IMG/VR virus record: IMGVR_UViG_3300025869_002060
Coordinates: 1-64,000 of that record
Reading direction: 5' to 3' (one strand)
Length of the DNA: 64,000 nucleotides
The notes below the pieces were generated by a model, which was not told the DNA's origin, did no database searches, and was given only the letters and a program-made list of their open reading frames with translations. The position numbers and the translations under genes were made by a program. How positions within the stretch are numbered: the stretch's first letter is position 1; each line of letters begins with the position of its first letter. Positions 1 through 64,000 of this stretch are shown here, piece after piece.

Positions 1-29
1 GTCTCAATCAAAAAAACATTGACCCGACT

Positions 30-293
30 ATGGAAGCGTGGTTGCGTGACGCATGTCTTGATCTTGCAAAAGCAAGAGAGAAGGACACTTCTCTTGAAGC
101 GGATAATGAAAAACTCAAGAACATTCTCCGCAAGGCATTTCCAGAAAAGTCTGGCCATTTCTTTATCTGTGGTGAATCGGGTGAAAAAGATTCGATGGGA
201 TTGCCCGATAGACTGTTCGTCTGCCCAGCATATGGCCTAGATGGATTTGCAGTCTATAAGAAAGATCGTGACTATGATGCGCCGGGGTGGTAA
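30..293 (+). CDS. hypothetical phage protein
   Basis: 87-aa ORF at the head of a tightly packed + strand run; may start upstream of the window. Confidence 0.55.
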   Translation: MEAWLRDACLDLAKAREKDTSLEADNEKLKNILRKAFPEKSGHFFICGESGEKDSMGLPDRLFVCPAYGLDGFAVYKKDRDYDAPGW

Positions 294-294
294 T

Positions 295-654
295 ATGAAA
301 GTTAAAATAAGCTATAGCACTAATTGGATGGGACCTGTTTCTACTCGTTGGTATGAAGAGAACAATATACCTTACGTGTTAAAAACAACGAGTGGAAAAT
401 TTGGTCCTGCTACAGAGTACAAAGACTTTACTGAATCATATTCTTGTGGACGTATAGATATTCGTGGTGTACCAGATGAACCCTGGGGATTAGAATACGG
501 TTTACCAATAATGCACGGAGAAGACTGGAACGCACTCAGTGACTATCTTGAGGAGTTAACAACCGAAGAACTAGTGCCGTATAATACACTTATAGAACAG
601 TTTGAAACACACTATGGAAAAAAGATAAGGTGGAAAGAATATTGTTATGATTAA
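295..654 (+). CDS. hypothetical phage protein
   Basis: ORF 241..654; likely start ATG 295 just after the previous stop; overlaps the next gene. Confidence 0.65.
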   Translation: MKVKISYSTNWMGPVSTRWYEENNIPYVLKTTSGKFGPATEYKDFTESYSCGRIDIRGVPDEPWGLEYGLPIMHGEDWNALSDYLEELTTEELVPYNTLIEQFETHYGKKIRWKEYCYD

Positions 655-1054
655 ACATGAACCACAATTTGATACTGATAAGATTTGCAAACACTATTCA
701 GAAAAGGATGGAGTTCCGGTCAAGTATGTGTGTACGTCTGCACTAGGACACGAAGAACAAGCGATGGATATCTTCTATCGTAATACTCCCCATCCTGAGT
801 TTGGTAATAGATACATGGGCCTTTATTATCACCCAATGAGCGGCAATCTAATGATTACTAATGCTGATAGGATTGAACAAGCAGAGTTTGGTCTTGTAGA
901 AGATGATGATGGTAATCTACAGTATAGTGCCCATCGACATGATTATAAACGGTTTAAGAATGGCAATATGATTGATGGTGGTCGAGCATACATTAAGTCA
1001 AGTGGTTGTCCAATTCATATGCATGTTGTTCGTGATGGCGAAATGGTGAAATAG
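647..1054 (+). CDS. hypothetical phage protein
   Basis: 135-aa ORF coupled to its neighbours; ends in a YSxHRHDY...IDGGRAY segment. Confidence 0.7.
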   Translation: MIKHEPQFDTDKICKHYSEKDGVPVKYVCTSALGHEEQAMDIFYRNTPHPEFGNRYMGLYYHPMSGNLMITNADRIEQAEFGLVEDDDGNLQYSAHRHDYKRFKNGNMIDGGRAYIKSSGCPIHMHVVRDGEMVK

Positions 1055-1063
1055 GCGTTTTAT

Positions 1064-1315
1064 ATGACTAAAAAAATAATTCATATCAATCGTAATATCA
1101 TTCAACAGAATGAGAAGCACGGTAGAAAACTACCAGTGTGTCGTATTGATATGGATGGTAATACATGGTATGGTAGCAGAATTGAGATTCTTGGACCAAG
1201 CGAAATGATATACAGCCCAGATAAACCACGATCTTGTGGTGCTAAGTTGTGGATTGAAACTCAAGCGGATGTAGTGATTCACGATAAGACAACATTTAGC
1301 GAGATGAAGTTATGA
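1064..1315 (+). CDS. hypothetical phage protein
   Basis: 83-aa ORF beginning IIHINRNIIQQN; stop overlaps the next ATG (ATGA). Confidence 0.65.
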   Translation: MTKKIIHINRNIIQQNEKHGRKLPVCRIDMDGNTWYGSRIEILGPSEMIYSPDKPRSCGAKLWIETQADVVIHDKTTFSEMKL

Positions 1316-1428
1316 AGATACTCGCAGTTATTCTTGTTGCATTTTCAATCTCGGCTTGTTCAGTGTTAACACCTGTCAAGGTTGCTTATCAAGTTGTAAA
1401 GTTTCCAATTGATCTGGTACTTGACTAA
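1312..1428 (+). CDS. small putative lipoprotein (38 aa)
   Basis: Read manually: MKILAVILVAFSISAC-SVLTPVKVAYQVVKFPIDLVLD; signal peptide with lipobox-like ISAC; below the ORF-track cutoff. Confidence 0.55.
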   Translation: MKILAVILVAFSISACSVLTPVKVAYQVVKFPIDLVLD

Positions 1429-1590
1429 TGATTAATTGCCTGCGTTAATATGTAGCACCCTCCACTTCTAGCATAGTTCTTGCATACTGTTAACTAGTCA
1501 TTAACGATATGGTTAATGAACATGCAGTTAATTGTAAATAATTTATAATAGTAAGAATTTACAATACTAATAGGAGTTGGAGGACTTAGA

Positions 1591-2130
1591 ATGAAGTATT
1601 GCACCGCAGTTATTTCTGCCTTGTTGGCGCTTGTCTTGAGTATGACTGTAGCGAATGCACAAACTAACACAGTAACATCAACTGTAACAGGTACAAATAC
1701 CGTTACCGGCACTACAACTGTAGACAAAACCCCGCCAACCGCAAGTGCTCCTAGTATTGTTATTAACAATAGTGATGTTTGCAAGAGTGCATACAGTGCT
1801 GGTGTACAAACACAGATACTTGGCATAGCAAGTGGTATTACAGTTACAGATGAGAATTGTGAAAGACTTAAACTTGCTCGTAGTTTATACGGAATGGGTA
1901 TGAAGGTTGCGGCCGTCAGTGCATTATGTCAAGACGCTCGTGTATTTGATGCAATGGTAATGGCAGGTACACCTTGTCCTTATAAAGGAAAGATTGGTGA
2001 CGAAGCATTAAAGAAATGGAAAGCAAATTCCGAAGATATACCAAGTGGTAGCCAAATATTAGATTCAAAAAAAAAGAAGGAGTTGAACTCGGAGAGGACG
2101 AACGACGACTATCCGGGGGACAACAACTAA
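1591..2130 (+). CDS. secreted/membrane Cys-containing phage protein
   Basis: GGAGG SD; N-terminal signal peptide; T/V-rich linker; Cys motifs DVC, NCERLKLARSL, LCQD, GTPCP. Confidence 0.75.
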   Translation: MKYCTAVISALLALVLSMTVANAQTNTVTSTVTGTNTVTGTTTVDKTPPTASAPSIVINNSDVCKSAYSAGVQTQILGIASGITVTDENCERLKLARSLYGMGMKVAAVSALCQDARVFDAMVMAGTPCPYKGKIGDEALKKWKANSEDIPSGSQILDSKKKKELNSERTNDDYPGDNN

Positions 2131-2202
2131 ACTATGTTGAAGGCGCTGACTACGGAAACATTAAAGACGATTACAAAGATAGCGACGCCCACGAAAAGAA
2201 AC

Positions 2203-4275
2203 ATGAAATTAACCCGTGGCAGGCAATTGGGATTGCTGTGGGTATTGGTAGCTTGTTCTTTGGTGTTCCAATCGTCTTATTCTAATGCTGATGTAGGTGG
2301 TACAGGGCCAAACGGCGGAGTTATTACATCAGAAACATTAGTTATCAATCCTGTTAGCACAACAGTTACAGATTTAGGTAATGGTTTTCAACGTGAAACT
2401 GTAATAGAATCACATGTAACTACAATCATTGAAGATGTAACAACCCAAGAAGAACAACAAATAACTACTCAAGTAACAACGACAGAAACACGAGATGTTA
2501 CAACTGAAGTGGTTACCGAAAACACCTCAAGTAATTATTTAACCAATCCTAGTTTTGATGATAGCACCACTAGTGCAACAGGCTGGACCTCAACAGGTAC
2601 TCCAAACAATCCTATTGGAACGGCTACAGGACAAAGCACACAAAATTGTTTTGGTACAATCACTGGCGGAAATTGTGCTAAAACCGGAAACCTTGCTGGT
2701 GGTGGAACTACGTTAAGTCAAACCGTTGACTTATTTGATAAAATGAATCAAACTTCGGTCAACAGAGGATTTGATTTAAGGTATGGTGCTCAAGTAGCAT
2801 CACACGAATCTAATGCAAGTGTTCCTGTTTGTACGTCAACTGGATTCTCAGCCGCAGGTGGAGATTGTAGAGATACATATAGTATTGGTATGCAAATTAA
2901 AGATAGTAATGGTACAGTATTGCATAATTTTTTACATGAATTTAATAATATAACTTTTACTGGACTACAAGACAATTATTTTACTCAAGCAATACCTTCA
3001 AATAGTTATACCAGTGCTTTTGCTACATTAAATCTACATGGAATTGATATGGGATTTAATAGCGGATCATTTGGACCAACATTTGACGAAGCCATTGTAC
3101 AAACAACGTTTGATGTTATAACTTATGTAACAACTCAAGTAATTGATACCATTATTACAGATGTTACTTCCACAATATTAGTTGATGTAACCAACTCAGT
3201 TAGCTCAACAACATCACAAGATGTTACTACAATTACAGATACATTTGTAGGACTGCCAGTTGAAGATACTCCTGTGGTTACTGAGCCTATTGAACCAACA
3301 ACACCGGAAGTAGAAATAGTTGACACCACAACAACTGAAGATTCTACAACTGAGACTTCGTTTACTGTAGAAGTAACTAACACCAATGGCGAACAAATAG
3401 AAAGTTTTGAAGTTTCAGTTGAAACCAATATTGATACCGGCATAGCAGAAATTACTGTAGCAGATGCATCTGGCGGAGTACAATCATTTGAAGGACCAGT
3501 AACTGAAGTAGCACAAGTTGATACACAGGTAGCGGCTGTTGAAACACAAATTGAAGCACAAGTCGAATCACAAGTTGAAGCACAAGTTGAAGCACAAGTT
3601 GAAGTAGCAGATTCTTCCACAGAAGCTACAACTGAAAGCACACCTAGTGGATTACGTCCTGACAGTCAACAAGCTGAAGCTGAACCAGAAGCAACAGTAG
3701 AAGTAGAGAGTACTACTGAGAGTTCAAATGAGACAGAAGAAGTAAATACACAGACAGCAGAGGCAGAAGTTGAAGTAGAAACAGAAGAATCTTCGAATAA
3801 TTCCAATGAACAATCCTCTGAGGAGTCGTCGCAGGAGGAAACAAATGACGGGAATGATAACAGTGAGAGCGATGGAAATGAGTCCACTGGGACCGCCAAC
3901 GCCAAAAAAACCAAAGAAGAAAAATCAGATTCTGAGAATAAAAGCACAACTCAAAAAACTAAGCCTAAGCAAGTTAAGTCTAAAGCAGAACTAAAAAAGC
4001 AAGTTGCCGCCGCAGTAGTATCTAAGATTGTTGAAAAACTTGGAACTGATAGTGTAAGCCAAGGAACACAACTAGCACTGATGAACTTGATTGGAGCAGA
4101 TATAACATCAACTGGTGCAACTCTAGTAGACCGTTCAACAACTGAATGGTATAGTTCAACCAAAGTAATTCCGGACCAACCACAACTAGTAGATTTGTTA
4201 TCTGCACCTTTTGCATTGGCTCAAGACAGAGCAATGAACGCCTTAGTTGATTTTCAATACCAAAATTTGAAATGA
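2203..4275 (+). CDS. large secreted acidic, T/E-rich protein
   Basis: ORF 2134..4275; signal-like start at 2203 (MKLTRGRQLGLLWVLVACS); beta-rich N-half; low-complexity EAQV/acidic stalk. Confidence 0.7.
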   Translation: MKLTRGRQLGLLWVLVACSLVFQSSYSNADVGGTGPNGGVITSETLVINPVSTTVTDLGNGFQRETVIESHVTTIIEDVTTQEEQQITTQVTTTETRDVTTEVVTENTSSNYLTNPSFDDSTTSATGWTSTGTPNNPIGTATGQSTQNCFGTITGGNCAKTGNLAGGGTTLSQTVDLFDKMNQTSVNRGFDLRYGAQVASHESNASVPVCTSTGFSAAGGDCRDTYSIGMQIKDSNGTVLHNFLHEFNNITFTGLQDNYFTQAIPSNSYTSAFATLNLHGIDMGFNSGSFGPTFDEAIVQTTFDVITYVTTQVIDTIITDVTSTILVDVTNSVSSTTSQDVTTITDTFVGLPVEDTPVVTEPIEPTTPEVEIVDTTTTEDSTTETSFTVEVTNTNGEQIESFEVSVETNIDTGIAEITVADASGGVQSFEGPVTEVAQVDTQVAAVETQIEAQVESQVEAQVEAQVEVADSSTEATTESTPSGLRPDSQQAEAEPEATVEVESTTESSNETEEVNTQTAEAEVEVETEESSNNSNEQSSEESSQEETNDGNDNSESDGNESTGTANAKKTKEEKSDSENKSTTQKTKPKQVKSKAELKKQVAAAVVSKIVEKLGTDSVSQGTQLALMNLIGADITSTGATLVDRSTTEWYSSTKVIPDQPQLVDLLSAPFALAQDRAMNALVDFQYQNLK

Positions 4276-4283
4276 TATAAATA
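4276..4283 (+). promoter_or_regulatory. T4-type late promoter box TATAAATA
   Basis: Exact TATAAATA about 55 nt upstream of the 4338 start (AGGAGA SD). Similar TATAAATA boxes at 10745 and 22117; TAAATA cores near 12184, 14184, 47808, 53794, 54746 and 58770. Confidence 0.6.
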
Positions 4284-4337
4284 TAGTCGTTACTATAACG
4301 ATTTATAAATCATAACAAACTAGGAGAATCCTCAACT

Positions 4338-6149
4338 ATGAGTGCAGAACAAGATAAGGCCAATGCCGAGGCCAAAAAAAGTCAGGCAGAATCTCAAAAA
4401 AATCAAGCAAACAATGACTTACAACAAGCAAAACGTAATGAGTCAACTGCTAACAACAATTTATCACATGCAAAAGATGAACAAGCAAAAGCAGTACAAA
4501 GTCAATCATCAGCTGAATCTAATCTAAAACAAGCCGACGATGCACACGAACAAGCAATCAAAGACGAACAAGAAAAAGCAGAAGCCGTTTCGGCCGCACA
4601 AGCAGAACTTGACAAAGTTCAAGCTGATCTTATTGCAGTATCAAAACCTCAATACACTATTAATACAGTAGCAAGTGTTGAATTAGGTACTAGCGATTCT
4701 GTGGGAAACGATCAAGCAGGTGCTAGTTACGAAGCACAGGCTGGAGCAAGTGCAGAGGCCGGAGCAAGTGCAGGCTACGAAGTAACAGACCATTCAGTTG
4801 CCGTCGGTGCTGAAGCTCATGCTAGTGCAGAAGCTAGTGCAAGTGCAGGTGCTGAAGCTCATGCAGAACAAGATTTAGGTCCTATTGGAACTGCTCATGC
4901 AGACACAAGTGCAGAAGCAGAAGCTCATGCAAAAGCCGAAGCAGAAGCTCATGCAAATGCAAGTGGTGGATGGGACGGAAGTGATGCAACTGTAGCCGCT
5001 GACGTTGGAGCAAGTGCAAGTGCAGAAGCCGGCGTAAGTGGAAGTGTTGATGCTGAAGTTGGGCTAGATACACCATTGGGTGATATTAGTGTTGATGCTG
5101 GCGCAGACGGTGATGCTGGCGTACATGCAGAAGCATATGCAGAAGCTGGTGCTCATGCCAGTGTTGGTGAGCATGGTGTTGACGTAGGTGGCGGTGCTAT
5201 TGCTGGTGCAAACGTTGGTGCTGGTGCAGAAGGGTCTGCTCACTTAGGTGGAGCAGAGGTAAGTGCAGGTACAGAAGTAAGCATTGGTGCACAGATTGGC
5301 GCTCAAGGCTCAGCACATGCCACATATGAAAATGATACAATCTCTTTTGGTATTGACGGACAAGCCGCAATACTAGTTGGTTTAGATGTTGATGTAAACG
5401 TTGATATTGATATTGGACCATTGGTAGACGGTGCTCAAGCAATACTAGATGCAGGTGGAACCATCGACGAAGCAATGGACCATGTTACAGATGGTATTGA
5501 CAAAGCACAAGATGAAGCAATTAAAGTTACAAAACAAGCACAGGAAACTGCTAAACAAGCAGAGAAAGTTGCTAACGATGCATACAATGGTGCAAAAGAA
5601 GCAACTAAAGCAACAGAGAAAGCAGTCAATGATGCTTCAGAAGCTGTTACTAATGCCGCTAATGATGTAGCACATTGGGGACAAGATGTTGCTAGTGCAA
5701 CTGCTGATGCGTTAAGTGCCAAGAACATGCAAAAGGCCGCACAACAAACTATTAATGCATGTAACAATACAATTAACCAAGCAAACAACGCAATCAATAG
5801 TGCTGAACGTGCTATTACCGATGCCGCCAACGCCGCCGCAAAAGCCGCACAAGATGCCGCCAACGCCGCCGCTAATGCCGCAAAGAATGCCGCTAAGAGT
5901 GTTTCTAAAGGTGCAAAGAAAGCATGGAAGAGCGTGTTTAGTGACATTCGACTTAAAGAAAATGTGGAGTTCGCTGGAACTATTGAAGGTATTAACACAT
6001 ATACTTACAACTATGTTTGGAGTAGTGAAAAGCATACAGGTGTAATGGCTCAAGAACTACTTGGTACAAAACATGATGATGCAGTTGAAATGCATGATTC
6101 AGGTTATTATCAAGTTGACTATAGCAAACTACCTCTAAAGATGATGTAA
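4338..6149 (+). CDS. coiled-coil/Ala-Gly beta-repeat protein with C-terminal intramolecular chaperone (peptidase S74-like) domain
   Basis: C-terminus FSDIRLKENV...GVMAQEL...GYYQVDYSKL is typical of S74 autocleaving chaperones; heptad-like A/Q/K stalks flank a central AxAxAxAG-rich region. Confidence 0.7.
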   Translation: MSAEQDKANAEAKKSQAESQKNQANNDLQQAKRNESTANNNLSHAKDEQAKAVQSQSSAESNLKQADDAHEQAIKDEQEKAEAVSAAQAELDKVQADLIAVSKPQYTINTVASVELGTSDSVGNDQAGASYEAQAGASAEAGASAGYEVTDHSVAVGAEAHASAEASASAGAEAHAEQDLGPIGTAHADTSAEAEAHAKAEAEAHANASGGWDGSDATVAADVGASASAEAGVSGSVDAEVGLDTPLGDISVDAGADGDAGVHAEAYAEAGAHASVGEHGVDVGGGAIAGANVGAGAEGSAHLGGAEVSAGTEVSIGAQIGAQGSAHATYENDTISFGIDGQAAILVGLDVDVNVDIDIGPLVDGAQAILDAGGTIDEAMDHVTDGIDKAQDEAIKVTKQAQETAKQAEKVANDAYNGAKEATKATEKAVNDASEAVTNAANDVAHWGQDVASATADALSAKNMQKAAQQTINACNNTINQANNAINSAERAITDAANAAAKAAQDAANAAANAAKNAAKSVSKGAKKAWKSVFSDIRLKENVEFAGTIEGINTYTYNYVWSSEKHTGVMAQELLGTKHDDAVEMHDSGYYQVDYSKLPLKMM

Positions 6150-6156
6150 TTCTATC

Positions 6157-6738
6157 TTGGTACAAGTAGTAGACTTATACAAAGTACAATATTTGACTGG
6201 GCGTTTTGAAACAGTAGACGCCCAGTCAATTGCATCTATGGTATTGAAACGATACCATAAAAATATGGTAATGGATAAAGACTCTGACAGTATACGTAAC
6301 GAAGATGTTCGTATTGAGTTTAACAGAGATATACAGAATCTTGCATCACTGTTTTGTAAAACTTGGGAAGCACATTATCCAGACCAACCAATTGAATTGT
6401 GTTGGAATTCAACTATTAAAGAAGATCCAAATACAGCATTTTGGGCTGTAGTGCATAGCAAAGGTGAAATGACCAACTTGCACTCACATGAATCAGCTGA
6501 AAACTATGAAAACGGAGCACATGTCAGTGCCGCTTTTTGGGTGCAATGCCAAGAAGGTAGCGGTGACTTTGTTTTTCAGTACAAACCAAATCCTTACGAT
6601 ATACAACAACATATAATTAAACCACACGTTGGTGGTTTTGCTCTATTCAATAGTACCATTCCTCATTTTGTAACAAAGAATCTTACCGATAGCCTACGTA
6701 TTGTTATTAGCATGAACTTTAAACTAAAATCCAGCTAA
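6157..6738 (+). CDS. putative 2OG-Fe(II) oxygenase
   Basis: HSH...SAAFWV...PHFV...RIVISMNF pattern of double-stranded beta-helix oxygenases. Confidence 0.6.
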   Translation: MVQVVDLYKVQYLTGRFETVDAQSIASMVLKRYHKNMVMDKDSDSIRNEDVRIEFNRDIQNLASLFCKTWEAHYPDQPIELCWNSTIKEDPNTAFWAVVHSKGEMTNLHSHESAENYENGAHVSAAFWVQCQEGSGDFVFQYKPNPYDIQQHIIKPHVGGFALFNSTIPHFVTKNLTDSLRIVISMNFKLKSS

Positions 6739-6797
6739 ATAGTTGTAGAGCTAGAACGATATACATAGGAGTAGAGTCGGGAGTATAGGAGGAGACG

Positions 6798-7268
6798 TTG
6801 GTAGATCCAATCAGTGCCGTTGCGATTGCAACAAGTGCTTACAAAGGTCTGCAGGTTGCAATTACAGCTGGACGAGAACTTGATGAAGTTGCTACAACAT
6901 TAGGTAAATGGTTTGGTGCAGTTAGTGACTTTAGAAAATCAGAACAAGAAATAAAAAACCCGCCATTATTCAAGAAGATGTTGTACAGTGGGTCAGTGGA
7001 GCAAGAAGCATTAGAAATTTTTGCACACACTAAAAAAATAGCAGAACAAGAACAAGAGTTAAAAACACTTATTTCTTTTAGATATGGCCCAAAGGCCTGG
7101 GAAGAAATGATTGAACTAAGAAGGAAGATACGAGCCGAAAGAGAAAAAACAATATACAAACAAGAGAGACGTAAAGTATTCATAATTGATTGTGTACTAG
7201 TTGTAGTTGGAATATCAATTGGGGTGGCTGTACTTGTTGGTGTAGCAATGTGGCTTGCTAGTCTTTAG
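6798..7268 (+). CDS. membrane-anchored hypothetical protein
   Basis: AGGAGG SD, TTG start; C-terminal hydrophobic helix. Confidence 0.7.
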   Translation: MVDPISAVAIATSAYKGLQVAITAGRELDEVATTLGKWFGAVSDFRKSEQEIKNPPLFKKMLYSGSVEQEALEIFAHTKKIAEQEQELKTLISFRYGPKAWEEMIELRRKIRAEREKTIYKQERRKVFIIDCVLVVVGISIGVAVLVGVAMWLASL

Positions 7269-7348
7269 ATAAACATCAAAAATTAAGCCGACCATGTAGG
7301 CTTTGAAATAAAAGATTGGAGAAATTATATATGAGGAGTTAGGCTGAA

Positions 7349-7891
7349 ATGTCGACGGAGAAGAAAGGACCCGAAGTAGAATTTGCAGGAGTGAAATTCA
7401 GAGGCGGGAAGATAGTAATATTAGTAACAGCATTATCAACTTTAGGTGGTGGATTGTATGCTGGGTTTGAGTTTTACAAAGATTATATGAACATGAGAGA
7501 AAAGATTGAGTCTTATGTTGCCCCAGACTTATCAGGATTTCAAGAGAAGATAAGTGTGATGCGTAAAGAAGTTGAATCAATGAAAGAGCTAGTTAGTGAT
7601 GCTCAAGCAACAGCAAGAGACATACGCACTGATTTAAGATCTGAAATTGGTGATCAAACAGATCAAATTGCGGCATTGGATAAACGAAGCCGCACAGCAG
7701 ATAGAGAAGTTAGAGAATCACTTCGTTCAAGTGAAAAAGATATTAGAGGTTTAATCAGTAGTACTGATAAAAGATGGGACGATAAACTGGGCAAAGTTGA
7801 TGCTCAAATAAATGCCCTTGAAACAAAAATAGATAAAAAGATAACAAAGGCTTTAGAAAATCCATTAGCCAATATGGCTACAACAAAATAA
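7349..7891 (+). CDS. membrane-anchored coiled-coil protein
   Basis: GAGGAG SD; N-terminal TM segment followed by a long coiled coil. Confidence 0.7.
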   Translation: MSTEKKGPEVEFAGVKFRGGKIVILVTALSTLGGGLYAGFEFYKDYMNMREKIESYVAPDLSGFQEKISVMRKEVESMKELVSDAQATARDIRTDLRSEIGDQTDQIAALDKRSRTADREVRESLRSSEKDIRGLISSTDKRWDDKLGKVDAQINALETKIDKKITKALENPLANMATTK

Positions 7892-8234
7892 TTAACATAT
7901 AGTATGTTAAGTAATGAAGAGCTTGGTCTATTGAAGTAATCCACCAAAACTTAACGGTGTTTTTCTCTACAGACCAGCTCTTTATTGCTGATGTCTTTAC
8001 ATAATCAATATGCCAATGAGCAATCCAGTCAATTGCTCCTGCAATTAAAGCAGTAATTGGTCCTATACCACAAATTAGAAATACCAAAGCGGTTCCTATA
8101 CCGTGTGTACCATAATGTAAGTGTGCTCTTTTACCACGATAGTTGTGCTTGTTTAGAGTACCTTGCATACTTTGTATGCCAATATCTGCTATTGCATGTT
8201 TAACCAACAGTAAAAGAAATATGTTCAAATCCAT
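7878..8234 (-). CDS. DUF3307-like membrane protein
   Basis: KHAIAD, IAHWHIDYVK and DQALH His/Asp motifs with hydrophobic helices. Confidence 0.65.
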   Translation of the reverse strand: MDLNIFLLLLVKHAIADIGIQSMQGTLNKHNYRGKRAHLHYGTHGIGTALVFLICGIGPITALIAGAIDWIAHWHIDYVKTSAIKSWSVEKNTVKFWWITSIDQALHYLTYYMLIILL

Positions 8235-8257
8235 GCATATATTTAACATATTTCTCA

Positions 8258-8716
8258 ATGATAAGTACTTTTATGAAGTACTGGTTAGAATACGTTAAAG
8301 CTGGTTACGACTTGATCATGGAAGCAGAACGCAATACGTCTGTGATACTTGATGATCCAGTAGAACTACACTTGGTACATATGTTTGCACGATCAATTGA
8401 ACGTACAGACATAGGCGAAACACCAGTTGGTGTGCTTTTAAAAAAAGCAGTGTACTTCCGAGACAGAACTAAAGTATTAGAAATTGCAGACGAATGTTTG
8501 TTAGTTCACAGTTACCCACTAAGAAGAAAAACTTGGCCTAGTGAAACATATTACATTGAACTAGGATTAATGGGATATGGATATATTGATCATCCTCACA
8601 TGAGTCAACATAATAATTTTACATTGTCAAGTAAAGTTTTAAATTTTATGTTTACTCGTTCAATTGAAGACCCACCAAACACAGATATAATTTTATCTGT
8701 TGATACTCAACACTAA
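8258..8716 (+). CDS. hypothetical protein
   Basis: 152-aa ORF divergent from the DUF3307-like gene. Confidence 0.6.
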   Translation: MISTFMKYWLEYVKAGYDLIMEAERNTSVILDDPVELHLVHMFARSIERTDIGETPVGVLLKKAVYFRDRTKVLEIADECLLVHSYPLRRKTWPSETYYIELGLMGYGYIDHPHMSQHNNFTLSSKVLNFMFTRSIEDPPNTDIILSVDTQH

Positions 8717-8726
8717 GTAAAACGAA

Positions 8727-8802
<76 letters not shown>

Positions 8803-8811
8803 AAATAAGTC

Positions 8812-8840
8812 TTGACAATACTAATAATAAATAGTATATT
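8812..8840 (+). promoter_or_regulatory. sigma70-like promoter (overlaps a TAAATA box)
   Basis: TTGACA-N17-TATATT. Confidence 0.65.
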
Positions 8841-8870
8841 ACAAGCATACTAACAGAAAGAATAGAGAAC

Positions 8871-8936
8871 ATGATCAAAACTAACACAACATATATTATT
8901 TGTTGGCCACTGCAACAGGGGTATGTTTTGACGTGA
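8871..8936 (+). CDS. putative attenuator leader peptide (21 aa, MIKTNTTYIICWPLQQGYVLT)
   Basis: Short ORF between the promoter and a terminator; Thr/Ile-rich with a single TGG codon. Confidence 0.5.
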   Translation: MIKTNTTYIICWPLQQGYVLT

Positions 8937-8958
8937 CTTTGTGATCAAAGTTATTAAT

Positions 8959-8992
8959 AAAAGCCCCTAGCATTAAGTTAGGGGCTTTTTTT
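8959..8992 (+). terminator. intrinsic terminator / attenuator hairpin abutting tRNA-Trp
   Basis: AAGCCCCTA-loop-TAGGGGCTT followed by a T-tract ending 1 nt before the tRNA. Confidence 0.8.
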
Positions 8993-9066
8993 GTGGGTGT
9001 AGTGTAATGGCAACACGGCTGATTCCAAACCAGCAAACGGGGGTTCGATTCCCTCCACCTATGCCA
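8993..9066 (+). tRNA. tRNA-Trp(CCA)
   Basis: Cloverleaf; anticodon loop TTCCAAA centred on CCA (A31-C39 mismatch); G73 discriminator; encoded CCA. Confidence 0.85.
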
Positions 9067-9068
9067 AT

Positions 9069-9167
9069 TTATCGAGCAAATTGTTGTTTACTGAGTAATG
9101 TATTGATAATGTTTTTACGGTGCTGTCTAATTAGTTTTAGATAGCAAAATAAATGAAATGTATTCAT
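9069..9167 (-). CDS. riboswitch-controlled small basic peptide (32 aa, MNTFHLFCYLKLIRQHRKNIINTLLSKQQFAR)
   Basis: AAGGAGG SD 7 nt upstream of ATG; lies directly downstream of the tandem aptamers. Confidence 0.7.
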   Translation of the reverse strand: MNTFHLFCYLKLIRQHRKNIINTLLSKQQFAR

Positions 9168-9196
9168 TTCTCACCCTCCTTGGTTAAAAGTTAGGT

Positions 9197-9245
9197 GCGT
9201 TCCTTCGGTTTCATTACCTACTTCCGTCTCTTGCGAGATGAACGA
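9197..9245 (-). ncRNA. glutamine riboswitch aptamer (glnA-type), proximal copy
   Basis: Reverse complement CGTTCA-TCTC GCAA GAGA-CGGAAGTA-GGT AATGAA ACC-GAAG-GAACGC: P1 CGUU/AACG, P2 with GNRA loop, GGAAGUA/GAAG junction, P3. Confidence 0.8.
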
Positions 9246-9252
9246 TGATAAT

Positions 9253-9299
9253 GCGTTCCTTCGGCTTAATTGCCTACTTCCGCCCATTTGGGTGAACGT
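9253..9299 (-). ncRNA. glutamine riboswitch aptamer (glnA-type), distal copy
   Basis: Reverse complement CGTTCA-CCC AAAT GGG-CGGAAGTA-GGC AATTAA GCC-GAAG-GAACGC; P2 and P3 covary relative to the proximal copy. Confidence 0.8.
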
Positions 9300-9330
9300 T
9301 GTTTAGCATACGTATTTACCATAATATTGG

Positions 9331-9359
9331 TTGACTTATTGCTAATTTAGTACTATAGT
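9331..9359 (+). promoter_or_regulatory. sigma70-like promoter
   Basis: TTGACT-N17-TATAGT, divergent from the riboswitch transcript. Confidence 0.65.
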
Positions 9360-9399
9360 ATGTATATAGTAAAAAGAGTTATGTGAAGGAGTTTTATGT

Positions 9400-9621
9400 T
9401 TGTTTGAAATGGATGCATTTTCACATGCCGTGATCGCTGTAGTTTGTTTATTTATAGCATGGTATGTTGGTAGAAATTGGGGCCGGAAAAGTTTAGCAGA
9501 AGCTGTCATTGAAACAACTCTAGATAACTTAGAACGCTCTGGGTACATATGTACCGAAACTGGTAGGAATGGTGAGAAAGAACTAATTCCTATCTCAGAA
9601 ATTTTAGCAAATAAGGAATAG
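9400..9621 (+). CDS. small membrane protein
   Basis: N-terminal TM helix; AGGAG SD upstream. Confidence 0.6.
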   Translation: MFEMDAFSHAVIAVVCLFIAWYVGRNWGRKSLAEAVIETTLDNLERSGYICTETGRNGEKELIPISEILANKE

Positions 9622-9752
9622 CAAAATGGTTACAGTTGTCACTATTTTTGGATATATTGTACTAGCTAATTTTGTTGCATCTGGCGTAATGATGGCCATT
9701 GGCAATTAATTTTAACGGTATTCTTAATAAGGTATATAAAGAGTATTAGAAT

Positions 9753-9856
9753 TCGGAAGGTGGTATTGCTTGGGTCGCTACTAGGCAAGAGAACAGGTTT
9801 GGTGATAGAACATCAGTCTTAAGTATCCATTGATGAAACAGTGGAACACCTTCCGG
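9753..9856 (+). ncRNA. candidate structured ncRNA (unassigned)
   Basis: Perfect 9-bp closing stem CGGAAGGTG/CACCTTCCG enclosing three hairpins; ends 8 nt before tRNA-Ala. Confidence 0.55.
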
Positions 9857-9864
9857 CAAAGTTT

Positions 9865-9940
9865 GGGGCCGTAGCTCAGTTGGGAGAGCGATGCCTTTGC
9901 AAGGCATAGGTCGTCGGTTCGATCCCGTCCGGCTCCACCA
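9865..9940 (+). tRNA. tRNA-Ala(TGC)
   Basis: GGGGCCG acceptor with G3:U70, loop TTTGCAA, encoded CCA. Confidence 0.95.
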
Positions 9941-9941
9941 T

Positions 9942-10015
9942 GCGGGTGTCGTATAATGGTATTACCTGAGATTTCCAATCTCATGACAGGAGTTCGATTC
10001 TCCTCACCCGCTCCA
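9942..10015 (+). tRNA. tRNA-Gly(TCC)
   Basis: GCGGGTG/CACCCGC, TGAGA-TTTCCAA-TCTCA, U73, encoded CCA. Confidence 0.95.
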
Positions 10016-10035
10016 ACCAATCCGTAACGGAATGT

Positions 10036-10112
10036 GCGCCTGTAGCTCAGCTGGATAGAGCATTTGACTACGAATCAAAAGGCCAGGAGTTCGAATCTCT
10101 TCAGGCGCACCA
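10036..10112 (+). tRNA. tRNA-Arg(ACG)
   Basis: GCGCCTG/CAGGCGC, TTTGA-CTACGAA-TCAAA, encoded CCA. Confidence 0.95.
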
Positions 10113-10141
10113 ATTTTTTGCATAATATCTTATTTTTTTGG

Positions 10142-10170
10142 TTGACAATCAATAAATGATGTAGTATAGT
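10142..10170 (+). promoter_or_regulatory. sigma70-like promoter
   Basis: TTGACA-N17-TATAGT. Confidence 0.7.
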
Positions 10171-10203
10171 ATTATTATTGTTAAAAAACAAATGAGGTAA
10201 GAA

Positions 10204-10524
10204 ATGAATACCGTAGCATCGTTTATGCTTCTTTTTAACTTTACATTGGCAATGCCCGATGGCGAAGTTCGCGAAGAAATAGTTAATGTATATTCTAAGC
10301 ATTTTGAGTCGCAGAAAGAATGTACAGATTTTCTTGAATCGTGGGAAGGCATAATTAAAAGTCGTGGAGTAAGCACATTACAAGATATGCTTAAAGACGG
10401 ATACAAAGTTAATTTAAACGTTGTCAAATGTGAGCTAGTACCTAGCTTTGCTCCATTGCCAGTTGATGAAAAAGCTGAAGACGACAAATTTGATGATGAT
10501 GACAATCATCAAGCACACGGATAA
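10204..10524 (+). CDS. putative secreted hypothetical protein
   Basis: GAGG SD; hydrophobic N-terminus; two Cys; acidic tail. Confidence 0.65.
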   Translation: MNTVASFMLLFNFTLAMPDGEVREEIVNVYSKHFESQKECTDFLESWEGIIKSRGVSTLQDMLKDGYKVNLNVVKCELVPSFAPLPVDEKAEDDKFDDDDNHQAHG

Positions 10525-10705
10525 GGTTTTCTAGGGAGACGTGGCGTTGATAGCGCCTAGTAGGGGATTGCAGACCCTACGATGAGAAGGAGGGTAACAC
10601 TTCCAAAACCAAGGCACGATGACAGTAAGTCCGGCTACGATCAAGTCGTTAGATGGATAGGCGAGGCCAGAGACCGGGTGAAAGCCCACAAGGACTGGGG
10701 GCTGT
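10525..10705 (+). ncRNA. candidate structured ncRNA (unassigned)
   Basis: GC-enriched intergenic stretch with several stems (GGTTTT/AAAACC, GGCG/CGCC, GTAGGG/CCCTAC, GGGT-GAAA-GCCC, AGTCC/GGACT). Confidence 0.45.
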
Positions 10706-10757
10706 ATTCAAAAAAGTTTTGAAGTTGATTCCATCAGATCGTTTTATAAATAACTGT

Positions 10758-11690
10758 ATGATAAAAATTGTTACTAATAATATAGAATTACCCTCAATGG
10801 TGTTTGAGCCAATTAGTAACCCTTTTGTAGACAAGTTCCTTTTAAAAATTAAAGATGTGCAAAGCAGATTTGCAATGGTTGAATGGCTTGAACGCATTCC
10901 CTACACTCGCAATGATGATATGGGTAGTTGGGAAAATCATAAAAAAGAATCCTACAAAGATTTTGATATTGGAATCAATGGTATTAAAAAACTAGGATAT
11001 GATTTTCCTGTAAACTACGAAGATATAAAAATTGATTTAAACCTTGATACAGTACATCTATTAAATCGTTTGCATAGGTATTTTACCACAGGTTGTCGAT
11101 CAACGTTTGAAGAAATGCAAACATACGATGACAAAACATTCTTTAAATTAAAAACTGAACACCAATGGACTTTCAACGATCTAATACATCATGTAAATGA
11201 CGGTGTACACAGATTAGAAAATTTTATTGATACGCCACGTGCATTAGAATTCCCAGCAGAAACAGAATATCAGATTGCATTTGATTCTCATCAACCATTT
11301 GATTCAGCTGATACTGCCAATGATTATTTTGTTGACATTACCCAAGATGATCAACAATACTTTAGTGATAAACTAGAATACGAAATGTGGTTACCTTGGC
11401 ACCAAATTCTAGGCAAGTGTTATTGGGACGCCTATTTTGCATACGACGATCCAACACAATGGGATTGTAGCGAACATGTTCAATATAGTGGCAGTTTTGC
11501 ATTGGGAAAACGTACACAAGCACGAAATCCTAAAATTGAAGAATGGCTAAAATCGTGGGGTATTGACCCAGGTCCAATGACATGTGGAATACCGGTGGCT
11601 AGATTGGTTAGTGGTCAGCAGACTTTTGACTTTTTGCAATCACAAAAAGAAGGTCCTTGTTCGCTTATTTGTGAAATTGAAATAAACTAA
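10758..11690 (+). CDS. hypothetical protein
   Basis: ORF 10653..11690; likely start ATG 10758 just after TATAAATA at 10745. Confidence 0.7.
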   Translation: MIKIVTNNIELPSMVFEPISNPFVDKFLLKIKDVQSRFAMVEWLERIPYTRNDDMGSWENHKKESYKDFDIGINGIKKLGYDFPVNYEDIKIDLNLDTVHLLNRLHRYFTTGCRSTFEEMQTYDDKTFFKLKTEHQWTFNDLIHHVNDGVHRLENFIDTPRALEFPAETEYQIAFDSHQPFDSADTANDYFVDITQDDQQYFSDKLEYEMWLPWHQILGKCYWDAYFAYDDPTQWDCSEHVQYSGSFALGKRTQARNPKIEEWLKSWGIDPGPMTCGIPVARLVSGQQTFDFLQSQKEGPCSLICEIEIN

Positions 11691-11691
11691 A

Positions 11692-12141
11692 TTATTTCTT
11701 TCCGTTTTTTATCTTATCAATTTCTTCAGCATTATCATTGATTAGTTTGCTTTGATTCATATCAATTAAAGACTGCAATTTTTGAGCTCTCTCAAGATCT
11801 GTGTCCAAGTGCAGGTCTTTGTTGATAACTTTCTCTAATTTTAAGAATTGAATTCTTTCATTAGGAACAAAACGCCAGGTATATCCTCGATCAGAATATA
11901 CACCAAATACTGTTTCAGAAATTCCAATTTTGACTATAATAGCATCTTTGTCGTCAAGTAGAACTTTATCGCCTTCGTTAAAAGCACGATTTAATTTAAA
12001 TTTTAATCCTTTGGCCAGGCTTGTTGCAAAATCTTTAAACATCATTGTAGCAACTAATGCAATTAATGCAACTGCAAAAGGTTCAATTATATGTGCAATT
12101 TCAAAGCCAACGGCATTTGCAGATAGTATAGTAGGATCCAT
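11692..12141 (-). CDS. small MscS-like mechanosensitive channel protein
   Basis: TM helix, then FKDFATSLAKG...AFNEGDKVLLDDKDAIIVKIGISETVF, resembling the MscS TM3/beta domain. Confidence 0.55.
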   Translation of the reverse strand: MDPTILSANAVGFEIAHIIEPFAVALIALVATMMFKDFATSLAKGLKFKLNRAFNEGDKVLLDDKDAIIVKIGISETVFGVYSDRGYTWRFVPNERIQFLKLEKVINKDLHLDTDLERAQKLQSLIDMNQSKLINDNAEEIDKIKNGKK

Positions 12142-12213
12142 AATCTTTCATTTCCAAGCTAGGTTCTGTTACACTATTTATCAATAAATATTGCTAATAA
12201 CAGGAGTTAATAA

Positions 12214-12381
12214 ATGTCAGTAAGTTGTCAAAATTGTGGACATGAGTCACATTGTGGCGTTCCACTATGGAAAGAGTTTCGAAGAGCATATGATCACGGT
12301 CCTGAAGGCCAAATTGAAGTATGTAAACAATGTCGTTGTGAGTATTGTAGTCAAATTACCAAAAGAAAAGAGGTTAAATGA
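12214..12381 (+). CDS. small Cys/His-rich (zinc-binding) protein, 55 aa
   Basis: Read manually: CQNCGHESHCG...CKQCRCEYC; AGGAG SD. Confidence 0.6.
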   Translation: MSVSCQNCGHESHCGVPLWKEFRRAYDHGPEGQIEVCKQCRCEYCSQITKRKEVK

Positions 12382-12578
12382 TTGAGTTTTTGCTAGTCTT
12401 TATGATTGGTAACACTGTAGTAAATCAAACACAAACTTTTGCTGATATCGACGATTGCAGGTATTTTGCTAGTCGTCTAACAAATCAGCCAGCAATTCCT
12501 CAACCAAAATCAGAAAACGATCCAATAGCATATAAACGTATAACTGCCTATTGCAAACCCATACCAAAAAGAAAATAA
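12378..12578 (+). CDS. small hypothetical protein
   Basis: 66 aa, GAGG SD, hydrophobic N-terminus, two Cys. Confidence 0.6.
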   Translation: MIEFLLVFMIGNTVVNQTQTFADIDDCRYFASRLTNQPAIPQPKSENDPIAYKRITAYCKPIPKRK

Positions 12579-12653
12579 CGGTTATGTTACTCTAATAACA
12601 GTAAGTAACTGACTAACCATTTATATAGATCAACACACCAAAGGAGATCCTAC

Positions 12654-13268
12654 ATGTTAGCAAACCTATTAGACGGAGTCAACAGAGCTTTGGTTACTAA
12701 GTTGGTAATTTTACATACCTTAGTAATTGCTGTCTCAAACTACCTAGTAACAATTAGATTTGATTTATTTCCCGGGGCAGAATTGCCACTATTTGGATCA
12801 TTTCCACTCGCGGCCGCGGCGTTCACATTTCCGATCGTTGTTGTTGCAACTGATTTGACTGTACGGTTAATTGGTAAACAAGCAGGAAGAGCCGTTGTGG
12901 CTATGGCCATTATTCCAGCTATTGTGGCGTCGGTGCTAGTGCTATTAGCACTTGGTGACGAACACGCCTACAGAGTTGGACTTGCAAGTGGCACAGCCTA
13001 TGCAATTGGAACAATGCTTGATGTATATGTATTCCAACACATTCGTGAAAAGTATACCGAAATGTGGTGGGCGGCACCAGCAATTTCTACAGTTGTTGCC
13101 AATATCATCGACACCTATGCATTCTTCTATACAGCGTTCTATCCGGCACCTTGGGTACACGGCGTAGCGTTCAATAATACACTTACTAAAATTGTAGTAG
13201 GTCTTATTGTATTCTTACCAGCATACGGTATGTTATTATCGTATCTTAGGAATAGAGTTAAGTCTTAA
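12654..13268 (+). CDS. yhhQ: queuosine precursor transporter (YhhQ/Vut family)
   Basis: SNYLV, AFTFP...ATDL, G...D..VF, STVVANIIDT..F motifs; multi-TM; AAGGAG SD. Confidence 0.8.
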   Translation: MLANLLDGVNRALVTKLVILHTLVIAVSNYLVTIRFDLFPGAELPLFGSFPLAAAAFTFPIVVVATDLTVRLIGKQAGRAVVAMAIIPAIVASVLVLLALGDEHAYRVGLASGTAYAIGTMLDVYVFQHIREKYTEMWWAAPAISTVVANIIDTYAFFYTAFYPAPWVHGVAFNNTLTKIVVGLIVFLPAYGMLLSYLRNRVKS

Positions 13269-13339
13269 CCACAAGGACGAAACCACTAAACCTCACCTAA
13301 TATAAAAATATATTAGGCCCAATAAAACGGTTATTGGAC

Positions 13340-13369
13340 AAAAAAGCAGAAGGAGACTTCTGCTTTTTT
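13340..13369. terminator. bidirectional intrinsic terminator
   Basis: AAAAAAGCAGAAG-GAGA-CTTCTGCTTTTTT. Confidence 0.75.
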
Positions 13370-13423
13370 CTTGACTTTAAAAAATATCAATGTTATTGTA
13401 AATATAACATTAGAAGGAATAAT

Positions 13424-13735
13424 ATGACAGAAGAATATAAAAAACTAGATGAGAAGATCAAAGAGTTGAACAGTACACGAGTCTATAAAAAAATTACTCC
13501 CAAAGGAGATTTGAGCTGGTATATTAAATGGTCATCTTCGGTTGTGATCCTATTGGCTGTAATGTGTCGCAGTGTTCCGGACGTTCCAAAAATATTTGAT
13601 CTAGTATTGTCATTTCATGGCTGTGCCGGTTGGCTAGTTGTTGGAATGCTTTGGCATGATAGAGCATTGATTTGTTTAAACGGTGTTTTGCTTTTTGTAC
13701 TTGGAAGTGGAATATTAACCTATATAGCCAGGTAA
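13424..13735 (+). CDS. small membrane protein
   Basis: Start at ATG 13424; three hydrophobic segments, WYIKW and WHDRAL motifs. Confidence 0.65.
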   Translation: MTEEYKKLDEKIKELNSTRVYKKITPKGDLSWYIKWSSSVVILLAVMCRSVPDVPKIFDLVLSFHGCAGWLVVGMLWHDRALICLNGVLLFVLGSGILTYIAR

Positions 13736-13742
13736 TTACAAA

Positions 13743-14189
13743 ATGAAAGATAAATTTAAAAAACTTTATATTGACTGGGCAAGACGAGTTGCAGAACTTA
13801 GTCATGCCAAACGACTTCAAGTTGGCGCAGTGATTGTAAAAGATGATACTGTTATCAGTTACGGTTATAACGGTATGCCTAGTGGATGGAATAACGAATG
13901 CGAAGATTTAGTTTTCTTTAAAGATAAAAAACAGCTTACCCAGCCTCTATTAAAAACTAAACCAGAAGTGCTACATGCCGAATCAAATGCAATAGCAAAA
14001 TTAGCTAAATCAAATAATAGTGGGTTAGATGCTGATATCTTTATTACACACAGTCCTTGTGGTGAATGTGCTAAACTAATACTACAAGCCGGTATACGTA
14101 CTGTTTATTATGCTGAGAATTATCGTGATGATACAGGAATAAAATTTCTAAAGAAATCTAAAATCTCGGTTCAGCTACTCGATAAATAA
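13743..14189 (+). CDS. dCMP/deoxycytidylate deaminase
   Basis: HAE...PCxxC zinc motif, GYNG, VGAVIV. Confidence 0.9.
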   Translation: MKDKFKKLYIDWARRVAELSHAKRLQVGAVIVKDDTVISYGYNGMPSGWNNECEDLVFFKDKKQLTQPLLKTKPEVLHAESNAIAKLAKSNNSGLDADIFITHSPCGECAKLILQAGIRTVYYAENYRDDTGIKFLKKSKISVQLLDK

Positions 14190-14234
14190 CATTGAATACA
14201 CCCACCCCAAAATAAATTATAGAAGGATAAATGC

Positions 14235-15083
14235 ATGGGCGTTAAAACTCTAACCTTCCATAATAAGTTGTTAACACTGGTTTATAGTTGTCAAGTTATA
14301 GGCATTGCCGGACTGATATACTACTGGGATCCTATCTACTTGTTATGGACCGCACTTGGTAAACTACTTTTTTATAGCTTTGGCGTAGAAATTGGTTTAC
14401 ACCGTTATCTATCACATCGTAGTTTTTCCATGGCCAAATGGAAAGAAAGAATACTCTTGGTATTGAGTATGTTTGCTTGTTATGGAAGTACACTTGGATG
14501 GTGTGCTAATCATAGAGTTCATCATACCAATGCTGATAAAACAAAAGGTGATCCACACCCTAGTAAGCAATGGTTTAAAACATGGTTTTGGATTAATACA
14601 GAAAAGAATGTTACAATAAGTCCAACAGTAATTAAAGATCTACTCAAAGATCCATTCCATAAATGGATGAGAGAAAATTACTTTAGAGTAGTAGTTGGTA
14701 CAATAGTTCTAAGTGCATTGATATTTGGTCCAAAGTTTGCTATATACTTCTTTGTAGTTCCAGCGGCACTTGCCCAACTTAGCGGCGGATTAATAAATGT
14801 AATTTGTCATAAATGGGGATATCGCTCATATGAAACTACCGATCTAAGCAAGAATAATTTTCTAGTTAATGCATATGCATTGTTTGTGGGTGTTGGATTA
14901 CATAACAACCATCATAAATTTCCTTGGGAACATAAAACACTAACAAAAGGAAAACGCATTTGGCATGAAGTGGATTGGGGCGGATGGTTTATTGAAAAAT
15001 TCTTGTTAGAAAGTAATGGCACAGATTGGGGGAAACGCTCTGGGCCATCAACAAAACAAACAAGTAAAATGTTAATGGAGTAA
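14235..15083 (+). CDS. membrane fatty-acid desaturase (delta-9-like) #1
   Basis: Three His boxes: HRYLSH, HRVHH, HNNHH; TM segments. Confidence 0.9.
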   Translation: MGVKTLTFHNKLLTLVYSCQVIGIAGLIYYWDPIYLLWTALGKLLFYSFGVEIGLHRYLSHRSFSMAKWKERILLVLSMFACYGSTLGWCANHRVHHTNADKTKGDPHPSKQWFKTWFWINTEKNVTISPTVIKDLLKDPFHKWMRENYFRVVVGTIVLSALIFGPKFAIYFFVVPAALAQLSGGLINVICHKWGYRSYETTDLSKNNFLVNAYALFVGVGLHNNHHKFPWEHKTLTKGKRIWHEVDWGGWFIEKFLLESNGTDWGKRSGPSTKQTSKMLME

Positions 15084-15085
15084 GA

Positions 15086-15916
15086 ATGGAACAGATAAGC
15101 AGTAAGTGGTTAGCCAGCTATCTTGGAGGGATTACTGGTGTATTTGGTAGTTTTGTAGTTTTTTGTGCAGACTATCATCATTGGGATTGGTATTTAATAA
15201 GTTTTTTGTGGTGGGTTATTGCATGTAGATTGATTATGCAAACAGTTGGACTACACAAATATTGGGCACACAATAGTTTTGACACTGGACCAATCCGTGA
15301 ATGGATTTTAACATGGGGTTGTATACTATGTGGTACTGGTAGTCCATATAACTGGGCAGTGCATCACAGACATCACCATAAACACACTGACACAGACAAA
15401 GATATTCATAGTCCTAATACTAATACTTTTACACAGTCGTTTTTTATAACATGGATGTTTAAACCAGACAAATGGTGGAGAGATAAGAAAATTTCACTAA
15501 AGCATAAAGATTTGCTGTCTAACAAAAAGGTCATGCATATACACAAGTATTATCATCATTATTGGTTTGCATTGATAATTGCAACATTGATAATTGATTG
15601 GCGTATAACACTATTCTTTGTACTTCAACCAGTTGGTTTGAATATGCTGATGTCTGGAATAAACAACCATTTAAGTCATACAGATATAGTTCCAAAATCA
15701 TACAGGAATTATGAATCAAAAGATAATAGTCATAATTTACCAGGCTGGACCAATTTACTGTTATTAGGCGAAGGATATCATCATAATCATCATCACGCAC
15801 CATGGAAGTACGACAACGCAGACAAGCCAGGAGAGTGGGATTTAAGCGGCTGGGTTATTCGTACGTTCTTTGATATACACCGCGGTAAACTAGGAAGCGA
15901 TTACAAGAGGTATTAG
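15086..15916 (+). CDS. membrane fatty-acid desaturase #2
   Basis: HKYWAH, HHRHHH, GEGYHHNHH. Confidence 0.9.
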   Translation: MEQISSKWLASYLGGITGVFGSFVVFCADYHHWDWYLISFLWWVIACRLIMQTVGLHKYWAHNSFDTGPIREWILTWGCILCGTGSPYNWAVHHRHHHKHTDTDKDIHSPNTNTFTQSFFITWMFKPDKWWRDKKISLKHKDLLSNKKVMHIHKYYHHYWFALIIATLIIDWRITLFFVLQPVGLNMLMSGINNHLSHTDIVPKSYRNYESKDNSHNLPGWTNLLLLGEGYHHNHHHAPWKYDNADKPGEWDLSGWVIRTFFDIHRGKLGSDYKRY

Positions 15917-15917
15917 A

Positions 15918-16730
15918 ATGCAATGGAAGTTAACATATTTTACGGGCTACATTGGTGCAATACTAGGTTTAGTATACACTGTCCAGGCTGACATTTGGCC
16001 TTTGTATGTAGCTAGTATAATATATTGGCTTCTCTTTTGTAGACTTATTTGTCAACTAATAGGATTACATAAGTATTGGACACACAGAAGTTTTTCAACA
16101 GGTCCAATACGCCATTTTATACTAGCATTTGGAAGTATACTATGTGGCACTGGTAGTCCGTACACATGGGCAGTGCATCACAGACATCATCATAAACATG
16201 CTGATACAGAAAAAGATGTACACAGTCCAACACAGAATGGTTGGTTAAGCACAATACTAGGTTACTGGGTATTGAATCCAACAGAATGGTGGTATGACAA
16301 AGGAATACAAGTAACACATAGAGACCTAGTTAAAGACAAACAGGTAATGCATGTTCACAAACATTACTGGAAATACTGGTATGCCTTATTAGTTATTACA
16401 ACATTAATAGATTGGCGTATTGCTTTGCTATTTGTAATTCAACCAATTGGGCTAAGTTTATTTGTACATGGGTGCAATAATTTGTTTAGTCACACAACCA
16501 AGTTTCCAAAATCATATAGGAATTATGATTTACCTGACAACAGTAGAAATTTACCAATCTGGACAAACCTAATGTTACTAGGAGAAGGGTATCACAACAA
16601 TCACCATAACAAACCTTGGGCATATGATAATGCAGACAAGCCAGGAGAATGGGATTTCAGTGCATTGGTAATTAAGTATGTATTTGATATTCATCGCGGT
16701 AAACGTGGCTATGAATATAATAAAATTTAA
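15918..16730 (+). CDS. membrane fatty-acid desaturase #3
   Basis: HKYWTH, HHRHHH, GEGYHNNHH; close paralog of #2. Confidence 0.9.
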   Translation: MQWKLTYFTGYIGAILGLVYTVQADIWPLYVASIIYWLLFCRLICQLIGLHKYWTHRSFSTGPIRHFILAFGSILCGTGSPYTWAVHHRHHHKHADTEKDVHSPTQNGWLSTILGYWVLNPTEWWYDKGIQVTHRDLVKDKQVMHVHKHYWKYWYALLVITTLIDWRIALLFVIQPIGLSLFVHGCNNLFSHTTKFPKSYRNYDLPDNSRNLPIWTNLMLLGEGYHNNHHNKPWAYDNADKPGEWDFSALVIKYVFDIHRGKRGYEYNKI

Positions 16731-16742
16731 TAGGAGAATAAT

Positions 16743-17513
16743 ATGAATCCATATAATCAGACACTTTGGGTAGTATGGGGTAACCATCTACTAACAATTG
16801 GAGCAATACTATTCTTTTTTGAATGGTGGATGATTCCAGTTGCCTTTCTATCAGGGCATTTGTTTAGTGTGTTCAGTGAAATAGGAATTCACAGATATTT
16901 TACACACAAAGCATTTACAGTTGAGTCCAGATGGAAAGAGCAGTTAATGAAAGTGTTTGCTTTTTTAACAGGACAAGGAGCAATACTAAGTTGGGTGACA
17001 GTGCATAGGCATCATCATGTTTACGAAGACCAAGAAGGTGATCCTCATAGTCCTAAGATATTTCCATATTGGAAGATCTATTTAGGCTTGTTTCCAAAAA
17101 CCTACAAATCAAATTTGGTAATGGATTTAATCAGGCACAAAGATAGAAGATATTTTGTATTTGAAAACAAATACTATTGGTTGATGTGGACTGCTCTATG
17201 GTTAGGAAGTTTTGCAATTAGTCCATATCTATTCTTTGTAATTGTTAGTGGCAGTGCAATGTGGTATGCTTTTACTAGTGTAGTTAATATATTTTTACAT
17301 GATGAAGTAGTTGGCCATAAACCACACCAAGAACATGTAGCCACCAATAGTGGATGGTTGAACTGGTTAACTGGTGTTGGTTATCACAACAATCATCACA
17401 AGAATCCTAGAAGCTATACATACAACCTAGATGGAAAAGATCGAGACTGGATTGGTGCTATTATTAAATACGTTATAGCAGACAAAGTAGAAGTTGAACA
17501 ACAGAAAGCGTGA
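16743..17513 (+). CDS. membrane fatty-acid desaturase #4
   Basis: HRYFTH, HRHHH, GYHNNHH; AGGAGA SD. Confidence 0.9.
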   Translation: MNPYNQTLWVVWGNHLLTIGAILFFFEWWMIPVAFLSGHLFSVFSEIGIHRYFTHKAFTVESRWKEQLMKVFAFLTGQGAILSWVTVHRHHHVYEDQEGDPHSPKIFPYWKIYLGLFPKTYKSNLVMDLIRHKDRRYFVFENKYYWLMWTALWLGSFAISPYLFFVIVSGSAMWYAFTSVVNIFLHDEVVGHKPHQEHVATNSGWLNWLTGVGYHNNHHKNPRSYTYNLDGKDRDWIGAIIKYVIADKVEVEQQKA

Positions 17514-17520
17514 GTACAAT

Positions 17521-18375
17521 ATGAAAATAGATCCAGACAAGTTTAAGCCAAGTTGGACCGGGCATAAAATTAAAGCATTGATTGTTATGGCACACCTAGC
17601 ATTCATTGGCTATTGTTTTTCAGCAGAATTTAATTGGTTGTTTGTACTCATTGGTGGACCTTTGTTATGGTTCTTTATTTCTAAGATGGGCATGGAAGTT
17701 GGTTTTCATAGATTGTTTTGCCATAAATCATTTTCAACTACACAATGGAAAGCAAGAATGCTACTGATACTTGGTACAATTTCAAGTGTAGGTAGCAGTC
17801 TAACTTGGGTAGCTACACACCGAGTACATCATAAACATGCAGATCATTTAGGTGATCCACAAAACAGTCGTAGAGATAACTCATGGTGGAAAAATTGGTT
17901 AACACTTTGGGACGACAATTGGAAATCCGAGCCGCTTATTATTAAAGATTTAATGCGTGATAAATGGCATCGTTATATACACAAACACTATTTTAAATTG
18001 GTACTTGGTTATATCTCCACACTGGGCGTTATAAGCCTGGCAGTATCTAGTTGGTATCCTATTGTTGTATTGTGGGCTTTTCCTGTTATACTAAATTTCA
18101 ATCTAGCAGGATTTTTAAATTCTCTATTTCATAACAACATAAATGGTTGGGGATTTTATAGAAATTATACTTCTGATGATGATAGCAGAAACCATGCAGT
18201 ACTAAATCTTCTTATGGCAGGTGCTGGAATGCACAACAATCATCATGGGGCTCCTGCTAGTTATACCTATAATACCAATAACAAATGGTATGAAATAGAC
18301 CCAACTGCAAAGTTTGTTAAGAAATTTTTAGCCACTGAAATTACACTACCAGACGGATCTAAAGAAAAAGTATAA
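17521..18375 (+). CDS. membrane fatty-acid desaturase #5
   Basis: HRLFCH, HRVHH, GMHNNHH; start at ATG 17521. Confidence 0.9.
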   Translation: MKIDPDKFKPSWTGHKIKALIVMAHLAFIGYCFSAEFNWLFVLIGGPLLWFFISKMGMEVGFHRLFCHKSFSTTQWKARMLLILGTISSVGSSLTWVATHRVHHKHADHLGDPQNSRRDNSWWKNWLTLWDDNWKSEPLIIKDLMRDKWHRYIHKHYFKLVLGYISTLGVISLAVSSWYPIVVLWAFPVILNFNLAGFLNSLFHNNINGWGFYRNYTSDDDSRNHAVLNLLMAGAGMHNNHHGAPASYTYNTNNKWYEIDPTAKFVKKFLATEITLPDGSKEKV

Positions 18376-18422
18376 ACGACTCAATCTATAATTACTAGTA
18401 TTAATCAACTTAGGAAATTTCA

Positions 18423-19121
18423 ATGACTGGTACATATAGAGCTGAACTAATACCCACGGCAGAAGTTCGCTCAAACAAAAACCTACAAAAAAAATTACTT
18501 TCTATTATTACAGGCCGCAATCGGTTAATGGGTGCGTCGGTCACTGATAACTCTCATGCTGTCAGAGAGTTTGCAGGACTATTGGTCGAAAAGACAAAGC
18601 AAGGTTTTGATTCTAGATTTCATACATGGGCATTAGCATATCACAATGATGAAACTGATCCATGTGGATTCTTTGTATGTGGTAGTATTCATGATTTACC
18701 AATTTGGACAATACAAAGTGTGAGTTTTGCCAATGCACAAAAAAGAAATGATTGGTCAAAAGGACATCCTTTTGTAACAACTCTTGATGCACTTGGTGAC
18801 AAGATGATCTCTGACAGAGTATATGATTTATTGTGGATGAATCCTGATCGTCCAGCAATACGTAAACAATGGAAAAGTGGTTTTGACATGATGCGTTACT
18901 GTCCAAGTTTTTACGATTCAGAAAAACAGCAATATAAATGGCATAGGTATATTGAAGGAGTAGTCAAACAAGGCGAAACTCATCCTATTGAACAGTACCA
19001 TAAACAAATACTACAAGATAGACCAGCACTGGTTGATGTTGCAATTAGACATTTTGTTTTAAAAAATGAATACAGACAAGAATGGAATGCAGTGTCCGAC
19101 TGGTGGCCCAATAATGACTAA
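18423..19121 (+). CDS. hypothetical protein
   Basis: 232-aa soluble ORF between the desaturase array and the TRAP operon. Confidence 0.65.
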   Translation: MTGTYRAELIPTAEVRSNKNLQKKLLSIITGRNRLMGASVTDNSHAVREFAGLLVEKTKQGFDSRFHTWALAYHNDETDPCGFFVCGSIHDLPIWTIQSVSFANAQKRNDWSKGHPFVTTLDALGDKMISDRVYDLLWMNPDRPAIRKQWKSGFDMMRYCPSFYDSEKQQYKWHRYIEGVVKQGETHPIEQYHKQILQDRPALVDVAIRHFVLKNEYRQEWNAVSDWWPNND

Positions 19122-19569
19122 GTTAGTTAATTACTATAGCTGGTTTGTTCTAGCAATGGTATTACTAATTGTTACCAATGTATTAGGTCGTTACTTCTTT
19201 GATCTTAGATTTGATTTTGCAGTCGACGTGAGTTGGCAGTTGTATGGAATAATGATTATAATGGGTTGTAGTCATGCATTATCAACAGACTCGCATATAA
19301 GAACTGACGTATACTGGAACAAATTCAGTGATAAAGTTAAAGCTCGTATTGATTTTGTAAGTTATCTAATTTTATTTTTTCCTGCTATCAGTATACTCAC
19401 ATACAAAAGTATTTTTGATACTATAAGAAGTGTAGCACAAAACGAAACAAGCAGTGCAACAATGGCTCAACTCATAGTATGGCCATTGAAGATAGGAATT
19501 ACATTAGGATTAATATTATTACTGTATCAAGGTGCAGTAAACACAAGAAAGTGTTTTAAAAGATGTTAG
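19114..19569 (+). CDS. dctQ: TRAP transporter small permease
   Basis: Four TM helices; VLGRYFF, HIRTD motifs. Confidence 0.85.
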   Translation: MTKLVNYYSWFVLAMVLLIVTNVLGRYFFDLRFDFAVDVSWQLYGIMIIMGCSHALSTDSHIRTDVYWNKFSDKVKARIDFVSYLILFFPAISILTYKSIFDTIRSVAQNETSSATMAQLIVWPLKIGITLGLILLLYQGAVNTRKCFKRC

Positions 19570-20942
19570 CCATTGTAATGTTAGTGGCAATGATTGCCGG
19601 CATATTTGTAGGTGTTCCAGTAGCATTTACTCTCTTATTTTTAGCACTAGGTTTTGGCTACATCACAATGGGAGAAAATGTATTTGATTTAGCCTATTAT
19701 AATTTAATAGGTGGGCTTAGTGACGAAGTGTTCATGGCAATACCAATGTTTATATTCATGGGTTATGTTGCTGAACGGGCAGGTTTGGTAGAAGGATTGT
19801 TTGACAGTCTTAAACGTATGCTAAGTGGAATCAAAGGAAGTTTGTACTATGTTGTTATTGTAATTGCTATTCTTATCAGTCTGGCTACAGGTGTAGTTGG
19901 TGCCAGTGTGACCTTACTGGGTATTATGGCCGCGCCGCACATGATGCGGTTGGGTTACGATCACAAATTAAGTGCTGGTGTAATTGCCGCCGGAGGATCA
20001 ATGATTATTATTCCTCCAAGTGTTCCTTTAATTGTTATGGCACCAACAATGAATGTTAGTATTGTTGATCTATATGCGGCTGTAATGGGTCCAGGATTGA
20101 TGATTGCTTTTATGTTTATGGTTTATTGTGCCTATCAAGTTAGACGATATCCTGAACTAGCACCAGCAACAGAACATGAACCTGTTCCGTGGACCTTGTA
20201 TACTAGATTAATACTTGATGTTTTTCCATTGGCTTTCTTAATAGCAGTTACATTAGGCAGTATGTTATTTGGACTAGCAACCAGTACAGAAGCAGGATCA
20301 TTTGGAGCCGCAGGTGCTCTAATACTTGCTCTTGCCAATAGAAGTTTAACCTGGGAAAGATTGCAAGAGGCTATGTTAAAAACAACAAGCACAAGTGCCG
20401 TTGTTATGTTACTTGCTATAGCCTCAACTATTTTTGGTGCAGTTTTTACAGGATTGGGCGGGGACAATATTATTGTTGATGCTCTTAATAGTTTACCAAT
20501 ACCAACTTGGGCACTGGTAGGCACAATACTTGTATTGTGTCATATACTAGGCTGGCCGTTTGAATGGCCTGTAGTGGTACTGGTTTTTTTACCGATGTTT
20601 ATGCCCATCCTGGTAAATAACAACGTCGACATGTTGTGGTTTGGAGCCGCACTAGGGATAGTGATACAAACGGCCTACCTAACTCCTCCTGTTGCACTTA
20701 CATCATATTATTTAAAACAAGTTGTTCCTTCCTGGGATTTAACTATGATATTTAAATCTATGATGCCTTTTATGTGGATTCAAGTTTTAGCAGTCTGCAT
20801 ATTATTCCTAACCCCTAGTATCGCCACCTGGTTTCCAAAATATTTGGACCATCAGAGGCAGGTACTAAATAATTCTGTTACAGGAGAGAAACCTGTAGGA
20901 GAAATAGATTTCTTATCAAAGAGCAAGTCAAAATCAAATTAA
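19563..20942 (+). CDS. dctM: TRAP transporter large permease
   Basis: AIPMFIFMG, IIPPS(V)PLIV, YLTPPV motifs; about 12 TM. Confidence 0.92.
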   Translation: MLAIVMLVAMIAGIFVGVPVAFTLLFLALGFGYITMGENVFDLAYYNLIGGLSDEVFMAIPMFIFMGYVAERAGLVEGLFDSLKRMLSGIKGSLYYVVIVIAILISLATGVVGASVTLLGIMAAPHMMRLGYDHKLSAGVIAAGGSMIIIPPSVPLIVMAPTMNVSIVDLYAAVMGPGLMIAFMFMVYCAYQVRRYPELAPATEHEPVPWTLYTRLILDVFPLAFLIAVTLGSMLFGLATSTEAGSFGAAGALILALANRSLTWERLQEAMLKTTSTSAVVMLLAIASTIFGAVFTGLGGDNIIVDALNSLPIPTWALVGTILVLCHILGWPFEWPVVVLVFLPMFMPILVNNNVDMLWFGAALGIVIQTAYLTPPVALTSYYLKQVVPSWDLTMIFKSMMPFMWIQVLAVCILFLTPSIATWFPKYLDHQRQVLNNSVTGEKPVGEIDFLSKSKSKSN

Positions 20943-20956
20943 AGGAGATATTTTGG

Positions 20957-22048
20957 ATGAAAAAGACTTTAGTAGGAAGTATTGTAGCTGGTGCATTAGC
21001 TTTGTTTTCAACAGGCGTACTAGCAGATGATACAAAAACTTTAAAAATTGCAAGTTCCTACCCAGCAGTAAGCACACTTACTGATCAAGCAACTTTTATT
21101 GCAGATCGTGTTAAGACACTTACTGAAGGAAAGGTAATTATGGAATTTAAACCAGCTGGCGCATTAGTTCCAGCATTCCAAGTACTTGATGCAACAGCAT
21201 CTGGTGCGGCTGACGGAGCATGGACTCAGTCATATTACTGGGTTGGTAAAGATAAAACTTTATCGTTATTCAACTCACCCTTAGGTGGACCATACGGTAT
21301 GGACGGTATGGATTTCTTAGGCTGGATGTTCCACGGTGGCGGACTTGATCTATACAGAACTTTCTACAAGGATGTTTTAAAATTAGATGTTGTTCCTTTT
21401 CCAGTTATGCCAGCACAGAATCAGCCATTAGGTTGGTTTCATCGCCCAATTAAAGATCTAGCAGATCTAAAAAACTTTAAATGTCGTCAAACAGGTATTA
21501 ACGTAGAACTGTATGCTCGTATGGGTATGCAGACTATTGGTATGCCAGGTGGTGAGATTGCCGCCGCAGGGCGTAAAGGTGTTATTAATTGTGCAGAATT
21601 TGTTGGTGGTTTAGAAGATCAACGCATGGGCTTCAGCAAAATTTGGAAGTATTACTATCTAAACAGTTTGCATGAGCATTCAAACACAGGCGATTTACTA
21701 CTCAATGGTAAAGTATGGCGTAGCCTTTCAAAGCAACAGCAGACAGCAATTCGTTCTGCCGCTTATGAATCATATCTATGGTGGATGACTGACATGCAAG
21801 GTAAAAACGGTCAAGCACTAGCAGAAATGATTGAACAAGATGGAGTTAAAGTTATGAAAACTCCAGCAGATATCATTGAAGCAGAGTTAAAGACTATTGA
21901 TGCTATGTTAGCTGAAGAGAGTGCAAAGAACCCTTGGTTTGCTAAAGTACTTGCTTCACAAAAAGCATGGGCAAAGAAAGTTGTACCATTTAAGAACGTT
22001 GCGTTTACACCTTATAACTATGCCGCAGATTACTACTGGGGCAATTAA
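20957..22048 (+). CDS. dctP: TRAP substrate-binding protein (DctP/TakP-like)
   Basis: Signal peptide; PAGALVPAFQVLDA, YYWVGK, QPLGWF motifs; AAGGAG SD. Confidence 0.9.
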   Translation: MKKTLVGSIVAGALALFSTGVLADDTKTLKIASSYPAVSTLTDQATFIADRVKTLTEGKVIMEFKPAGALVPAFQVLDATASGAADGAWTQSYYWVGKDKTLSLFNSPLGGPYGMDGMDFLGWMFHGGGLDLYRTFYKDVLKLDVVPFPVMPAQNQPLGWFHRPIKDLADLKNFKCRQTGINVELYARMGMQTIGMPGGEIAAAGRKGVINCAEFVGGLEDQRMGFSKIWKYYYLNSLHEHSNTGDLLLNGKVWRSLSKQQQTAIRSAAYESYLWWMTDMQGKNGQALAEMIEQDGVKVMKTPADIIEAELKTIDAMLAEESAKNPWFAKVLASQKAWAKKVVPFKNVAFTPYNYAADYYWGN

Positions 22049-22073
22049 GTTTTAAACAAAACTAAGTTATTAG

Positions 22074-22099
22074 AAAAGGGCCGTTGGCCCTTTTCTTTT
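22074..22099 (+). terminator. intrinsic terminator
   Basis: AAAAGGGCC-GTT-GGCCCTTTTCTTTT. Confidence 0.75.
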
Positions 22100-22261
22100 G
22101 ACTGAATTTTCTCACGTATAAATAGTGTTAGCAACGCCCATTAGTGGACGTCGGATACCTTGGACGCTTTGGTAATCATAAACCATTTATCTAGTTGACT
22201 AGTAACGCCCTTCCGTGTATAGTGTGAGAGTACTATTAGCATTAACTTTTAGGTATCACGC

Positions 22262-23443
22262 ATGTTCACATCTCTTCAGCACCCTGACCGATATGGTTAT
22301 TATCAAATTGGTAATCGACGTACTTACAGTAAACTAGAGTTCGTTGATTATCTTAATCAATATCCTGCAGACTGGCATTGGGATTACAACGATGCATTCT
22401 TTAGCAGTTTTGATTGGGCAACAGAACCCGCAGAAGATATCAACACACTATATCGTAAGCGAGCAGAAGCACTACGAGAACAATACGATTACGTTGTTCT
22501 CTTCTATTCGGGTGGATACGACAGTTCGAATATGCTATATGCATTTTTGGATAACGGAATTCCTATAGATGAAATCTGTACGTACTATGCAAGTCAGGAT
22601 ACATTCACAGGACAAAAAATAGAACTTGATAATTTTACCTGGCAGAAACTAGATGCCATTGAAAAGAAATATCCCAATATAAAGATCACACGTTGGGATT
22701 ACGGAGATGAATTTTTTAATTGGTCTGACAAAATTAAACAAGCAGGCGCCGGCGCTAACATGGTAGAAATGATAGCAGGAGGACTGATTTCTATTAACCG
22801 TATTGTATTAGATTTTGGTCATGAATATGTTCCACACTGGAAGAAGTTGCTCATGCAAGGCAAAAAGGTTGCATGGGTACACGGTGCAGATAAACCTATG
22901 TTGCGATATCACAACGATACGTGGAAATTTAACTTTCATGATGGAATAATCAATGGTCGATTAACTCCAGTACGGCAAATACTTGATCAAGGTGATATTG
23001 GAAATATTGAATTATTCTATTGGGCTCCCGATGCGACTTGTGCAAATATTATTATCAAACAATGTCATTTACTTAAAAATTATTACACCCCACAAGCAAA
23101 GATAGACTTTTCTAAAATACCAGGTGTTAAAAAGCATAATATTGAATATGGTTGGGAAATAGATAATATCTCACTTGACTTTGTTAAACAACTATATCCA
23201 AGACTATTCTCTGGTAACTTGATTTTACCAAATGAAAATTGGTCAACGATTAAAAGTGCCCGCAGTATGTTTGGCAACAGAGATCATTGGTTCACACAAT
23301 TAAACCATCATGCAGTAGATGAGTTTCATCGAATGTGGAAAGGAGCAAATAGCTCAATACATTCTCATTGGCATGATTGGTTCCACAACGGCACTATCGA
23401 AAGCGGTATTCGTAGTTGCATTACACAAGATTATATTATATGA
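22262..23443 (+). CDS. PP-loop (N-type ATP pyrophosphatase superfamily) protein
   Basis: VLFYSGGYDS motif (SGGxDS). Confidence 0.6.
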   Translation: MFTSLQHPDRYGYYQIGNRRTYSKLEFVDYLNQYPADWHWDYNDAFFSSFDWATEPAEDINTLYRKRAEALREQYDYVVLFYSGGYDSSNMLYAFLDNGIPIDEICTYYASQDTFTGQKIELDNFTWQKLDAIEKKYPNIKITRWDYGDEFFNWSDKIKQAGAGANMVEMIAGGLISINRIVLDFGHEYVPHWKKLLMQGKKVAWVHGADKPMLRYHNDTWKFNFHDGIINGRLTPVRQILDQGDIGNIELFYWAPDATCANIIIKQCHLLKNYYTPQAKIDFSKIPGVKKHNIEYGWEIDNISLDFVKQLYPRLFSGNLILPNENWSTIKSARSMFGNRDHWFTQLNHHAVDEFHRMWKGANSSIHSHWHDWFHNGTIESGIRSCITQDYII

Positions 23444-24708
23444 TTGAAGTTGTAATTGCATTAGCGGCCGGAATATGTGCAGGTGTGTTTGCTGGGTTAA
23501 TACCCGGTGTTCCAATTATGATGGGCTTTATGCTTTTCTTGCCAATGGTCAGTGCTGATGCATTTTGTTTAAGTTTGTATGGAGTGGTAATGACTCTTGG
23601 TACACAGTTCTTTGGTAGCCAAGCAGTATTGTATTATCGTATTCCTGGGGAAACCAGCAGTTTCCCCACATTAATTGAAAGCAAAAACTTTACAACACCT
23701 GAACAACTACGTCATACTATACAAGTGACAACCTGGGGCAGTCTTGTTGCAACTATAATTGCATTGTTGCTATTATCGTTGGCTCTTACAAGTGGTGCAT
23801 TAGATTGGGTCAAGCTCAGCATTGAATTTAGAGGTCTTGTGTTTGCATTGCTTATTGGTATGTGTATATTTGGTAATGGTCATGCATTGGCAAATATTGT
23901 TATTCTTGGTCTAGCAAGTTTCTTTGCATTCTACGAAGACATTGCTCCGCTAACAGGATTTATGCCTACCTACTACTTTAGCAGTATGTTGTCTCTTATT
24001 ATTATCTTCGCAATGCAGTTGGTATGGAATAGTTCTGACAGGTTTAAAACATACTCAGTTGGAACACATTCAACGTTTAAACTACGCGAGTGGTTGCCTT
24101 TTTATGCAAAATATGGATCTCTTGGAACCGTGTTTGGACTGGTACCACAACTAGGTGCTACCTTTAGCAGTTATCTTACTTACTCGTGGTTAAAGAAGAA
24201 TAATGCCAGTCCGACACACAGAGTTGCCGGAGCAGAAACAGCGAATAACGGAGCAATAGTATTTCAATGGTTTCCGTTGTTTTTGTTTGGTATTCCAATT
24301 ACAGGCAGTGAGATAATGCTAGTATCTCATTTTAATCAATTAGGACTTGATTTTAGTTTTCTTAAAGACTGGACTCAAGTTGCATGGCTTGCAGGATTGA
24401 TCGCACTAGCAGGATTAATCTACACTAGAATTTGCTTAACGACGAATCAATTACTTTATAAAGTGGTTGGAAGAGCATTGAGCTCACGTTACCTCACAAT
24501 CGCTATTGCGTTTGGAAGCATGTACTTATTTTATTGGGTTGGTAATTACACTGCTAAGTTTATGTTAATCCATTTAATGATTTTCATTCCGGTCAGTTGG
24601 ATAGTAGCTAAATTAAAAGTAAACCTATTAGCAGTTACTATTGGAATGATATTGATGAGTGAGATACTTCTTACTTTTTATCAACTGTTACAAATTCACA
24701 TTCTATAA
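23440..24708 (+). CDS. tripartite tricarboxylate transporter TctA-like permease
   Basis: G..AGLIPG, IPGETSS, VAGAETANNGA, GIP motifs; multi-TM. Confidence 0.75.
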   Translation: MIEVVIALAAGICAGVFAGLIPGVPIMMGFMLFLPMVSADAFCLSLYGVVMTLGTQFFGSQAVLYYRIPGETSSFPTLIESKNFTTPEQLRHTIQVTTWGSLVATIIALLLLSLALTSGALDWVKLSIEFRGLVFALLIGMCIFGNGHALANIVILGLASFFAFYEDIAPLTGFMPTYYFSSMLSLIIIFAMQLVWNSSDRFKTYSVGTHSTFKLREWLPFYAKYGSLGTVFGLVPQLGATFSSYLTYSWLKKNNASPTHRVAGAETANNGAIVFQWFPLFLFGIPITGSEIMLVSHFNQLGLDFSFLKDWTQVAWLAGLIALAGLIYTRICLTTNQLLYKVVGRALSSRYLTIAIAFGSMYLFYWVGNYTAKFMLIHLMIFIPVSWIVAKLKVNLLAVTIGMILMSEILLTFYQLLQIHIL

Positions 24709-24719
24709 GGAGAATTAAA

Positions 24720-25550
24720 GTGAAAAAATTACTAATTGCCGCAACGATGTTGTGTTTGCCGTTTACAGCAAATGCCGCAGATATTATTCCTACTGCAAAC
24801 CTCAAAGGTCCACAAGGAAAAATAGTACAGAATATTATTGCTAATTCTGTAACAACAAAGTTTGTAGCAAAGCAAACAGGTGGATGTGGAGAAGCCGTAG
24901 CAACATTTGAATCTGCTACAGGTCCTGTTGCTATTATATGGAGTAACTCCATGTACAGGAATAGCAAGAAGGCAAACCAAAATTGTATTATCAAACACGA
25001 TGAAGCCAGATCTGTTATGCAGGCTCGTGTACCATACGACATTTGTGTTACAAAAGGAGTCAACCTAGTTAAAGGCACTGACATGGCTTTTGGCAATAAC
25101 AAGTTTAATCCACAAATTGACCAACTTGAAGATCTTAACACAAACGGATTGGGTATTGAGTTTAGAACTGTTACATATAGAGGCAGTGGCCCAGTAGCCG
25201 CCGCAGTTGGCAATGGAGATGTTAATATTGGAATTATTGCAACTCCAAGTGCAAAGAAAGCAATTGAAGCAGGAAGTATTCAATGCTTGTATTCAACAGG
25301 ATCAGACCGTTACGGTCAACTGCCAATGTCAGAGTTTGTTCCTGGTACAAAACTTGCTAACTACAATCTTGGTATGATGGTGTTTACTCGTAACATGAGC
25401 AAAGCAGATCACGCCGCATTGGTTTCAGAACTTGAGCCACTCGAAGAAGCTCTAGTAATGCAAGACATGTTTGATGTCAAAGTTGATCTCGAAGATGCAG
25501 ATACTAAAGCATTTATTGAAGAAGCAAAGAGCTTAGAAAACACTAACTAA
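24720..25550 (+). CDS. TctC/Bug-like periplasmic substrate-binding protein (divergent)
   Basis: Signal peptide; VTYRGSGPVAAAVGNGDV resembles the Bug/TctC 'PYKGGGPA..DL.GG.V' segment; adjacent to TctA. Confidence 0.6.
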   Translation: MKKLLIAATMLCLPFTANAADIIPTANLKGPQGKIVQNIIANSVTTKFVAKQTGGCGEAVATFESATGPVAIIWSNSMYRNSKKANQNCIIKHDEARSVMQARVPYDICVTKGVNLVKGTDMAFGNNKFNPQIDQLEDLNTNGLGIEFRTVTYRGSGPVAAAVGNGDVNIGIIATPSAKKAIEAGSIQCLYSTGSDRYGQLPMSEFVPGTKLANYNLGMMVFTRNMSKADHAALVSELEPLEEALVMQDMFDVKVDLEDADTKAFIEEAKSLENTN

Positions 25551-25573
25551 GTCTCTTTTGGTAAGATTAATAG

Positions 25574-25602
25574 TAGACCTTCTGTGGTTATAATGCTATA
25601 CT
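25574..25602 (+). promoter_or_regulatory. sigma70-like early promoter
   Basis: TAGACC-N17-TATACT. Confidence 0.55.
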
Positions 25603-25640
25603 AGTATAGTAATAACATATAATCACAGAAGGATTCTATT

Positions 25641-25823
25641 ATGACTACTATGACTACTGAACCTATGCCATTTGATTCGCTTGAAGTCCGTAAGGCTACA
25701 AACGGATTTATTTTAATTGTAAATGATATTGAAGGCGATGCACACGAATACGTGTATGACACTTCGCGTAAACTAATGAAAGTGTTAAAGGCTACACTCG
25801 AGCCAAAAAAACCAGGAGTTTAA
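25641..25823 (+). CDS. hypothetical protein
   Basis: 60 aa, AAGGA SD, downstream of a promoter. Confidence 0.6.
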   Translation: MTTMTTEPMPFDSLEVRKATNGFILIVNDIEGDAHEYVYDTSRKLMKVLKATLEPKKPGV

Positions 25824-25828
25824 CTCCA

Positions 25829-26563
25829 ATGGCAACTCTCGAAGAACAACAAAAAACCGTTGACACGATCAAACACGGATTACGTACTTACAACATATAT
25901 GTTTCTGGGTATGGTGGTGAAATGGTACTTAGCAAATGCACCAAAGAACAGTACGAATTTTGGAGCGAGTATGAAGATGATCACGAACGTGAATTTTTAG
26001 ATTATATGCTTGAAGAATGCCGACACGACGACGATCTTGAAGAAGATAATATTGAAGGGCAACCATGGGAACATGTTCCTGAATCAGCTCGATTCGAAAA
26101 CGGTATGTCATGGTATGACTTTGACGATGTTGAGCATACCAATGGTGCTACCTATAGTGGCGCATATATAACTGTTGAGTCAACAGACAGTGCTGGGAAT
26201 ATCGAAGAGGTATTTGACGGTTCAGTTGAAGACTTTGAAAGCAAGTTTAAAATTCAAAAATCTGAATTTGATTACGATAAACAAATGAATGAACTTGTTG
26301 ACAAAGACGGACACAACTATATCTTCTTTGGCATGAGTGTTGAAAAAGGTCAATTCAGTAATTTTGAATTTGAATCAATGACGCCACCGGAATGGGATCG
26401 CTTAAAATTTGATGTTATAGAATATCCAAACGGGGATAATATAATTGAAAACTTCAGGTTTGTTGATGCAAAAGGTGAAGATTCCACTGACATAGATGTA
26501 TGGGATCAAGGTGGCGATGGCACAACAGGCAAAGGATTCTATGCTGAGGTATGGGATTATTAA
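25829..26563 (+). CDS. acidic hypothetical protein
   Basis: 244-aa ORF, AGGAG SD. Confidence 0.75.
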   Translation: MATLEEQQKTVDTIKHGLRTYNIYVSGYGGEMVLSKCTKEQYEFWSEYEDDHEREFLDYMLEECRHDDDLEEDNIEGQPWEHVPESARFENGMSWYDFDDVEHTNGATYSGAYITVESTDSAGNIEEVFDGSVEDFESKFKIQKSEFDYDKQMNELVDKDGHNYIFFGMSVEKGQFSNFEFESMTPPEWDRLKFDVIEYPNGDNIIENFRFVDAKGEDSTDIDVWDQGGDGTTGKGFYAEVWDY

Positions 26564-26648
26564 TGGATCCAGACGATTTTCCTTTGATATTAGCAATGGT
26601 TGTTTCGTTAGGATTTGCAATAGCCGTGCTGGCAGGCATATTTTTAGG

Positions 26649-26677
26649 TTGACAGCATAAGTCAGACGTGTTAGTAT
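26649..26677 (+). promoter_or_regulatory. sigma70-like promoter
   Basis: TTGACA-N17-TAGTAT with an extended -10 TG. Confidence 0.6.
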
Positions 26678-26710
26678 ACGTATACTAAAACAACTAGACA
26701 GGTTATCTAG

Positions 26711-27031
26711 ATGGCTTATGCAGTTACACATTCTAAAGTACGTAACGCCTTTAATACACTGAACAAGCAAGTGTTTAGTAACCAGCTAGATTTTGAATCA
26801 GTTGAGCTGGACATAGATTTCCTGGATACAGAATGGGGATTTTGTATTCCAGAAGACGGTGAAATTATACTGGGTTTAACAGATGAATTTCCAAACCGTA
26901 AAAGTTTCGTAGACGTGCTATGTCACGAAATGATCCACCTATATCAGATAGTAAACAACCTCAACGTTGATCATAAATCTACTTTTAAAAAGTGGGCCAA
27001 GTCAGCAGAAAAACTTGGACATCATGTATGA
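26711..27031 (+). CDS. SprT-like zinc metalloprotease-domain protein
   Basis: VLCHEMIHLYQ (HExxH) and downstream H...F..WA. Confidence 0.7.
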   Translation: MAYAVTHSKVRNAFNTLNKQVFSNQLDFESVELDIDFLDTEWGFCIPEDGEIILGLTDEFPNRKSFVDVLCHEMIHLYQIVNNLNVDHKSTFKKWAKSAEKLGHHV

Positions 27032-27135
27032 GATGCTTTGGGCGATACTAGTACTAGCTATAATATTCATGTTTCCGATACTACTTCTAGTGATGTGGAA
27101 TAACGAAAATCCCCAAAAATAAACGTAAAAAATGG

Positions 27136-27164
27136 TTGACCTTTTGGGGAATCCGTTGTATACT
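27136..27164 (+). promoter_or_regulatory. sigma70-like early promoter
   Basis: TTGACC-N17-TATACT. Confidence 0.75.
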
Positions 27165-27195
27165 GTGTATATAATAAGGAATAGAGGAACACACA

Positions 27196-27738
27196 ATGAA
27201 CGCATTAGTTAAACATATTGAAGCAAAAAATGCAAAAACTCAGGAATGGGTAGATGCTGGTCCAGATCGTTGGGCAGGTATGTTGTCAACTGATGTTGAG
27301 CATTGGGCAGACTATAATGTTACTACTCCAGCCCAGCTGGATAGGTACTTAGATACACAGAGCTTGTATGAGGTGATTTCCGATTGTACCTCCAAGTCGT
27401 ATGCTAGGTCTGAAATAGCCAGGCTTGACACTGTCTCTGAGGAGGATTTCAAGAAGGAGCAGGACTATTGGTTCGCTCAAAGCGAAATTGCATTCAATGA
27501 GGAGGTTGCCGCTAAAGCAAAAGCATTGGCTGACTTTGAAGCTGAGGTTAACGTATGCCTTGAAGCTGGCGCCATTGATAGAGCAACGGCTCTACGTTGG
27601 ATGACTGAAGATGAGAGGTTCTATCATTTACAAGATGTAGAACATTGGGTTTGGGATAAAGGTATCCTATTTACAGACGAAGGCAAGGCTGTCTGTAAGG
27701 AATTAGAAGTTCTTATAGAACATGAGGAGGTAGCATAA
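27196..27738 (+). CDS. early hypothetical protein
   Basis: 180 aa, GAGG SD. Confidence 0.75.
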   Translation: MNALVKHIEAKNAKTQEWVDAGPDRWAGMLSTDVEHWADYNVTTPAQLDRYLDTQSLYEVISDCTSKSYARSEIARLDTVSEEDFKKEQDYWFAQSEIAFNEEVAAKAKALADFEAEVNVCLEAGAIDRATALRWMTEDERFYHLQDVEHWVWDKGILFTDEGKAVCKELEVLIEHEEVA

Positions 27739-27760
27739 TCTGTGATTCCAAAATAAATGG

Positions 27761-27788
27761 TTGACATTTTGGTTAGATGTGTTATACT
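27761..27788 (+). promoter_or_regulatory. sigma70-like early promoter
   Basis: TTGACA-N16-TATACT. Confidence 0.7.
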
Positions 27789-27818
27789 GTATACACAATA
27801 AGAAATTAGGAGCAAGAA

Positions 27819-28148
27819 ATGAGCAAAGAGGTAAACGTAGCAGATATCCTGGACCAGGATGATATGGTTGTAAGCACCAAGGGTTTTACCCGCGGCCAAC
27901 TTAAAACTGCTTTTGACAAGTTGACTGAAAAATTGGACGACTGGAAAATGCCTATTAATACTGTTATCCATATTAAGGATTGGTATTTGATGATTGAGGC
28001 ATGTTCTTTTTTCACTGGTAGCCAGCTCTGGCAAGTTAAGGATTTGGGTCTTGGCCTAATGCACGTTAAAGCAGACGGGTACTACAACACTGAAGCGAAA
28101 TTGTTAGCATTCCAGGTAATTCAACTTCCTGACGCAACAGGTGCATAA
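27819..28148 (+). CDS. early hypothetical protein
   Basis: 109 aa, AGGAG SD. Confidence 0.7.
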   Translation: MSKEVNVADILDQDDMVVSTKGFTRGQLKTAFDKLTEKLDDWKMPINTVIHIKDWYLMIEACSFFTGSQLWQVKDLGLGLMHVKADGYYNTEAKLLAFQVIQLPDATGA

Positions 28149-28159
28149 GGAGATAAGAT

Positions 28160-28504
28160 ATGGAATACCCCTTAGAAATTGTTGACACTGGTGATAGTGT
28201 CCAGTCCTCTGGTACAAGCCTAATAGGTTATGTAAATGCAACCATCACCGAGATTGAAATTCTCTTTGGTGAGAATCTCGGCCCAAGTGGTGATGACAAA
28301 GTGTTCAATGAATTCCGTGGTGAAGTCCAAAGTAGCGATGGAGACGTTGAAACTGTTACAGTTTATGATTGGAAAGAAAAAAGTCCATTTACTGCTCAAT
28401 CAGGAGAGTACCGTTGGCATGTTGGTGGCTTCAATCACGAAGCGGTCTATTTAGTAAATGACCTGCTTGAAGAACTGAGAGTCAAGCATGAAAAACTCAG
28501 TTGA
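28160..28504 (+). CDS. early hypothetical protein
   Basis: 114 aa, AAGGAG SD; GTSLIGY...YDWK...WHVGG pattern. Confidence 0.7.
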   Translation: MEYPLEIVDTGDSVQSSGTSLIGYVNATITEIEILFGENLGPSGDDKVFNEFRGEVQSSDGDVETVTVYDWKEKSPFTAQSGEYRWHVGGFNHEAVYLVNDLLEELRVKHEKLS

Positions 28505-28661
28505 ATTTAACAAAGTCTGGATAAGAGAAAACTTTGAACTTTTTTCGCGGAGGTTGTTTGACTTCCACAGTGAATACAGTGAATCACATGATATCACTGT
28601 TGACGAGAGCCGCAACGGCTTTATTACGTACATTGCCAAACTTGAAAAGGAAACAGTGTAA
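28488..28661 (+). CDS. small early hypothetical protein (57 aa)
   Basis: Read manually, MKNSVEFNKVWIRENFE...; coupled to its neighbours. Confidence 0.5.
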   Translation: MKNSVEFNKVWIRENFELFSRRLFDFHSEYSESHDITVDESRNGFITYIAKLEKETV

Positions 28662-28840
28662 TGGAACTAACTGACCAAGAAGTACTCGATTCAACTCGTG
28701 CCTTTTGGGAGGCTAAATGCAACAAACATATTCAGATGTACGAATACGGCAAGTATTCGTTTGAAGAGTTTGTTACCAATATGTCCCGCATGGGGTGGGA
28801 TCCTCAAGTCGTTGAAGAGCTTGTCTTAGAAGACGCATAA
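28661..28840 (+). CDS. small early hypothetical protein (59 aa)
   Basis: Read manually, MELTDQEVLDSTRAFWEAKC...; TAATG coupling. Confidence 0.55.
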   Translation: MELTDQEVLDSTRAFWEAKCNKHIQMYEYGKYSFEEFVTNMSRMGWDPQVVEELVLEDA

Positions 28841-28854
28841 CAAAGGAGAATAAA

Positions 28855-29091
28855 ATGGGTATCGCATGTGAATATACGTATAAATTTCCGGTTGATGAAT
28901 GGGACCGTATTGGAGGGTTGTATAGCCTAGCTGATGTTCCTGTTGTAAGTCACAAAGACCTTACTCGTCTTGGGGAGATTGTTACACGTGATAAAGATCA
29001 AGAACTCTACGAAGTGGTAGACGACCAGAAAGGTTGGACGTTGGTAGTGCCATTTTCTGATGTAAAACCACTAGAACCTATGCCAGCATAA
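28855..29091 (+). CDS. early hypothetical protein
   Basis: 78 aa, AAGGAG SD. Confidence 0.65.
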   Translation: MGIACEYTYKFPVDEWDRIGGLYSLADVPVVSHKDLTRLGEIVTRDKDQELYEVVDDQKGWTLVVPFSDVKPLEPMPA

Positions 29092-29107
29092 TAAAAAAAT
29101 GCTCCTA

Positions 29108-29155
29108 AAAACCCAGCAGATCGCTAAGTTGTTGATCTTGCTGGGTTTTTTCTTT
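29108..29155 (+). terminator. intrinsic terminator
   Basis: AAAACCCAGCAGATC...GATCTTGCTGGGTTTTTTCTTTT. Confidence 0.7.
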
Positions 29156-29186
29156 TAAAAAAATGCACTTTTCTGGCAGATTTTGG

Positions 29187-29215
29187 TTGACCATTTGGGA
29201 AAGATGTCGTATACT
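29187..29215 (+). promoter_or_regulatory. sigma70-like early promoter
   Basis: TTGACC-N17-TATACT. Confidence 0.75.
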
Positions 29216-29248
29216 GTATACATAATAAGGAATTAGGAGTTATACCAA

Positions 29249-29449
29249 ATGAAAAATACAGTTATATATGGTGCCGTTATTGTAGCAATGTTCGTATCAG
29301 TAGGATATGTTGCAAACAATGCTCTAATGATGCCTGATGTGCAGGTTAGCTATTCCACGAAGCATTGTGTGAAAGTGGTTAACTATGCAGATACCAACTT
29401 CTCATGTGAAAATATGCCCAGCAAATTTAATCATGTTTGGGTCAAATAA
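29249..29449 (+). CDS. small membrane-anchored protein
   Basis: N-terminal TM; C..V...C Cys pair; AGGAG SD. Confidence 0.65.
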   Translation: MKNTVIYGAVIVAMFVSVGYVANNALMMPDVQVSYSTKHCVKVVNYADTNFSCENMPSKFNHVWVK

Positions 29450-29453
29450 GAGG

Positions 29454-29482
29454 TTGACCATTTGTTATTTGTAGTGTATACT
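29454..29482 (+). promoter_or_regulatory. sigma70-like early promoter
   Basis: TTGACC-N17-TATACT. Confidence 0.75.
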
Positions 29483-29527
29483 ACAAGTATAATAAGGAAA
29501 CGACGTTAAGGAATTAAGGAGCCAAAC

Positions 29528-30556
29528 ATGTCAAAGAGTTTTATCAAAATTACAGACGGATCTTATCGTAACACAGACGTTAGCGGTCAGGTGTTCCGTC
29601 TTGCAGATCAATTCAAGAGCACTAACAAAGGTGCCTACGTTACAGTTTACAACGATAACAAGTTTATGGGTATGCCTGAAAAACTTCGTGTTAAGGTAAA
29701 CAACATGAAAGATTATGAGTTTGTATCTGAAGACAACTTCAACGAAGTTGTTAATACAAACGAAGAGCCGTTTGATGAAGAAAAGCGGATGTCGGAAATC
29801 CGTGAGCGGTTTGACATTCTAACAGATATGACGACAGCATGTATTGCTGGTGATATCCGTGCAATGATTGTATCGGGACCTCCAGGTGTTGGTAAGTCTT
29901 ATGGTGTTGAGAAGGAAGTTGACAAGGCTACATTGTTTGATCAACTTGCTGATCGTCCGTTGAAGGCAGAAGTTGTTAAAGGTTCAACCAGTGCTATTGG
30001 ACTGTACACTACACTTTACAAGTACAGTGATGAAAATTGCATGTTGGTTTTTGATGACTGTGACAGTGTACTTGTTGATGATGTTTGTTTGAACCTACTT
30101 AAAGGTGCATTGGACTCAGGTAAGAAACGTAAAATTAGTTGGTTGGCAGACTCCAACTTGCTACGTAGAGAAGGCGTGCCGGATTCATTTGAATTCAAAG
30201 GTTCAGTGGTTTTCATTACCAACCTTAAGTTTGAGAACGTTCGGTCTCAAAAGATGAGAGATCATCTTGATGCTCTTCAGTCACGTTGTCATTATCTTGA
30301 TCTTACTCTTGATACTATGCAAGACAAAATGCTTCGTATCAAACAGATTGCAGGTGATGGTGCCTTGTTTGAAGGTTACAACTTCAGCCAAGAGCAACAG
30401 GATTCAATCATCAAGTTCATGGAAACTAACAAGAATAAGTTACGTGAGATGAGCCTTCGAATGGCTCTTAAGATTGGTGATTTGGTTAAGAGTTTCCCGG
30501 ATCGTTGGGAAGCGATGGCTTTGGTAACTTGCGCCAAAGGTGCAAGTGCCAAATAA
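29528..30556 (+). CDS. AAA+ ATPase
   Basis: Walker A GPPGVGKS, Walker B LVFDDCD, sensor/arginine finger ALQSRC. Confidence 0.85.
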   Translation: MSKSFIKITDGSYRNTDVSGQVFRLADQFKSTNKGAYVTVYNDNKFMGMPEKLRVKVNNMKDYEFVSEDNFNEVVNTNEEPFDEEKRMSEIRERFDILTDMTTACIAGDIRAMIVSGPPGVGKSYGVEKEVDKATLFDQLADRPLKAEVVKGSTSAIGLYTTLYKYSDENCMLVFDDCDSVLVDDVCLNLLKGALDSGKKRKISWLADSNLLRREGVPDSFEFKGSVVFITNLKFENVRSQKMRDHLDALQSRCHYLDLTLDTMQDKMLRIKQIAGDGALFEGYNFSQEQQDSIIKFMETNKNKLREMSLRMALKIGDLVKSFPDRWEAMALVTCAKGASAK

Positions 30557-30607
30557 GGTGGCACCGGCAATTCCTCCTAGCTCCTAAAGCTGGTGTCATC
30601 TACCTTG

Positions 30608-30644
30608 GTGCTCTAGAGTATTTATACTCTAGGGCACTTTTTTT
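30608..30644 (+). terminator. intrinsic terminator (contains TATAAATA on the minus strand)
   Basis: GTGCTCTAGAGTA-TTTA-TACTCTAGGGCAC followed by a T-tract. Confidence 0.8.
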
Positions 30645-30654
30645 ACCATACGAT

Positions 30655-30683
30655 TTGACAATACCTTCTAGCTATAGTATAAT
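30655..30683 (+). promoter_or_regulatory. sigma70-like promoter
   Basis: Consensus TTGACA-N17-TATAAT. Confidence 0.8.
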
Positions 30684-30689
30684 GGAAAC

Positions 30690-31826
30690 ATGATGCAAAA
30701 AGAATTAGAAAAGTTTGAGTCCGTTGAAGAGTACATTCTGTTTATTGCAGGATATCTCAAAAAGCCAAGCGATGAGAGCATGGCAATACCTTCGTTTAGT
30801 ATGCCCAACTCACCTATTAACTTAGCAAGGTACGATGTATCTGTGATTAGTAACTTTGCTCATCAGATACATGACAATATTGGCTTTACATCTAAGCAAT
30901 GTAACTTGGCTGGAAAAATAATTGTTAAGTATCGCAGGCAAATGGCAAAGGTTGGTATTGATGTTGCTCCAGTTGCTAACGGTAATGTTGAAGTTAAATT
31001 GCCTATCAGAGATATTGATTATTCACGTAAGGTTTCGCTTGAACAAGATAGAATTAAAATACGTTTTCCGTTTGATCAAATGCTAGTTCAAAAACTAAGA
31101 ACGTATGGCAAGAACGAGAGTCATGGTTCAGCAATTTGGGATCACGAAGCACGTTATTGGAATCTTGCACTGACAGAATTCAATGTAATGTGGACTCAGG
31201 AGCAATTGGTTAGTGGTCATAACTTTGATGCTGACAAAGAGTTTGACAATGTATACAAGATTTGTAAACAAGCAGTAGGTAGTGTACCTAAACTTAAAAT
31301 AGATGGAGATAAGATCTATATGGACAACTGTCCTGCTAGTTTGGAGAATTTTCTTATTGACAAACTGGGGGATTTCACATTAAATAACATGGTAAAGTTG
31401 ATTGATTATGCTGGTGTGTGTGGGTTTGATGTATCACAAAAACTACTTGATAAATGTACTACTAACGAACTACAGCCATACTTTCTCAACCAAGAGATTG
31501 TAGTTAAAACACCTGAAGAAAAGGACGTTGAAAACCTATTAGAATATATTAAGATGTCAAACCGATTTCCTGTAGTAACATATTGTGTTGGACATGATCA
31601 AGCCTTATACAAAAGGCTTACTGAGCAGTTTAGCAAAACGGCAGTTATTGATATAAAGGAAGTTAAAGAGATTGACCATTTAAAAACTATTCCTTTGTTG
31701 GTTACCAATACAGGGTTAGTTAGGTCAGGCACTACTAGACAACGGTTGTTTCAAATGGCAGAACGAATAGTGTTCTTTTATAAGGACAATGAACCTGATT
31801 CAGTCTACGGTCGAAACTTATTTTAA
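30690..31826 (+). CDS. hypothetical protein upstream of the helicase
   Basis: 378-aa ORF. Confidence 0.75.
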   Translation: MMQKELEKFESVEEYILFIAGYLKKPSDESMAIPSFSMPNSPINLARYDVSVISNFAHQIHDNIGFTSKQCNLAGKIIVKYRRQMAKVGIDVAPVANGNVEVKLPIRDIDYSRKVSLEQDRIKIRFPFDQMLVQKLRTYGKNESHGSAIWDHEARYWNLALTEFNVMWTQEQLVSGHNFDADKEFDNVYKICKQAVGSVPKLKIDGDKIYMDNCPASLENFLIDKLGDFTLNNMVKLIDYAGVCGFDVSQKLLDKCTTNELQPYFLNQEIVVKTPEEKDVENLLEYIKMSNRFPVVTYCVGHDQALYKRLTEQFSKTAVIDIKEVKEIDHLKTIPLLVTNTGLVRSGTTRQRLFQMAERIVFFYKDNEPDSVYGRNLF

Positions 31827-31840
31827 GGATTATGATATAA

Positions 31841-33292
31841 ATGCCAAGATGTGTACTACACGTTAAAGACGAAGTTAATGTTAAGTTAGAAGGATTAGAA
31901 CTTACAGAAAGACGAAAACTTGCTAAGAAGTTTTCTTTTGAAGTGCCTGGTGCAAGGTATATGCCGGCAGTACGTCTTGGTAGGTGGGATGGATGTGTAA
32001 GTTTCTTCCAACTTGGTGGTAGCACATATATCAACTTACTTGATCAAATCTTACCTGAGATAAGTCATTACGAAATTGAAATAGAAGATCACAGAGACTA
32101 CAATACTAAATTTGAGTTTGATGAAGTTTCAGAAACTACATACTCAGATAAAGCATGGCCAAAAGGACACCCAGTTGAAGGTGAACCTATCCTATTAAGA
32201 GACTATCAAGTTGAACTTATCAATAATTTTCTTACCAACCCACAATGTATCCAAGAAGTAGCGACAGGTGCTGGTAAAACAATTATGACGGCTTCATTGA
32301 GTCAGAGTGTAGAGCAGTATGGTAGAAGTATTGTAATTGTTCCTAACAAAAGTTTGGTAACACAAACAGAAGAAGACTATATTAATATGGGTTTAGATGT
32401 TGGTGTATACTTTGGTGATCGAAAAGAGTTTGATCATACACATACTATCTGCACATGGCAAAGTCTAAATATTTTAATGAAGAATACTCGTAACGATACT
32501 GCTAACATCACGATACAAGAGTTCATTGAAGGTGTAGTTTGTGTTATTGTTGATGAAGTACACATGGCAAAAGCAGATGCATTAAAAACTCTGCTAACAG
32601 GTGTTATGTCGCGAGTGCCAATTCGGTGGGGTTTAACAGGTACAGTACCAAAAGAAATGTATGAACAAGTAAGTTTGTTCTGTAGCATTGGTACCGTAAT
32701 CGGAAAACTAAGTGCTAGTGAGTTACAAGAAGCTGGACACTTAGCACAATGCAAAGTAAATGTGGTACAGTTAATGGATCACAGCGAATATAACAACTAT
32801 CAAAGTGAGCTTAAATATCTATTAGAACAACCTGACAGACTTGATTATATTGCAAGTGTAATTGACAAGGTCAAAGAAAGTGGAAATACTTTCGTATTAG
32901 TGGACAGAATAAATGCAGGAAAAGAACTTGAGAAAAGGATTCCGTCTGCCGTATTTGTTAGCGGTGGAACGAAAGCAAAAGAACGTAAGGACCATTATGA
33001 CGAGGTGGCTGATGCAACTAATAAAGTTATTATTGCTACTTACGGTGTTGCCGCTGTTGGCATTAATATCCCTCGTATATTCAATTTGGTATTACTTGAA
33101 CCGGGTAAGAGTTTTGTTAGGGTAATACAGAGTATTGGTAGAGGAATTAGAAAAGCAGAAGACAAGGACCATGTTGAGATATGGGATATCACAAGTACAT
33201 GTAAATTTGCTAAACGTCATTTAACAAAACGTAAACAGTTTTATCGTGAAGCCAACTACCCCTTTCAAATCGAAAAGGTAGAATGGAAATGA
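31841..33292 (+). CDS. uvsW: SF2 DNA helicase (UvsW-like)
   Basis: LRDYQ, ATGAGKT, VIVDEVH, GLTGT, AVGINIP, QSIGRGIR. Confidence 0.85.
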   Translation: MPRCVLHVKDEVNVKLEGLELTERRKLAKKFSFEVPGARYMPAVRLGRWDGCVSFFQLGGSTYINLLDQILPEISHYEIEIEDHRDYNTKFEFDEVSETTYSDKAWPKGHPVEGEPILLRDYQVELINNFLTNPQCIQEVATGAGKTIMTASLSQSVEQYGRSIVIVPNKSLVTQTEEDYINMGLDVGVYFGDRKEFDHTHTICTWQSLNILMKNTRNDTANITIQEFIEGVVCVIVDEVHMAKADALKTLLTGVMSRVPIRWGLTGTVPKEMYEQVSLFCSIGTVIGKLSASELQEAGHLAQCKVNVVQLMDHSEYNNYQSELKYLLEQPDRLDYIASVIDKVKESGNTFVLVDRINAGKELEKRIPSAVFVSGGTKAKERKDHYDEVADATNKVIIATYGVAAVGINIPRIFNLVLLEPGKSFVRVIQSIGRGIRKAEDKDHVEIWDITSTCKFAKRHLTKRKQFYREANYPFQIEKVEWK

Positions 33293-34197
33293 TAAACTGG
33301 AACGAGGATGATGGTGTATTCTTGCCTATGTTAAACGATAAAGGTAGGAATCTATTCTATCAAGATGCACTAGCATTAAAAGCACCAGGCAAAACAGTTG
33401 TAGACATTGGAGCAGGAACAGGCTTTTTAAGTGTATTAGCAATGCGAGCCGGTGCTAAGAATGTGATTGCAGTTGAACAAGACTTTGAACGTTATAATCT
33501 TGCAAAACAAATTATACACGAATGTGGCTTGTCAAAAGATGTAGAACTTGTACATGGTGATTGGCTTGAACAAAATATTACAGGCGACATATATGTAAGT
33601 GAAACAATTGATACACATATATGGAATGAGAACATACTACTCATAAGCGAACATGCAATACGTAATGGTGGAGAATTTATTCCTGGCAGGTTTGAGTACA
33701 GGTTTAAGATATATACCAACCATCCTTTATTTTCAGTATGTCAAAGCGAAAGTGAAGCATTTGATTTTCAGCCAGACATTGAAGTAGACAGTGCATACGA
33801 ACAAGCAATATCTCAAAAAGCACGAGACGAAACACGATTGTATGTAGCCAACCCAATCTTTAACCTGTTTCAGGCTGTTAAGCAGTATCCAACAGATATG
33901 GAACCAGTAATTGGTTGCTTTGAACAGTTACATGTATCAGACTGGTACAAAGTTGATTTAAACGTTGGCGGGCATTCAAACTATTCACAGTTTCAACACA
34001 AATTTAACCTAATGGACTTGCCCAAACGTCATGGTTATTGTATATTAGTAGAGTGGCAAGCAAAAACAGAAGGTATTACAATGGAACTATGGGACACTAT
34101 CTTTGGAACACTGAGCAAAGTAATACCCGAAGGAACTAGCAAAATAGAAACGGGTTACGATTCGTTAATAAAGAAATGGATATTTAAATATGAGTAA
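33283..34197 (+). CDS. SAM-dependent methyltransferase, protein-arginine-methyltransferase-like
   Basis: VVDIGAGTGFLSVLAMRAGAKNVIAVE; DIYVSETID...NE double-Glu-like loop; FIPGR. Confidence 0.7.
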   Translation: MEMINWNEDDGVFLPMLNDKGRNLFYQDALALKAPGKTVVDIGAGTGFLSVLAMRAGAKNVIAVEQDFERYNLAKQIIHECGLSKDVELVHGDWLEQNITGDIYVSETIDTHIWNENILLISEHAIRNGGEFIPGRFEYRFKIYTNHPLFSVCQSESEAFDFQPDIEVDSAYEQAISQKARDETRLYVANPIFNLFQAVKQYPTDMEPVIGCFEQLHVSDWYKVDLNVGGHSNYSQFQHKFNLMDLPKRHGYCILVEWQAKTEGITMELWDTIFGTLSKVIPEGTSKIETGYDSLIKKWIFKYE

Positions 34198-35023
34198 ATT
34201 AATGGTATGTGGCTGTAGTTTTAGTGCTCCGGCTGGAGGTCCAGAGAGTCCGGAAAAATACGAAGCACTAGCAGGCACCGCATACGGAGAAGTACTTGCA
34301 AAAAAATTAAACTGGGACGTTGAAATACTGGCAAGACAGGGTTGCAGTAACGGAGGTATCCGAATACAGATTGATGAAGTGTTACGTCAACGTCCAGACT
34401 TTGCTATTATTGCTCCTACGTTTCATGACAGAATGGAAATACCCGCAAGTGCCGCACCATTTGTTCCTCCTAAAAATGAGAACAAGGGTTGGAATAGTGA
34501 CCTTCAACAACATCTACAAGAAGCACATTTAAATGGATACAATGTTGAAGCGGGAATTAACAATGTTAACTATGGTACCAATCCATACACAATGATTTGT
34601 GAAACTATTTTTAGTCTAGCAGAGAATTATCCTCACCCATATAGAGCTGGACAAATCGACAAGTATACACAAAAGGCAGTAAAGCAGTATATCAATCATA
34701 TGTATGACAGTGAATGGAAATTGCAGATGGATCGCTGGATCATACGTGATGGTATCATGCAATTACATTATGCTAATATACCTTTTCTTCTTATTGCATG
34801 TAATATATGGACCAGCGAAACAGTAAGAGACGAATTCCCAGCAGTGATACCAGATCATTGTTTGACAATAAACTATAATGATACACCAGCATATGCTACA
34901 AATGAATGGCCGTTCCAAGATACCTTAGGTTTTGATCCGGGTTACCACGGTGATCCTAAAAGCCAAGAGTATCTTGCAGACGTATACCATAAACTAATAA
35001 CAAAGAAATGGAAATTAACATGA
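34190..35023 (+). CDS. SGNH-like hypothetical protein
   Basis: CGCSFS, LARQGCSN and C-terminal HGD blocks. Confidence 0.5.
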   Translation: MSKLMVCGCSFSAPAGGPESPEKYEALAGTAYGEVLAKKLNWDVEILARQGCSNGGIRIQIDEVLRQRPDFAIIAPTFHDRMEIPASAAPFVPPKNENKGWNSDLQQHLQEAHLNGYNVEAGINNVNYGTNPYTMICETIFSLAENYPHPYRAGQIDKYTQKAVKQYINHMYDSEWKLQMDRWIIRDGIMQLHYANIPFLLIACNIWTSETVRDEFPAVIPDHCLTINYNDTPAYATNEWPFQDTLGFDPGYHGDPKSQEYLADVYHKLITKKWKLT

Positions 35024-35520
35024 GAATACTTACACTAGAAGATGAACATTTTGATATGACGGCGTTACCTGAAGAAGTAGATGACCTACGTTTTTCAGTA
35101 TTGGATAATAGTGATCCTAAGAATCCTGATTTCTTCTTTATTCCGTTGATATTTTTAGAGAGCTTTAATAGTTCTGCATTGGTATTGACTATTGCTGGTA
35201 AGCAAATACAAATGCCAATGGATTGGCACATACTAATTGGTGAACCTGATATGGGAGACCTAGAAGTAATTCCTCTTACTAGCATTAACGATAGAGGATT
35301 CAAAGCATTTTGTTTTAATTCATTAAGTTCATTTAGACCTGAGTTTGGAGATATTGAAATTGTAGATATCTACCAAGATGTTAAATGGTATTTTCCTAAA
35401 CTTAGACCAGGGCAACTGTTAGCAGTACCAATTGACACTGGTCCAAAGCCTAGGTGTGCATACTTTGTAAATGATATTAGTAGACTTAGCGAGGTAGTTG
35501 ACTATGCAAAAATCTGGTAA
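35020..35520 (+). CDS. conserved hypothetical phage protein
   Basis: MRILTLED...YFIPLIFLESF...; coupled to the previous gene. Confidence 0.7.
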   Translation: MRILTLEDEHFDMTALPEEVDDLRFSVLDNSDPKNPDFFFIPLIFLESFNSSALVLTIAGKQIQMPMDWHILIGEPDMGDLEVIPLTSINDRGFKAFCFNSLSSFRPEFGDIEIVDIYQDVKWYFPKLRPGQLLAVPIDTGPKPRCAYFVNDISRLSEVVDYAKIW

Positions 35521-35854
35521 TGATATTCATGTAACGATTGATAACATTGGTGGCAAGGTTATCAAAGACACGGAGAAATATGAGCTAACTGACAATTCTC
35601 ATTTAAATAACTTAGTACTAAGTAAAACTAGATTGAGAGCAAACCAATCAACAAATGGTCATCGACATAGCGGTCAGGAAGAAGTCTACTATTTTATTGC
35701 AGGTGAAGGTAAAATGGAATTAGACTATAAAGAAATAAATGTAAAACCTGGCGACATTGTATTAATTGAAGATAATGTATTTCATAAGGTGCATAATACT
35801 GGTGATTATTATTTAGATTTTATTTGCGTATTTGAAGGAAGAAGGAAACATTAA
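35498..35854 (+). CDS. cupin-domain protein
   Basis: GHRHSGQEEVYYFIAGEG...PGDIVLI...FHKVHN. Confidence 0.85.
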   Translation: MTMQKSGNDIHVTIDNIGGKVIKDTEKYELTDNSHLNNLVLSKTRLRANQSTNGHRHSGQEEVYYFIAGEGKMELDYKEINVKPGDIVLIEDNVFHKVHNTGDYYLDFICVFEGRRKH

Positions 35855-36393
35855 TGCAGGCACGACTAGCGGTCGCACACCCAGATGATTGTTGCATCTT
35901 TGGTTGGCCGCTTATATATATGACTAGAAGAGTATGGCGCTGGTCCATTGTATACTTAACGTATAACGAAAGTGATCCACGAGCTCAAGAAGCGACAGCC
36001 TTCTGGTATAAACACAAAGTCTTAACTGAATTCTTAGGTTTTGAAGACCATTATAGAGATCTTGAACAAGGGTTTATTAGCACATTTAACGAAGAAGAAG
36101 CATCACAAGCATTACAAGAAAATCTTAAAGACGTTGATTTAATTGTTACTCATGGTGCCGAAGGAGAGTACGGACATATACATCATAAGTTTGTTCACAA
36201 TGTAGTAAATCTTATGCCTCAACCTAAGATTTATTTCTCTCCAAAAGAAACTAGCAATGCTGGAGTGACAGCTCCTACTTTTAGTTTGAACGATTGGCCA
36301 TTGCACCGCGAAGTAATTGAAGGATTTAAGGATAGAGAACATGGGTATTATTGGGTCACAGAAGAAGCTAAACGCCGACAGCTTTATATATGA
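35854..36393 (+). CDS. PIG-L/LmbE-family deacetylase-like protein
   Basis: VAHPDD and THGAEGEYGHIHH motifs. Confidence 0.75.
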   Translation: MQARLAVAHPDDCCIFGWPLIYMTRRVWRWSIVYLTYNESDPRAQEATAFWYKHKVLTEFLGFEDHYRDLEQGFISTFNEEEASQALQENLKDVDLIVTHGAEGEYGHIHHKFVHNVVNLMPQPKIYFSPKETSNAGVTAPTFSLNDWPLHREVIEGFKDREHGYYWVTEEAKRRQLYI

Positions 36394-36634
36394 AAGCCCA
36401 GATGGTGGCAAGACTGTTTACACAAGACGGTTTGGAGATCCGGTAACTAAAAGGACTCTTGTTATTGGAAAAGAAAGACTGGAGTCTGTGTGCAGACAAG
36501 AACAAGAAGAAAAAGAAATGATACAGGATATTTTGGTAAAATCAAAATCAAATAAGGCCTTGCAAAATGCACTAGACCATGTTAAACTAATTTATAATAT
36601 AGTAAAAGAAAGCACAGATAAAAATGGCAAATGA
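36341..36634 (+). CDS. hypothetical protein
   Basis: YESPDGGKTVY motif; start uncertain. Confidence 0.55.
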   Translation: MGIIGSQKKLNADSFIYESPDGGKTVYTRRFGDPVTKRTLVIGKERLESVCRQEQEEKEMIQDILVKSKSNKALQNALDHVKLIYNIVKESTDKNGK

Positions 36635-36797
36635 ACCAGGTGCAAATGAACGTATAGGAATCGAAGTCCCAGGCGGTGTAAAACTTGATGTTGACACCGG
36701 AAATAATGCATTAGATATTGTAGTTGTAATTGGCATTATAGTCATTGCAAGTTTTTTATATGTTGCTAAGAAATGGGTTGATCGGAAAATGAAGTGA
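36624..36797 (+). CDS. small membrane protein (57 aa)
   Basis: Read manually; one TM helix followed by a basic tail. Confidence 0.5.
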   Translation: MANEPGANERIGIEVPGGVKLDVDTGNNALDIVVVIGIIVIASFLYVAKKWVDRKMK

Positions 36798-36800
36798 AAG

Positions 36801-37307
36801 ATGGCCACAGAAAAGATGATTACGCTGGCAGGAAAGACGAAGATGGATAAACTGAACATACGCAACGAAATGTCTGCATTGGATCACAAACAACGTGACT
36901 ACTATGATAGCATGACAGATGATGAAAAGAAAAAGTTTGCGGCTTTTCTTATGATACGTTGGGGAAGTGCAGTTACAGGAGATACAATACTACAACAGTA
37001 TTATCTTGCAAGTTGTAATCAACGACTTAATAAAAACTTCTTTGACATTAGTGCGAGCAAACATAAGAAATTTTTGTGGCTGTTAGCAACTACAATCAGT
37101 CCAGGAATGGGCAATCATTATCACAAATGGATTTCACCTAAGAAGAAAACAAACAACAATAAAGCAGTAAAGTTTTTAAAACAAATGTTTCCAAACCTCG
37201 ACGAAACTGATATAGAGATATTGGCAAAAATCAATGATAAACGAGATCTTAAGGACTTGGCAAGACGGCATGGCTGGGATGACAAGCGAATCAAAGCCGA
37301 GCTATAA
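36801..37307 (+). CDS. putative clamp-loader small subunit-like protein
   Basis: Size and helical pattern (YYDSMTDDEKKKF...LMIRW...WISPKKK) recall T4 gp62-like subunits; weak assignment. Confidence 0.4.
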   Translation: MATEKMITLAGKTKMDKLNIRNEMSALDHKQRDYYDSMTDDEKKKFAAFLMIRWGSAVTGDTILQQYYLASCNQRLNKNFFDISASKHKKFLWLLATTISPGMGNHYHKWISPKKKTNNNKAVKFLKQMFPNLDETDIEILAKINDKRDLKDLARRHGWDDKRIKAEL

Positions 37308-37974
37308 GTGTCAATATTGCGGTAAATCATATCGCAAAGAAAGCACACTTGCCGCTCATTTATGTGAGCCTAAACGTAGGTATCAACAAGAAAAGGAAGT
37401 TGGTGTACAACTTGGCTTCCAAGCATATCTGCGATTCTATGAACTTAGTCAAGGTAGTGCAAAATTAAAGACATACAAAGACTGTGTTGAAAGTCCATAC
37501 TACAGTGCCTTTATTAAGTTTGGCAGGCATTCACAGGCTGTTCGTTGTGTTAACTTTAAAAGTTTCACAGACTGGTTGTTAAAAAACAATAAAAAATTAG
37601 ATCACTGGACCAAAGAAGATTTATATCTTGAATGGTTATATCAGTATATGCGTAATGAAGGTGTTAGCGATGCACTTGAAAGAAGTATGCTGGAAATACA
37701 GAAATACTGTGACGAAACGGATAAGTTACAGTTTGTTGATTATTTCCGTTATGGAAATGAAAACAGAATCTGTCATCATATAAGTAATGGCAGAGTAAGT
37801 CCGTGGATCGTGTTCAATTGCGATAGTGGTGTATCGTTTTTGGAAAAACTTAACGAAGAACAACTAGGAATCATCTTGCCGTGGATTGATCCTGATTATT
37901 GGCAGAAAAAGTTTAAAGATTATGTTGCTGATAGAGAATGGGTCAAAGACATACTTAACAAGGGAGGGTTTTAA
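37234..37974 (+). CDS. zinc-finger hypothetical protein
   Basis: CQYCGKSYRKESTLAAHLC (C2HC/C2H2-like). Confidence 0.65.
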   Translation: MINEILRTWQDGMAGMTSESKPSYKCQYCGKSYRKESTLAAHLCEPKRRYQQEKEVGVQLGFQAYLRFYELSQGSAKLKTYKDCVESPYYSAFIKFGRHSQAVRCVNFKSFTDWLLKNNKKLDHWTKEDLYLEWLYQYMRNEGVSDALERSMLEIQKYCDETDKLQFVDYFRYGNENRICHHISNGRVSPWIVFNCDSGVSFLEKLNEEQLGIILPWIDPDYWQKKFKDYVADREWVKDILNKGGF

Positions 37975-38007
37975 AATGTTCAATCAACTAGCCTGGAAGG
38001 ATACGTT

Positions 38008-38967
38008 TTGAAAATGAAAATCATAGCAGGAAACAGTAATAGAGATCTCGCCGAGCTTATTTCGGAACACTGTTTTGCCGCACTTGTGTCAGCAGATATT
38101 AAAACTTTTGCTGACGGTGAAAGCAGTGTGGAGTTTTTAGAAAACATCAGAGGTGAAGATGTTTTTATTATACAATCAACTAGTACTCCAGTTAACAATC
38201 ATTTGATGGAGTTACTTATTATGGTTGATGCGGCCAAACGAAGTAGTGCCAGACGTATTACCGCAGTTATGCCATACTTTGGTTATGCACGCCAGGATCG
38301 TAAGAGTGCAAGTCGTACGCCAATTACTGCAAAACTAGTTGCTAACTTGTTAACCCAAGCAGGCGCAGATAGAATCTTAACAATGGATCTACATGCAGGA
38401 CAAATACAAGGATTCTTTGATATTCCAGTTGATGACCTAACAAGTCGTTTAGTGTTCGCAAAAGATATTAAACGTAGCATTGAAGGGTTTTACGAGACTG
38501 AAATTGAGAACCAACCACAAACAGTATTTGTAAGTCCAGATGCTGGAGGTACAGTACGAGCAAGAAAATTTGCTGATATGTTTGGCGGAGATATTGCTAT
38601 TGTTGACAAACGTCGACCACGAGCAGGACAAAGTGAAGTAATGAACCTAATAGGTGAAGTTAAAGATAAACATGCAATCCTAGTAGACGATATTGTAGAT
38701 AGCGGAGGAACATTATGTCATGCCGCACAAGCAATTATGGATCAAGGTGCATTGAGCGTTCGTGCTTATATTACACACGGAGTACTGTCAGGCGAAGCAG
38801 TAAAAAGAATTGAAAAAAGTGTATTGTCCGAACTAGTAGTTACGGATAGTATCAACTCACGAGATATAACTAAGTTAAAGAAGGTACGTGAAGTATCTGT
38901 TGGAACATTATTTGGCGAAGCAATTCGTCGAGTAGCAAACGAAGAATCAGTGAGCTCGTTATTTTAA
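38008..38967 (+). CDS. prs: ribose-phosphate pyrophosphokinase (PRPP synthetase)
   Basis: [45 protein letters not shown]. Confidence 0.97.
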
Positions 38968-39545
38968 TGCAATTTAAAAGTGATATTGATATAGACTTTG
39001 GTGATCGTACACAAGTACTTGATTTATTAAGTCCTGTCCCAGCAAGTATCAAACGTGACGATGGTTTGGTTAAGCACAATACTGGAGTATATTTTCAACG
39101 TGTTCCTGTAGATCCTTACACAGGTTTATGTAGCATTGACCACAAAGAAAGTGAAGATAGAGGATACATCAAACTTGACTTACTAAATGTTAACGTTTAT
39201 AAACAAGTTAAGAATGAAGAACATTTAAAACAGTTGTTAGAAAAAGAACCTGAATGGGATAGGCTTTATGATAAATCATTCTGTGAGCAGTTAATTCACA
39301 TCAATGATCATTATGAAACTCTAGTACGTATGCCTGAAGCAGTTAATACTATTCCAAGACTTGCAATGTTCTTAGCAGTTATACGTCCTGGAAAACGTGC
39401 ATTGATAGGACAAAGATGGAAAGAAGTTGCAAAAACCGTTTGGGAAAAGCCCGCCGACGAGACCTATTATTTTAAGAAGTCGCATAGTGTAGCATATGCA
39501 AACCTAGTAGTAGTTCATATGAACTTAATCAGTCTTTCGAACTAA
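38967..39545 (+). CDS. minimal DNA polymerase III alpha (DnaE/family C) catalytic-core protein
   Basis: SDIDIDF, KHNTGV, KLDLL, IRPG and FKKSHSVAYA appear in DnaE order within only 192 aa. Confidence 0.75.
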   Translation: MQFKSDIDIDFGDRTQVLDLLSPVPASIKRDDGLVKHNTGVYFQRVPVDPYTGLCSIDHKESEDRGYIKLDLLNVNVYKQVKNEEHLKQLLEKEPEWDRLYDKSFCEQLIHINDHYETLVRMPEAVNTIPRLAMFLAVIRPGKRALIGQRWKEVAKTVWEKPADETYYFKKSHSVAYANLVVVHMNLISLSN

Positions 39546-39905
39546 CGTAATACTACGTCTTTTGCTACGCCTAGCACCTAGTTGTTTTAGGCTAGTACTT
39601 GGACCAAATCTTATATCTACATCCTTGCTATTAAATGTGGATCTGCATGTTTGGAATTGGAACCAATCGTGTTTTAAAAACACATTGATTGGAATTAATC
39701 TATTAGATTCCCACCACCATACGTCGGCTAAGTCCAAGAAACTCATCTTCTCTTCTTTTGATTTTAATTTACTATAATCATAGATCGTAGTAATTTGTTC
39801 ATCGCTATTCTGGATTATACCGATATATTCAACTCCACCGTATACTAGGTAGGTTAAAAATGGGTACTGCTCAAGTAGCTCTGTTATCTGTTCTTCAGTG
39901 TACAA
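39525..39905 (-). CDS. conserved hypothetical phage protein
   Basis: 126 aa, YPFL...YIGIIQN...WWWESNRLIPIN. Confidence 0.7.
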   Translation of the reverse strand: MYTEEQITELLEQYPFLTYLVYGGVEYIGIIQNSDEQITTIYDYSKLKSKEEKMSFLDLADVWWWESNRLIPINVFLKHDWFQFQTCRSTFNSKDVDIRFGPSTSLKQLGARRSKRRSITLVRKTD

Positions 39906-39945
39906 GTGTCAACTTCAATAAATAATGTTAATAAGGATCGCCTAC

Positions 39946-40395
39946 ATGACGCAGACAATACTCAGTTATTTATATACGCCAATTATTCGGATGCAAATTC
40001 TGGACGGTACGGTAACCAATCGGGAGGAAAGAAGAGTGTTTAACAATACAATCCAACTGTACAAAGGTACTGATAATCCTGTACAGATAAAATTTTTAAA
40101 TCAGGATCAAAAAAAGCTAGATGTAACTAACTATACATTTGTTGCTAAAGTTATGGAAGGACAAGAAGGTTTTTCATTCTTAACTCCAACTATTACTATA
40201 ACTGATGCTACAAATGGAAAAGGAACTGTTACGTTTACAGAAGAAGATTTAGCATCACTTGATGCGGCACGTTATACATTGGCAATCAAAGGTACCAAGT
40301 CTTCAGTTGAAGCACCGGCTTATGCGGATGACCACTATACGTTAGGTATCACTGTGCATGTTAATCCAGGCTTTTTAGCTGATAAACCATCGTAA
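39946..40395 (+). CDS. Ig-like/BppU-like beta-sandwich structural protein
   Basis: Beta-rich; LYKGTDNP.....NQDQK..D......DATNGKGTVT. Confidence 0.45.
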   Translation: MTQTILSYLYTPIIRMQILDGTVTNREERRVFNNTIQLYKGTDNPVQIKFLNQDQKKLDVTNYTFVAKVMEGQEGFSFLTPTITITDATNGKGTVTFTEEDLASLDAARYTLAIKGTKSSVEAPAYADDHYTLGITVHVNPGFLADKPS

Positions 40396-40466
40396 ACTAC
40401 TTTATTTTCTGAGGACTTGGTATTTGCTTAAATATCAAGCAATCCCTTTTGTTACAAGGAACCTCT

Positions 40467-41288
40467 ATGAAATTAAACTTATCCCGCATTGAAGAACGAA
40501 CAGAACTACTTGAAAATCACTTACTTTTCCAAGGCGACTGTCTAAAAACATTAGACCAATTACATATCTTTATGGAACACCATGTATATGCTGTATGGGA
40601 TTTCATGAGTCTTATTAAATCATTACAAATGCATATATGCCCAAGCACTGAGTGCTGGGTTCCTACAAAATGGGCACGTGCCGGATTAGCACGTATAATC
40701 AACGAAATTGTACTAGGTGAAGAAAGCGATATAGACATCGGTGGTGAAAGTAGTATTACACATCATGATTTATATGCACAAGCAATGTTAGAAGTGGGTT
40801 CAAACGGGAGACCATTTGAAGAATTCATTGAACGTGTACGCAATTTAGGATTTAATGACGCAATGGAAAATGCTCATGTTCCTCCAGCAAGTGCAAGTTT
40901 TATGAAGACAACATTTGGATTTATTGACACAAGAAAACCACATGTTATTGCCGGTGCATTTGCATTCGGCAGGGAAAAACTAATACCTACTATGTTCAGT
41001 AGTTTGTTAAGACAAATGAAGTTTACAGAACATGATGCTCCAAAGTTCCATTACTATTTAGAGAGGCATATTGAGCTAGATGGCGACGAACATGGCCCTG
41101 CGGCAGTGCATCTAGTAGAAACCTTATGTGATAATGATCCAGTAAAAATACACGAAGCAGAAACATCAGCACTTGACGCCCTTGATGCTCGTATACGTTT
41201 ATGGGATGCCGTGTATAGTATTATCAACGACCCTGATGAAAAATTTCTATATAGTGAGTTATTTTTAGCAGAAGGTATAGCCCCATAA
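40467..41288 (+). CDS. DUF3050 / heme-oxygenase-like diiron enzyme
   Basis: HHVYAVWDFMSL, INEIVLGEESD, FAFGRE, YLERHIELDGDEHG. Confidence 0.8.
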   Translation: MKLNLSRIEERTELLENHLLFQGDCLKTLDQLHIFMEHHVYAVWDFMSLIKSLQMHICPSTECWVPTKWARAGLARIINEIVLGEESDIDIGGESSITHHDLYAQAMLEVGSNGRPFEEFIERVRNLGFNDAMENAHVPPASASFMKTTFGFIDTRKPHVIAGAFAFGREKLIPTMFSSLLRQMKFTEHDAPKFHYYLERHIELDGDEHGPAAVHLVETLCDNDPVKIHEAETSALDALDARIRLWDAVYSIINDPDEKFLYSELFLAEGIAP

Positions 41289-41289
41289 T

Positions 41290-42768
41290 ATGTCCGAAAT
41301 CGTTTTATTAACAGGACTCGCAGTAACTGGTAGATTATATAGATCTATGGGCGGAGCTCAATTGGCTTGGTGGTTACGGCAATCTAACTATGATGTACAA
41401 GTAATTGATTTTTTCTGTCAGATGAGCGACGAGGATTTACTTAAACTATACGCAAAGTTTATTACTAAAAGAACAAGAATAGTGGGCTTTGGAATCATGG
41501 GAACATACAATCCTATGATGGGACAACTAGTAAGATTTGTTGAAGAAATGATGCCCACACTTCGCAAGAAATTTCCACATGTTATATTTGTATGTGGCGG
41601 TGCTTGTGCCCAACTTGCAAGTAAACGTTACACACAAGGATCAGGTTTTGATTATTACTATTATGGATATGCAGAAAATACTTTTCTAAGTTTATGTAAT
41701 CAAGTTTTTAGAAAAGGTTCTCAGGTTGATGTAGAAAGAAAACTTGGTAATAGGATTATTAGGGAATCAACTATATGCCCCTTAGATGAATCATCGTTAT
41801 TTACAATTAAAAGAGACGGGCATAGATGGCACGATAAAGATTGTATTATGCCTAACGAAAGTTTACCAATTGAAATAGGAAGAGGTTGTATTTTTAAATG
41901 TAAATTTTGTGCATTTCCACATGTTGGTAAAAAGAAAGGTGAGTATACAAGAACGTTACAACACCTAGAAGAAGAAATACTTAATAATTATTATAAGTTT
42001 GGTTCAACAAAATACTATTTGCTTGATGATACATTCAATGATGATGTTGATAAAATTAAAGATTTTAGCGACATGGTACAACGTTTACCTTTTAAAATTC
42101 ATATAGCAGGTTTTTGTAGAGCTGATTTACTTTGGGCTAATCCTGATACTCCACACTTACTTGAAGAAGCAGGAATGATTGGAACTTACTTTGGTATTGA
42201 AAGTTTTAACCAGTGTGCTTCAAAGTTTGTTGGTAAACCTTGGAGTTTCCAACATGCCCAAGACTACCTTATTAAGTTACGTCATGAGATATGGAAAGAA
42301 CGTATAAGTTTTCGTACAAGTATGATTATTGGATTGCCTGGTGACGATCGCAAAGATTATATTAAATGGCACAGATGGTTTGTAGAAAATGAAATTCCAA
42401 ACTGGAGTTGGCATCCTCTACATCTTGAACGTGATCTACGAGCCCAAAATAATAGTACTATTGACAAGGATGCTGAAAAACACGGATACACTTGGATAAC
42501 TGAAAATAGTAAAGTTATGTGGAAGCACAAAGAGTCTGGTATGACATGGCGTGATGCAATGGAAATGTATACTGAATTTGAAGCACTTAAAGCACCATAT
42601 CAAGTTAAACATTGCTGGGGAGCAATAGAAGAATTTAATTACCTACCACCAGATGCTGATCCTCAGGATCATAACTTTGTTAAAGTACGAACCCAGCATA
42701 ACAAACAGTTAAATGAAGATCGCAAAACCTTCTTAAATGGTTATATTCGAAAGTTACTTGCCCTATAA
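41290..42768 (+). CDS. cobalamin-binding-domain radical SAM protein
   Basis: N-terminal B12-binding-like domain (VCGG, YYYGYAE); GRGCIFKCKFC; DDTF; GIESF; IIGLPG. Confidence 0.85.
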   Translation: MSEIVLLTGLAVTGRLYRSMGGAQLAWWLRQSNYDVQVIDFFCQMSDEDLLKLYAKFITKRTRIVGFGIMGTYNPMMGQLVRFVEEMMPTLRKKFPHVIFVCGGACAQLASKRYTQGSGFDYYYYGYAENTFLSLCNQVFRKGSQVDVERKLGNRIIRESTICPLDESSLFTIKRDGHRWHDKDCIMPNESLPIEIGRGCIFKCKFCAFPHVGKKKGEYTRTLQHLEEEILNNYYKFGSTKYYLLDDTFNDDVDKIKDFSDMVQRLPFKIHIAGFCRADLLWANPDTPHLLEEAGMIGTYFGIESFNQCASKFVGKPWSFQHAQDYLIKLRHEIWKERISFRTSMIIGLPGDDRKDYIKWHRWFVENEIPNWSWHPLHLERDLRAQNNSTIDKDAEKHGYTWITENSKVMWKHKESGMTWRDAMEMYTEFEALKAPYQVKHCWGAIEEFNYLPPDADPQDHNFVKVRTQHNKQLNEDRKTFLNGYIRKLLAL

Positions 42769-42773
42769 ATGTC

Positions 42774-42802
42774 TTGACAAGACTTTAATATTTTGCTATA
42801 GT
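42774..42802 (+). promoter_or_regulatory. sigma70-like promoter
   Basis: TTGACA-N17-TATAGT. Confidence 0.7.
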
Positions 42803-42809
42803 ATATAAA

Positions 42810-43817
42810 ATGTGGACTGAAGTACAAAATACACTAACTGGTGTTCTGCCGAGCAAGAAGAAAACGGCTAGTTCTGGCTGGATTAGCTTTAATGCTCCGT
42901 GTTGTGTACACAATGGAGAAACACCTGACACAAGAGGTCGCGGCGGCGTAATATTTAACGGACAAGGTACAGTTAATTATCATTGTTTTAACTGTAGTTT
43001 TAAAGCCAACTATACACCTGGACGTCTACTTAACTACAAATTTAAAAAGTTATTGGGCTGGCTTGGAGCCAATGATACAGTCATTAATAGACTGGTTATT
43101 GAAGCGATGCGAGTCAAGGATTTAATTGAACCAGAAGATATTGAAGAACCGCACACTGAAGAAATTAATATTAATGCAAGAAGTTTGCCCAACAATCTTA
43201 TTAACTTAAAAGAAGCAATAGCATTAGGTGAACAACTTCCTGATGAGCTAGGAAAGGCTGTAGATTATGTCAACCGCAGAGGCGTTAATCTTAACAAGTA
43301 TACTATCCACTGGACTAGTGATACTCATAACAATATGCATAGGCGAGTTGTTATTCCTATTACGTGGAAAAAGAAAGTAATGGGTTATACTGCAAGATCG
43401 TTTGACGATGTTGTTAAACCCAAGTATCATAATAACTATGAATCAAAGTTGGTTTATAACTTAGATAACCAACACTACGATAATGAAATTGCAATAGTAT
43501 GTGAAGGTCCATTTGATGCACTTGCAATTGATGGTATTGCTACTCTTGGTAGTGAGATCAATAATATTCAAGCACAGCTCATTGAGAACCTAGATAAACA
43601 TATTATAGTTGTTGCTGATACTGATGTGTCAGGCGACGGATTAATTAAGGCCGCACTGAAAAACGGTTGGTCAGTTAGTTTTCCAGTTTGGCAGAAAGAT
43701 TACAAAGATGTGTCAGAAGCAGTTGAACATCTTGGAAAACTATTTGTAATGAAAAGCATTATAGACGGTGTTGAGACAAACCCGTTGAAAATCAAACTTA
43801 GGAGAAAGATCAAATGA
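42810..43817 (+). CDS. DNA primase (T4 gp61-like)
   Basis: Zn ribbon CCVH...HCFNC; TOPRIM VCEGPFDA, ADTD. Confidence 0.85.
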   Translation: MWTEVQNTLTGVLPSKKKTASSGWISFNAPCCVHNGETPDTRGRGGVIFNGQGTVNYHCFNCSFKANYTPGRLLNYKFKKLLGWLGANDTVINRLVIEAMRVKDLIEPEDIEEPHTEEININARSLPNNLINLKEAIALGEQLPDELGKAVDYVNRRGVNLNKYTIHWTSDTHNNMHRRVVIPITWKKKVMGYTARSFDDVVKPKYHNNYESKLVYNLDNQHYDNEIAIVCEGPFDALAIDGIATLGSEINNIQAQLIENLDKHIIVVADTDVSGDGLIKAALKNGWSVSFPVWQKDYKDVSEAVEHLGKLFVMKSIIDGVETNPLKIKLRRKIK

Positions 43818-44482
43818 AGTATAAGAAAATCCATTGTCATGGTAGTACTTTTACATGTGGGAAAGGTCTCAGCGATCAGAATAAAGAAAATTATGCACAA
43901 TTGATGTATAACGCAACAGGAATACAATGTATCAATCAAGGCTTTAATCAGAGCAGTAATGAAGATACTTTTCTTCGTGCTAGTGTTAGCATATTAGATG
44001 CTGATGCAGATCTTATTATTGTTGAATGGTGTGCTCCAGGTAACCAACGTTATTATCCAAATCATGTTACAGTAAAAACTATGGAAGTGCATGAACACGA
44101 TACATTGTATAATCAATATTATAAGCTGAGTCAGTTCTTGCCGTTGTTAGACAGCATGGCTTTTCAAATGCGTAAAAAGATTCTACATTTTACAAGCAAC
44201 TTGTTTATTGATGAGGAGTTTTTAAAAATTCCTCTACCTCCTCTTAACAAAGAAGATATTACACATATTGGTGGCAAAACACGTCAAGCAATTCAAGTTA
44301 ATCCCAGTAAACCGGATATTACTGCTGAACGTGCTTCGTTAAATAGTATACGTACATTGTTGCTAACTATTCGACGTACAGATTGGATAAACTTAACTGA
44401 TAACGTTGAAAGTAAATGGGGAGACCTAAGTCTCGACGATCAGCATAAGAAAGTGTCAGAGATGTGCTTGGCCGCAATTTAA
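43814..44482 (+). CDS. SGNH-like hypothetical protein
   Basis: HGSTFTCG, NQGFNQSSN blocks. Confidence 0.45.
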   Translation: MKYKKIHCHGSTFTCGKGLSDQNKENYAQLMYNATGIQCINQGFNQSSNEDTFLRASVSILDADADLIIVEWCAPGNQRYYPNHVTVKTMEVHEHDTLYNQYYKLSQFLPLLDSMAFQMRKKILHFTSNLFIDEEFLKIPLPPLNKEDITHIGGKTRQAIQVNPSKPDITAERASLNSIRTLLLTIRRTDWINLTDNVESKWGDLSLDDQHKKVSEMCLAAI

Positions 44483-44491
44483 GGAGAGCAA

Positions 44492-45385
44492 ATGAATCAA
44501 TTTTGGATAACAGGTAATCCCGGAAGCGGTTATCATTTGATAGAAGCACTAATAAGGTTTTGCAGTGGATTAGACTTTGATAAAAATCTACAACCGCTGG
44601 AGCCTTTGCACTGTTTTCATAGACATCATCAGACGCAATCATTGATACCTACAATGGAACTGCAAGATAATCGCTCAACATTGCAACAGTTAGTCCAACC
44701 AATTGACAATAATAATCCAAGGGTAGTTACAGTAACAGCACCAATGGCTGAAACTGGAATTGACGCTGTCTTCAATATAGTAAAAGATAGAGGTCATTTT
44801 ATTTTTTTAAATGCACAAGATCCTGTTTTTGGAATTGTGTTTTCGCAGACGTCCAGTAATGATCCACGTAAAAATGCTATATCGTTTATGCCTAACAATA
44901 ATGTTAAGCAATGGAACAGTGAAGCTGAAGTTTTTACAGACCTTGAAAGATGGGAACAACGTGAATATCTAAGTTCGTTTATTGAACACTATTGGACAGA
45001 ACTAGAAAGCCAACGACAATTAGCAATGTCATATGGAGCCACTTGTTATTTTACTGAATCGTTTATGACAGATCCCGACAGAGTTTGTCGAGCAGTGTTT
45101 GAAAAGTTTGAAATACCAATAGCCGACGAACAAACGTTTGATATTCTAATAGAGCTGTGGAAACATCATTGCACACAAACAATATCCGATTACCAAAGTA
45201 TTAATTCTTGGAAACATGCTTTGGTAAATGAATCTGAATATGATTCCCAAATACCATTGCGTTCTTTAGTATATGAAGCTATAATACAAAGACATATCAG
45301 AACTGAACTTAATACTGAACTCAGGTGTGCTGGGCTAAACACATGGCCTACTACTGTCAGAGAACTAAAGGAATACTATGACTGA
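44492..45385 (+). CDS. P-loop/sulfotransferase-like hypothetical protein
   Basis: ITGNPGSG N-terminal loop; ESFMTDP..VC..VF. Confidence 0.45.
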   Translation: MNQFWITGNPGSGYHLIEALIRFCSGLDFDKNLQPLEPLHCFHRHHQTQSLIPTMELQDNRSTLQQLVQPIDNNNPRVVTVTAPMAETGIDAVFNIVKDRGHFIFLNAQDPVFGIVFSQTSSNDPRKNAISFMPNNNVKQWNSEAEVFTDLERWEQREYLSSFIEHYWTELESQRQLAMSYGATCYFTESFMTDPDRVCRAVFEKFEIPIADEQTFDILIELWKHHCTQTISDYQSINSWKHALVNESEYDSQIPLRSLVYEAIIQRHIRTELNTELRCAGLNTWPTTVRELKEYYD

Positions 45386-46760
45386 TTATACACCAGACTT
45401 ACAAAAATTATTCTTAGAAATGTTGATGGACGACGCACAAAGTTTTGTTCGTGTTGCAAACATTTATAATCCTAACAACTTTGATCAAGGATTAAGACCA
45501 ACTGCTGAGTTCCTTAAAGACCATAGTGAAAAGTATAAAGTTCTTCCAACGCACGATCAAGTAAAAGCACAAACTGGTGTAGATCTAAAACCACACACAG
45601 ACTTATCTGAAGACCATTATGATTGGTTTATGGCTGAGTTTGAAGCATTTACAAGACGTGGTGAATTAGAAAGAGCAATTCTTAAGAGTGCCGACTTATT
45701 AGAAAAAGGCGAATATGATCCAGTTGAGAAACTGATCAAAGATGCAGTGCAAATAAGTCTTACAAAAGATATGGGTACTGATTATTTTGCAGATCCACGT
45801 GGTAGATTGATGGCTGTTAAGAGCAACAACGGTCAGGTAAGTACAGGCTGGGAAACACTTGATAAAAAACTATTTGGTGGAATGAATAGAGGCGAGTTGA
45901 ATATCTTTGCAGGTGGCAGTGGATCTGGTAAAAGTTTGTTTATGCAAAACATAAGTCTAAATTGGATCACACAAGGTGTTAACGGAGTGTACATTACACT
46001 AGAACTTAGTGAAGAGCTTTGTGCAATGAGAATGGATGCAATGACAGCAAATATTGCAACCAGCCAAATATTTAAAGATCTTGACACACTTGAAATGAAG
46101 ATTAAGATGGCAGGAAAGAAAAGCGGAAAATTCCGTATTAAGTATATGCCAGCACAAAGCAATGTTAATCAGATTAGAAGTTATCTTAAAGAACTTCAAG
46201 TACAGACTGGCATGAAAGTTGATTTTGTAATGATTGACTATCTTGATCTTGTTATGCCAGTTAGTGCAAAAGTAAGTCCAAATGATTTGTTTATTAAAGA
46301 CAAGTATGTAAGTGAAGAACTACGTAATTTATCAAAAGAACTAAACGTATTAATGATTACTGCATCACAGTTGAACAGAAGTGCAGTTGAAGAAATAGAA
46401 TTTGATCATTCGCATATTGCTGGTGGATTGAGTAAAATTAATACTGCTGATAATGTTTTTGGTATTTTTACAAGTCGTGCAATGCGTGAACGTGGTAGAT
46501 ATCAAATACAGTTAATGAAAACAAGAAGCAGTAGTGGTGTTGGTCAAAAGGTAGACTTAGAATTTAATCTAGAAAGTTTACGTATTACAGATCCCGGTGA
46601 AGAAGGACAAGATAGAGGTCCAGTTGAAGCAAGTAGTGATATACTTGGAAAGATTAAAACTTCTAGTGTAACTGACAAACCTAACTTGGATACAGCCAAA
46701 GTTGGTGCAAGTGTAGACGGTAGCAAGTTAAAGAACATGCTGGCTGGTTTAAAATCATGA
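45378..46760 (+). CDS. replicative DNA helicase (DnaB/gp41 family)
   Basis: GGSGSGKS, YITLEL, MIDYLDL, TASQLNR, SKINTAD, LMKTR. Confidence 0.92.
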   Translation: MTDYTPDLQKLFLEMLMDDAQSFVRVANIYNPNNFDQGLRPTAEFLKDHSEKYKVLPTHDQVKAQTGVDLKPHTDLSEDHYDWFMAEFEAFTRRGELERAILKSADLLEKGEYDPVEKLIKDAVQISLTKDMGTDYFADPRGRLMAVKSNNGQVSTGWETLDKKLFGGMNRGELNIFAGGSGSGKSLFMQNISLNWITQGVNGVYITLELSEELCAMRMDAMTANIATSQIFKDLDTLEMKIKMAGKKSGKFRIKYMPAQSNVNQIRSYLKELQVQTGMKVDFVMIDYLDLVMPVSAKVSPNDLFIKDKYVSEELRNLSKELNVLMITASQLNRSAVEEIEFDHSHIAGGLSKINTADNVFGIFTSRAMRERGRYQIQLMKTRSSSGVGQKVDLEFNLESLRITDPGEEGQDRGPVEASSDILGKIKTSSVTDKPNLDTAKVGASVDGSKLKNMLAGLKS

Positions 46761-47791
46761 TCACGTATGAAGATATACGTGAAATACATCTTGAACTAAC
46801 TACACTATGCAATGCAAAATGCCCACAATGTCCACGCAACTTTAATGGATTCACCTTTAACGACGGATATCCTGAAACTTATATGACGCTGGATCAAGCC
46901 AAGCATATATTTAATCCTACTTTTCTCAAGCAACTTACACAATTTACAATCAATGGTAACTATGGAGACATGGTAATGAATCCAGATTCTGTTGACATTG
47001 TTGAGTACCTTAGAGAAACAAACTCAGATGTAGAAATTATTATCAGTACCAATGGAGGTGCTAGAAACAAAGAGTTTTGGCAAAGACTTGCTAAAGCAAA
47101 TACAAAAGTATACTTTGATCTTGACGGTATTGATGAAGTACACAGTTTATACAGACAAAATACTCGATATCAAACAGTTATTAAGAATGCATTAACATAT
47201 ATTGGTGCAGGCGGCCATGCTATATGGAAATGTATTAAATTCAAACACAATGTACATCAAATTGAAGAAATGCGCCAATTGAGTGTTGATTTTGGTTTTA
47301 AAACATTTGAACTGATTGAGCATGGACGAGATACAGGTCCAGTGTTTAACGACAACAAAGAACTAACACACATACTAGGAGATTACAACGGTACAACAGA
47401 CTTTGAAACTATGTTTGTTGATGAACGTTCTGAATCTCGTACTGTAGATAATACAGCCTGGCGGTTTGATCCAACAGTTGACGATATTCAACTTGGGTGT
47501 GATACATTACAGAACAACAGGATTTATATTGCGGCCAATGGCGATGTTGCTCCTTGTTGTTATACTGGTTTCTTTCCAAATACATATGGTAAAAAAACAT
47601 ATATGGAACCATTAAATGCCCAGTTAACTGAGTTAATGTCAGAATATAATGCACTTGAACATGATATAGAAACATGTATCAAATGGTTTAATGGTTTTAC
47701 AGACCTATGGAAGAAGAAAAGTTATAAGGATGGGCGTTTATTGGTCTGTGATGAGAACTGTGGGAGCACCAATTGTTCTCAAAAACAATAA
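46757..47791 (+). CDS. radical SAM protein with SPASM/twitch-like tail
   Basis: CNAKCPQC, NGNYGD, STNGG, C...NGDVAPCC...CDENC. Confidence 0.88.
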   Translation: MITYEDIREIHLELTTLCNAKCPQCPRNFNGFTFNDGYPETYMTLDQAKHIFNPTFLKQLTQFTINGNYGDMVMNPDSVDIVEYLRETNSDVEIIISTNGGARNKEFWQRLAKANTKVYFDLDGIDEVHSLYRQNTRYQTVIKNALTYIGAGGHAIWKCIKFKHNVHQIEEMRQLSVDFGFKTFELIEHGRDTGPVFNDNKELTHILGDYNGTTDFETMFVDERSESRTVDNTAWRFDPTVDDIQLGCDTLQNNRIYIAANGDVAPCCYTGFFPNTYGKKTYMEPLNAQLTELMSEYNALEHDIETCIKWFNGFTDLWKKKSYKDGRLLVCDENCGSTNCSQKQ

Positions 47792-47851
47792 CAAAATAAT
47801 CTAAAGACAATAAATACAAACAACTACAACTATTTTAAATGAGGTATTCCC

Positions 47852-48103
47852 TTGCAAAAGAAAACACGTAGTATCTTGGATGAGCTGTCTGAAATTAGAT
47901 TAACGAAATCTGTAACAGACAAAGGCAATATTGTTGAGAGTAGAGGATTGAATGTAATTAATAGTTGCATCAATCTTATCAACAATATCCGTGAGAATTA
48001 TGACCCTGATGTCGCCCTAGATTTAGAGCGTCGCCTGTTGAATAGTATAAAAGCCCAAGATACCGCCAAGTTCAGCAGAGGAATAAAAAGGGCAAAAAAA
48101 TGA
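47852..48103 (+). CDS. hypothetical protein
   Basis: TTG start with GAGG SD after a TAAATA box. Confidence 0.65.
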   Translation: MQKKTRSILDELSEIRLTKSVTDKGNIVESRGLNVINSCINLINNIRENYDPDVALDLERRLLNSIKAQDTAKFSRGIKRAKK

Positions 48104-49074
48104 ATTTAGACCATATTCTAAATAAAGAACAGCTTGATGAAGAGCGAAGAAGATTAGATCCTAAATGTTGGAAAGGCTATAAAAAGCAAGGAACCAAAAT
48201 GAAAGGTGACACAAGAGTTAATAATTGTGTTCCGGAGTCAGTTACAACCGAATCTAAAAAAGACACACACTGTTCAGACAAGTGCTGTGGTGCAGACGTT
48301 AAAAGAGAAGACTGTAAATGTCCTGCAGATTGTCCACATTGCAACTGTAACGATCCTAAAGTTGCAGAAGGCAAAAGCCCACACAAAAAAGGTACTAAAA
48401 AGTACAAGAAGCATATGGCGGCAATGCATGCCGGAATGGGCGAATCAGTAAGTGAAGATGATACTGACTACCCACAAGTAGTAAATAGAAATATTGACCA
48501 AAAGAATGTTATGGACATTCTTCGCAAGTTTCCAGCAGAAACTAAAAAGATGCAAATGGATGGCGATGTATTTGCAATTTATGATACAGATTTATATATG
48601 GCCCTGTTTGATTACTTTTCAGAAGATATGCCATATGGTACACAAAAAGGTAGAGACGGGGATCCAGTAGAGTGGATCAATGACGAACTTGATAGCCTAG
48701 GACTACTAGACGAAATAGTTGAAAACAATGAACTTACGTTTGAAGATGATGACAAGTTCTTTGAAACATTTGGCGAACTAGGATATAGCATAGACGAAAA
48801 TGATTTATTTGAAGCAGAGTATCAAGGACGTAAAGTTAAACTTAACAAGCCTATGCAGGGTGATGTTAAGAAGTTTAAGGTATATGTAAAAGATCCTAAA
48901 ACAGGTAACGTAAAAAAGGTTAACTTTGGACATGGCGGAAGTAGTGTTAAAGGTAAAGCAATGAAGATTAGAAAGAATAATCCTAAAGCTCGTAAGAGTT
49001 TTCGTGCTAGACACAACTGTGACAATCCAGGACCGAAAACCAAGGCCAGATATTGGTCTTGTCGTAAATGGTAA
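48100..49074 (+). CDS. mosaic late protein of short Cys/His/Lys modules
   Basis: CWKGYKK...NCVP; HCSDKCCG...CPHCNC; C-terminal KVNFG...RKSFRARHNC...ARYWSC. Confidence 0.7.
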   Translation: MNLDHILNKEQLDEERRRLDPKCWKGYKKQGTKMKGDTRVNNCVPESVTTESKKDTHCSDKCCGADVKREDCKCPADCPHCNCNDPKVAEGKSPHKKGTKKYKKHMAAMHAGMGESVSEDDTDYPQVVNRNIDQKNVMDILRKFPAETKKMQMDGDVFAIYDTDLYMALFDYFSEDMPYGTQKGRDGDPVEWINDELDSLGLLDEIVENNELTFEDDDKFFETFGELGYSIDENDLFEAEYQGRKVKLNKPMQGDVKKFKVYVKDPKTGNVKKVNFGHGGSSVKGKAMKIRKNNPKARKSFRARHNCDNPGPKTKARYWSCRKW

Positions 49075-49095
49075 TATGAGAAGGCATGACAAGCA

Positions 49096-50208
49096 ATGAA
49101 AATAAATGAAATTATATTAAAAGAACAACAGCTTGATGAGTTAAACCCGTTGACACCATCAACTACTGCGGCTGGTATTACTAATATAGCACGTGGAGCA
49201 AAAGGTGCAGTTAGTGCATTAGTCAAAGGACAAAGCCCAACAGCCGGTGCAAAAGCAGGTGTTGCCAAAGGTGAAGCTGGTGCAATGATTAAAAAGTTAA
49301 GCGATCAAACATTTGCACGATGGAACGAAAAGATTCAAGCTAACGCAGACTTAAACACTGATACTGAGCTCGTTAAGTTTATTGCTCAATTCCGTAAACA
49401 CGCTAAAGATGATCCATGGCCAGGACCACAAAAAGGCACAGCCGCAAACGTTGGCAAGACTAGAGAATATATCAAGCAGATGGTTAGTATTGAATTAGCC
49501 GCTGGTGAGTTTGGCAAAAAAGAATTAGCTGGTGACGATGCAGGAGGTGCTACTCCTCCTGCACCCAAGGATAATCCAGCAGTGCTTGAACCAGGCGACA
49601 AAGGTACTAAAGAAGTTACCACTAAAGATCCAAAAGATATTCCAGTTGGAACACAATACACTATTAAACAAAGCGGCGGCGGCACAGCCACGTATAAGTG
49701 GGAAGGTCAACAGTGGACTAAACTTATGCCTTCGGGCAAGTTCCAAGGCGGACAAATCAAAAACGATCTAGCATTTAAATTGTACTTGTCAGCAGTTGAC
49801 CAAGGAACAGCATTAGCACCTGTTAGTGCTCAACCAGTTCCTGCACCAGCAGGATCAGAAAAGCCCGCGGCACCAGTTGATGCCAACAAAGACGGAAAAG
49901 ATGATGCAACTGGAGAGCCAATGCCAGCACCAGTTGATGCCAACAAAGACGGAAAAGATGATGCAACTGGAGAGCCAATGCCAGTTGATAAGGACGGCGA
50001 CGGTAAACCAGATCCAAATGATATCAATGCACAAGTTGATGCTAACAAAGACGGACTTGACGATAAAACTGGAGAGCCAATGAAAACTGACGGTGATGCT
50101 GAAGCAGGTGCCGCAGATCCTGCAGAAATAGATAGTATGAAAGCTGAAATTGGTAAAGCAAATAAATCAGCTCTACAAAAATTAAAGACAGCATTAGGAA
50201 TGAAGTAA
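49096..50208 (+). CDS. hypothetical (virion?) protein with DxNxDG repeats
   Basis: 370 aa; Pro/Ala linker; four Asp-rich loops. Confidence 0.75.
   Translation: MKINEIILKEQQLDELNPLTPSTTAAGITNIARGAKGAVSALVKGQSPTAGAKAGVAKGEAGAMIKKLSDQTFARWNEKIQANADLNTDTELVKFIAQFRKHAKDDPWPGPQKGTAANVGKTREYIKQMVSIELAAGEFGKKELAGDDAGGATPPAPKDNPAVLEPGDKGTKEVTTKDPKDIPVGTQYTIKQSGGGTATYKWEGQQWTKLMPSGKFQGGQIKNDLAFKLYLSAVDQGTALAPVSAQPVPAPAGSEKPAAPVDANKDGKDDATGEPMPAPVDANKDGKDDATGEPMPVDKDGDGKPDPNDINAQVDANKDGLDDKTGEPMKTDGDAEAGAADPAEIDSMKAEIGKANKSALQKLKTALGMK
49870..49983 (+). repeat. exact 57-nt tandem duplication (APVDANKDGKDDATGEPMP x2) plus degenerate copies to about 50085
   Basis: Units 49870-49926 and 49927-49983 are identical. 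Confidence 0.9.
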
Positions 50209-51983
50209 TGAAAATTGATCAGTTTAAATCGTTAGAACACAAAGTTCTCAAAGAAAATTATTTAAAGAAAAGTAATGCTCTACTAGAGAGTGTTTGTTTG
50301 GATCTAGATGCTGAACAAAGGCGTATTGTTGAAGGCATTTACAATGATGCCCGTCCACTTATTGAAGCCGCATTAACAGCAGATCAAATTACAGGATTGT
50401 TCCAAGCCGCTGAAAAAGCCGCTAACGATAGCGGAACAAACAGAACAGCATTAGGTAAAGGTAAAGATGTTATTGATGCTGGTAATAAAATGCTTAATGA
50501 TGCTGGTAAGTGGCTACAAGATACTGCACCAGTTAAAGCGTTTGATTCAAAATTTGAACAAATTAAAAGAGATTTAAAAACAAAATTAGGGCAAAGTGCC
50601 GCAGGTAAAAAGACTTTAGAAGCAGTACAAGGACTTGGCGACTATGCTAAAGCAAATCCTGCTAAAACAGCGTTTGCTATTGGTATTTTAACAGCGGTTG
50701 CCGCTGTAGCAACAGGACCAGTTGGTGGTGCTATTGCTGGACAAGTATTACGTGGTGCTAACGAACTTATTAAAGGTGAAAAACTTTCAACAGCAATTGG
50801 TAAAGGCGCGAAAGCGGCCGCACTTGGTTATCTTGCAGGCCAATCATTTAAGATGATCAGTGATGAAGTTATTGCTAACATTGAATCAGCAGGCTTAGCA
50901 GATATTGATGCATTAGAAGCATCAATGAATGATGCAAACTTTAAAGACGCAATGTCAGATGTTACTGCTGAATTTGGTAACGATACAGTTGACTCGCTTG
51001 TAAACGATGGTAGAATATATACAGGTTCGGGCAATATTAACGGTTTTAATTACAATTATAACGTCATAATGAATCCAGAAGAATTAGCTAAGTTTAACGA
51101 ATTTAAACAGGCAATTACTAGTTCAGGAAAATCGTTTAGTCCTGAATGGTACAAAGCCTCAGCAGAATACCATGACTTTATGACACAGTTGCAGAACAAT
51201 CCTGTACAGGGTGATAGACGAGCAATACTTGATGCAGTCCAAGCGGCAAGTGAAAACAAAGATAACTTTAGTATAGATCAACTTGAAGACATAATTGGAG
51301 AATTTGATAGTCTTGAAGACAGTGTTGGAGCTCTTAAAACCAAGGCTGAAGTAATGGGTCCAGTAATTCAAGCGGCGGTACAACAAGCTGACTCACTTAA
51401 AGCAACAGCAGATAGATCTTCGCCTCCTGGAGAGATTGAAGATCCAGTGCCTGAAGAAATGAGCGGTGCCAGCGATGAAGAAATTGACAAAGTTGCAGTA
51501 AGAGGAACTGAAAGTAAGTTCTTATCAGCACCAGCTTTAACTGAATCTCAGATACGTGTACTATTTCATCAAGTAGCATTCTTGTCTGAATCAGAACAAC
51601 TTGATGAAATTAGTCTTGGTGCTATTACTACTAAAGCAAAACAAATTGCCGCCAAAGGTATGCAAAAAGCCGCAGACGTCGGCAAGAATATGACTACTCG
51701 TGTTACTGCTCAGAAGTTGCAAAAAGCCTGGGAGAAAGCTGGTAAGCCAGAAGATTCTGCAGAGATAGCAAAAATATTAAGCAAGAACAAAGTATCACAA
51801 GAAGTTAGTACAAAAGCATTTACTGATGCAGGAATTGAAGTACCACCTATTCCAGAGCCAGAAGAAGACTCAAACATTGATGTTGATAAAATTATTGACT
51901 GGGTTAACAAGCAATCCAAAGAAATTAAAGCAGATATTATATCAGTTGTTAAGTCAGCAGATGAAAAGTTAGCAGGCGCCTAA
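50208..51983 (+). CDS. large Ala-rich helical protein with a central hydrophobic hairpin (virion/ejection protein?)
   Basis: 591 aa; AFAIGILTAVAAVATGPVGGAIAG segment. Confidence 0.7.
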   Translation: MKIDQFKSLEHKVLKENYLKKSNALLESVCLDLDAEQRRIVEGIYNDARPLIEAALTADQITGLFQAAEKAANDSGTNRTALGKGKDVIDAGNKMLNDAGKWLQDTAPVKAFDSKFEQIKRDLKTKLGQSAAGKKTLEAVQGLGDYAKANPAKTAFAIGILTAVAAVATGPVGGAIAGQVLRGANELIKGEKLSTAIGKGAKAAALGYLAGQSFKMISDEVIANIESAGLADIDALEASMNDANFKDAMSDVTAEFGNDTVDSLVNDGRIYTGSGNINGFNYNYNVIMNPEELAKFNEFKQAITSSGKSFSPEWYKASAEYHDFMTQLQNNPVQGDRRAILDAVQAASENKDNFSIDQLEDIIGEFDSLEDSVGALKTKAEVMGPVIQAAVQQADSLKATADRSSPPGEIEDPVPEEMSGASDEEIDKVAVRGTESKFLSAPALTESQIRVLFHQVAFLSESEQLDEISLGAITTKAKQIAAKGMQKAADVGKNMTTRVTAQKLQKAWEKAGKPEDSAEIAKILSKNKVSQEVSTKAFTDAGIEVPPIPEPEEDSNIDVDKIIDWVNKQSKEIKADIISVVKSADEKLAGA

Positions 51984-51984
51984 A

Positions 51985-52716
51985 ATGAAATTAAAAGAAG
52001 GCGGAAATATATTTAAAGATCCAACTACTAAAAAACCGTTTACTCAACGTATTAATCGTGCTGATGTTACACCCACTGTCCAGTGGTTAGAGAACTTAAC
52101 TGGTTTAAGCCTAGTAGACAACATGCTTGGAACAACAGGTAAAAAAGAAACATCAGGTGATTTAGATCTTGCTGTTGATGTAAGCAAAATTGATAAACAA
52201 ACACTTATTGATGTGTTACTGAAAAAAGGCGTTGATAAAGCAGATATTAAAAAGAGTGGCGACAGTGTTCATCACAAAACACCTATCAATGGTGATCCGG
52301 CTAATGGTTATGTTCAGACTGATTTTATGTTTGGTGATCCAAAATGGCAAAGTTTTAGTCTACAAGGCGGAGCCGAAGGCAGTGACTTTAAAGGACTACA
52401 CAGACACATATTGTTGGCTAGTATTGCTAAAGCACTAGGATACAAATGGAGTTACAAAAACGGACTTATTAATAGAGCCGATAACATGCCTGTAGAAGGT
52501 GGCAAATCTACCGCAGGAATTAGTAAACATTTAGGTATTCCAGCTGGTAAACTAAACAGTGTAGAAGATATAGTTGATGCTATTAAAGGTCGTCCTGATT
52601 ACAATATGCTGGTCGTTGATGCTCGTGAAGGATTTTCAAGAGATAATTTAACACTTCCTGAATCAGCTGAGTCGGCGCCAGTAGGAACACAGGCTTGGTT
52701 TAGGAAGTTTATGTAA
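51985..52716 (+). CDS. pol-beta-superfamily nucleotidyltransferase
   Basis: LGTTGKKETSGDLDLAVD (GS...DxD) and VQTDFM third-Asp motif. Confidence 0.75.
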   Translation: MKLKEGGNIFKDPTTKKPFTQRINRADVTPTVQWLENLTGLSLVDNMLGTTGKKETSGDLDLAVDVSKIDKQTLIDVLLKKGVDKADIKKSGDSVHHKTPINGDPANGYVQTDFMFGDPKWQSFSLQGGAEGSDFKGLHRHILLASIAKALGYKWSYKNGLINRADNMPVEGGKSTAGISKHLGIPAGKLNSVEDIVDAIKGRPDYNMLVVDAREGFSRDNLTLPESAESAPVGTQAWFRKFM

Positions 52717-53762
52717 TGGATTTATTTGAATTCTTAAATGAGGACGGTCCTCGTATTGCACATCCTGAAGATGCTATATTCCAAGGTTCAGCAAGAGCCG
52801 CCAATTACTTAGAAGCATTACTAGATGTAATTGAAGACCCAGGTAGTGTTAGTATTAAATGGGACGGCGGTGTTGCATTGTATTTTGGAAACAGAGAAGG
52901 CAAGTTTGTAATAACAGACAAGTATATGCCAGCTAAAGGTTTTTTTGCAACCAGCCCAGATGAATGGCGTCAGTATGATAAAGATAGAGGTGCTGACAGA
53001 GGAAACTTATATACACAAGTTGAAACAGTATGGCCAGGATTAAAAGCCGCAGTTGGAAGTACCGACGGATTATTTAAAAGTGATCTAATGTGGGTAGGAC
53101 AACTCAAACCAATTGAAGGTCGTTATGTATTTAAACCCACCACAGTAGAATATCGTGTTCCTGTTAACAGCAACATTGGTAAAGTTATTGCTGGACGAGT
53201 AGCAGGCGTAGCAGTACATAGTTTTAATGATGCACCATGGGACGGAAAATCCGGACTTGATCAAGGTGCAAGTGATGTGGCAATACTAAGTCCTACAGCA
53301 GGAATTCAATTCAGTTTAAAGAACCCAGTTAAACTAGTAGGAGCCGCTAAAAAGGCTGTACAAGGTGAAGGCAAACTAGCTGATGAGTTTTTACAAGGAA
53401 TGGCCAAAGTAGCTCAATCAGCATTGCAAAAGTTTATGAATCATCAAATTACAAAACAAACAAGTGATCCACTTGAGAAATGGCTTGAAACCAATGTAAG
53501 TGGAAAACAATTACATTTCCTAACCAATCCAGACGATGGATATCTACATGCTCATGAAGATGGACTTAAAGCACTATACAATATATGGAATAGTATATAC
53601 AGATTAAAAGCACATCTTGCATTACAATTAGAGCAACAAGTTAGCGGTTTTGAACAGTGGACCGGTGGAAAACAAGAAGGCGAAGGCTTTGTTTTTAACA
53701 GTAAACACGGTTTAGTTAAAATTGTTAACAGAGAAGGCTTTGGAGCCGCACATTTTAACTAA
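52716..53762 (+). CDS. KWDG-motif protein (ATP-dependent ligase/covalent nucleotidyltransferase-like)
   Basis: SIKWDGG, D, EGEGFV, VKIVNR in the order of ligase motifs I/III/IV/V. Confidence 0.5.
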   Translation: MDLFEFLNEDGPRIAHPEDAIFQGSARAANYLEALLDVIEDPGSVSIKWDGGVALYFGNREGKFVITDKYMPAKGFFATSPDEWRQYDKDRGADRGNLYTQVETVWPGLKAAVGSTDGLFKSDLMWVGQLKPIEGRYVFKPTTVEYRVPVNSNIGKVIAGRVAGVAVHSFNDAPWDGKSGLDQGASDVAILSPTAGIQFSLKNPVKLVGAAKKAVQGEGKLADEFLQGMAKVAQSALQKFMNHQITKQTSDPLEKWLETNVSGKQLHFLTNPDDGYLHAHEDGLKALYNIWNSIYRLKAHLALQLEQQVSGFEQWTGGKQEGEGFVFNSKHGLVKIVNREGFGAAHFN

Positions 53763-53847
53763 TATTATTATCGCTTTTTAATTAAAAAAGATAAATAAAT
53801 GCATAGTAGACCATGCAGGTTTACACCGCATTTTAAGGAGAAATCAA

Positions 53848-54183
53848 ATGCCAGCAGTAACAAGAGCAAATGGCCTAGGACATGCACATGAAACATTGTA
53901 TGCAACAGGTTCACATTCAGCATTCGTAATTGACGCAGGTGCATCACTAGCAACTGAAGGCGGAATTGGTGGAGCAATCGAAGCTCTAGCACAACACCTT
54001 GGTTCAGCTTGTGTACTTTTCGATTCAGAAGGTACAGCAGGAGCAGTTTCAGTAGTAATGGACGGTCATGCCGTTTCAGCCGCTGATCTACAAGTTAGCA
54101 TCCGTGCAATGGGAACAGTAAGTGGTTATGACTTCAGTGGCGCAACAGTCACCGAAGGTGGAGCAATTACAGTTGCCGCGTAA
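53848..54183 (+). CDS. small Ala/Gly-rich protein (candidate structural)
   Basis: Strong AAGGAG SD after a TAAATA box; followed by a terminator. Confidence 0.75.
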   Translation: MPAVTRANGLGHAHETLYATGSHSAFVIDAGASLATEGGIGGAIEALAQHLGSACVLFDSEGTAGAVSVVMDGHAVSAADLQVSIRAMGTVSGYDFSGATVTEGGAITVAA

Positions 54184-54206
54184 TTAATTTACGAAGCAAA
54201 CAATTT

Positions 54207-54236
54207 AAAAGGGCTACTTTTGGTAGCCCTTTTTTT
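54207..54236 (+). terminator. intrinsic terminator
   Basis: AAAAGGGCTAC-TTTTG-GTAGCCCTTTTTTT. Confidence 0.85.
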
Positions 54237-54253
54237 GTGACATAAGTACTAGC

Positions 54254-54706
54254 ATGGAACAGAGAATCTATAATTATTCGCTTATGACATTGGTTGATAT
54301 TACAAAAACAAACCAAGTACACAACAGTGAAAACAATGATGATCTAAAACGCAATCAACATAGAAACTATCAAACTATGTTGCAAACACTTGGTTTACGC
54401 ACACAACCTACAATCAAAGGTGATGTTAAAATGACCAATGGCGAATTCCCTCGACCTGATTTTGGTGAAAGCTATAACGGTATACACAATATATGGCAAG
54501 TAAACTTTAGTGTTGAACAACCAGAAGCATTCTCTGATATAGAACAAAATCCAATTGGTTTATTAGAAGAAGACTTTGATCAAGTACCAATTGTTAGTAT
54601 GCTAAACGAAACGGCTAGATTTATTTTACCTTGCTTCTTTAGTTATGGACCATTAAAGAACATACATTTCTATTATGAGTACTTTGATAGAGACTTACAC
54701 AACTAA
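54254..54706 (+). CDS. hypothetical protein
   Basis: TLVDIT...QHRNYQT..Q..GLR pattern. Confidence 0.7.
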   Translation: MEQRIYNYSLMTLVDITKTNQVHNSENNDDLKRNQHRNYQTMLQTLGLRTQPTIKGDVKMTNGEFPRPDFGESYNGIHNIWQVNFSVEQPEAFSDIEQNPIGLLEEDFDQVPIVSMLNETARFILPCFFSYGPLKNIHFYYEYFDRDLHN

Positions 54707-54761
54707 ACCAAAAACATATACTATTAAAATATTTGCACAAGCAGGTAAATAATAGTTACAA

Positions 54762-54791
54762 AGGCACACTTAGGCACACTTAGGCTCACTA
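54762..54791 (+). repeat. three 10-nt tandem repeats (AGGCACACTT)
   Basis: AGGCACACTT AGGCACACTT AGGCTCACTA, intergenic. Confidence 0.8.
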
Positions 54792-54840
54792 TATTAAACG
54801 GTAGTTAAAAGCTATATTTAGAAGAATTTAGGAGAGCCCA

Positions 54841-55110
54841 GTGCCTGCAACGTCTACATCCATTGAAAAAACAAACCTAGAAGCTCATGTTGAACTCTGT
54901 GCCGAGCGATATGACGCACTAGAAGACAAGTTAGACAATTTAGATAGACGTATTGAAAAAATCGACGATGGCGTCGAAGATATTAAAAAAGCCATAGCAA
55001 AGAATTCCATAGGTGCCCATAGCCAACTTATTAAGATTGGAACCGCACTATTTGCCGTACTACTCACAGCATGTATCGGCCTCACAGTAAATTTGATAAT
55101 GTCGAACTGA
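54841..55110 (+). CDS. coiled-coil protein with C-terminal TM
   Basis: LEAHVELCAERY; GTG start with AGGAG SD. Confidence 0.7.
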   Translation: MPATSTSIEKTNLEAHVELCAERYDALEDKLDNLDRRIEKIDDGVEDIKKAIAKNSIGAHSQLIKIGTALFAVLLTACIGLTVNLIMSN

Positions 55111-55114
55111 TATT

Positions 55115-55321
55115 ATGAAGATTGAAGAATTACTTAATCATATCACTGTCCCTGTCACTAACGAAGAGGCAGATGTATTAGCACAATTTAACGGTAGTGC
55201 TAAACGTAAACGCGACTTTAATGAACGCGAACAGGTTGTTGTAAACCAGTTAATCAACAAAGATATCTTAATGAGGCAAAACACAAATGGAATTATCGAG
55301 TATTCAAAAAAACGCAAATAG
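55115..55321 (+). CDS. hypothetical protein
   Basis: 68 aa. Confidence 0.6.
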   Translation: MKIEELLNHITVPVTNEEADVLAQFNGSAKRKRDFNEREQVVVNQLINKDILMRQNTNGIIEYSKKRK

Positions 55322-55829
55322 ATCCGAACTCTTTAAGCAGTTAGATATATTTGCTGAGTTAAATGCATCTAAAGTTGCGTTATGGCAGAAACAAGAAACT
55401 GATCGTCTTTTAGACGACCCGGATAATGTCTATATTATCCCTGTTAAGAATGGATTTAAAGTAGGAAGGTCAGCAGTATACGAAAAACCAATTGGTTGGG
55501 TAGTTACTTGCAAATCACAAAAGAAGAAGCCATTTGAATTCAACACCAAGAACCAAGCATTATTGTATGCTGTATTGACAGAAAAAGGATATGACAAAGA
55601 AGCAGACGAGTATAAACAAGCCTTTTTACAAGTACAAAAGCATGTCACTGATATACAGTTTTATAAACATAATATAAAGGCGGCATGTAATAAGAAAGAT
55701 TATTTTAAACAAGAAGCACTTGAAAATAGGCTAGATGATAGTATGTATAGACTGGAACTTGCTAAAAATAACTTCGAAAAATCAATTAAGTCGGCTAAAT
55801 ACATAAAACTTAGGGATAACGAAAAATGA
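55287..55829 (+). CDS. hypothetical protein
   Basis: 180 aa. Confidence 0.65.
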   Translation: MELSSIQKNANRSELFKQLDIFAELNASKVALWQKQETDRLLDDPDNVYIIPVKNGFKVGRSAVYEKPIGWVVTCKSQKKKPFEFNTKNQALLYAVLTEKGYDKEADEYKQAFLQVQKHVTDIQFYKHNIKAACNKKDYFKQEALENRLDDSMYRLELAKNNFEKSIKSAKYIKLRDNEK

Positions 55830-56566
55830 AAATATCAGAAATAGGTTTAACTACCTCAAAAGAAAAAGTTAATAAGGTAATTGAATCTCGCTTTGGAGCG
55901 AAGATCGATTATTCCTCTCTCACTGTTGAAAAAGCACAGTCTATTATAGAGGGGCTAACATCAAGTCTAGCTAAGTTTAATAACAGCCACAATACTCATG
56001 TCGCTCACAAGAATCCTAAGTATGTAGAATGCTTTATGATTAAAGAAGGTTTGACTGCTTGGTTAAAAGAACATCACCAAAAAGATGAAGACGGTAATGT
56101 TATTCCACACAAGGAAGAAAAAGTTGTTCTTGAAAGCGAAACAGCCCAAGCAGAAGCAGTTCTAGCTGGTAGAGATATGGTTGATTCAGTGCAAGACATG
56201 ATGGAAAAGATTGGCAGAATGCAAAACGAACAAATGCCAGCATTACTTGATTCAATACATGATCAGATAAGTGCAGAACAAGCAGAAGCATTTAAAACAG
56301 CAGTTGATCCAGTACTAGCAGGATTAGAAGAACAATTACGTACTGGGCGTGAAACGTTGGATGGTGCGGCTCGTTCATTGGCAGGTGAAGAAGTTGCAGG
56401 CGCAATGGATATGCCAGCCGAAGAACCAGCAGTTGATCCCGAAGCACCAGCTGAAGAACCAGCCGCTGATGCAGATGCAAGTGCAGAAGCCCCAGCAGAC
56501 GATTTTGAAGCAACTGATGCCGCCGCTGGCGGTGAAGAAGATGCCGGTAGAGAAGAAAGAGTCTAA
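55826..56566 (+). CDS. helical protein with acidic Pro/Ala tail (scaffold/core-like)
   Basis: 246 aa. Confidence 0.65.
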   Translation: MKISEIGLTTSKEKVNKVIESRFGAKIDYSSLTVEKAQSIIEGLTSSLAKFNNSHNTHVAHKNPKYVECFMIKEGLTAWLKEHHQKDEDGNVIPHKEEKVVLESETAQAEAVLAGRDMVDSVQDMMEKIGRMQNEQMPALLDSIHDQISAEQAEAFKTAVDPVLAGLEEQLRTGRETLDGAARSLAGEEVAGAMDMPAEEPAVDPEAPAEEPAADADASAEAPADDFEATDAAAGGEEDAGREERV

Positions 56567-56979
56567 TGCGTTTAAATGAATTTAATACAAGAGCACTAGA
56601 TCCTGACGTATTAGAAGATGATGCTGACGATCAAGGACATACTAATTTAGTAACAGCTCTTGAATTCTTGCGTCATAGAAGTCGAGACAAGATGCTACAA
56701 CCCAAAGTTCGTGTTGATAGCTTGATTGAAATGGTACGCAATACTGGTGCAACGACATTTAACCTAGAAAGTTTAACTAACGCTTTTAAGACTAATGGAT
56801 CCGTTAAAGGATTGATTAAAGATATCAAAGACGACGAGCACGGTGTGAAGTATGTGTTCCTCAAAGATTTTAGTGACCTAGAAGTAGATAATGAGACTGC
56901 TATAGCATATGGCACTAAGGATGATAACCCCGATAAAGTTGTGAAACAAATGGCTAATAGGGCTTTAAAAAATGATTAA
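56566..56979 (+). CDS. hypothetical protein
   Basis: 137 aa. Confidence 0.7.
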   Translation: MRLNEFNTRALDPDVLEDDADDQGHTNLVTALEFLRHRSRDKMLQPKVRVDSLIEMVRNTGATTFNLESLTNAFKTNGSVKGLIKDIKDDEHGVKYVFLKDFSDLEVDNETAIAYGTKDDNPDKVVKQMANRALKND

Positions 56980-57136
56980 TTGGATTAAAAACAGAGTAAT
57001 GGAACGTACTTCATGGGACGGCGGCGCATTAATTGCAGTCGGACTAGTTGTGCTATTTCTTGGACCATTTGCAAAATGGGCGGCTTATGCGGCTATTGCT
57101 TATGGTGCTTGGACTATGTGGAAAAAAGAAGACTAA
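56972..57136 (+). CDS. small two-TM membrane protein (54 aa)
   Basis: Read manually: MINWIKNRVMERTSWDGGALIAVGLVVLFLGPFAKWAAYAAIAYGAWTMWKKED. Confidence 0.65.
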   Translation: MINWIKNRVMERTSWDGGALIAVGLVVLFLGPFAKWAAYAAIAYGAWTMWKKED

Positions 57137-57217
57137 TATCTTTTGCACATGGTTTATGGGGTTCCATCCCCGTACCGGCTAGAACCCGGATTGGACTACT
57201 ATTATAGGAGAAAACAA

Positions 57218-57628
57218 ATGGGAAGACCACTAAATAAAAAGTTCTTTGGAACACCAACCCCAGCAGGAAATGAAATTAAAGTTCAGTTCCATAACGGAAC
57301 AGGTTCTGTTGCTGGATGGATTATTAAACAGGTTGGAGCAAAACGCTTTAAAGTTACTGATGGTTCAGAAATTAAAGTCTGTTCATTGGTTGATAAAGCT
57401 TCAGCGGCTATTGCCGCAGGTGAAATGACTATCACTATCAATGATGGTGGTACGGCAAGACAAGTTACTAAGATTGCCGCTAAGAAAGTTACACTTGACA
57501 CTGGTACAACAATTAACTGGGACTTTACAGGAACAGGTGATGTTGTCGAAATGGAAGAAGCTGGCGATGATGCTACTATTGACGCCATAGGCACAGACGA
57601 AGATGACTTCGAAGGTGATGACGTCTAA
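57218..57628 (+). CDS. hypothetical (candidate structural) protein
   Basis: AGGAGA SD, MGRPLNKKFFG start; acidic tail. Confidence 0.75.
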   Translation: MGRPLNKKFFGTPTPAGNEIKVQFHNGTGSVAGWIIKQVGAKRFKVTDGSEIKVCSLVDKASAAIAAGEMTITINDGGTARQVTKIAAKKVTLDTGTTINWDFTGTGDVVEMEEAGDDATIDAIGTDEDDFEGDDV

Positions 57629-57653
57629 ATCTTTCACTAATTTATGTGAATTT

Positions 57654-57683
57654 AGAAAGGGGGTATTTGCCCCCTTTCTTTTT
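57654..57683 (+). terminator. intrinsic terminator
   Basis: AGAAAGGGGG-TATTTG-CCCCCTTTCTTTTT. Confidence 0.8.
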
Positions 57684-57695
57684 CCATAATTTTAC

Positions 57696-57724
57696 TTGAC
57701 AAATAAATATAAAGAAGGTATAAT
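57696..57724 (+). promoter_or_regulatory. sigma70-like promoter
   Basis: Consensus TTGACA-N17-TATAAT. Confidence 0.8.
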
Positions 57725-57729
57725 ACATT

Positions 57730-58053
57730 ATGATTACAGTTTCCGATAAAGCCGCTGAGAAGATTCTAGAACTAGGAGTAAAAGCACTCTTAGTTAAAGT
57801 AAAACCAAGTGGCTGTAATGGTTACAGTTATATCATAGAAGAACATACACCACAAGATGATGAAGTTTATTATACCGATAAGAATGTTAAAATTCGAATC
57901 GCAGAAGGTAGTGAACCATTCTTATATGGCACTATGGTAGATTACATTACTAGTTCAGATGGCTTTACAACTAAGTTTGATATTGTAAGCTCACTTGAGT
58001 CTGGACGTTGTGGTTGCGGAGAAAGTTTTAACATTGATAATTCAAAAATATAA
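57730..58053 (+). CDS. iscA: iron-sulfur cluster assembly A-type carrier (IscA/SufA/HesB)
   Basis: MITVSDKAA, SGCNGYSY, CGCGESF. Confidence 0.9.
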   Translation: MITVSDKAAEKILELGVKALLVKVKPSGCNGYSYIIEEHTPQDDEVYYTDKNVKIRIAEGSEPFLYGTMVDYITSSDGFTTKFDIVSSLESGRCGCGESFNIDNSKI

Positions 58054-58762
58054 TTACACTGATTGCGGTAGAGAAAACATTAACGGCAAACGCCATTACT
58101 GTCTGCCCGACGGATCAAAAGCACCTAGTGTTACCACAGTACTAGATCTCACTAAACCTGAAGAAAAGAAAAAAGCATTAATGCAATGGCGCAAACGTGT
58201 GGGCGAACAACGAGCACAACAAATTGTTACTGAAGCCGCAAACCGCGGAACTTCAATGCACAAATACCTTGAAGAGTATTGTATTGACGGTAAACTTAGA
58301 GATATGCCATCTAATCCATTTCATAAACCACCGTATCGCATGGCTGAAGTTATTGTTCGTGAAGGTATGTCAAAAGTAGATGAAATATGGGGTACTGAGG
58401 TTCCTCTTTATTTTCCTGGTGTATATGCAGGAACAACAGACTTAGTTGGTATGTTTAATAATACTCCAGCAATTATGGATTTTAAACAAACTAACAAGCC
58501 TAAGAAAGAAGAATGGATTGAAGATTATAAATTGCAAATGGCCGCATATGCATTGGCACACAACGAAGTACACGGAACGGAAATTAATCGTGGTGTTGTA
58601 TTGATGTGTGTTAAACCTGAAGTAAATGAACAAGGCCAAGTAACAAAAGAACCACAATATCAGCAGTTCCTAGTTGAAGGAGACGAATTTACACACTGGA
58701 AGAACCAATGGTGGAAGCGTCTTGAGCAATATTACACAAAAATCTCCAACGGTGAAATATAA
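58034..58762 (+). CDS. PD-(D/E)XK exonuclease
   Basis: PSVTTVL, RGTSMH, E, AGTTD, IMDFK, QMAAY; TTG start assumed. Confidence 0.8.
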   Translation: MIIQKYNYTDCGRENINGKRHYCLPDGSKAPSVTTVLDLTKPEEKKKALMQWRKRVGEQRAQQIVTEAANRGTSMHKYLEEYCIDGKLRDMPSNPFHKPPYRMAEVIVREGMSKVDEIWGTEVPLYFPGVYAGTTDLVGMFNNTPAIMDFKQTNKPKKEEWIEDYKLQMAAYALAHNEVHGTEINRGVVLMCVKPEVNEQGQVTKEPQYQQFLVEGDEFTHWKNQWWKRLEQYYTKISNGEI

Positions 58763-58807
58763 AAGAACATAAATAGTTTATATTAAGAGAACTGTTGAGG
58801 AACACAA

Positions 58808-60172
58808 ATGGCTGTTATACAAATTTCAAGAATCCAAGTCAGACGTGGATTGCATGACAACTTACCTAGTTTAGCTAGTGCTGAAATGGGTTGGAGTTTA
58901 GACACACGTAGACTTTTCATTGGCAACGGAACGGCAACTGAAGGTGCTCCCGTTATTGGTCGTACTGAGGTTTTAACTGAGCATAGTGATATTCTTGCAC
59001 TTGTAGATATTTTTAGTTTTAAAGCACTACCTGCAGGATTCGTTGCTAACACAGGACCAAACAATACAGAATTTACACGAAGTCTACAAGAAAAACTTGA
59101 TGACTTTGTAAATGTACGTGACTTTGGTGCAAAAGGTGACGGCGTCACAGATGATACCGCTTCTATTACAAGAGCATTAATTAATACTTTTGGTTATACA
59201 AGTACCTACCCTGGTATTAGTACTAGACGAACAATTTATTTCCCAAGTGGAAAGTATCTAGTCTCTGCCGCAATTAACGTTCCTCCATTTATTAACATTG
59301 TTGGTGACACTGCTGATAGCACACTAATATTTACAGAAACTTCAAGTACTATTGCAACAGTTTTCCAACTAGTAGACAATAACTCAAACCTTGCAAGTTC
59401 ATTTGGTGATGCTCTTGGAACTATTACCACACGTGGAAGAGATTATACTTTTAGGAATATTGGAATACAACATGCAGGTGCCGCAATTAGTCCTTGTGTA
59501 TTAATTGCTGGTGGTGAAAAGATCCTATTTGATAATTGTAAATTCTTAGGACCAGCCGCTAGTACAGTCGATCCTGCAACTACTCACTCAGCAATATTTG
59601 TTCAGAACAATACAAACAACGCTGGATTTAAAGCAAACAATATTAAAGTTATTAATTGTGAATTTGAAAATCATGGGTATGGTATTGAAACACTCAGTAC
59701 TGTTGACAACTTGGTTGTATCAGGAACCAAGTTTAAAAATGTTTGGTTAGGAACAGTACTAAGTGCAGACACTACAAACTACACATTAGAAAACAATTCA
59801 TCAGAAAGTGTTGATGGCGAAACAGCCGCATCACAAACATTTATCGAATCCCGTGGCGCAAAGAAAACAAGCTCTACCTTAACTAAAACGATTGCACAGA
59901 ATACAACTGGCACGTTTACTGAGGTTGATTTTCTTGATGATTACAATCATATTACAATAGAATATGTATGCACAGTTGGAACTAATAAGAAAATTGGAAA
60001 GTTTAGAGCAGTGGGCACTGGCTCTGCTTATAACTTTGAAGATGATTTTATTTCAACAGCAGATCTAAATGTAGAATTTGAAGTCAATACTACAACTGGA
60101 GTAATTACATATAATACAACAGGTGCAACAGGGGATGCCACTCTCACTTATTCAATTGAGTTTCATGCATAA
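58808..60172 (+). CDS. tail/baseplate-type protein with pectate-lyase-like beta-helix
   Basis: QISRIQVRRG...EMGWSLDTRRLFIG N-domain; VNVRDFGAKGDGVTDDT; IYFPSGKY. Confidence 0.7.
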   Translation: MAVIQISRIQVRRGLHDNLPSLASAEMGWSLDTRRLFIGNGTATEGAPVIGRTEVLTEHSDILALVDIFSFKALPAGFVANTGPNNTEFTRSLQEKLDDFVNVRDFGAKGDGVTDDTASITRALINTFGYTSTYPGISTRRTIYFPSGKYLVSAAINVPPFINIVGDTADSTLIFTETSSTIATVFQLVDNNSNLASSFGDALGTITTRGRDYTFRNIGIQHAGAAISPCVLIAGGEKILFDNCKFLGPAASTVDPATTHSAIFVQNNTNNAGFKANNIKVINCEFENHGYGIETLSTVDNLVVSGTKFKNVWLGTVLSADTTNYTLENNSSESVDGETAASQTFIESRGAKKTSSTLTKTIAQNTTGTFTEVDFLDDYNHITIEYVCTVGTNKKIGKFRAVGTGSAYNFEDDFISTADLNVEFEVNTTTGVITYNTTGATGDATLTYSIEFHA

Positions 60173-60210
60173 TTAAATCCTCATTGCTCATAGTATAATG
60201 AGTATAGACA

Positions 60211-60657
60211 ATGTGGAAGCTACGTGACCCAAATCAACGTTTGTTGAACTGGAAACAATTTAGAAAAAGATTAAACGGACTCGATCTTGAGACGGCGCTT
60301 CAGGAAACTGTTGACTATTGGTGCTCACCGCCGTGGGCACCTTTTTACTTAGACGAAGAGGATCCAAACTCATGGCCGGCACCATGGGATCTAATTGTTG
60401 ACAATTATTTTTGTGATATTGCAAAAGCATTAGGCATGGTATATACAATTTACTTAACTGATCACCAGCCTGATATAAAATTAAATATCTACCGAGAGCC
60501 GGATACGGGCTGTAATCTAGCATTGGTGGTTATCAACAGGAAATATGTTCTTAATATGAATTCTGGACAAGTATTAAATAGACAATACATAGAAGATAGT
60601 TTACAATTAAGATACACGTACAACGTCAAAGAACTAAATCTAGAAAAGTATATATAG
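60211..60657 (+). CDS. hypothetical protein
   Basis: 148 aa, WPAPWDL motif. Confidence 0.7.
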   Translation: MWKLRDPNQRLLNWKQFRKRLNGLDLETALQETVDYWCSPPWAPFYLDEEDPNSWPAPWDLIVDNYFCDIAKALGMVYTIYLTDHQPDIKLNIYREPDTGCNLALVVINRKYVLNMNSGQVLNRQYIEDSLQLRYTYNVKELNLEKYI

Positions 60658-60665
60658 GAGATTCA

Positions 60666-62987
60666 ATGAGCCAAATTCAAGTAACAAAAAGAGATAACAG
60701 GAAAGAATCTCTTGATTTAGAAAAATTACACAAGGTTGTTTTCTGGGCAACTGAAAATATTAACGGTGTTAGTGCCAGTCAAGTTGAAATTAAAAGCCAT
60801 ATTTCATTTTATAACGGAATTTCTACATATGAAATACAGGAAACTCTTATTAAGAGTGCCGCTGATTTAATTAGCGAAGACACGCCAAACTACCAATGGG
60901 TGGCAGGGCGACTTTTAGCATATCATATTCACAAGCAAGTCTTTGGAGCATTTGGTTCACCTGATTCATTATTAGATGTAGTAAAACGAAATGTTAAATC
61001 TGGCTTTTATACAGAAGAATTATTAGAAAAATATACAGAAGAAGAGTTCAATCAAATGAACTCTTTTTTAGATCATACTAAAGATGAATCCTTTACGTAT
61101 ACAGCCATGGAACAATGGCGCGGCAAGTATCTAGTACAAAATCGTGTAACAAACGAAATATTTGAAACTCCACAAATAGCATATATAATGATAGCCGCAA
61201 CATTGTTTGCTGAGTACCCACAAGAAACACGTATGAAATGGGTAAAGGATTATTATGAAGCTATCAGCAATTTTGATATTAGTTTACCCACTCCTGTTAT
61301 GGCTGGTGTTCGAACACCGCAAAAACAGTTTTCGTCATGTGTCCTTATTGAGACCGACGATAGTCTTGATAGCATCAACGCCACTACTAGTAGTATAGTT
61401 AAGTATGTCAGTCAAAAAGCTGGTATTGGCGTTGGTGCTGGACGTATTCGTGCATTAGGCAGTCCTATTCGCAATGGTGATGCATACCACACTGGTGTTA
61501 TCCCGTTTTATAAAATGTTTCAAAGTGCAACTCGTTCTTGTTCACAAGGTGGTGTACGCAACGGTGCCGCAACATTGTATTACCCAATTTGGCACTATGA
61601 AGTCGAAGACCTACTTGTTTTAAAGAATAATAAAGGCACAGAGGATAATAGAGTACGCCACATGGATTATGGGGTTCAATTCAACAAATTAATGTACGAA
61701 AGACTCATCTCTGGTGGTAATATTACATTGTTTTCACCCCATGACGTGCCTGAATTATACGAGGCGTTCTATAATAACCAAGACAGATTTACTGAGCTAT
61801 ACGAAATAGCAGAACGTAATACACGCCTTCGTAAAAAGACTATGCGAGCAAGTGAGTTGTTTGGATCGTTTATGGAAGAACGTAAAAACACTGGACGTAT
61901 CTACTTGCAGAATGTAGATCATGCAAACACACATAGCCCATTTAAAGAAGAAATTGCACCTATTAAAATGAGCAACTTATGTTGTGAAATTGATTTACCA
62001 ACAGTGCCATTAAAAGATGTAAACGACGAACTGGGTCGTATTGCATTATGCACATTATCAGCAATTAACTTTGGTAATATATCAAAGCCTGAGGACTTTG
62101 AAAAAATGTGTACGTTAGCAGTACGTGGTTTAGATGCACTATTAACATATCAGAACTATCCTATTAAAGCCGCAGAATTAGCAACTAGAGAATATAGGCC
62201 ACTTGGTATTGGTATTATTAACCTAGCATACTTTTTAGCACGCCAAGGACTTTCTTATAGCGATCCAAGTGCTCTTCCCGTTATTGATGAATACATGGAA
62301 GCCTGGAGTTATTATCTTATTAAGGCTAGTGCTGATCTCGCCGTTGAGCATGGTCCATGTGAAGGTTGGAAAAATCTAAAGAGTGCTGATGGTATTCTGC
62401 CAATTGACACATACAAAAAAGAAGTTGATGAACTAGTAGCTCACAAAGAACGTATGCCTTGGAAGAGTCTGCGTAAACAAATACAAGAAACTGGACAACG
62501 TAATGCTACATTGATGGCTATCATGCCTGCAGAAACATCAGCACAAATTAGTAATGCTACAAATGGTATTGAACCTCCTCGTGCATTGGTAAGTGTTAAG
62601 CAAAGCAAACATGGAGCATTAAGGCAGGTTGTGCCAGGTTATTGGAAGTTAAGGACTAAGTACGAACTACTATGGGATCAGACTAGTCCACAAGGTTATT
62701 TAAAAATTTGTGCAGTTATGCAGAAGTATATTGATCAGGGAATGAGTGTAAATACAAGTTACAACCCACAGCATTACGAAGACGAAAAGATTCCGATGAG
62801 TACAATGCTTGGTGATATACTGCTTAGTTACAAGTACGGTATTAAGCAACTATACTATTTTAATACATACGATGGCCAAGGCGAAATTGATATTAATAGT
62901 ATGGTAGGACAGATCAAAGAACAAGATCTTAAACAAGTAGAACTAGAACCAATCATTGAAGAAGATTGCGATAGTTGCGTAATTTAG
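60666..62987 (+). CDS. nrdA: ribonucleoside-diphosphate reductase class Ia, alpha subunit
   Basis: ATP cone (VTKRD), PTPVMAG, QFSSC, SNLCCEI, CTLSAIN, MPAETSAQ, C-terminal CDSC. Confidence 0.97.
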   Translation: MSQIQVTKRDNRKESLDLEKLHKVVFWATENINGVSASQVEIKSHISFYNGISTYEIQETLIKSAADLISEDTPNYQWVAGRLLAYHIHKQVFGAFGSPDSLLDVVKRNVKSGFYTEELLEKYTEEEFNQMNSFLDHTKDESFTYTAMEQWRGKYLVQNRVTNEIFETPQIAYIMIAATLFAEYPQETRMKWVKDYYEAISNFDISLPTPVMAGVRTPQKQFSSCVLIETDDSLDSINATTSSIVKYVSQKAGIGVGAGRIRALGSPIRNGDAYHTGVIPFYKMFQSATRSCSQGGVRNGAATLYYPIWHYEVEDLLVLKNNKGTEDNRVRHMDYGVQFNKLMYERLISGGNITLFSPHDVPELYEAFYNNQDRFTELYEIAERNTRLRKKTMRASELFGSFMEERKNTGRIYLQNVDHANTHSPFKEEIAPIKMSNLCCEIDLPTVPLKDVNDELGRIALCTLSAINFGNISKPEDFEKMCTLAVRGLDALLTYQNYPIKAAELATREYRPLGIGIINLAYFLARQGLSYSDPSALPVIDEYMEAWSYYLIKASADLAVEHGPCEGWKNLKSADGILPIDTYKKEVDELVAHKERMPWKSLRKQIQETGQRNATLMAIMPAETSAQISNATNGIEPPRALVSVKQSKHGALRQVVPGYWKLRTKYELLWDQTSPQGYLKICAVMQKYIDQGMSVNTSYNPQHYEDEKIPMSTMLGDILLSYKYGIKQLYYFNTYDGQGEIDINSMVGQIKEQDLKQVELEPIIEEDCDSCVI

Positions 62988-63004
62988 ATAAGAAAGTAAA
63001 AAAA

Positions 63005-64000
63005 ATGTCAGTATTTAATTCTAAAAAAATTGACCAAACAAAGTGTTTGGCATTCCTGGATAAATCAGGTGGAGCCAGCATTCAACGTTATGACCAGTTA
63101 AAGTATAAGCAATTTGATAAATTAACTGAAAAGCAGTTAGGTTTTTTTTGGAGACCTGAAGAAGTAGATATTGGTCGTGACAGTAAAGACTTTAAAGAGT
63201 TAACCGATCACGAAAGACATATTTTTACTAGTAATCTTAAAAGACAAATCTTGCTAGATTCAGTACAAGGTCGCAGTCCTAACTTAGCATTACTTCCAAT
63301 TGTTACTATTCCAGAACTTGAAACATTTATTGAAACATGGGCATTCAATGAAACTATTCATAGTAGAAGTTATACACATATTATTAGAAACGTATATTCT
63401 AATCCTAGCGAAGTTTTTGATTCAATGTTGGATATTCAGGAAATTGTTGATTGTGCAACTGACATCAGTACCAATTATGATTCTCTTATTGAAAGTGTAA
63501 ATCTTTACAATTTGTTTGGTGTAGGCACACATACACTTAACGGAAAGAAAGTTACTGTTGATTTGTATGATATCAAAAAGAAACTATTTTTAGCTATTAC
63601 AAGTATTAACGCATTAGAAGGTTTGCGTTTCTATGTGAGTTTTGCATGTAGTTGGGCATTTGCCGAACTTAAGAAGATGGAAGGCAATGCAAAAATTATC
63701 AAGTTTATTGCACGTGATGAAAATGTACATCTTGCCGCTACACAAACATTACTTAAACTACTTCCGCAAGACGACAAAGATTTTATTAAAATACGTAAAG
63801 AAACAGAAGAAGATTGTAAAGCCATTTATTTTTCCGCCGCTCAGCAAGAAAAAGAATGGGCAAAGTATTTGTTTTCAGGCGGGTCAATGATTGGTTTAAA
63901 CGAAGTATTATTAGGCCAATATGTTGATTGGTTACTATGCAAACGTATGACAGCAGTTGGACTTGATTGTGGCTTTAAGCCAGGTAGTAATCCGTTACCA
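63005..64000 (+). CDS. nrdB: ribonucleotide reductase class Ia, beta subunit (3' truncated by the window)
   Basis: Read manually: FFWRPEEVD, LDSVQGR, ETIHSRSY, LEGLRFYVSF, IARDENVH; frame stays open to the window end. Confidence 0.95.
   Translation, partial: MSVFNSKKIDQTKCLAFLDKSGGASIQRYDQLKYKQFDKLTEKQLGFFWRPEEVDIGRDSKDFKELTDHERHIFTSNLKRQILLDSVQGRSPNLALLPIVTIPELETFIETWAFNETIHSRSYTHIIRNVYSNPSEVFDSMLDIQEIVDCATDISTNYDSLIESVNLYNLFGVGTHTLNGKKVTVDLYDIKKKLFLAITSINALEGLRFYVSFACSWAFAELKKMEGNAKIIKFIARDENVHLAATQTLLKLLPQDDKDFIKIRKETEEDCKAIYFSAAQQEKEWAKYLFSGGSMIGLNEVLLGQYVDWLLCKRMTAVGLDCGFKPGSNPLP

Follow-up and report, generated by a model that had tools for sequence, protein, structure and literature searches.

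A conserved Trp-codon leader that probably gates a phage tRNA-Trp gene by attenuation

Directly in front of a tRNA-Trp gene of a marine phage, we identified a short leader open reading frame (ORF) with an invariant tryptophan codon and a switchable intrinsic terminator, an arrangement that is conserved in 115 units from viral and metagenome contigs. The best explanation for this arrangement is a ribosome-mediated (leader-peptide) transcription attenuator that senses the charged form of the very tRNA whose gene it gates, such that the phage probably makes this tRNA only when ribosomes run short of charged tRNA-Trp. Function is inferred from sequence comparison and predicted folds, and we place the probability of this reading at roughly 75%. 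Phage tRNA genes are usually discussed as constitutive supplements for codon usage, or as replacements for host tRNAs lost to degradation or anticodon nucleases. To our knowledge, control of a tRNA gene by a leader-peptide attenuator has not been reported, although the literature we searched did not include most subscription journals.

The window analysed here comprises 64,000 nucleotides at the start of a 228-kb viral contig, IMGVR_UViG_3300025869_002060. Nearly all of its long ORFs are on the plus strand, and they include ribonucleotide reductase, a DnaB-like helicase and tail proteins. The best protein matches to cultured phages are only about 50-57% identical, to jumbo phages of Pseudomonas, Agrobacterium and Xanthomonas, and thus the contig represents an uncultured large marine phage whose host is unknown. 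The attenuator-like element lies within a small tRNA region, and its parts are listed in the table below.

Features of the tRNA-Trp leader region and flanking tRNA genes (positions are those of the window)
Feature	Position	Strand	Description
tRNA-Thr	8727-8802		upstream of the promoter
Sigma-70-type promoter	8812-8840	+	TTGACA (8812-8817), 17-nt spacer, TATATT (8835-8840)
Inferred transcript start	near 8847	+	
Shine-Dalgarno (SD)-like stretch	8855-8867	+	purine-rich, AGAAAGAAUAGAG
Helix P1, 5' strand	8870-8881	+	CAUG.AUCAAAAC; contains the start codon; pairs with 8925-8935
Leader ORF	8871-8936	+	21 codons plus TGA (8934-8936); encodes MIKTNTTYIICWPLQQGYVLT
Hairpin Ha	8887-8905	+	CAACA / UGUUG; 3' arm is the Cys codon plus the TG of TGG
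Trp codon	8904-8906	+	the only TGG; proposed sensing codon
Hairpin 1:2	8906-8922	+	GCC.CUG (8906-8912) / CAG.GGU (8916-8922); 3' arm is the G-run
G-run (segment 2)	8917-8922	+	AGGGGU
Extended antiterminator hairpin (2:3)	8917-8968	+	AGGGGU:GCCCCU at the base, GUGACUUUG/CAAAGUUAU at the tip; -18.2 kcal/mol
Helix P1, 3' strand	8925-8935	+	GUUUUGACGUG; overlaps the stop codon; 5' half of the extended antiterminator
Intrinsic terminator (3:4)	8959-8992	+	13-bp stem (8959-8971 / 8977-8989) with GCCCC/GGGGC core, 5-nt loop, U7 (8986-8992); -20.4 kcal/mol
Segment 3	8963-8968	+	GCCCCU; C-run at 8963-8967
tRNA-Trp	8993-9066	+	anticodon CCA, G73, encoded CCA end
tRNA-Ala, tRNA-Gly and tRNA-Arg	9865-10112		

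An initial annotation of this region had proposed a promoter, a 21-codon leader with one TGG, an intrinsic terminator and the adjoining tRNA-Trp gene, linked by a 1:2 / 2:3 / 3:4 set of alternative pairings, and we were able to confirm each of these elements. The promoter matches 11 of 12 consensus positions and is the joint best of 11 promoter-like sites in 7500-10500, although the number of such sites is not above that in shuffled sequence and the single site therefore proves little alone. The SD-like stretch is weaker here than the AAGGAAU of most relatives. While a simple terminator scan did not list the terminator hairpin, RNAfold, the Rfam Thr_leader alignment and our own covariance model all pair it. 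The tRNA was identified by ARAGORN and by the Rfam tRNA model (59.6 bits). The U-tract abuts tRNA position +1, which leaves no room for an independent promoter. The conserved block contains TTGAC(A/G), but a transcript started there would still contain the whole terminator and no antiterminator, and the promoter scan listed no such internal promoter in the window. The 146-nt leader RNA folds at -42.3 kcal/mol (z = -5.44), and 0 of 200 shuffles fold as well.

To determine whether this arrangement is conserved, we next searched for relatives. The neighbouring proteins were of little use, as a 152-aa ORF found one distant relative without tRNAs and a 345-aa ORF found only the window's own contig. 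In contrast, a degenerate tRNA-Trp pattern found 29 viral stretches, each of which has the same unit upstream: a promoter, SD, a short ORF with TGG, a G-run, and a terminator abutting the tRNA. These fall into five clearly different leader versions. A looser tRNA pattern applied to metagenomes added more units, and also showed that more divergent tRNA-Trp genes have a plain promoter directly upstream and no leader. A scan for the conserved leader core GGGGTATGTNTTGANNTGACTTT found 89 viral stretches. Together these searches gave 115 units, 47 of which are distinct as combinations of leader peptide and tRNA cluster. The first gene downstream is tRNA-Trp(CCA) in every case, although in one locus ARAGORN missed the tRNA and we identified it by eye from the sequence. 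The tRNA abuts the terminator in 79 units, and about 21 have a 70-96-nt spacer. The tRNA-Trp sequences behind the leader differ widely, so the link is not a single hitch-hiking module, and the flanking proteins of these contigs are only 25-50% identical to those of the window while the core of the unit is nearly invariant.

The element was not found in 185,579 species genomes scanned with either the tRNA pattern or the leader core. Near and distant BLAST searches of 50,697 cultured phage records with this region and with the unit of a relative found only tRNA matches and no leader, and the tRNA-Trp genes of Vibrio phage TDDLMA and Erythrobacter phage L02 have no such leader. Other tRNA genes in the phages that carry the unit sit behind plain TTGACA-type promoters. 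Our covariance model finds one copy in the 64-kb window (132.5 bits), and none upstream of leaderless tRNA-Trp genes.

Several features of the relatives suggest that the leader ORF is translated. The ATG is invariant, an SD-like motif lies 4-11 nt upstream of it in 43 of 47 leaders, and the strict promoter pattern TTGAC-N17-19-TAnnnT is present at the equivalent place in 39 of 47. The distance from ATG to TGG is 27, 30 or 33 nt, and that from TGG to the TGA embedded in the conserved core is 21, 24, 27 or 30 nt in 43 of 46 distinct leaders; insertions and deletions therefore come in whole codons. The peptide itself is not conserved. Codon positions 1, 2 and 3 vary about equally, with no excess of variation at the third position, and three different reading frames cross the conserved block GGGGTATGTYTTGAYRTGACTTT at the 3' end of the ORF, which points to a constraint at the level of RNA. 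This is what is expected of a leader in which only the act of translation and the regulatory codon matter. Trp is present in 47 of 47 leaders, and is the only residue present in all of them apart from the initiator Met and the Gly forced by the G-run. In 36 aligned leaders TGG has zero entropy at all three positions, while neighbouring positions of the same hairpin covary. However, TGG is itself inside hairpins Ha and 1:2, and part of its conservation could thus be structural. The initial annotation had also considered that the leader might sense Thr or Ile, but this alternative is not favoured, as Thr is absent from 3 of the 47 leaders and tRNA-Thr lies outside the controlled unit.

The consensus terminating fold has five helices, namely P1, Ha, hairpin 1:2, a small hairpin that we term P3, and the terminator. 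P1, which pairs the start-codon region with the block around the stop codon, is an addition to the scheme of the initial annotation, which otherwise holds. Across 43 leaders this fold is 91.7% paired, nine pairs show changes on both sides, and none of 500 column shuffles reach the observed values, with the caveat that related sequences can exceed shuffles without any structural constraint. The compensatory changes include AAAAC/GUUUU in P1 of the window against AAGAC/GUCUU in relatives, three of the 5 pairs of Ha, one pair of hairpin 1:2 in 9 sequences, and four pairs of the terminator. Hairpin 1:2 is part of the minimum-energy fold, and in the window it forms together with P1 and Ha a 5' domain of -16.8 kcal/mol.

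The alternative fold pairs the G-run with the C-run of the terminator, and extends to a hairpin of about 20 bp with P3 at its tip, rather than the roughly 6 bp of the initial annotation. It excludes the 3' strand of P1, hairpin 1:2 and the terminator. This hairpin is 93% paired across 43 leaders, against 33-66% when the partners are slid, and is so conserved that its covariation within the main clade is not above shuffles (97 of 500). The strength of the 2:3 duplex reaches only p = 0.02-0.11 per sequence in the main clade, and a test of the free-energy gain from pairing the C-run, against shuffled upstream sequence, was not significant, although we judge this statistic poor because the real sequence is built to have two near-isoenergetic folds. 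Independent support comes from a group of five loci, clade C, whose leader MNTKYTNNYEWCGCEPPGGVL scores only 29 bits with our model of the main clade and yet has the same build. Its terminator arms have changed to ACCCCCG/CGGGGGU and its segment 2 has changed in step to CCGGGGGU, giving 8 perfect pairs with the 5' arm, and none of 1000 shuffles give as strong a duplex.

We then asked whether the position of a ribosome could select between these folds. The distance from TGG to the G-run is 10-21 nt (median 13), and that from the G-run to the stop codon is 11 nt in 43 of 47 leaders. In folds of transcripts truncated just before the 3' arm of the terminator, the C-run pairs with the G-run at a probability of about 1 in five of six variants when a ribosome footprint is placed with TGG in the A-site, and at a probability of 0 when the footprint is on the stop codon. 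The exception is a leader variant, B, whose G-run is only 10 nt from TGG and lies inside the footprint we assumed. At equilibrium the full-length RNA always prefers the terminator, as is probably also the case for the trp attenuator, and the model therefore depends on kinetics.

Based on these data, we propose that when charged tRNA-Trp is plentiful the ribosome passes TGG and reaches the TGA, where its footprint covers the G-run and the 3' strand of P1. The C-run is then left free to pair with the 3' arm, and RNA polymerase terminates in the U-tract immediately before the tRNA. When decoding of TGG is slow, the ribosome would sit over Ha and segment 1, and the G-run, 13 nt downstream, would stay free to form the antiterminator with the C-run before the 3' arm of the terminator is made. 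Polymerase would then read into tRNA-Trp, and RNase P would cut off the leader at 8992/8993. New tRNA-Trp, once charged, would restore leader translation and shut the gate, a negative feedback loop on the supply of charged tRNA-Trp. Without any translation, the 5' domain should form first and sequester the G-run, favouring termination. There is only one Trp codon in 37 of 47 leaders, whereas classical attenuators use runs of regulatory codons, and sensitivity to mild shortage would thus be low; we infer that the element could work as a switch if host tRNA-Trp becomes scarce or is destroyed during infection. If correct, this model would imply that tRNA-Trp, and perhaps tRNA-Cys, tRNA-Pro and tRNA-Ile(AUA), become limiting during infection of the unknown marine hosts. 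The element is small, self-contained and built from parts that should work in E. coli, and it could also serve as a compact reporter of tRNA-Trp charging.

Other explanations appear less likely. The unit could be an independent small gene, encoding a short peptide or a roughly 146-nt sRNA with its own constitutive terminator, in which case tRNA-Trp would be made by fixed, leaky read-through and nothing would sense Trp. The stability of the leader RNA, its ending in a hairpin plus U-tract whether it is terminated or cut by RNase P, the precedent of attenuator-derived sRNAs such as rnTrpL (PMC6614838), and the lack of significant antiterminator covariation in the main clade are consistent with this view. 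It does not explain, however, why the unit always precedes tRNA-Trp, why TGG is invariant, why a G-run complementary to the 5' arm of the terminator always lies within a ribosome footprint of the stop codon, or why this run co-changes with the terminator in clade C, and the peptide is not conserved as protein. It is similarly unlikely, though possible, that the leader is an attenuator that senses general translation capacity or another signal, such as EF-P-dependent Pro-Pro stalling, Cys codons, or a nascent-peptide arrest like TnaC. Pro follows Trp in most leaders, Pro-Pro occurs in about 30 of 47, Cys is next to Trp in 37 of 47, and a single Trp codon is a weak amino-acid sensor. Yet Pro-Pro and Cys are not universal, whereas Trp is, the controlled gene is always tRNA-Trp, and the CC of the Pro codon pairs with the G-run in hairpin 1:2 and so has a structural reason to be there. 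Moreover, the terminator is intrinsic and not Rho-dependent as in tna. Sensing through UGA read-through by tRNA-Trp was rejected because the downstream frame is not conserved.

We consider it very unlikely that the hairpin is mainly the terminator of a convergent minus-strand unit, consisting of tandem glutamine riboswitches plus a 32-codon ORF, and that its position before tRNA-Trp is incidental. On the minus strand the stem is followed by UUUUAUUAAUAA, and two glutamine aptamers (62.4 and 58.8 bits, above the gathering score) and an ORF with a strong SD point towards it. In this window the A-tract upstream of the hairpin would also let it terminate minus-strand transcripts. The hairpin nevertheless abuts tRNA-Trp in relatives that have no minus-strand gene downstream and that lack the upstream A-tract, and the riboswitch unit was not found beside the hairpin in most relatives. 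Bidirectional use is at most an add-on specific to this window.

The element is predicted to work like the trp, thr and phe attenuators, and would extend this form of control from amino-acid and synthetase genes to tRNA genes, and from cells to viruses. With the E. coli trp operon attenuator (trpL; Rfam Trp_leader RF00513) it appears to share a short leader with Trp codon(s), alternative 1:2 / 2:3 / 3:4 hairpins, an intrinsic terminator, masking of segment 2 by a ribosome at the stop codon, and an antiterminator weaker than the terminator. It differs in controlling a tRNA and not biosynthetic enzymes, in having one Trp codon instead of two in tandem, in the extra helix P1, in a U-tract that abuts the mature 5' end of the product, and in being viral only; no Trp_leader hit appeared even at E<=1. 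The best Rfam match is the threonine operon leader (Thr_leader RF00506), with which it shares the overall layout of leader plus terminator. This match scores 37.8 bits over the full model (E = 2e-5 in a 701-nt search), below the gathering score of 55, with about 21 bits coming from the terminator alone, as the reverse-strand hit shows, and the leader has no Thr/Ile codon run. The remaining Rfam hits to the element were below-threshold trpB and sRNA models that, like Thr_leader, are driven by the terminator. The pheST attenuator and T-box leaders probably follow a related logic, in which a component of the translation apparatus is switched on when its cognate charged tRNA is short, but these control aminoacyl-tRNA synthetase genes, and T-boxes bind uncharged tRNA directly, without a ribosome. 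Here the sensed molecule and the product are the same tRNA species, and no T-box hit was found in 7000-12000 at E<=1, nor does any other riboswitch model match this region. As with rnTrpL of Sinorhizobium meliloti (PMC6614838), the leader RNA, which would be released both by termination and by RNase P cutting, could act in trans, although such a role is pure speculation.

Interestingly, tRNA-Cys, tRNA-Pro(UGG), tRNA-Ile(UAU), tRNA-Met, tRNA-Tyr and tRNA-Ser(UGA) were found only downstream of the leader in these loci, and the codons beside TGG appear to follow this cargo. This raises the tentative possibility that the leader is a codon-programmable gauge for a whole tRNA operon, and not for Trp alone, in which the codons next to TGG are rewritten when the tRNAs behind the terminator change; phages would then carry a compact sensor that reports which decoding capacities the infected cell lacks and supplies exactly those tRNAs. 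A phylogenetically controlled test of this association had no power, as the tree from about 120 columns is barely supported and too weak to separate the pattern from shared ancestry, and the codon before TGG is also constrained by hairpin Ha. In the raw association tables, tRNA-Cys occurs only behind leaders with a Cys codon (17 against 0 of 9), and tRNA-Ile(UAU) only behind leaders with ATA-ATA (5 of 9 against 0 of 34). All 3 operons that contain tRNA-Gly(UCC) have a Gly codon before Trp, while none of the 5 phages that carry tRNA-Gly(UCC) outside the operon do. Two of the loci, L093 and L120, are identical over about 440 nt apart from two leader codons and a few bases just upstream of the terminator; the codon before TGG is GGT in L093, where the third tRNA is tRNA-Gly(UCC), and TGT in L120, where the third tRNA is tRNA-Cys.

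Coordinates of additional features in the window and in loci that carry a leader in front of tRNA-Trp
Feature	Sequence	Position	Strand
Two tandem glutamine riboswitch aptamers (RF01739), SD and 32-codon ORF	window	9194-9300, 9069-9167	minus
Region of very high summed contig depth over tRNA-Thr	window	8736-8797	
Region of very high summed contig depth over one glutamine aptamer	window	9201-9262	
Conserved RNA between terminator and tRNA-Trp	L075	229-324	+
Conserved RNA between terminator and tRNA-Trp	L102	3368-3463	+
Second short ORF between terminator and tRNA-Trp	L086	12956-13051	-
Vut_1/YhhQ-type transporter ORF (PF02592)	window	12654-13268	+
DUF3307 ORF	window	7878-8258	-

Along with the leader, we identified two tandem glutamine riboswitch aptamers with scores of 62.4 and 58.8 bits, above the gathering score of 35, that are followed by a strong SD (AAGGAGG) and an ORF encoding MNTFHLFCYLKLIRQHRKNIINTLLSKQQFAR. 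This unit is transcribed towards tRNA-Trp in a genome where almost everything else is on the plus strand, and read-through from the leader would be antisense to it. The terminator of the window has an upstream A-tract that would let it also stop this minus-strand transcript. In four marine metatranscriptomes, the summed contig depth is very high over tRNA-Thr and over one of the glutamine aptamers; however, this signal comes from short contigs with mismatches, that is, from conserved copies belonging to other organisms and not from this phage.

Amongst the loci that carry the leader, the codons next to its TGG appear to track the tRNAs found in the attenuated operon. When two otherwise near-identical loci, L093 and L120, were aligned, GGT was found to go with tRNA-Gly(UCC) and TGT with tRNA-Cys. 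Amongst further loci (L085, L105, L100, L111 and L044), ATA-ATA goes with tRNA-Ile(UAU), and TAT before Trp goes with tRNA-Tyr. This pattern is not separable from shared ancestry with the data in hand. In L093, L120, L100 and L111, as well as on the reverse strand of L010, where it lies 4 nt after tRNA-Trp, the tRNA that ARAGORN calls Ile(TAT) is 94 nt long and has a long variable arm like class II tRNAs, so its amino-acid identity is uncertain. Several of the tRNA-Trp(CCA) genes behind the leader are themselves 85-88 nt with a long variable arm (L059, L064 and L075), and one of them gives a weak tRNA-Sec hit.

In L075, L102 and nine other loci, the region between the terminator and tRNA-Trp contains a conserved RNA of about 78 nt with a cloverleaf-like fold, consisting of a 10-bp closing stem, a hairpin with an anticodon-like 7-nt loop (CUGCAAU), and a GAAA-loop hairpin with compensatory changes. 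This RNA is not called by ARAGORN and has no Rfam match. In L086 and L126, a second short ORF with its own SD, encoding MTDSEYWRWMKSQVE and containing two Trp codons, is located at this position. In clade C, which comprises the loci L006, L009, L018, L041 and L052, a leader with a different sequence (MNTKYTNNYEWCGCEPPGGVL) has the same architecture in front of an identical tRNA-Trp, followed by tRNA-Cys, and L018 carries a 93-nt insert between the two tRNAs that is absent from L041.

Finally, the Vut_1/YhhQ-type transporter ORF (E = 2e-20) lies near the tRNA cluster of the window, and the DUF3307 ORF is one of the few ORFs found on the minus strand.

Follow-up and report, generated by a model that had tools for sequence, protein, structure and literature searches.

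A tandem glutamine-I riboswitch was found on the minus strand of a jumbo phage contig, where it precedes a gene for a very basic peptide of 32 aa. The stretch of DNA that was analyzed (64,000 nucleotides, here called the window) is the start of this 228-kb contig, and the cassette of aptamers and peptide gene lies within a plus-strand tRNA region. The locus is best read as a real tandem glutamine riboswitch that translationally controls a real conserved micropeptide common to host-type modules. A probability of about 0.75 is assigned to this reading, which concerns the architecture of the cassette and not the function of the peptide. The switch and the architecture were already known; the peptide family, its distribution over heterotrophs and phages, and the re-reading of the locus in phage Melnitz are new. 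The positions of all features are collected in Table 1.

Table 1. Features of the riboswitch-micropeptide cassette and its downstream surroundings (window positions).
Feature	Position	Strand	Basis and remarks
TAAATA box, candidate phage-type (T4-late-like) promoter element	9313..9318	-	sequence; 14 nt upstream of aptamer 1
Glutamine riboswitch aptamer 1 (RF01739)	9250..9300	-	cmscan, 58.8 bits, E 2e-10
Inter-aptamer spacer AUUAUCAU, 8 nt	9245..9252	-	same or near-same in viral and proteobacterial tandem leaders
Glutamine riboswitch aptamer 2 (RF01739)	9194..9246	-	cmscan, 62.4 bits, E 2e-11
Predicted expression-platform hairpin burying the SD	9172..9197	-	RNAfold, shuffles, covariation
Shine-Dalgarno (SD) AAGGAGG	9175..9181	-	7 nt upstream of ATG (9165-9167)
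Small A-U-rich hairpin including the start codon	9155..9170	-	RNAfold prediction
32-aa micropeptide gene (MNTFHLFCYLKLIRQHRKNIINTLLSKQQFAR)	9069..9167	-	ORF; outlying member of the 'WC[FY]..IKQH..KINFLL' family
tRNA-Trp(CCA)	8993..9066	+	ARAGORN, Rfam; 3 nt beyond the peptide stop codon
Bidirectional hairpin terminator GCCCCUA...UAGGGGC, U-runs on both strands	8959..8989	.	sequence, RNAfold

The initial annotation, made from the letters alone, had described two imperfect minus-strand repeats with compensatory changes in P2 and P3 as a tandem glnA-type riboswitch, preceded by a TAAATA box and followed by a strong SD and a basic 32-aa ORF. All of these elements are present, and the covariance-model check that it proposed yielded two full-length matches to RF01739 (Glutamine riboswitch, glnA leader; model length 53, gathering score 35 bits). 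Both aptamers cover model positions 1-53 of 53 and score above the gathering threshold. The Downstream-peptide model, named alongside the glnA model, gave no such result; apart from RF01739, no Rfam family matched positions 9100-9400 at E<=1, RF01704 included. Every pair of the RF01739 model is canonical in both copies. P1 is CGUUC/GAACG in each (CGUUC of aptamer 1 at 9294-9298), while P2 differs in a compensatory manner (CCC/GGG in aptamer 1, UCUC/GAGA in aptamer 2), as does P3 (GGC/GCC and GGU/ACC, respectively). The two copies have the CGGAAGUA and GAAGGAACGC cores in common, and the three-stem P1/P2/P3 plan with the conserved junction strands CGGAAGUA and GAAGGAACG is present in both. Known glutamine-I riboswitches are likewise full-length and canonical in P1, P2 and P3 with conserved cores, and their tandem form is already described, reportedly also by Ames and Breaker in 2011 and by Ren in 2015. 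As in the known systems, the aptamers of the window stand directly upstream of an SD and a start codon, an arrangement that fits translational control.

Over 21 tandem leaders, P2 and P3 of aptamer 1 covary, and aptamer 2 is near-invariant in the tandem leaders of phages, Alpha- and Betaproteobacteria (alignment A4). An origin of the tandem by local duplication was rejected because distant cellular and viral tandems have the same spacer and the same type of aptamer 2. Together with the preceding C, the spacer reads CAUUAUC, and aptamer 2 contains the complementary stretch GGUAAUG in its P3 and loop. The resulting helix was predicted by RNAalifold, is kept in 19-21 of the 21 sequences with one compensatory change, and may act as a gate on aptamer 2.

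The linker behind aptamer 2 provides a candidate expression platform. A predicted hairpin begins directly 3' of P1 of aptamer 2 and pairs CACCU (9193-9197) with GGGUG (9172-9176) and CUU (9188-9190) with AAG (9179-9181), thereby covering the SD. Folding of positions 9150-9200 with RNAfold gave -13.3 kcal/mol (z -4.65), a stability that was equaled by none of 200 shuffled sequences, and the correctly folded aptamer 2 and the SD hairpin can coexist in folding calculations. The SD helix covaries between loci (CACC/GGUG, CACU/AGUG, CACUC/GAGUG, CAUCU/AGAUG, CUUUAC/GUAAAG), and the covariation score over approximately 87 distinct linkers was reached in 0 of 1,000 permutations. The hairpin is also retained in the consensus fold of the 21 tandem leaders, and the identical SD and spacing were observed in 110 of about 120 viral cassettes. 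A stable and covarying pairing that involves the ribosome-binding site is what is expected of the expression platform of a functional riboswitch, and a modeled SD hairpin abutting P1 fits a translational switch.

In the proposed mechanism, the TAAATA phage-type promoter would start a short transcript carrying the two tandem glutamine-I aptamers, and the pyrimidine-rich linker after P1 of aptamer 2 would fold back and bury the SD. Glutamine binding would destabilise the SD-occluding structure and the 32-aa ORF would be translated (a translational ON switch), with the tandem arrangement steepening the response by presumed cooperativity. The sole output would be a 4-kDa, very basic single-helix peptide. 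Opening of the switch by glutamine is suggested by analogy with cyanobacterial representatives, which have different expression platforms. Both glutamine riboswitch types raise expression after ammonium upshift (Klahn 2018, PMC6212724), and competition of the ligand with an RBS-occluding structure was proposed by Huang 2019 (PMC6698751). Tandem copies were linked to more digital control (Weinberg 2010, PMC2864571); in referring to tandem copies and to gifB as a precedent, the initial annotation agrees with the literature (PMC6212724, PMC2864571).

The reverse direction, a translational OFF switch, appears unlikely. In such a switch the linker would pair with the aptamer core at low glutamine and leave the SD free, and glutamine would release the linker so that the SD hairpin closes; the peptide would be made at low glutamine. 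Complementarity exists between the linker CCUAACUUUU and the invariant core GGAAGUAGG, and this pairing appears in the MFE fold of the leader, which at -43.1 kcal/mol lies 13.7 kcal/mol below the native-like aptamer-plus-SD-hairpin fold (-29.4 kcal/mol), although MFE models ignore aptamer tertiary structure and ligand energy. The SD hairpin can moreover form next to a fully folded aptamer 2, and the two, being contiguous, could stack. However, the core:linker pairing has no covariation support because the sequence involved is invariant, both classes of glutamine riboswitch behaved as ON switches in vivo (PMC6212724, PMC6698751), and nitrogen starvation represses the genes that follow glnA and Downstream-peptide RNAs (PMC2864571). 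The ON switch is retained as the preferred direction.

The peptide encoded behind the aptamers has a pI of 11.1, a net charge of about +6 and a mass of approximately 4 kDa, and AlphaFold predicted a single helix over residues 3-31 (pLDDT 88). It was assigned to a family, 'WC-IKQH', that was defined here from alignments A1 and A5 by an ORF of 28-40 aa whose start lies 25-32 nt past a glutamine-I aptamer, a motif of the type aromatic-x-x-aromatic-Cys-aromatic at the N terminus, a basic middle part containing His16, and I/V-N-x-L-L around residues 21-25. The alignment of the window peptide spans its whole length, with 57% identity to the peptide of locus L040; the peptide has C8, Y9, H16, N22 and L25, while F7 replaces the near-universal W7 and T23 replaces F23. 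Members of the family are 28-33 aa long, very basic and helical, follow the consensus M-D/N-x-F/Y-T-L/F-W-C-F/Y...IKQH...K-I-N-F-L-L, and are always encoded 25-30 nt behind a glutamine aptamer. A hand-written DNA pattern recovered at least 86 distinct family peptides of 28-33 aa from marine metagenomes, which share conserved positions beyond those forced by the pattern, and a profile search of cluster representatives placed the family in 14 representative clusters among 1.84e9 proteins. Within the reading frame, 29% of changes are synonymous and no stops occur; out of frame the corresponding values are 8-11% and 17-24 stops. Third-position bias marks coding as well. By these substitution patterns, the 32-aa ORF is coding and its protein is under purifying selection.

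Searches of the peptide family against Pfam, NCBIfam, PHROGs, the ESM Atlas and PDB sequences were negative or at chance level. The window family (A1) and the Burkholderiales family (A2) are related to each other (hhalign 93%, E 2.9e-7). The term "orphan", which was initially applied to the peptide, proved wrong, as its conserved family is large and is also encoded in proteobacterial chromosomes and in phage Melnitz.

The cultured phage Melnitz infects Methylophilales (OM43) and contains an unannotated 32-aa ORF (MZ577097, about 46469-46567) homologous to the window peptide (hhalign 96.4% against the family profile), which stands behind the same class of linker. The two carriers differ otherwise: Melnitz is a 141-kb T4-like phage (Kyanoviridae) with a single aptamer, whereas the phage of the window is PA5oct/Rak2-like, measures 228 kb and has a tandem leader. 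When the tRNA and riboswitch region of the window, or the riboswitch alone, was compared with cultured phages by blastn, only tRNA matches or chance matches of 26 nt were obtained, the aptamer being too short and too variable a target for BLAST; a 61-nt query consisting of the 3' half of an aptamer and the linker did match Melnitz. Like the window phage, Melnitz and pelagimyophages carry a glutamine-I aptamer, and a study of 2022 had already described glutamine riboswitches from phages that infect marine heterotrophs (OM43, SAR11; Buchholz et al., PMC9004378). The initial suggestion of an undescribed nitrogen-sensing circuit is therefore only partly right: the peptide as the regulated product is undescribed, the switch in phages of heterotrophs is published (PMC9004378).

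Buchholz et al. interpreted the riboswitch of Melnitz as controlling the tmRNA gene ssrA (PMC9004378), which raises the question of whether an RNA could be the output in the window. The tRNA-Trp lies on the opposite strand directly past the stop codon, and the 3' UTR of the cassette would therefore be antisense to it. With an incidental ORF, read-through antisense to tRNA-Trp or a neighboring tmRNA, as proposed for Melnitz, would be the regulated RNA. Of 121 viral cassettes, 16 have a tRNA or tmRNA gene no more than 400 nt away, and in seven of these the order is tmRNA then aptamer. Nevertheless, an RNA output is very improbable. In Melnitz and its look-alikes the aptamer is located 3', not 5', of the tmRNA, and in Melnitz it is 5' of the unannotated 32-aa ORF. 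The orientation relative to tRNA-Trp varies between loci, no nearby tRNA exists in 105 of 121 viral and 21 of 22 cellular cassettes, the SD and start are conserved, and the ORF is, by its substitution pattern, under selection at the protein level.

The downstream surroundings leave the peptide as the only product of the cassette, given the antisense tRNA and the terminator in the window and the convergent genes that follow the cassette at other loci (L062, L129, L134 and L145). Beyond the peptide gene, the minus strand has no terminator-like structure other than this hairpin, which was missed by the consensus scanner because its loop exceeds 8 nt. By the same consensus scan, no minus-strand sigma-70 promoter or terminator was detected near the cassette. 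Proteins encoded nearby (10653-11690 and 8258-8716) match only their own contig and a distant 338-kb relative, in which no riboswitch was detected within the 14 kb examined (locus L123).

On the upstream side, the TAAATA box may serve as the promoter of the cassette. In 63% of viral cassettes such a box precedes the first aptamer by no more than 35 nt, where about 2% are expected, and the same holds for 86% of the metagenomic cassettes of the window peptide family (again about 2% expected). Its distance to CGUUCA is usually 5-9 nt with a mode of 6 nt, and the 14 nt observed in the window fall into the tail of this distribution. T4-type late promoters carry TATAAATA at about -10 and are served by a gp55-type sigma factor; the window has GGTAAATA before aptamer 1. 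Neither element is enriched in the window, with 3 occurrences of GGTAAATA (3.3 expected) and 6 of TATAAATA (7.3 expected).

Until 2018 the glutamine riboswitch was seen as a cyanobacterial device, and its affiliation in metagenomes was unclear. Among the 22 genome matches that make up the cellular cassettes (loci L124-L145), 21 are non-cyanobacterial, and 15-16 are tandems with the same ATTATCAT spacer and aptamer 2. The tandem cassettes of marine Burkholderiales, SAR116 and other Proteobacteria have leaders that are 76-82% identical overall to the window leader, and the 8-nt spacer, aptamer 2, the ACCUAAC linker and the GGAGGGUG SD block are the same as in the window. The peptides of Burkholderiales cassettes (MNLWTQYCRRQAR..EH..) are homologous to the window family, whereas those of the SAR116 type (MTYRQYQWK...HKLLNYR) have no detectable homology to it. 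The promoters differ as well: cellular cassettes have sigma-70-type promoters (TTGACA-N17), while viral cassettes, like that of the window, have the TAAATA box. The neighbors of cellular cassettes are ordinary chromosomal genes with no phage genes close by, and no published description of cellular riboswitch-micropeptide cassettes was found in the literature. Since the tandem leader, spacer, linker and peptide class are common to proteobacterial chromosomes, the phage copy is best read as a host-type effector, and the phage would express this glutamine-status effector from its own promoter.

Compared with known glutamine-I riboswitches, the window combines a leader type (spacer, aptamer 2, linker) of proteobacterial chromosomes with a carrier that is neither a cyanobacterium nor a cyanophage but a jumbo phage akin to those of Proteobacteria, and its regulated gene encodes an unnamed 32-aa peptide and not gifB, glnA, amtB or glnB. 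The earlier impression of a proteobacterial-type phage was confirmed: for the helicase, for NrdA and for the structural genes on sister contigs, the nearest cultured relatives are PA5oct, Atu_ph07 and Rak2-like jumbo phages, which infect Proteobacteria. The phage contig bears TRAP/TTT transporter genes. No nitrogen genes were found adjoining the phage or cellular cassettes.

As to what the peptide does, the initial annotation had suggested a GS or PII modulator or a lysis-timing signal. A part in lysis timing, a holin-like or otherwise membrane-active effect, or the action of a type I toxin was considered, since the peptide is small, cationic and probably located behind a late-type promoter, and a link between the riboswitch and lysis timing was speculated on by Buchholz et al. 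2022 (PMC9004378). Such a function is very improbable. The peptide contains no hydrophobic stretch of transmembrane length, and the idea of a lytic amphipathic helix was rejected because its helical hydrophobic moment (0.16) is no greater than that of shuffled sequences (0.21). The sole holin match (PF05449) was obtained for one of 16 family members at chance level (E 0.061), and the homologues stand alone in streamlined bacterial chromosomes without nearby phage genes. Least probable of all is that the peptide represents a short glutamine synthetase inactivating factor of the IF17/IF7 type (DUF4278), derived from cyanobacteria or cyanophages, and that the cassette is simply a gifB-like unit of a cyanophage. 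The class of riboswitch would agree with this, and DUF4278 peptides with a YRG motif do follow other viral aptamers in the same scan, but the motif is absent here, none of 16 A1 members nor an A2 member matched DUF4278 (PF14105) at E<=1 while the YRG peptides did as a positive control (L034 and L074 above the Pfam cut-off), the relatives of the phage infect Proteobacteria, and the cellular homologues are found in Burkholderiales and not in cyanobacteria.

A likeness of organization to the cyanobacterial systems remains. The gifB/IF17 units and the IF17-like DUF4278 units (glutamine-I or glutamine-II, RF01704) follow the same order of aptamer, SD and a very short basic sole product, which in the case of gifB/IF17 feeds back on glutamine synthetase; the window peptide has no sequence relationship to these proteins, and its family is shorter (28-33 aa) and predicted to form a single helix. 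To our knowledge, the only understood output of the glutamine riboswitch is the glutamine synthetase inactivating factor. By analogy, the peptide could possibly inhibit or modulate nitrogen assimilation, with glutamine synthetase or a partner as its target, as a functional analogue of cyanobacterial IF7/IF17. An extension of this tentative idea, more speculative still, is that marine glutamine-I riboswitches are mostly non-cyanobacterial and that, in heterotrophs with streamlined genomes (SAR11, SAR116, marine Burkholderiales, Porticoccaceae) as well as in the phages of these bacteria, eight or more mutually unrelated families of micropeptides stand under their control, with DUF4278 as the one family already known. 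These peptides might be the missing post-translational regulators of nitrogen assimilation, analogous to IF7/IF17, and might have been captured by several phage lineages under late-type promoters to reset host nitrogen metabolism according to intracellular glutamine.

Taken as a single locus, the cassette is a textbook riboswitch with a new passenger of hypothetical function. The locus nevertheless points to a widespread unannotated class of output, in which tiny basic peptides are placed under the same switch in abundant marine heterotrophs and several phage lineages. It also corrects the reading of the Melnitz/OM43 H5P1 system, where the riboswitch stands before a micropeptide gene and does not control the tmRNA, and this cultured system makes the question testable. 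As far as we know, SAR11 and some other such heterotrophs are without the classical PII/NtrBC circuitry of nitrogen regulation. If the peptides act on nitrogen assimilation, a gap in the nitrogen regulation of streamlined bacterioplankton would be filled, and phages would be shown to read the glutamine of their hosts directly.

The tandem glutamine riboswitch, Shine-Dalgarno (SD) sequence and short ORF that the initial annotation had placed at 9069-9345 were borne out by covariance model searches. Both aptamers match RF01739 over its full length (gathering score 35) with all modelled pairs canonical. A permissive scan of 9100-9400 detected RF01739 alone and no Downstream-peptide/glutamine-II match, so that only the first of the two Rfam families considered, glnA, was found. 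P1 and the two conserved junction strands are common to both copies, which are separated by an 8-nt spacer (AUUAUCAU), and the compensatory changes claimed between the repeats were recovered exactly, both in P2 (CCC/GGG in aptamer 1, UCUC/GAGA in aptamer 2) and in P3 (GGC/GCC and GGU/ACC, respectively). This is a genuine, typical riboswitch, and both the tandem form and the short-ORF target are of known kinds. Since all five tRNAs and nearly all long ORFs of the window occupy the plus strand, the cassette stands by itself on the minus strand within a tRNA region. The peptide is the sole product of this glutamine-controlled unit, and the hairpin beyond tRNA-Trp would terminate transcription both ways. 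A good sigma-70-like promoter (TTGACT-17-TATAGT, 9331-9359, plus strand) is directed outward, to a 73-aa ORF on the side opposite the cassette that contains a hydrophobic segment (9400-9621, plus strand), which makes the 100-nt gap 9301-9399 a divergent control region. Another promoter close to consensus (TTGACA-17-TATATT, 8812-8840) is found between tRNA-Thr and the hairpin. Three times, in unrelated contexts, a tRNA-Trp gene directly adjoins a cassette: it lies downstream and antisense in the window, upstream and sense in contig L067 (6771-6845), and downstream and sense in contig L069 (2611-2685). A tRNA or tmRNA gene lies within 400 nt of 16 of the 121 viral cassettes listed, with about 4 expected from tRNA density.

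Positions of the cassette, neighbouring and auxiliary features of the window, and the phage Melnitz counterpart
Feature	Position	Strand	Details
Glutamine riboswitch aptamer 1	9250-9300	minus	RF01739 'glnA leader', full length, 58.8 bits
Glutamine riboswitch aptamer 2	9194-9246	minus	RF01739 'glnA leader', full length, 62.4 bits
SD AAGGAGG	9175-9181	minus	7 nt upstream of ATG
Peptide ORF	9069-9167	minus	32 residues, ATG 9165-9167, pI 11.1, net charge about +6
tRNA-Trp	8993-9066	plus	begins 3 nt past stop codon of peptide ORF
Hairpin with U-runs on both strands	8959-8989	both	
Transporter genes	19563-24708	plus	TRAP DctM (459 aa), DctP (363 aa); TctA-family protein (430 aa)
Further auxiliary genes	38008-38967, 41290-42768, 46757-47791, 12654-13268	plus	
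Freshwater-2 RNA	57136-57220	plus	RF02980, 64.8 bits
136-aa ORF	57218-57628	plus	SD and ATG at freshwater-2 RNA end; no Pfam domain
Melnitz aptamer-to-ORF stretch	L146 1466-1635; MZ577097 about 46398-46567		

An aptamer pattern scan of IMG/VR yielded at least 120 loci, and in about 110 of those listed an SD and an ATG 20-35 nt past the aptamer open a short ORF. Several peptide families recur behind these viral aptamers among the matches listed, one of which matches the window ORF over its full length (for example L040, MDRFTLWCYTKLIKQHRRNRINFILSSL, 57% identity). Nine distinct members carry a clear coding signature in this reading frame: 29% of differing codon pairs are synonymous with no stops, against 8-11% synonymous and 17-24 stops in the other two frames, and differences at codon positions 1, 2 and 3 number 268, 282 and 438. 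A riboswitch with an RNA-only output is the less likely reading. Among 1.84 billion representative proteins, a profile search identified 14 clusters, all metagenomic and named at most 'hypothetical protein', some of whose gene calls run through the aptamer. At the DNA level, a metagenome pattern (aptamer end, gap, ATG, aromatic-x-x-aromatic-Cys-aromatic) found at least 119 loci, including TARA Oceans and GOS contigs, which encode at least 86 distinct peptides, mostly of 28-33 aa; the window peptide is therefore not the orphan it had been called. Outside the forced pattern positions, T5, I13-K14-Q15-H16, K20-I21-N22-F23, L25 and K27 are strongly conserved. The window peptide is an outlying member, with F7 in place of W7 (W in 82 of the 86 distinct peptides listed) and T23 in place of F23. 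The peptide is basic, of 4 kDa, and its N-terminus carries a conserved aromatic-Cys motif that is followed eight residues later by a His. AlphaFold with the family alignment predicts a single helix (residues 3-31, pLDDT 88), whose amphipathicity in the window peptide is not beyond chance; a lytic or holin-like function is considered less likely. Sequence searches of Pfam, NCBIfam, PHROGs, ESM Atlas and PDB gave no match, and a literature search found no published description of these riboswitch-linked peptides. YRG-motif peptides encoded after other viral aptamers served as a control and did match DUF4278, the IF17 domain, two of them above the Pfam cut-off. An IF17-like identity of the window family was therefore ruled out at the sequence level. 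Other riboswitch-linked families, unnamed, end in '..NILS.DPRLQ.I' and '..DNPFYP'.

Directly 3' of aptamer 2 P1, an SD hairpin is formed by pairing of CACCU to GGGUG, which overlaps the SD end, and of CUU to the SD bases AAG; a further small hairpin is predicted to cover the AUG. The 51-nt segment with the SD hairpin folds at -13.3 kcal/mol (z = -4.65; none of 200 shuffles as stable), and with aptamer 2 included RNAfold gives the Rfam aptamer fold together with this hairpin. In a set of 87 distinct linkers, covariation is seen between the 5' strand and the strand that follows the SD (CACC/GGUG, CACU/AGUG, CACUC/GAGUG, CAUCU/AGAUG, CUUUAC/GUAAAG). The mean helix score of 4.89 compares with 4.43 +/- 0.07 for permuted partners and is reached in none of 1000 permutations, a test that is inflated by kinship among the sequences, which nonetheless hold at least five independent helix variants. 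The hairpin is also retained in the RNAalifold consensus of 21 tandem leaders, and it is the same kind of structure as the RBS-occluding one postulated for the glutamine-II switch (Huang et al., PMC6698751). As expression rises with glutamine in vivo for both glutamine riboswitch types (Klahn et al., PMC6212724), the window switch is by analogy taken to be ON with glutamine. The opposite design, an OFF switch, appears improbable; it would draw on the ability of linker CCUAACUUUU to pair with the invariant core GGAAGUAGG and on a full-leader MFE of -43.1, far below a native-like secondary structure at -29.4. From phages to two proteobacterial classes, spacer, aptamer 2 and linker hardly change, whereas aptamer 1 stems vary freely. 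The spacer CAUUAUC could pair with the complementary GGUAAUG in P3 and loop of aptamer 2; the consensus fold predicts this helix, which 19-21 of the 21 sequences retain, and one compensatory change occurs in it. Unliganded aptamer 1 would, we infer, let the spacer disrupt aptamer 2; such gating would require both sites to be filled and would steepen the response, as has been associated with tandem copies (Weinberg et al., PMC2864571).

Glutamine riboswitches had been described as limited to cyanobacteria and marine metagenomic sequences of unknown affiliation (Klahn et al. 2018, PMC6212724); in the literature after 2018, nothing further was found beyond Buchholz 2022 (PMC9004378) on phages and a 2025 note on SAR86 MAGs. 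When one genome from each GTDB species was scanned for the 3' half of the aptamer together with the adjoining linker class of the window (ACYTAAC), 22 cellular loci were detected, 21 of them non-cyanobacterial. Carriers include Pelagibacteraceae, SAR116, several marine Burkholderiales/Betaproteobacteria, Porticoccaceae, 'Ca. Marisalimonas' and a complete 'Ca. Levibacter' chromosome, and several matches lie on contigs of 0.1-2.2 Mb. L135 (a 7.4-kb contig binned as Dehalococcoidales) and L131 (a Flavobacteriales MAG) show viral-type features (TAAATA box, viral-type peptides) and may be mis-binned phage contigs, so the range of cellular carriers is to be judged from long contigs only. Tandem aptamers occur in 15-16 of the 22 loci, with the spacer of the window and nearly identical aptamer 2 and linker (common pattern GAACGC-ATTATCAT-CGTTCATCTCG.AAGAGA ... 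ACCTAACTTTAA..GGAGGGTG; 76-82% overall identity between window and cellular leaders). The basic peptides behind these leaders are 35-40 aa long and fall into two types. One, the Burkholderiales type (MNLWTQYCRRQAR.EH.KAQMV..MLLRALK), is found in viral contigs too and is homologous to the window family over its full length (hhalign probability 93%, E 2.9e-7) and shares Cys8 and His/Tyr16 with it; the SAR116/alphaproteobacterial type (MTYRQYQWK...HKLLNYR) has no detectable relation to the family. Cellular cassettes adjoin ordinary chromosomal genes (GST, EamA, TonB receptors, CBS, RraA), which are often convergent, so the peptide is the sole product in cells too, and homologues of the window peptide stand alone in marine bacterial chromosomes. 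At the SAR11 loci, one aptamer precedes a peptide of some 65-70 aa that bears an '...NGNGTSGY...' motif and is common in viral contigs too. This second family (about 64-70 aa, '...R.EV.ING.GTSGY..K.G.N.G.VLGH...'), without a Pfam domain, follows single glutamine aptamers in SAR11 (Pelagibacteraceae) and Porticoccaceae genomes (L125 7379-7588, L136, L138) and in many viral contigs, for example L002, L007 and L018. In a SAR116 single-cell genome (L143 1850-7366), gltB, which encodes the 1816-aa large subunit of glutamate synthase, directly follows a single glutamine-I aptamer; a riboswitch target in nitrogen assimilation is thereby placed in a named lineage of heterotrophs.

The family also has a member in a growable phage-host pair. 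In the GenBank record of OM43 phage Melnitz (MZ577097), an aptamer (L146 1466-1514; 52.8 bits) begins just past the 3' end of the tmRNA and is followed by linker ACTTAACCTTAATGGGGAGAGTGTTATG and an unannotated 32-aa ORF, MTLYQQWCYLKAQKEYRRRQKILMYFRIRLKG, which matches the family profile (hhalign 96.4%, E 1.3e-9). The sole GenBank annotation there is an opposite-strand 33-aa ORF, MelnitzEXVC044M_89. The order permuted tmRNA, aptamer, peptide was found again in seven viral contigs, and the ARAGORN tmRNA call often overlaps the aptamer, which accounts for the earlier reading of the Melnitz locus, where the riboswitch was taken to control the tmRNA (Buchholz et al., PMC9004378).

Cellular cassettes have a TTGACA-N17-(-10) promoter a few nt upstream of aptamer 1, which viral cassettes lack. 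Among the matches listed, TAAATA instead occurs within 35 nt upstream in 67 of 107 viral cassettes and, for the window family, in 60 of 70 metagenomic ones (about 2% expected by chance), usually ending 5-9 nt before CGUUCA; it resembles the T4-type late promoter TATAAATA. In the window, the distance from the end of GGTAAATA to the aptamer is 14 nt, a value in the distribution's tail, and the motif is not enriched across the window as a whole, so that the box is a likely but putative phage-type promoter here.

The initial description of the window as proteobacterial-phage-like is supported. The 228,348-nt IMG/VR contig IMGVR_UViG_3300025869_002060, whose first 64 kb form the window, encodes a replicative helicase with 48-51% identity to Agrobacterium phage Atu_ph07 and the Pseudomonas PA5oct group and an NrdA with about 57% identity to Xanthomonas, Cronobacter, Erwinia and Pseudomonas jumbo phages. 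Three metagenome contigs with an identical cassette are the same phage (99.9-100% identity). In two sister contigs the peptide family adjoins portal, capsid and protease genes with best matches in PA5oct and Rak2-like jumbo phages. The genes for DctM, DctP and TctA are unusual as auxiliary genes, being characteristic of heterotrophic Proteobacteria and not of cyanobacteria. Further auxiliary genes encode a PRPP synthetase, which shares 80% identity with one from viral contig L007; two radical-SAM proteins, the first of them a B12-binding enzyme; and a Vut_1-family transporter (putative vitamin/queuosine-precursor; 84% identical to one in L062). Freshwater-2 RNA looks like a cis-regulator of the 136-aa ORF gene. 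Other copies were found at L064 1589-1671 and L053 118-188, and homologues of the ORF lie near glutamine-riboswitch cassettes in at least 10 viral contigs. The structured RNAs cluster, contigs L053, L042 and L064 having the order glutamine aptamer, peptide, (manA RNA), freshwater-2, 136-aa ORF homologue.

IF17, an inhibitor of glutamine synthetase, is the only understood output of the glutamine-I riboswitch class. By analogy, the hypothesis that needs fewest assumptions is that the peptide exerts feedback regulation on nitrogen assimilation and serves phages in manipulating the host, a tentative reading (probability about 0.3) to which neither sequence similarity nor gene neighbourhood lends support. 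Several unrelated phage lineages carry the window family, probably under late-type promoters. Three points are new here: the regulated peptide family, which is unannotated and abundant and has cellular and cultured-phage homologues; the evidence for a whole module common to marine heterotrophs and their phages; and a correction to how the Melnitz locus is read.

What the first reader, a model, noticed from the sequence alone, without database searches (positions are those of the whole stretch)
9753..9856. Unassigned four-way-junction RNA just upstream of tRNA-Ala
Seen: a perfect 9-bp terminal stem (9754-9762 / 9847-9855) enclosing three hairpins (TTGCTTGG/CTAGGCAA, TGGTG/CATCA, CCATTG-ATGAAA-CAGTGG). 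It is tRNA-sized but has no TTCGA loop and no CCA. It sits in the tRNA transcript zone and would be released by RNase P cleavage of tRNA-Ala. Inference: a novel ncRNA or tRNA mimic, for example a decoy for anticodon nucleases.
Basis: partly seen in the sequence, partly recalled or inferred. Interest (0 to 1): 0.6.

Follow-up and report, generated by a model that had tools for sequence, protein, structure and literature searches.

The report
Optional structured RNA in phage tRNA array
A well-folded, about 104-base RNA-like element just upstream of tRNA-Ala is real, but it is an optional 113-base cassette found in only some genomes of one uncultured marine giant phage; it is not a tRNA or tRNA mimic, and its function cannot yet be shown.

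Summary
The fold is confirmed. A perfect 9-bp closing stem (9754-9762 / 9847-9855) encloses three hairpins: -38.1 kcal/mol, z = -3.5, top 0.15% of 110-nt windows in the 228-kb phage genome. It is strand-specific (7 G·U pairs) and GC-rich (46%) like the neighbouring tRNAs and riboswitches.

The main new result is that near-identical phage contigs from other samples lack exactly 9744-9856. The element is therefore a discrete, dispensable 113-bp cassette in a tRNA array whose tRNA genes also come and go.

- **Not a known family:** no Rfam family matches, and no tRNA signal comes from Rfam's tRNA model or ARAGORN. It is not a YrlA or T4 rnaD family member.
- **No other copies:** none in its own genome or in the viral, metagenome or prokaryote collections. 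Three relatives at about 60% protein identity lack it.
- **No covariation test possible:** only three sequence variants exist, with four variable sites and no compensatory pair.
- **No transcript evidence:** metatranscriptome contigs span the element but show no discrete RNA.

My best reading is an accessory ncRNA processed from the tRNA precursor, like T4 RNA C/D. One lead remains: hairpin 1 carries the same GGGUCGCUAC loop as the invariant 5' hairpin of T4 rnaD (about 2% by chance). The tRNA-mimic/decoy idea is unsupported.

The parts
9744..9856 (+). 113-bp presence/absence cassette. It is present in the window and many near-identical contigs and cleanly absent in others.
   Evidence: L035-L038 join ...TATATAAAAAG directly to CAAAGTTTGGGG (the tRNA-Ala leader); the window, L012-L016, L042-L046, L048, L051, L054 and L055-L064 carry the segment.
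9753..9856 (+). Four-way-junction fold: closing stem 9754-9762 / 9847-9855, plus a terminal U9753·G9856 wobble that other variants lack.
9766..9788 (+). Hairpin 1: 8 bp with heptaloop GUCGCUA (9774-9780). The 10-mer GGGUCGCUAC is identical to the invariant 5' hairpin of T4 rnaD.
9795..9820 (+). Hairpin 2: 3+6 bp with one bulge on each side, loop AUAGAA, three G·U pairs.
9826..9845 (+). Hairpin 3: 7 bp, loop AUGAAA (AUAAAA in the L055 lineage). One nucleotide (A9846) separates it from the closing stem.
9692..9743 (+). Diverged patch immediately upstream of the cassette. Seven substitutions distinguish cassette-bearing from cassette-free genomes, while surrounding DNA is nearly identical.
9331..9359 (+). 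Promoter-like site (TTGACT-17-TATAGT) that would drive ORF73, ORF27, the element and the three tRNAs. It has the same consensus as the sites at 8812-8840 and 10142-10170.
   Evidence: No terminator-like site lies between it and tRNA-Arg.
9400..9709 (+). Two small ORFs upstream on the same strand (73 aa at 9400-9621, 27 aa at 9626-9709). They have no family assignment.
9865..10112 (+). tRNA-Ala(UGC) 9865-9940, tRNA-Gly(UCC) 9942-10015 and tRNA-Arg(ACG) 10036-10112. All encode CCA.

Best explanation
The element is an accessory, dispensable structured non-coding RNA module in the tRNA operon of an uncultured marine jumbo phage.

Shown:
- It is an independently folding, + strand-specific four-way junction of about 104 nt, with the GC signature of a structured RNA.
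- It is carried on a discrete 113-bp cassette that some members of the phage population have and others lack.
- The same array also gains and loses tRNA genes.

Inferred:
- It is transcribed from the promoter-like site at 9331-9359 together with two small ORFs and tRNA-Ala/Gly/Arg.
- RNase P cleavage at 9864/9865 sets its 3' side 8 nt beyond the closing stem, which would stop 3' exonucleases.
- A cut in the AU-rich single-stranded stretch just upstream (about 9730-9752) would set its 5' side.
- With three hairpins it would act as a protein- or RNA-binding accessory RNA rather than as a simple stabiliser hairpin.

Its partner and its benefit to the phage are unknown.
For: - Fold and statistics.
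- G·U pairs: 7 of 34, so the structure exists only on the tRNA strand.
- GC content: 46%, against 20-30% in neighbouring spacers and 49-63% in the neighbouring riboswitches and tRNAs.
- Cassette boundaries: the 3' edge of the indel coincides exactly with the last base of the closing stem.
- Persistence: the cassette is kept in three lineages, including one whose upstream ORF is only 88% identical.
- Variable sites: of the four, one is in a loop, two are G·U<->G-C switches that keep pairing, and one removes only the terminal wobble.
- Transcription context: a promoter-like site upstream and no terminator before the tRNAs. An RNA-library contig runs uninterrupted over 8981-9937.
- Precedent: T4 RNA C and D are transcribed from the tRNA region and their roles are unknown (PMC3014915; T4 annotation).
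Against: - No homolog exists outside one species-level population, so there is no covariation: 0 compensatory pairs among 3 distinct sequences.
- Low divergence inside the element (4 of 104) is no lower than in its immediate flanks (4 of about 130), so purifying selection is not demonstrated.
- About 20 other loci in the genome fold as strongly.
- The RNA-library data are assembled contigs at depth of about 5, equal to the flanks, and could be DNA carry-over. A second RNA library has no contig over 9679-9864.
- Many genomes do without the element.
Confidence: 0.4

Rival explanations
1. It is a cis-acting processing or stability element rather than a free RNA. The compact junction sits at the 3' end of the ORF73-ORF27 message once RNase P has removed the tRNAs. 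There it protects that message from 3' exonucleases, or it insulates pre-tRNA-Ala folding from the AU-rich upstream RNA.
For: - Its position between two small ORFs and the first tRNA, 8 nt from the RNase P site.
- It folds independently of both flanks in a 324-nt context.
- It is dispensable, as expected for a modulator.
Against: - One hairpin would do this job, yet the element has three hairpins and a closing stem.
- Cassette-free genomes keep the same ORFs and tRNAs with only a 42-nt spacer.
- No expression data separate this reading from a free RNA.
Confidence: 0.2
2. It is a non-functional passenger: a relic of some decayed gene or RNA, or DNA brought in by illegitimate recombination, whose fold is fortuitous or decaying. 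It spreads only because it is linked to the tRNA array during recombination between phage lineages.
For: - It is confined to one population, polymorphic and single-copy.
- There is no excess conservation relative to the flanks.
- About 20 other loci fold as stably.
- The diverged patch next to it shows the region is exchanged by recombination.
Against: - The combination is hard to get from junk in a 37%-GC phage: a top-0.15% fold energy, strand specificity through 7 G·U pairs, 46% GC inside 20-30% GC spacers, and an indel edge that coincides with the helix end.
- It has no similarity to tRNAs that would mark a decayed tRNA.
Confidence: 0.25
3. It is a tRNA mimic or decoy that soaks up a host anticodon nuclease or another tRNA-directed defence.
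For: - Its location in a tRNA array, its size near that of a tRNA and its four-way junction.
- Its accessory, polymorphic distribution fits a defence/counter-defence gene.
Against: - No tRNA-model hit at E <= 10.
- ARAGORN is negative down to an 80% threshold, with introns allowed, in its metazoan mitochondrial-tRNA mode and in its tmRNA mode at a 70% threshold.
- No similarity to any tRNA.
- The arm lengths (9/8/9/7 bp) and the 6-7-nt loops do not match a cloverleaf.
- There is no T-loop and no CCA, and the heptaloop has G32/U37.
- No tRNA-repair genes or Ro protein were looked for beyond TROVE, which is absent from the 228 kb held.
Confidence: 0.05
4. It is a DNA-level element: a miniature inverted-repeat mobile element or a recombination site whose 10-bp inverted repeat is a terminal repeat rather than an RNA helix.
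For: - A clean 113-bp insertion/deletion.
- An inverted repeat near both ends.
Against: - Single copy in the genome and no copy anywhere else.
- No target-site duplication or microhomology at the junctions.
- The 5' repeat arm starts 9 nt inside the cassette.
- The internal helices rely on G·U pairs, which are mismatches on the other strand and in DNA.
Confidence: 0.05

Closest known systems
T4 RNA C (species 1) and RNA D (species 2), the small RNAs of the T4 tRNA region
   Same: - They are non-tRNA structured RNAs of 119-139 nt encoded on the tRNA strand directly next to tRNA genes, with roles still unknown.
- Hairpin 1 of the element and the 5' hairpin of rnaD share the identical 10-mer GGGUCGCUAC, forming the same heptaloop and closing G-C pair. 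That hairpin is invariant in 10 T-even rnaD homologs, with a covarying A-U/G-C pair at its base.
   Different: - There is no overall homology. A covariance model of rnaD finds nothing at the element at E <= 10 in the window, and the element's model scores only the hairpin in T4 (6.6 bits).
- rnaD is a 5' hairpin plus one long irregular stem, not a closed four-way junction.
- rnaC carries a T-arm-like GGUUCGAAUCC hairpin that the element lacks.
- The T4 RNAs lie downstream of the last tRNA; this element lies upstream of the first tRNA of its group.
- The shared 10-mer alone has about a 2% chance expectation.
tRNA (Rfam RF00005)
   Same: A four-way junction closed by pairing of the 5' and 3' ends, lying in a tRNA array on the same strand.
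   Different: It is 104 nt long with a 9-bp closing stem and 8-, 9- and 7-bp arms. It has no T-loop, D-loop or CCA. No hit comes from the Rfam tRNA model or ARAGORN, and it has no sequence similarity to tRNAs.
Bacterial and phage Y-RNA-like RNAs (YrlA, RF02553)
   Same: An ncRNA of about 110 nt with a terminal stem and a multi-branched body. From memory, such RNAs are sometimes encoded by phages near tRNAs; some jumbo phages encode the Ro/TROVE partner (PMC7824862).
   Different: The YrlA model hits only true tRNAs in this genome, not the element. No TROVE protein occurs in the 228 kb held. There is no tRNA-like T-arm.
Modular early-promoter/stem-loop cassettes of T4-type phages (recalled from the literature, not checked here)
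   Same: Small non-coding modules whose presence varies between close relatives. Here tRNA-Leu, a tRNA-Thr+promoter+ORF unit and this element are all independent indels in one array.
   Different: The element carries no strong promoter. Only a 9-of-12 match straddles its 5' edge. It is far more structured than a single stem-loop.

Membership tests
tRNA / tRNA-like (RF00005, ARAGORN) | Cloverleaf that scores with tRNA covariance or heuristic models | tested here: not met
   cmscan of 9600-10000 at E <= 10 lists only the true tRNAs. ARAGORN finds 0 genes by default, with introns allowed, at an 80% threshold and in mitochondrial mode.
tRNA / tRNA-like (RF00005, ARAGORN) | T-loop (UUCRANY) and a 3' discriminator plus CCA, which every tRNA of this phage encodes | tested here: not met
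   Read from the sequence. The loops are GUCGCUA, AUAGAA and AUGAAA, and the closing stem is followed by CAAAGUUU.
tRNA / tRNA-like (RF00005, ARAGORN) | Sequence descent from a tRNA gene, for example the tRNA-Leu that occupies this slot in relatives | tested here: not met
   Local alignment against 11 tRNAs gives p = 0.25-0.93. The element and tRNA-Leu(UAG) co-occur in L042.
T4 rnaD (species 2 RNA) | Whole-RNA match to a covariance model built from 10 T-even rnaD sequences | tested here: not met
   Model R2 with filters off over the 64-kb window gives no hit at 9744-9864 at E <= 10.
T4 rnaD (species 2 RNA) | Invariant 5' hairpin with heptaloop GUCGCUA closed by G-C | tested here: met
   GGGUCGCUAC is identical in the element (9772-9781) and in all 10 rnaD homologs. 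It is the hairpin loop in both. The chance of a shared 10-mer is 0.021.
T4 rnaD (species 2 RNA) | Encoded on the tRNA strand adjacent to a tRNA gene | tested here: met
YrlA / Y RNA with Ro protein | Match to RF02553 and a TROVE-domain protein in the genome | tested here: not met
   RF02553 hits only tRNA regions. PF05731 is absent, but the genome record is only about 65% complete.
Any Rfam 15 family (riboswitches, ribozymes, sRNAs) | Score at or near a family's gathering threshold | tested here: not met
   The only overlapping entry is NsiR4 on the opposite strand at 12.3 bits, E = 4.1.
Miniature inverted-repeat transposable element | Terminal inverted repeats at the very ends, a target-site duplication, and multiple copies | tested here: not met
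   Single copy; no other copy in the public collections; no duplication at the junction, and the 5' arm lies 9 nt inside the indel.
Intrinsic terminator | GC-rich hairpin followed by a U-run | tested here: not met
   The scan finds none at 9744-9864, and the stem is followed by CAAAGUUUGGGG.
Conserved structured ncRNA (generic criterion) | Compensatory base changes across homologs | tested here: inconclusive
   Three distinct sequences: 0 pairs changed on both sides, 2 changed on one side with pairing kept, 1 terminal pair lost.
Conserved structured ncRNA (generic criterion) | Discrete transcript with defined ends | not testable with these tools
   All RNA runs that hold the locus are kept as assembled contigs, which cannot show ends or abundance.

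The most novel reading that the evidence does not exclude
The GUCGCUA-heptaloop hairpin shared with T4 rnaD is a real, ancient module. Phages as distant as T-even coliphages and this marine jumbo phage would then embed RNAs with this hairpin in their tRNA operons to engage a common conserved partner, such as a host RNA-processing or tRNA-handling factor. This element would be the first non-T-even member of the class and a handle on the function of T4 RNA D, which is still unknown.
Probability: 0.1. Interest if true: 0.7.

Novelty: new variant of a known kind. Interest (0 to 1): 0.35.

Why it matters
Phage tRNA clusters have been known since T4 to carry extra small RNAs, and the roles of T4 RNA C and D remain unknown. 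This is a natural example in an uncultured marine jumbo phage where such an RNA module is present or absent among otherwise near-identical genomes. That makes it a ready-made natural knock-out for asking what the RNA does, for example by correlating the two alleles with hosts, seasons or defence systems in time-series metagenomes. If the hairpin shared with T4 rnaD is not a coincidence, it would tie an unsolved T4 question to a broader class of phage RNAs. If the element is only a passenger, it still documents how cassette-like the tRNA arrays of large marine phages are.

Tried and rejected
- **Rfam:** scans at gathering score and at E <= 10 found nothing at the element.
- **Cultured phages:** blastn against 50,697 phage records found only the tRNAs, and chance matches of 34 nt or less for the element. 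The downstream 4 kb has no DNA match at all.
- **Closing-stem pattern in viral contigs:** the 10 hits were all chance, with no similarity between the arms.
- **Exact internal words:**
  - 23-mer of hairpin 2 in viral contigs: 0 hits.
  - Hairpin 1 in viral and prokaryote genome collections: 0 hits.
  - Hairpin 3 in metagenome contigs: only the same phage population.
- **Element model R1:**
  - Relatives at 33-63% protein identity (L017, L025, L028, L031, L033, L079): no hit.
  - Own 228-kb genome: single copy.
  - T4 tRNA region: only the hairpin, at 6.6 bits.
- **Decayed tRNA-Leu:** rejected. There is no similarity, and the element and tRNA-Leu co-occur in L042.
- **Small ORF:** a 13-codon ATG frame at 9834 loses its start codon in the L055 lineage.
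- **Y RNA idea:** rejected.
- **GUCGCUA elsewhere in the loci held:** the one intergenic case (L031) is part of a stem, not a loop.
- **RNA evidence:** metatranscriptome runs are held only as contigs. One contig spans 8981-9937 at depth 4.8, and another library has a gap over the element. Neither shows a discrete RNA.
- **Literature searches:** nothing found on phage tRNA-like decoys or tRNA-cluster small RNAs beyond the T4 RNA C/D statements.

Full report
**1. The observation**

ViennaRNA gives one dominant structure, where the minimum-free-energy fold equals the centroid:
- Closing stem: 9754-9762 / 9847-9855, nine perfect pairs, plus a terminal U9753·G9856 wobble.
- Hairpin 1: 8 bp, loop GUCGCUA.
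- Hairpin 2: 3+6 bp, loop AUAGAA.
- Hairpin 3: 7 bp, loop AUGAAA.
- Junction strands: 3, 6, 5 and 1 nt.

Several measures show that this is more than chance:
- The energy is -38.1 kcal/mol against -26.4 ± 3.3 for dinucleotide shuffles (z = -3.5, 0 of 200 shuffles as good).
- The reverse strand reaches only -24.2 (z = -1.6). Seven of the 34 pairs are G·U, so any function of the fold is at the RNA level and on the strand of the tRNA genes.
- Across all 110-nt windows on both strands of the 228-kb genome, this one ranks about 28th of 18,260. That is extreme, but about 20 other loci do as well.
- The fold is unchanged when 324 nt of context are folded.
- GC content is 46%, like the adjacent riboswitches (49%) and tRNAs (49-63%), and unlike the surrounding spacers (20-30%).

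**2. Context**

The window is the first 64 kb of a 228-kb virus contig from a metagenome, estimated to be 65% complete. It encodes ribonucleotide reductase, helicases and tail-like proteins and has no DNA-level relative among cultured phages. Sequencing runs that hold it are marine or seawater metagenomes from 14 studies.

Layout on the + strand around the element:

| Feature | Coordinates | Source |
|---|---|---|
| tRNA-Thr | 8727-8802 | |
| tRNA-Trp | 8993-9066 | |
| Two glutamine riboswitch aptamers (opposite strand) | 9194-9300 | |
| Promoter-like site TTGACT-17-TATAGT | 9331-9359 | |
| ORF of 73 aa | 9400-9621 | |
| ORF of 27 aa | 9626-9709 | |
| The element | 9753-9856 | |
| tRNA-Ala, 8 nt after the element | 9865-9940 | |
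| tRNA-Gly | 9942-10015 | |
| tRNA-Arg | 10036-10112 | |
| Next promoter-like site | 10142-10170 | |

No terminator-like site lies between 9359 and the tRNAs. Co-transcription is therefore plausible but inferred.

**3. The key new finding: a discrete presence/absence cassette**

I reached other contigs of the same phage population through exact and ≥90%-identical copies of the neighbouring proteins.
- The window, L012-L016, L042-L046, L048, L051, L054 and L055-L064 carry the element.
- L035-L038 are otherwise almost identical over the whole region but lack exactly 9744-9856. They join ...TATATAAAAAG directly to CAAAGTTTGGGG, the leader of tRNA-Ala.
- The 3' edge of this 113-bp indel is the last base of the closing stem. 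The 5' edge lies 9 nt before the stem.
- There is no target-site duplication or microhomology at the junction.
- The 52 nt just upstream (9692-9743) differ at seven positions between the two alleles, while everything else is nearly identical. The alleles therefore look old and exchanged by homologous recombination, rather than produced by a recent slip.

The same array is modular in other ways:
- tRNA-Leu(UAG) is present or absent between tRNA-Thr and the next promoter, bounded by the GGCACCA 3' ends of the two tRNAs.
- L035 carries an extra tRNA-Thr(AGU), promoter and small ORF between tRNA-Gly and tRNA-Arg.
- The element and tRNA-Leu assort independently: the window has the element only, L042 has both, and L035/L036 have tRNA-Leu only.

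**4. Distribution and conservation**

- The element is single-copy in its genome.
- Three relatives at about 55-63% identity of the neighbouring proteins (L017, L025, L079) have the syntenic tRNA array but no element. In L017 and L079, tRNA-Leu(UAG) sits in the slot directly upstream of tRNA-Ala.
- Exact-word scans of the viral, metagenome and prokaryote genome collections found only the same population or nothing.
- Only three sequence variants exist, with four variable sites:
  - T9782C turns a G·U pair into G-C in hairpin 1.
  - C9854T turns a G-C pair into G·U in the closing stem.
  - G9835A lies in the loop of hairpin 3.
  - G9856T removes only the terminal wobble.
- There is no compensatory double change.
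- In the most divergent lineage (L055; upstream ORF 88% identical in protein, about 14% DNA divergence), the element differs at 4 of 104 positions. The adjacent ORF27 and spacer differ at only 4 of about 130. The low divergence therefore reflects a recombination mosaic as much as any selection on the RNA.

**5. What it is not**

- **Not a tRNA or tRNA mimic by any test available.**
  - No tRNA-model hit at E <= 10.
  - No ARAGORN call by default, with introns allowed, at an 80% threshold or in mitochondrial mode. The 60%-threshold calls ignore the closing stem.
  - No similarity to 11 tRNAs.
  - No T-loop and no CCA, whereas all three downstream tRNAs of this phage encode CCA.
- **Not any Rfam family**.
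- **Not YrlA.** No Ro/TROVE protein occurs in the DNA held.
- **Not a terminator**.
- **Not a mobile element by the usual criteria**.
- **Not coding.** The only ATG frame, 13 codons, loses its start in one lineage.

**6. Expression**

Six RNA-seq runs hold parts of the locus, but all are kept as contigs.
- In one library a 957-nt contig covers 8981-9937 without gaps at depth 4.8. It spans tRNA-Trp, the riboswitch region, both ORFs, the element and tRNA-Ala.
- In another library, contigs stop at 9678 and resume at 9865 and 9912.
- This is compatible with read-through transcription of the filled allele. It cannot exclude DNA carry-over and says nothing about a discrete small RNA.

**7. Comparison with T4 RNA C and D**

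T4 encodes two non-tRNA small RNAs at the end of its tRNA cluster. Their roles are still unknown (PMC3014915; PMC12685909).
- The element's model picked out one short place in the T4 region, the 5' hairpin of rnaD.
- The 10-mer GGGUCGCUAC is identical in both RNAs. It comprises the heptaloop GUCGCUA, its closing G-C pair and one further G.
- In ten T-even rnaD homologs this hairpin is invariant, with an A-U/G-C/G-U covarying pair at its base.
- A shared 10-mer arises in 2.1% of shuffles.
- There is no wider homology. An rnaD covariance model does not find the element at E <= 10, and rnaD's architecture differs.
- I therefore treat the shared hairpin as a lead, not as family membership.

**8. 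Most likely mechanism and rivals**

| Reading | Weight |
|---|---|
| Accessory ncRNA excised from the ORF-tRNA precursor, analogous to T4 RNA C/D | about 0.4 |
| cis-acting stabiliser or insulator of the same transcript | 0.2 |
| Non-functional passenger of recombination | 0.25 |
| tRNA decoy | 0.05 |
| DNA-level repeat element | 0.05 |

The fold, strand specificity, composition and cassette nature are shown. Transcription, processing and any partner are inferred.

**9. Verdict**

The tRNA-mimic interpretation is not supported, and function remains untested. The element is a new, lineage-restricted variant of a known kind: extra small RNAs in phage tRNA operons. Interest is moderate-low (0.35). 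It would rise if the rnaD-type hairpin proves to be a shared module.

Noticed in passing
window 9194-9246 and 9250-9300, minus strand: Two tandem glutamine riboswitch aptamers (RF01739, 62.4 and 58.8 bits) lie inside the phage tRNA array. On the minus strand they are followed by a 32-codon ORF (9069-9167). RNA-library contigs pile up here with several variants, probably from other organisms too.
   Followed up: partly
window 57136-57220, plus strand: A full-length match to the freshwater-2 RNA motif (RF02980, 64.8 bits against a gathering score of 49.9).
   Followed up: no
L035:913-997 and L035:2100-2330; window 8802/8803 and 10015/10016: The tRNA array is polymorphic within the phage population. 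tRNA-Leu(UAG) is an indel bounded by the GGCACCA 3' ends of two tRNAs. Some genomes carry a tRNA-Thr(AGU) plus promoter plus small-ORF unit between tRNA-Gly and tRNA-Arg.
   Followed up: partly
window 30440-30660, plus strand: This is the most stable local fold of the whole 228-kb genome (110-nt window -53.7 kcal/mol; 261 nt at z = -5.5). It is a series of strong hairpins at and after the end of the ORF 29528-30556, ending in a terminator-like GGGCAC + U-run. No Rfam match reached gathering score.
   Followed up: partly
window 8812-8992, plus strand: A strong promoter-like site (TTGACA-17-TATATT) and a terminator-like hairpin with a U-run (about 8962-8992) frame a unit of about 145 nt with a 21-codon ORF. 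It ends immediately before tRNA-Trp.
   Followed up: no
L055:1207 onward and L063:731 onward: In two contigs of the divergent lineage the sequence diverges completely right after the CCA of tRNA-Ala, into two different contexts. This is either mosaic genomes that recombine at the tRNA or assembly chimeras through the conserved tRNA.
   Followed up: no
L067 (T4 69500-73500): rnaD 1554-1672 and rnaC 1409-1547, minus strand: The 5' hairpin of T4 rnaD (loop GUCGCUA) is invariant in 10 T-even phages while the apical part of the RNA varies freely. rnaC contains UAGCG twice, which is complementary to CGCUA of that loop. A possible rnaC-rnaD contact was not tested.
   Followed up: partly
genome positions about 107526, 166526, 172676, 100326, 156226 and 149801 (outside the window), and window 12876-13010: Further plus-strand 110-nt windows fold at -39 to -46 kcal/mol. 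They are possible additional structured RNAs in this phage.
   Followed up: no
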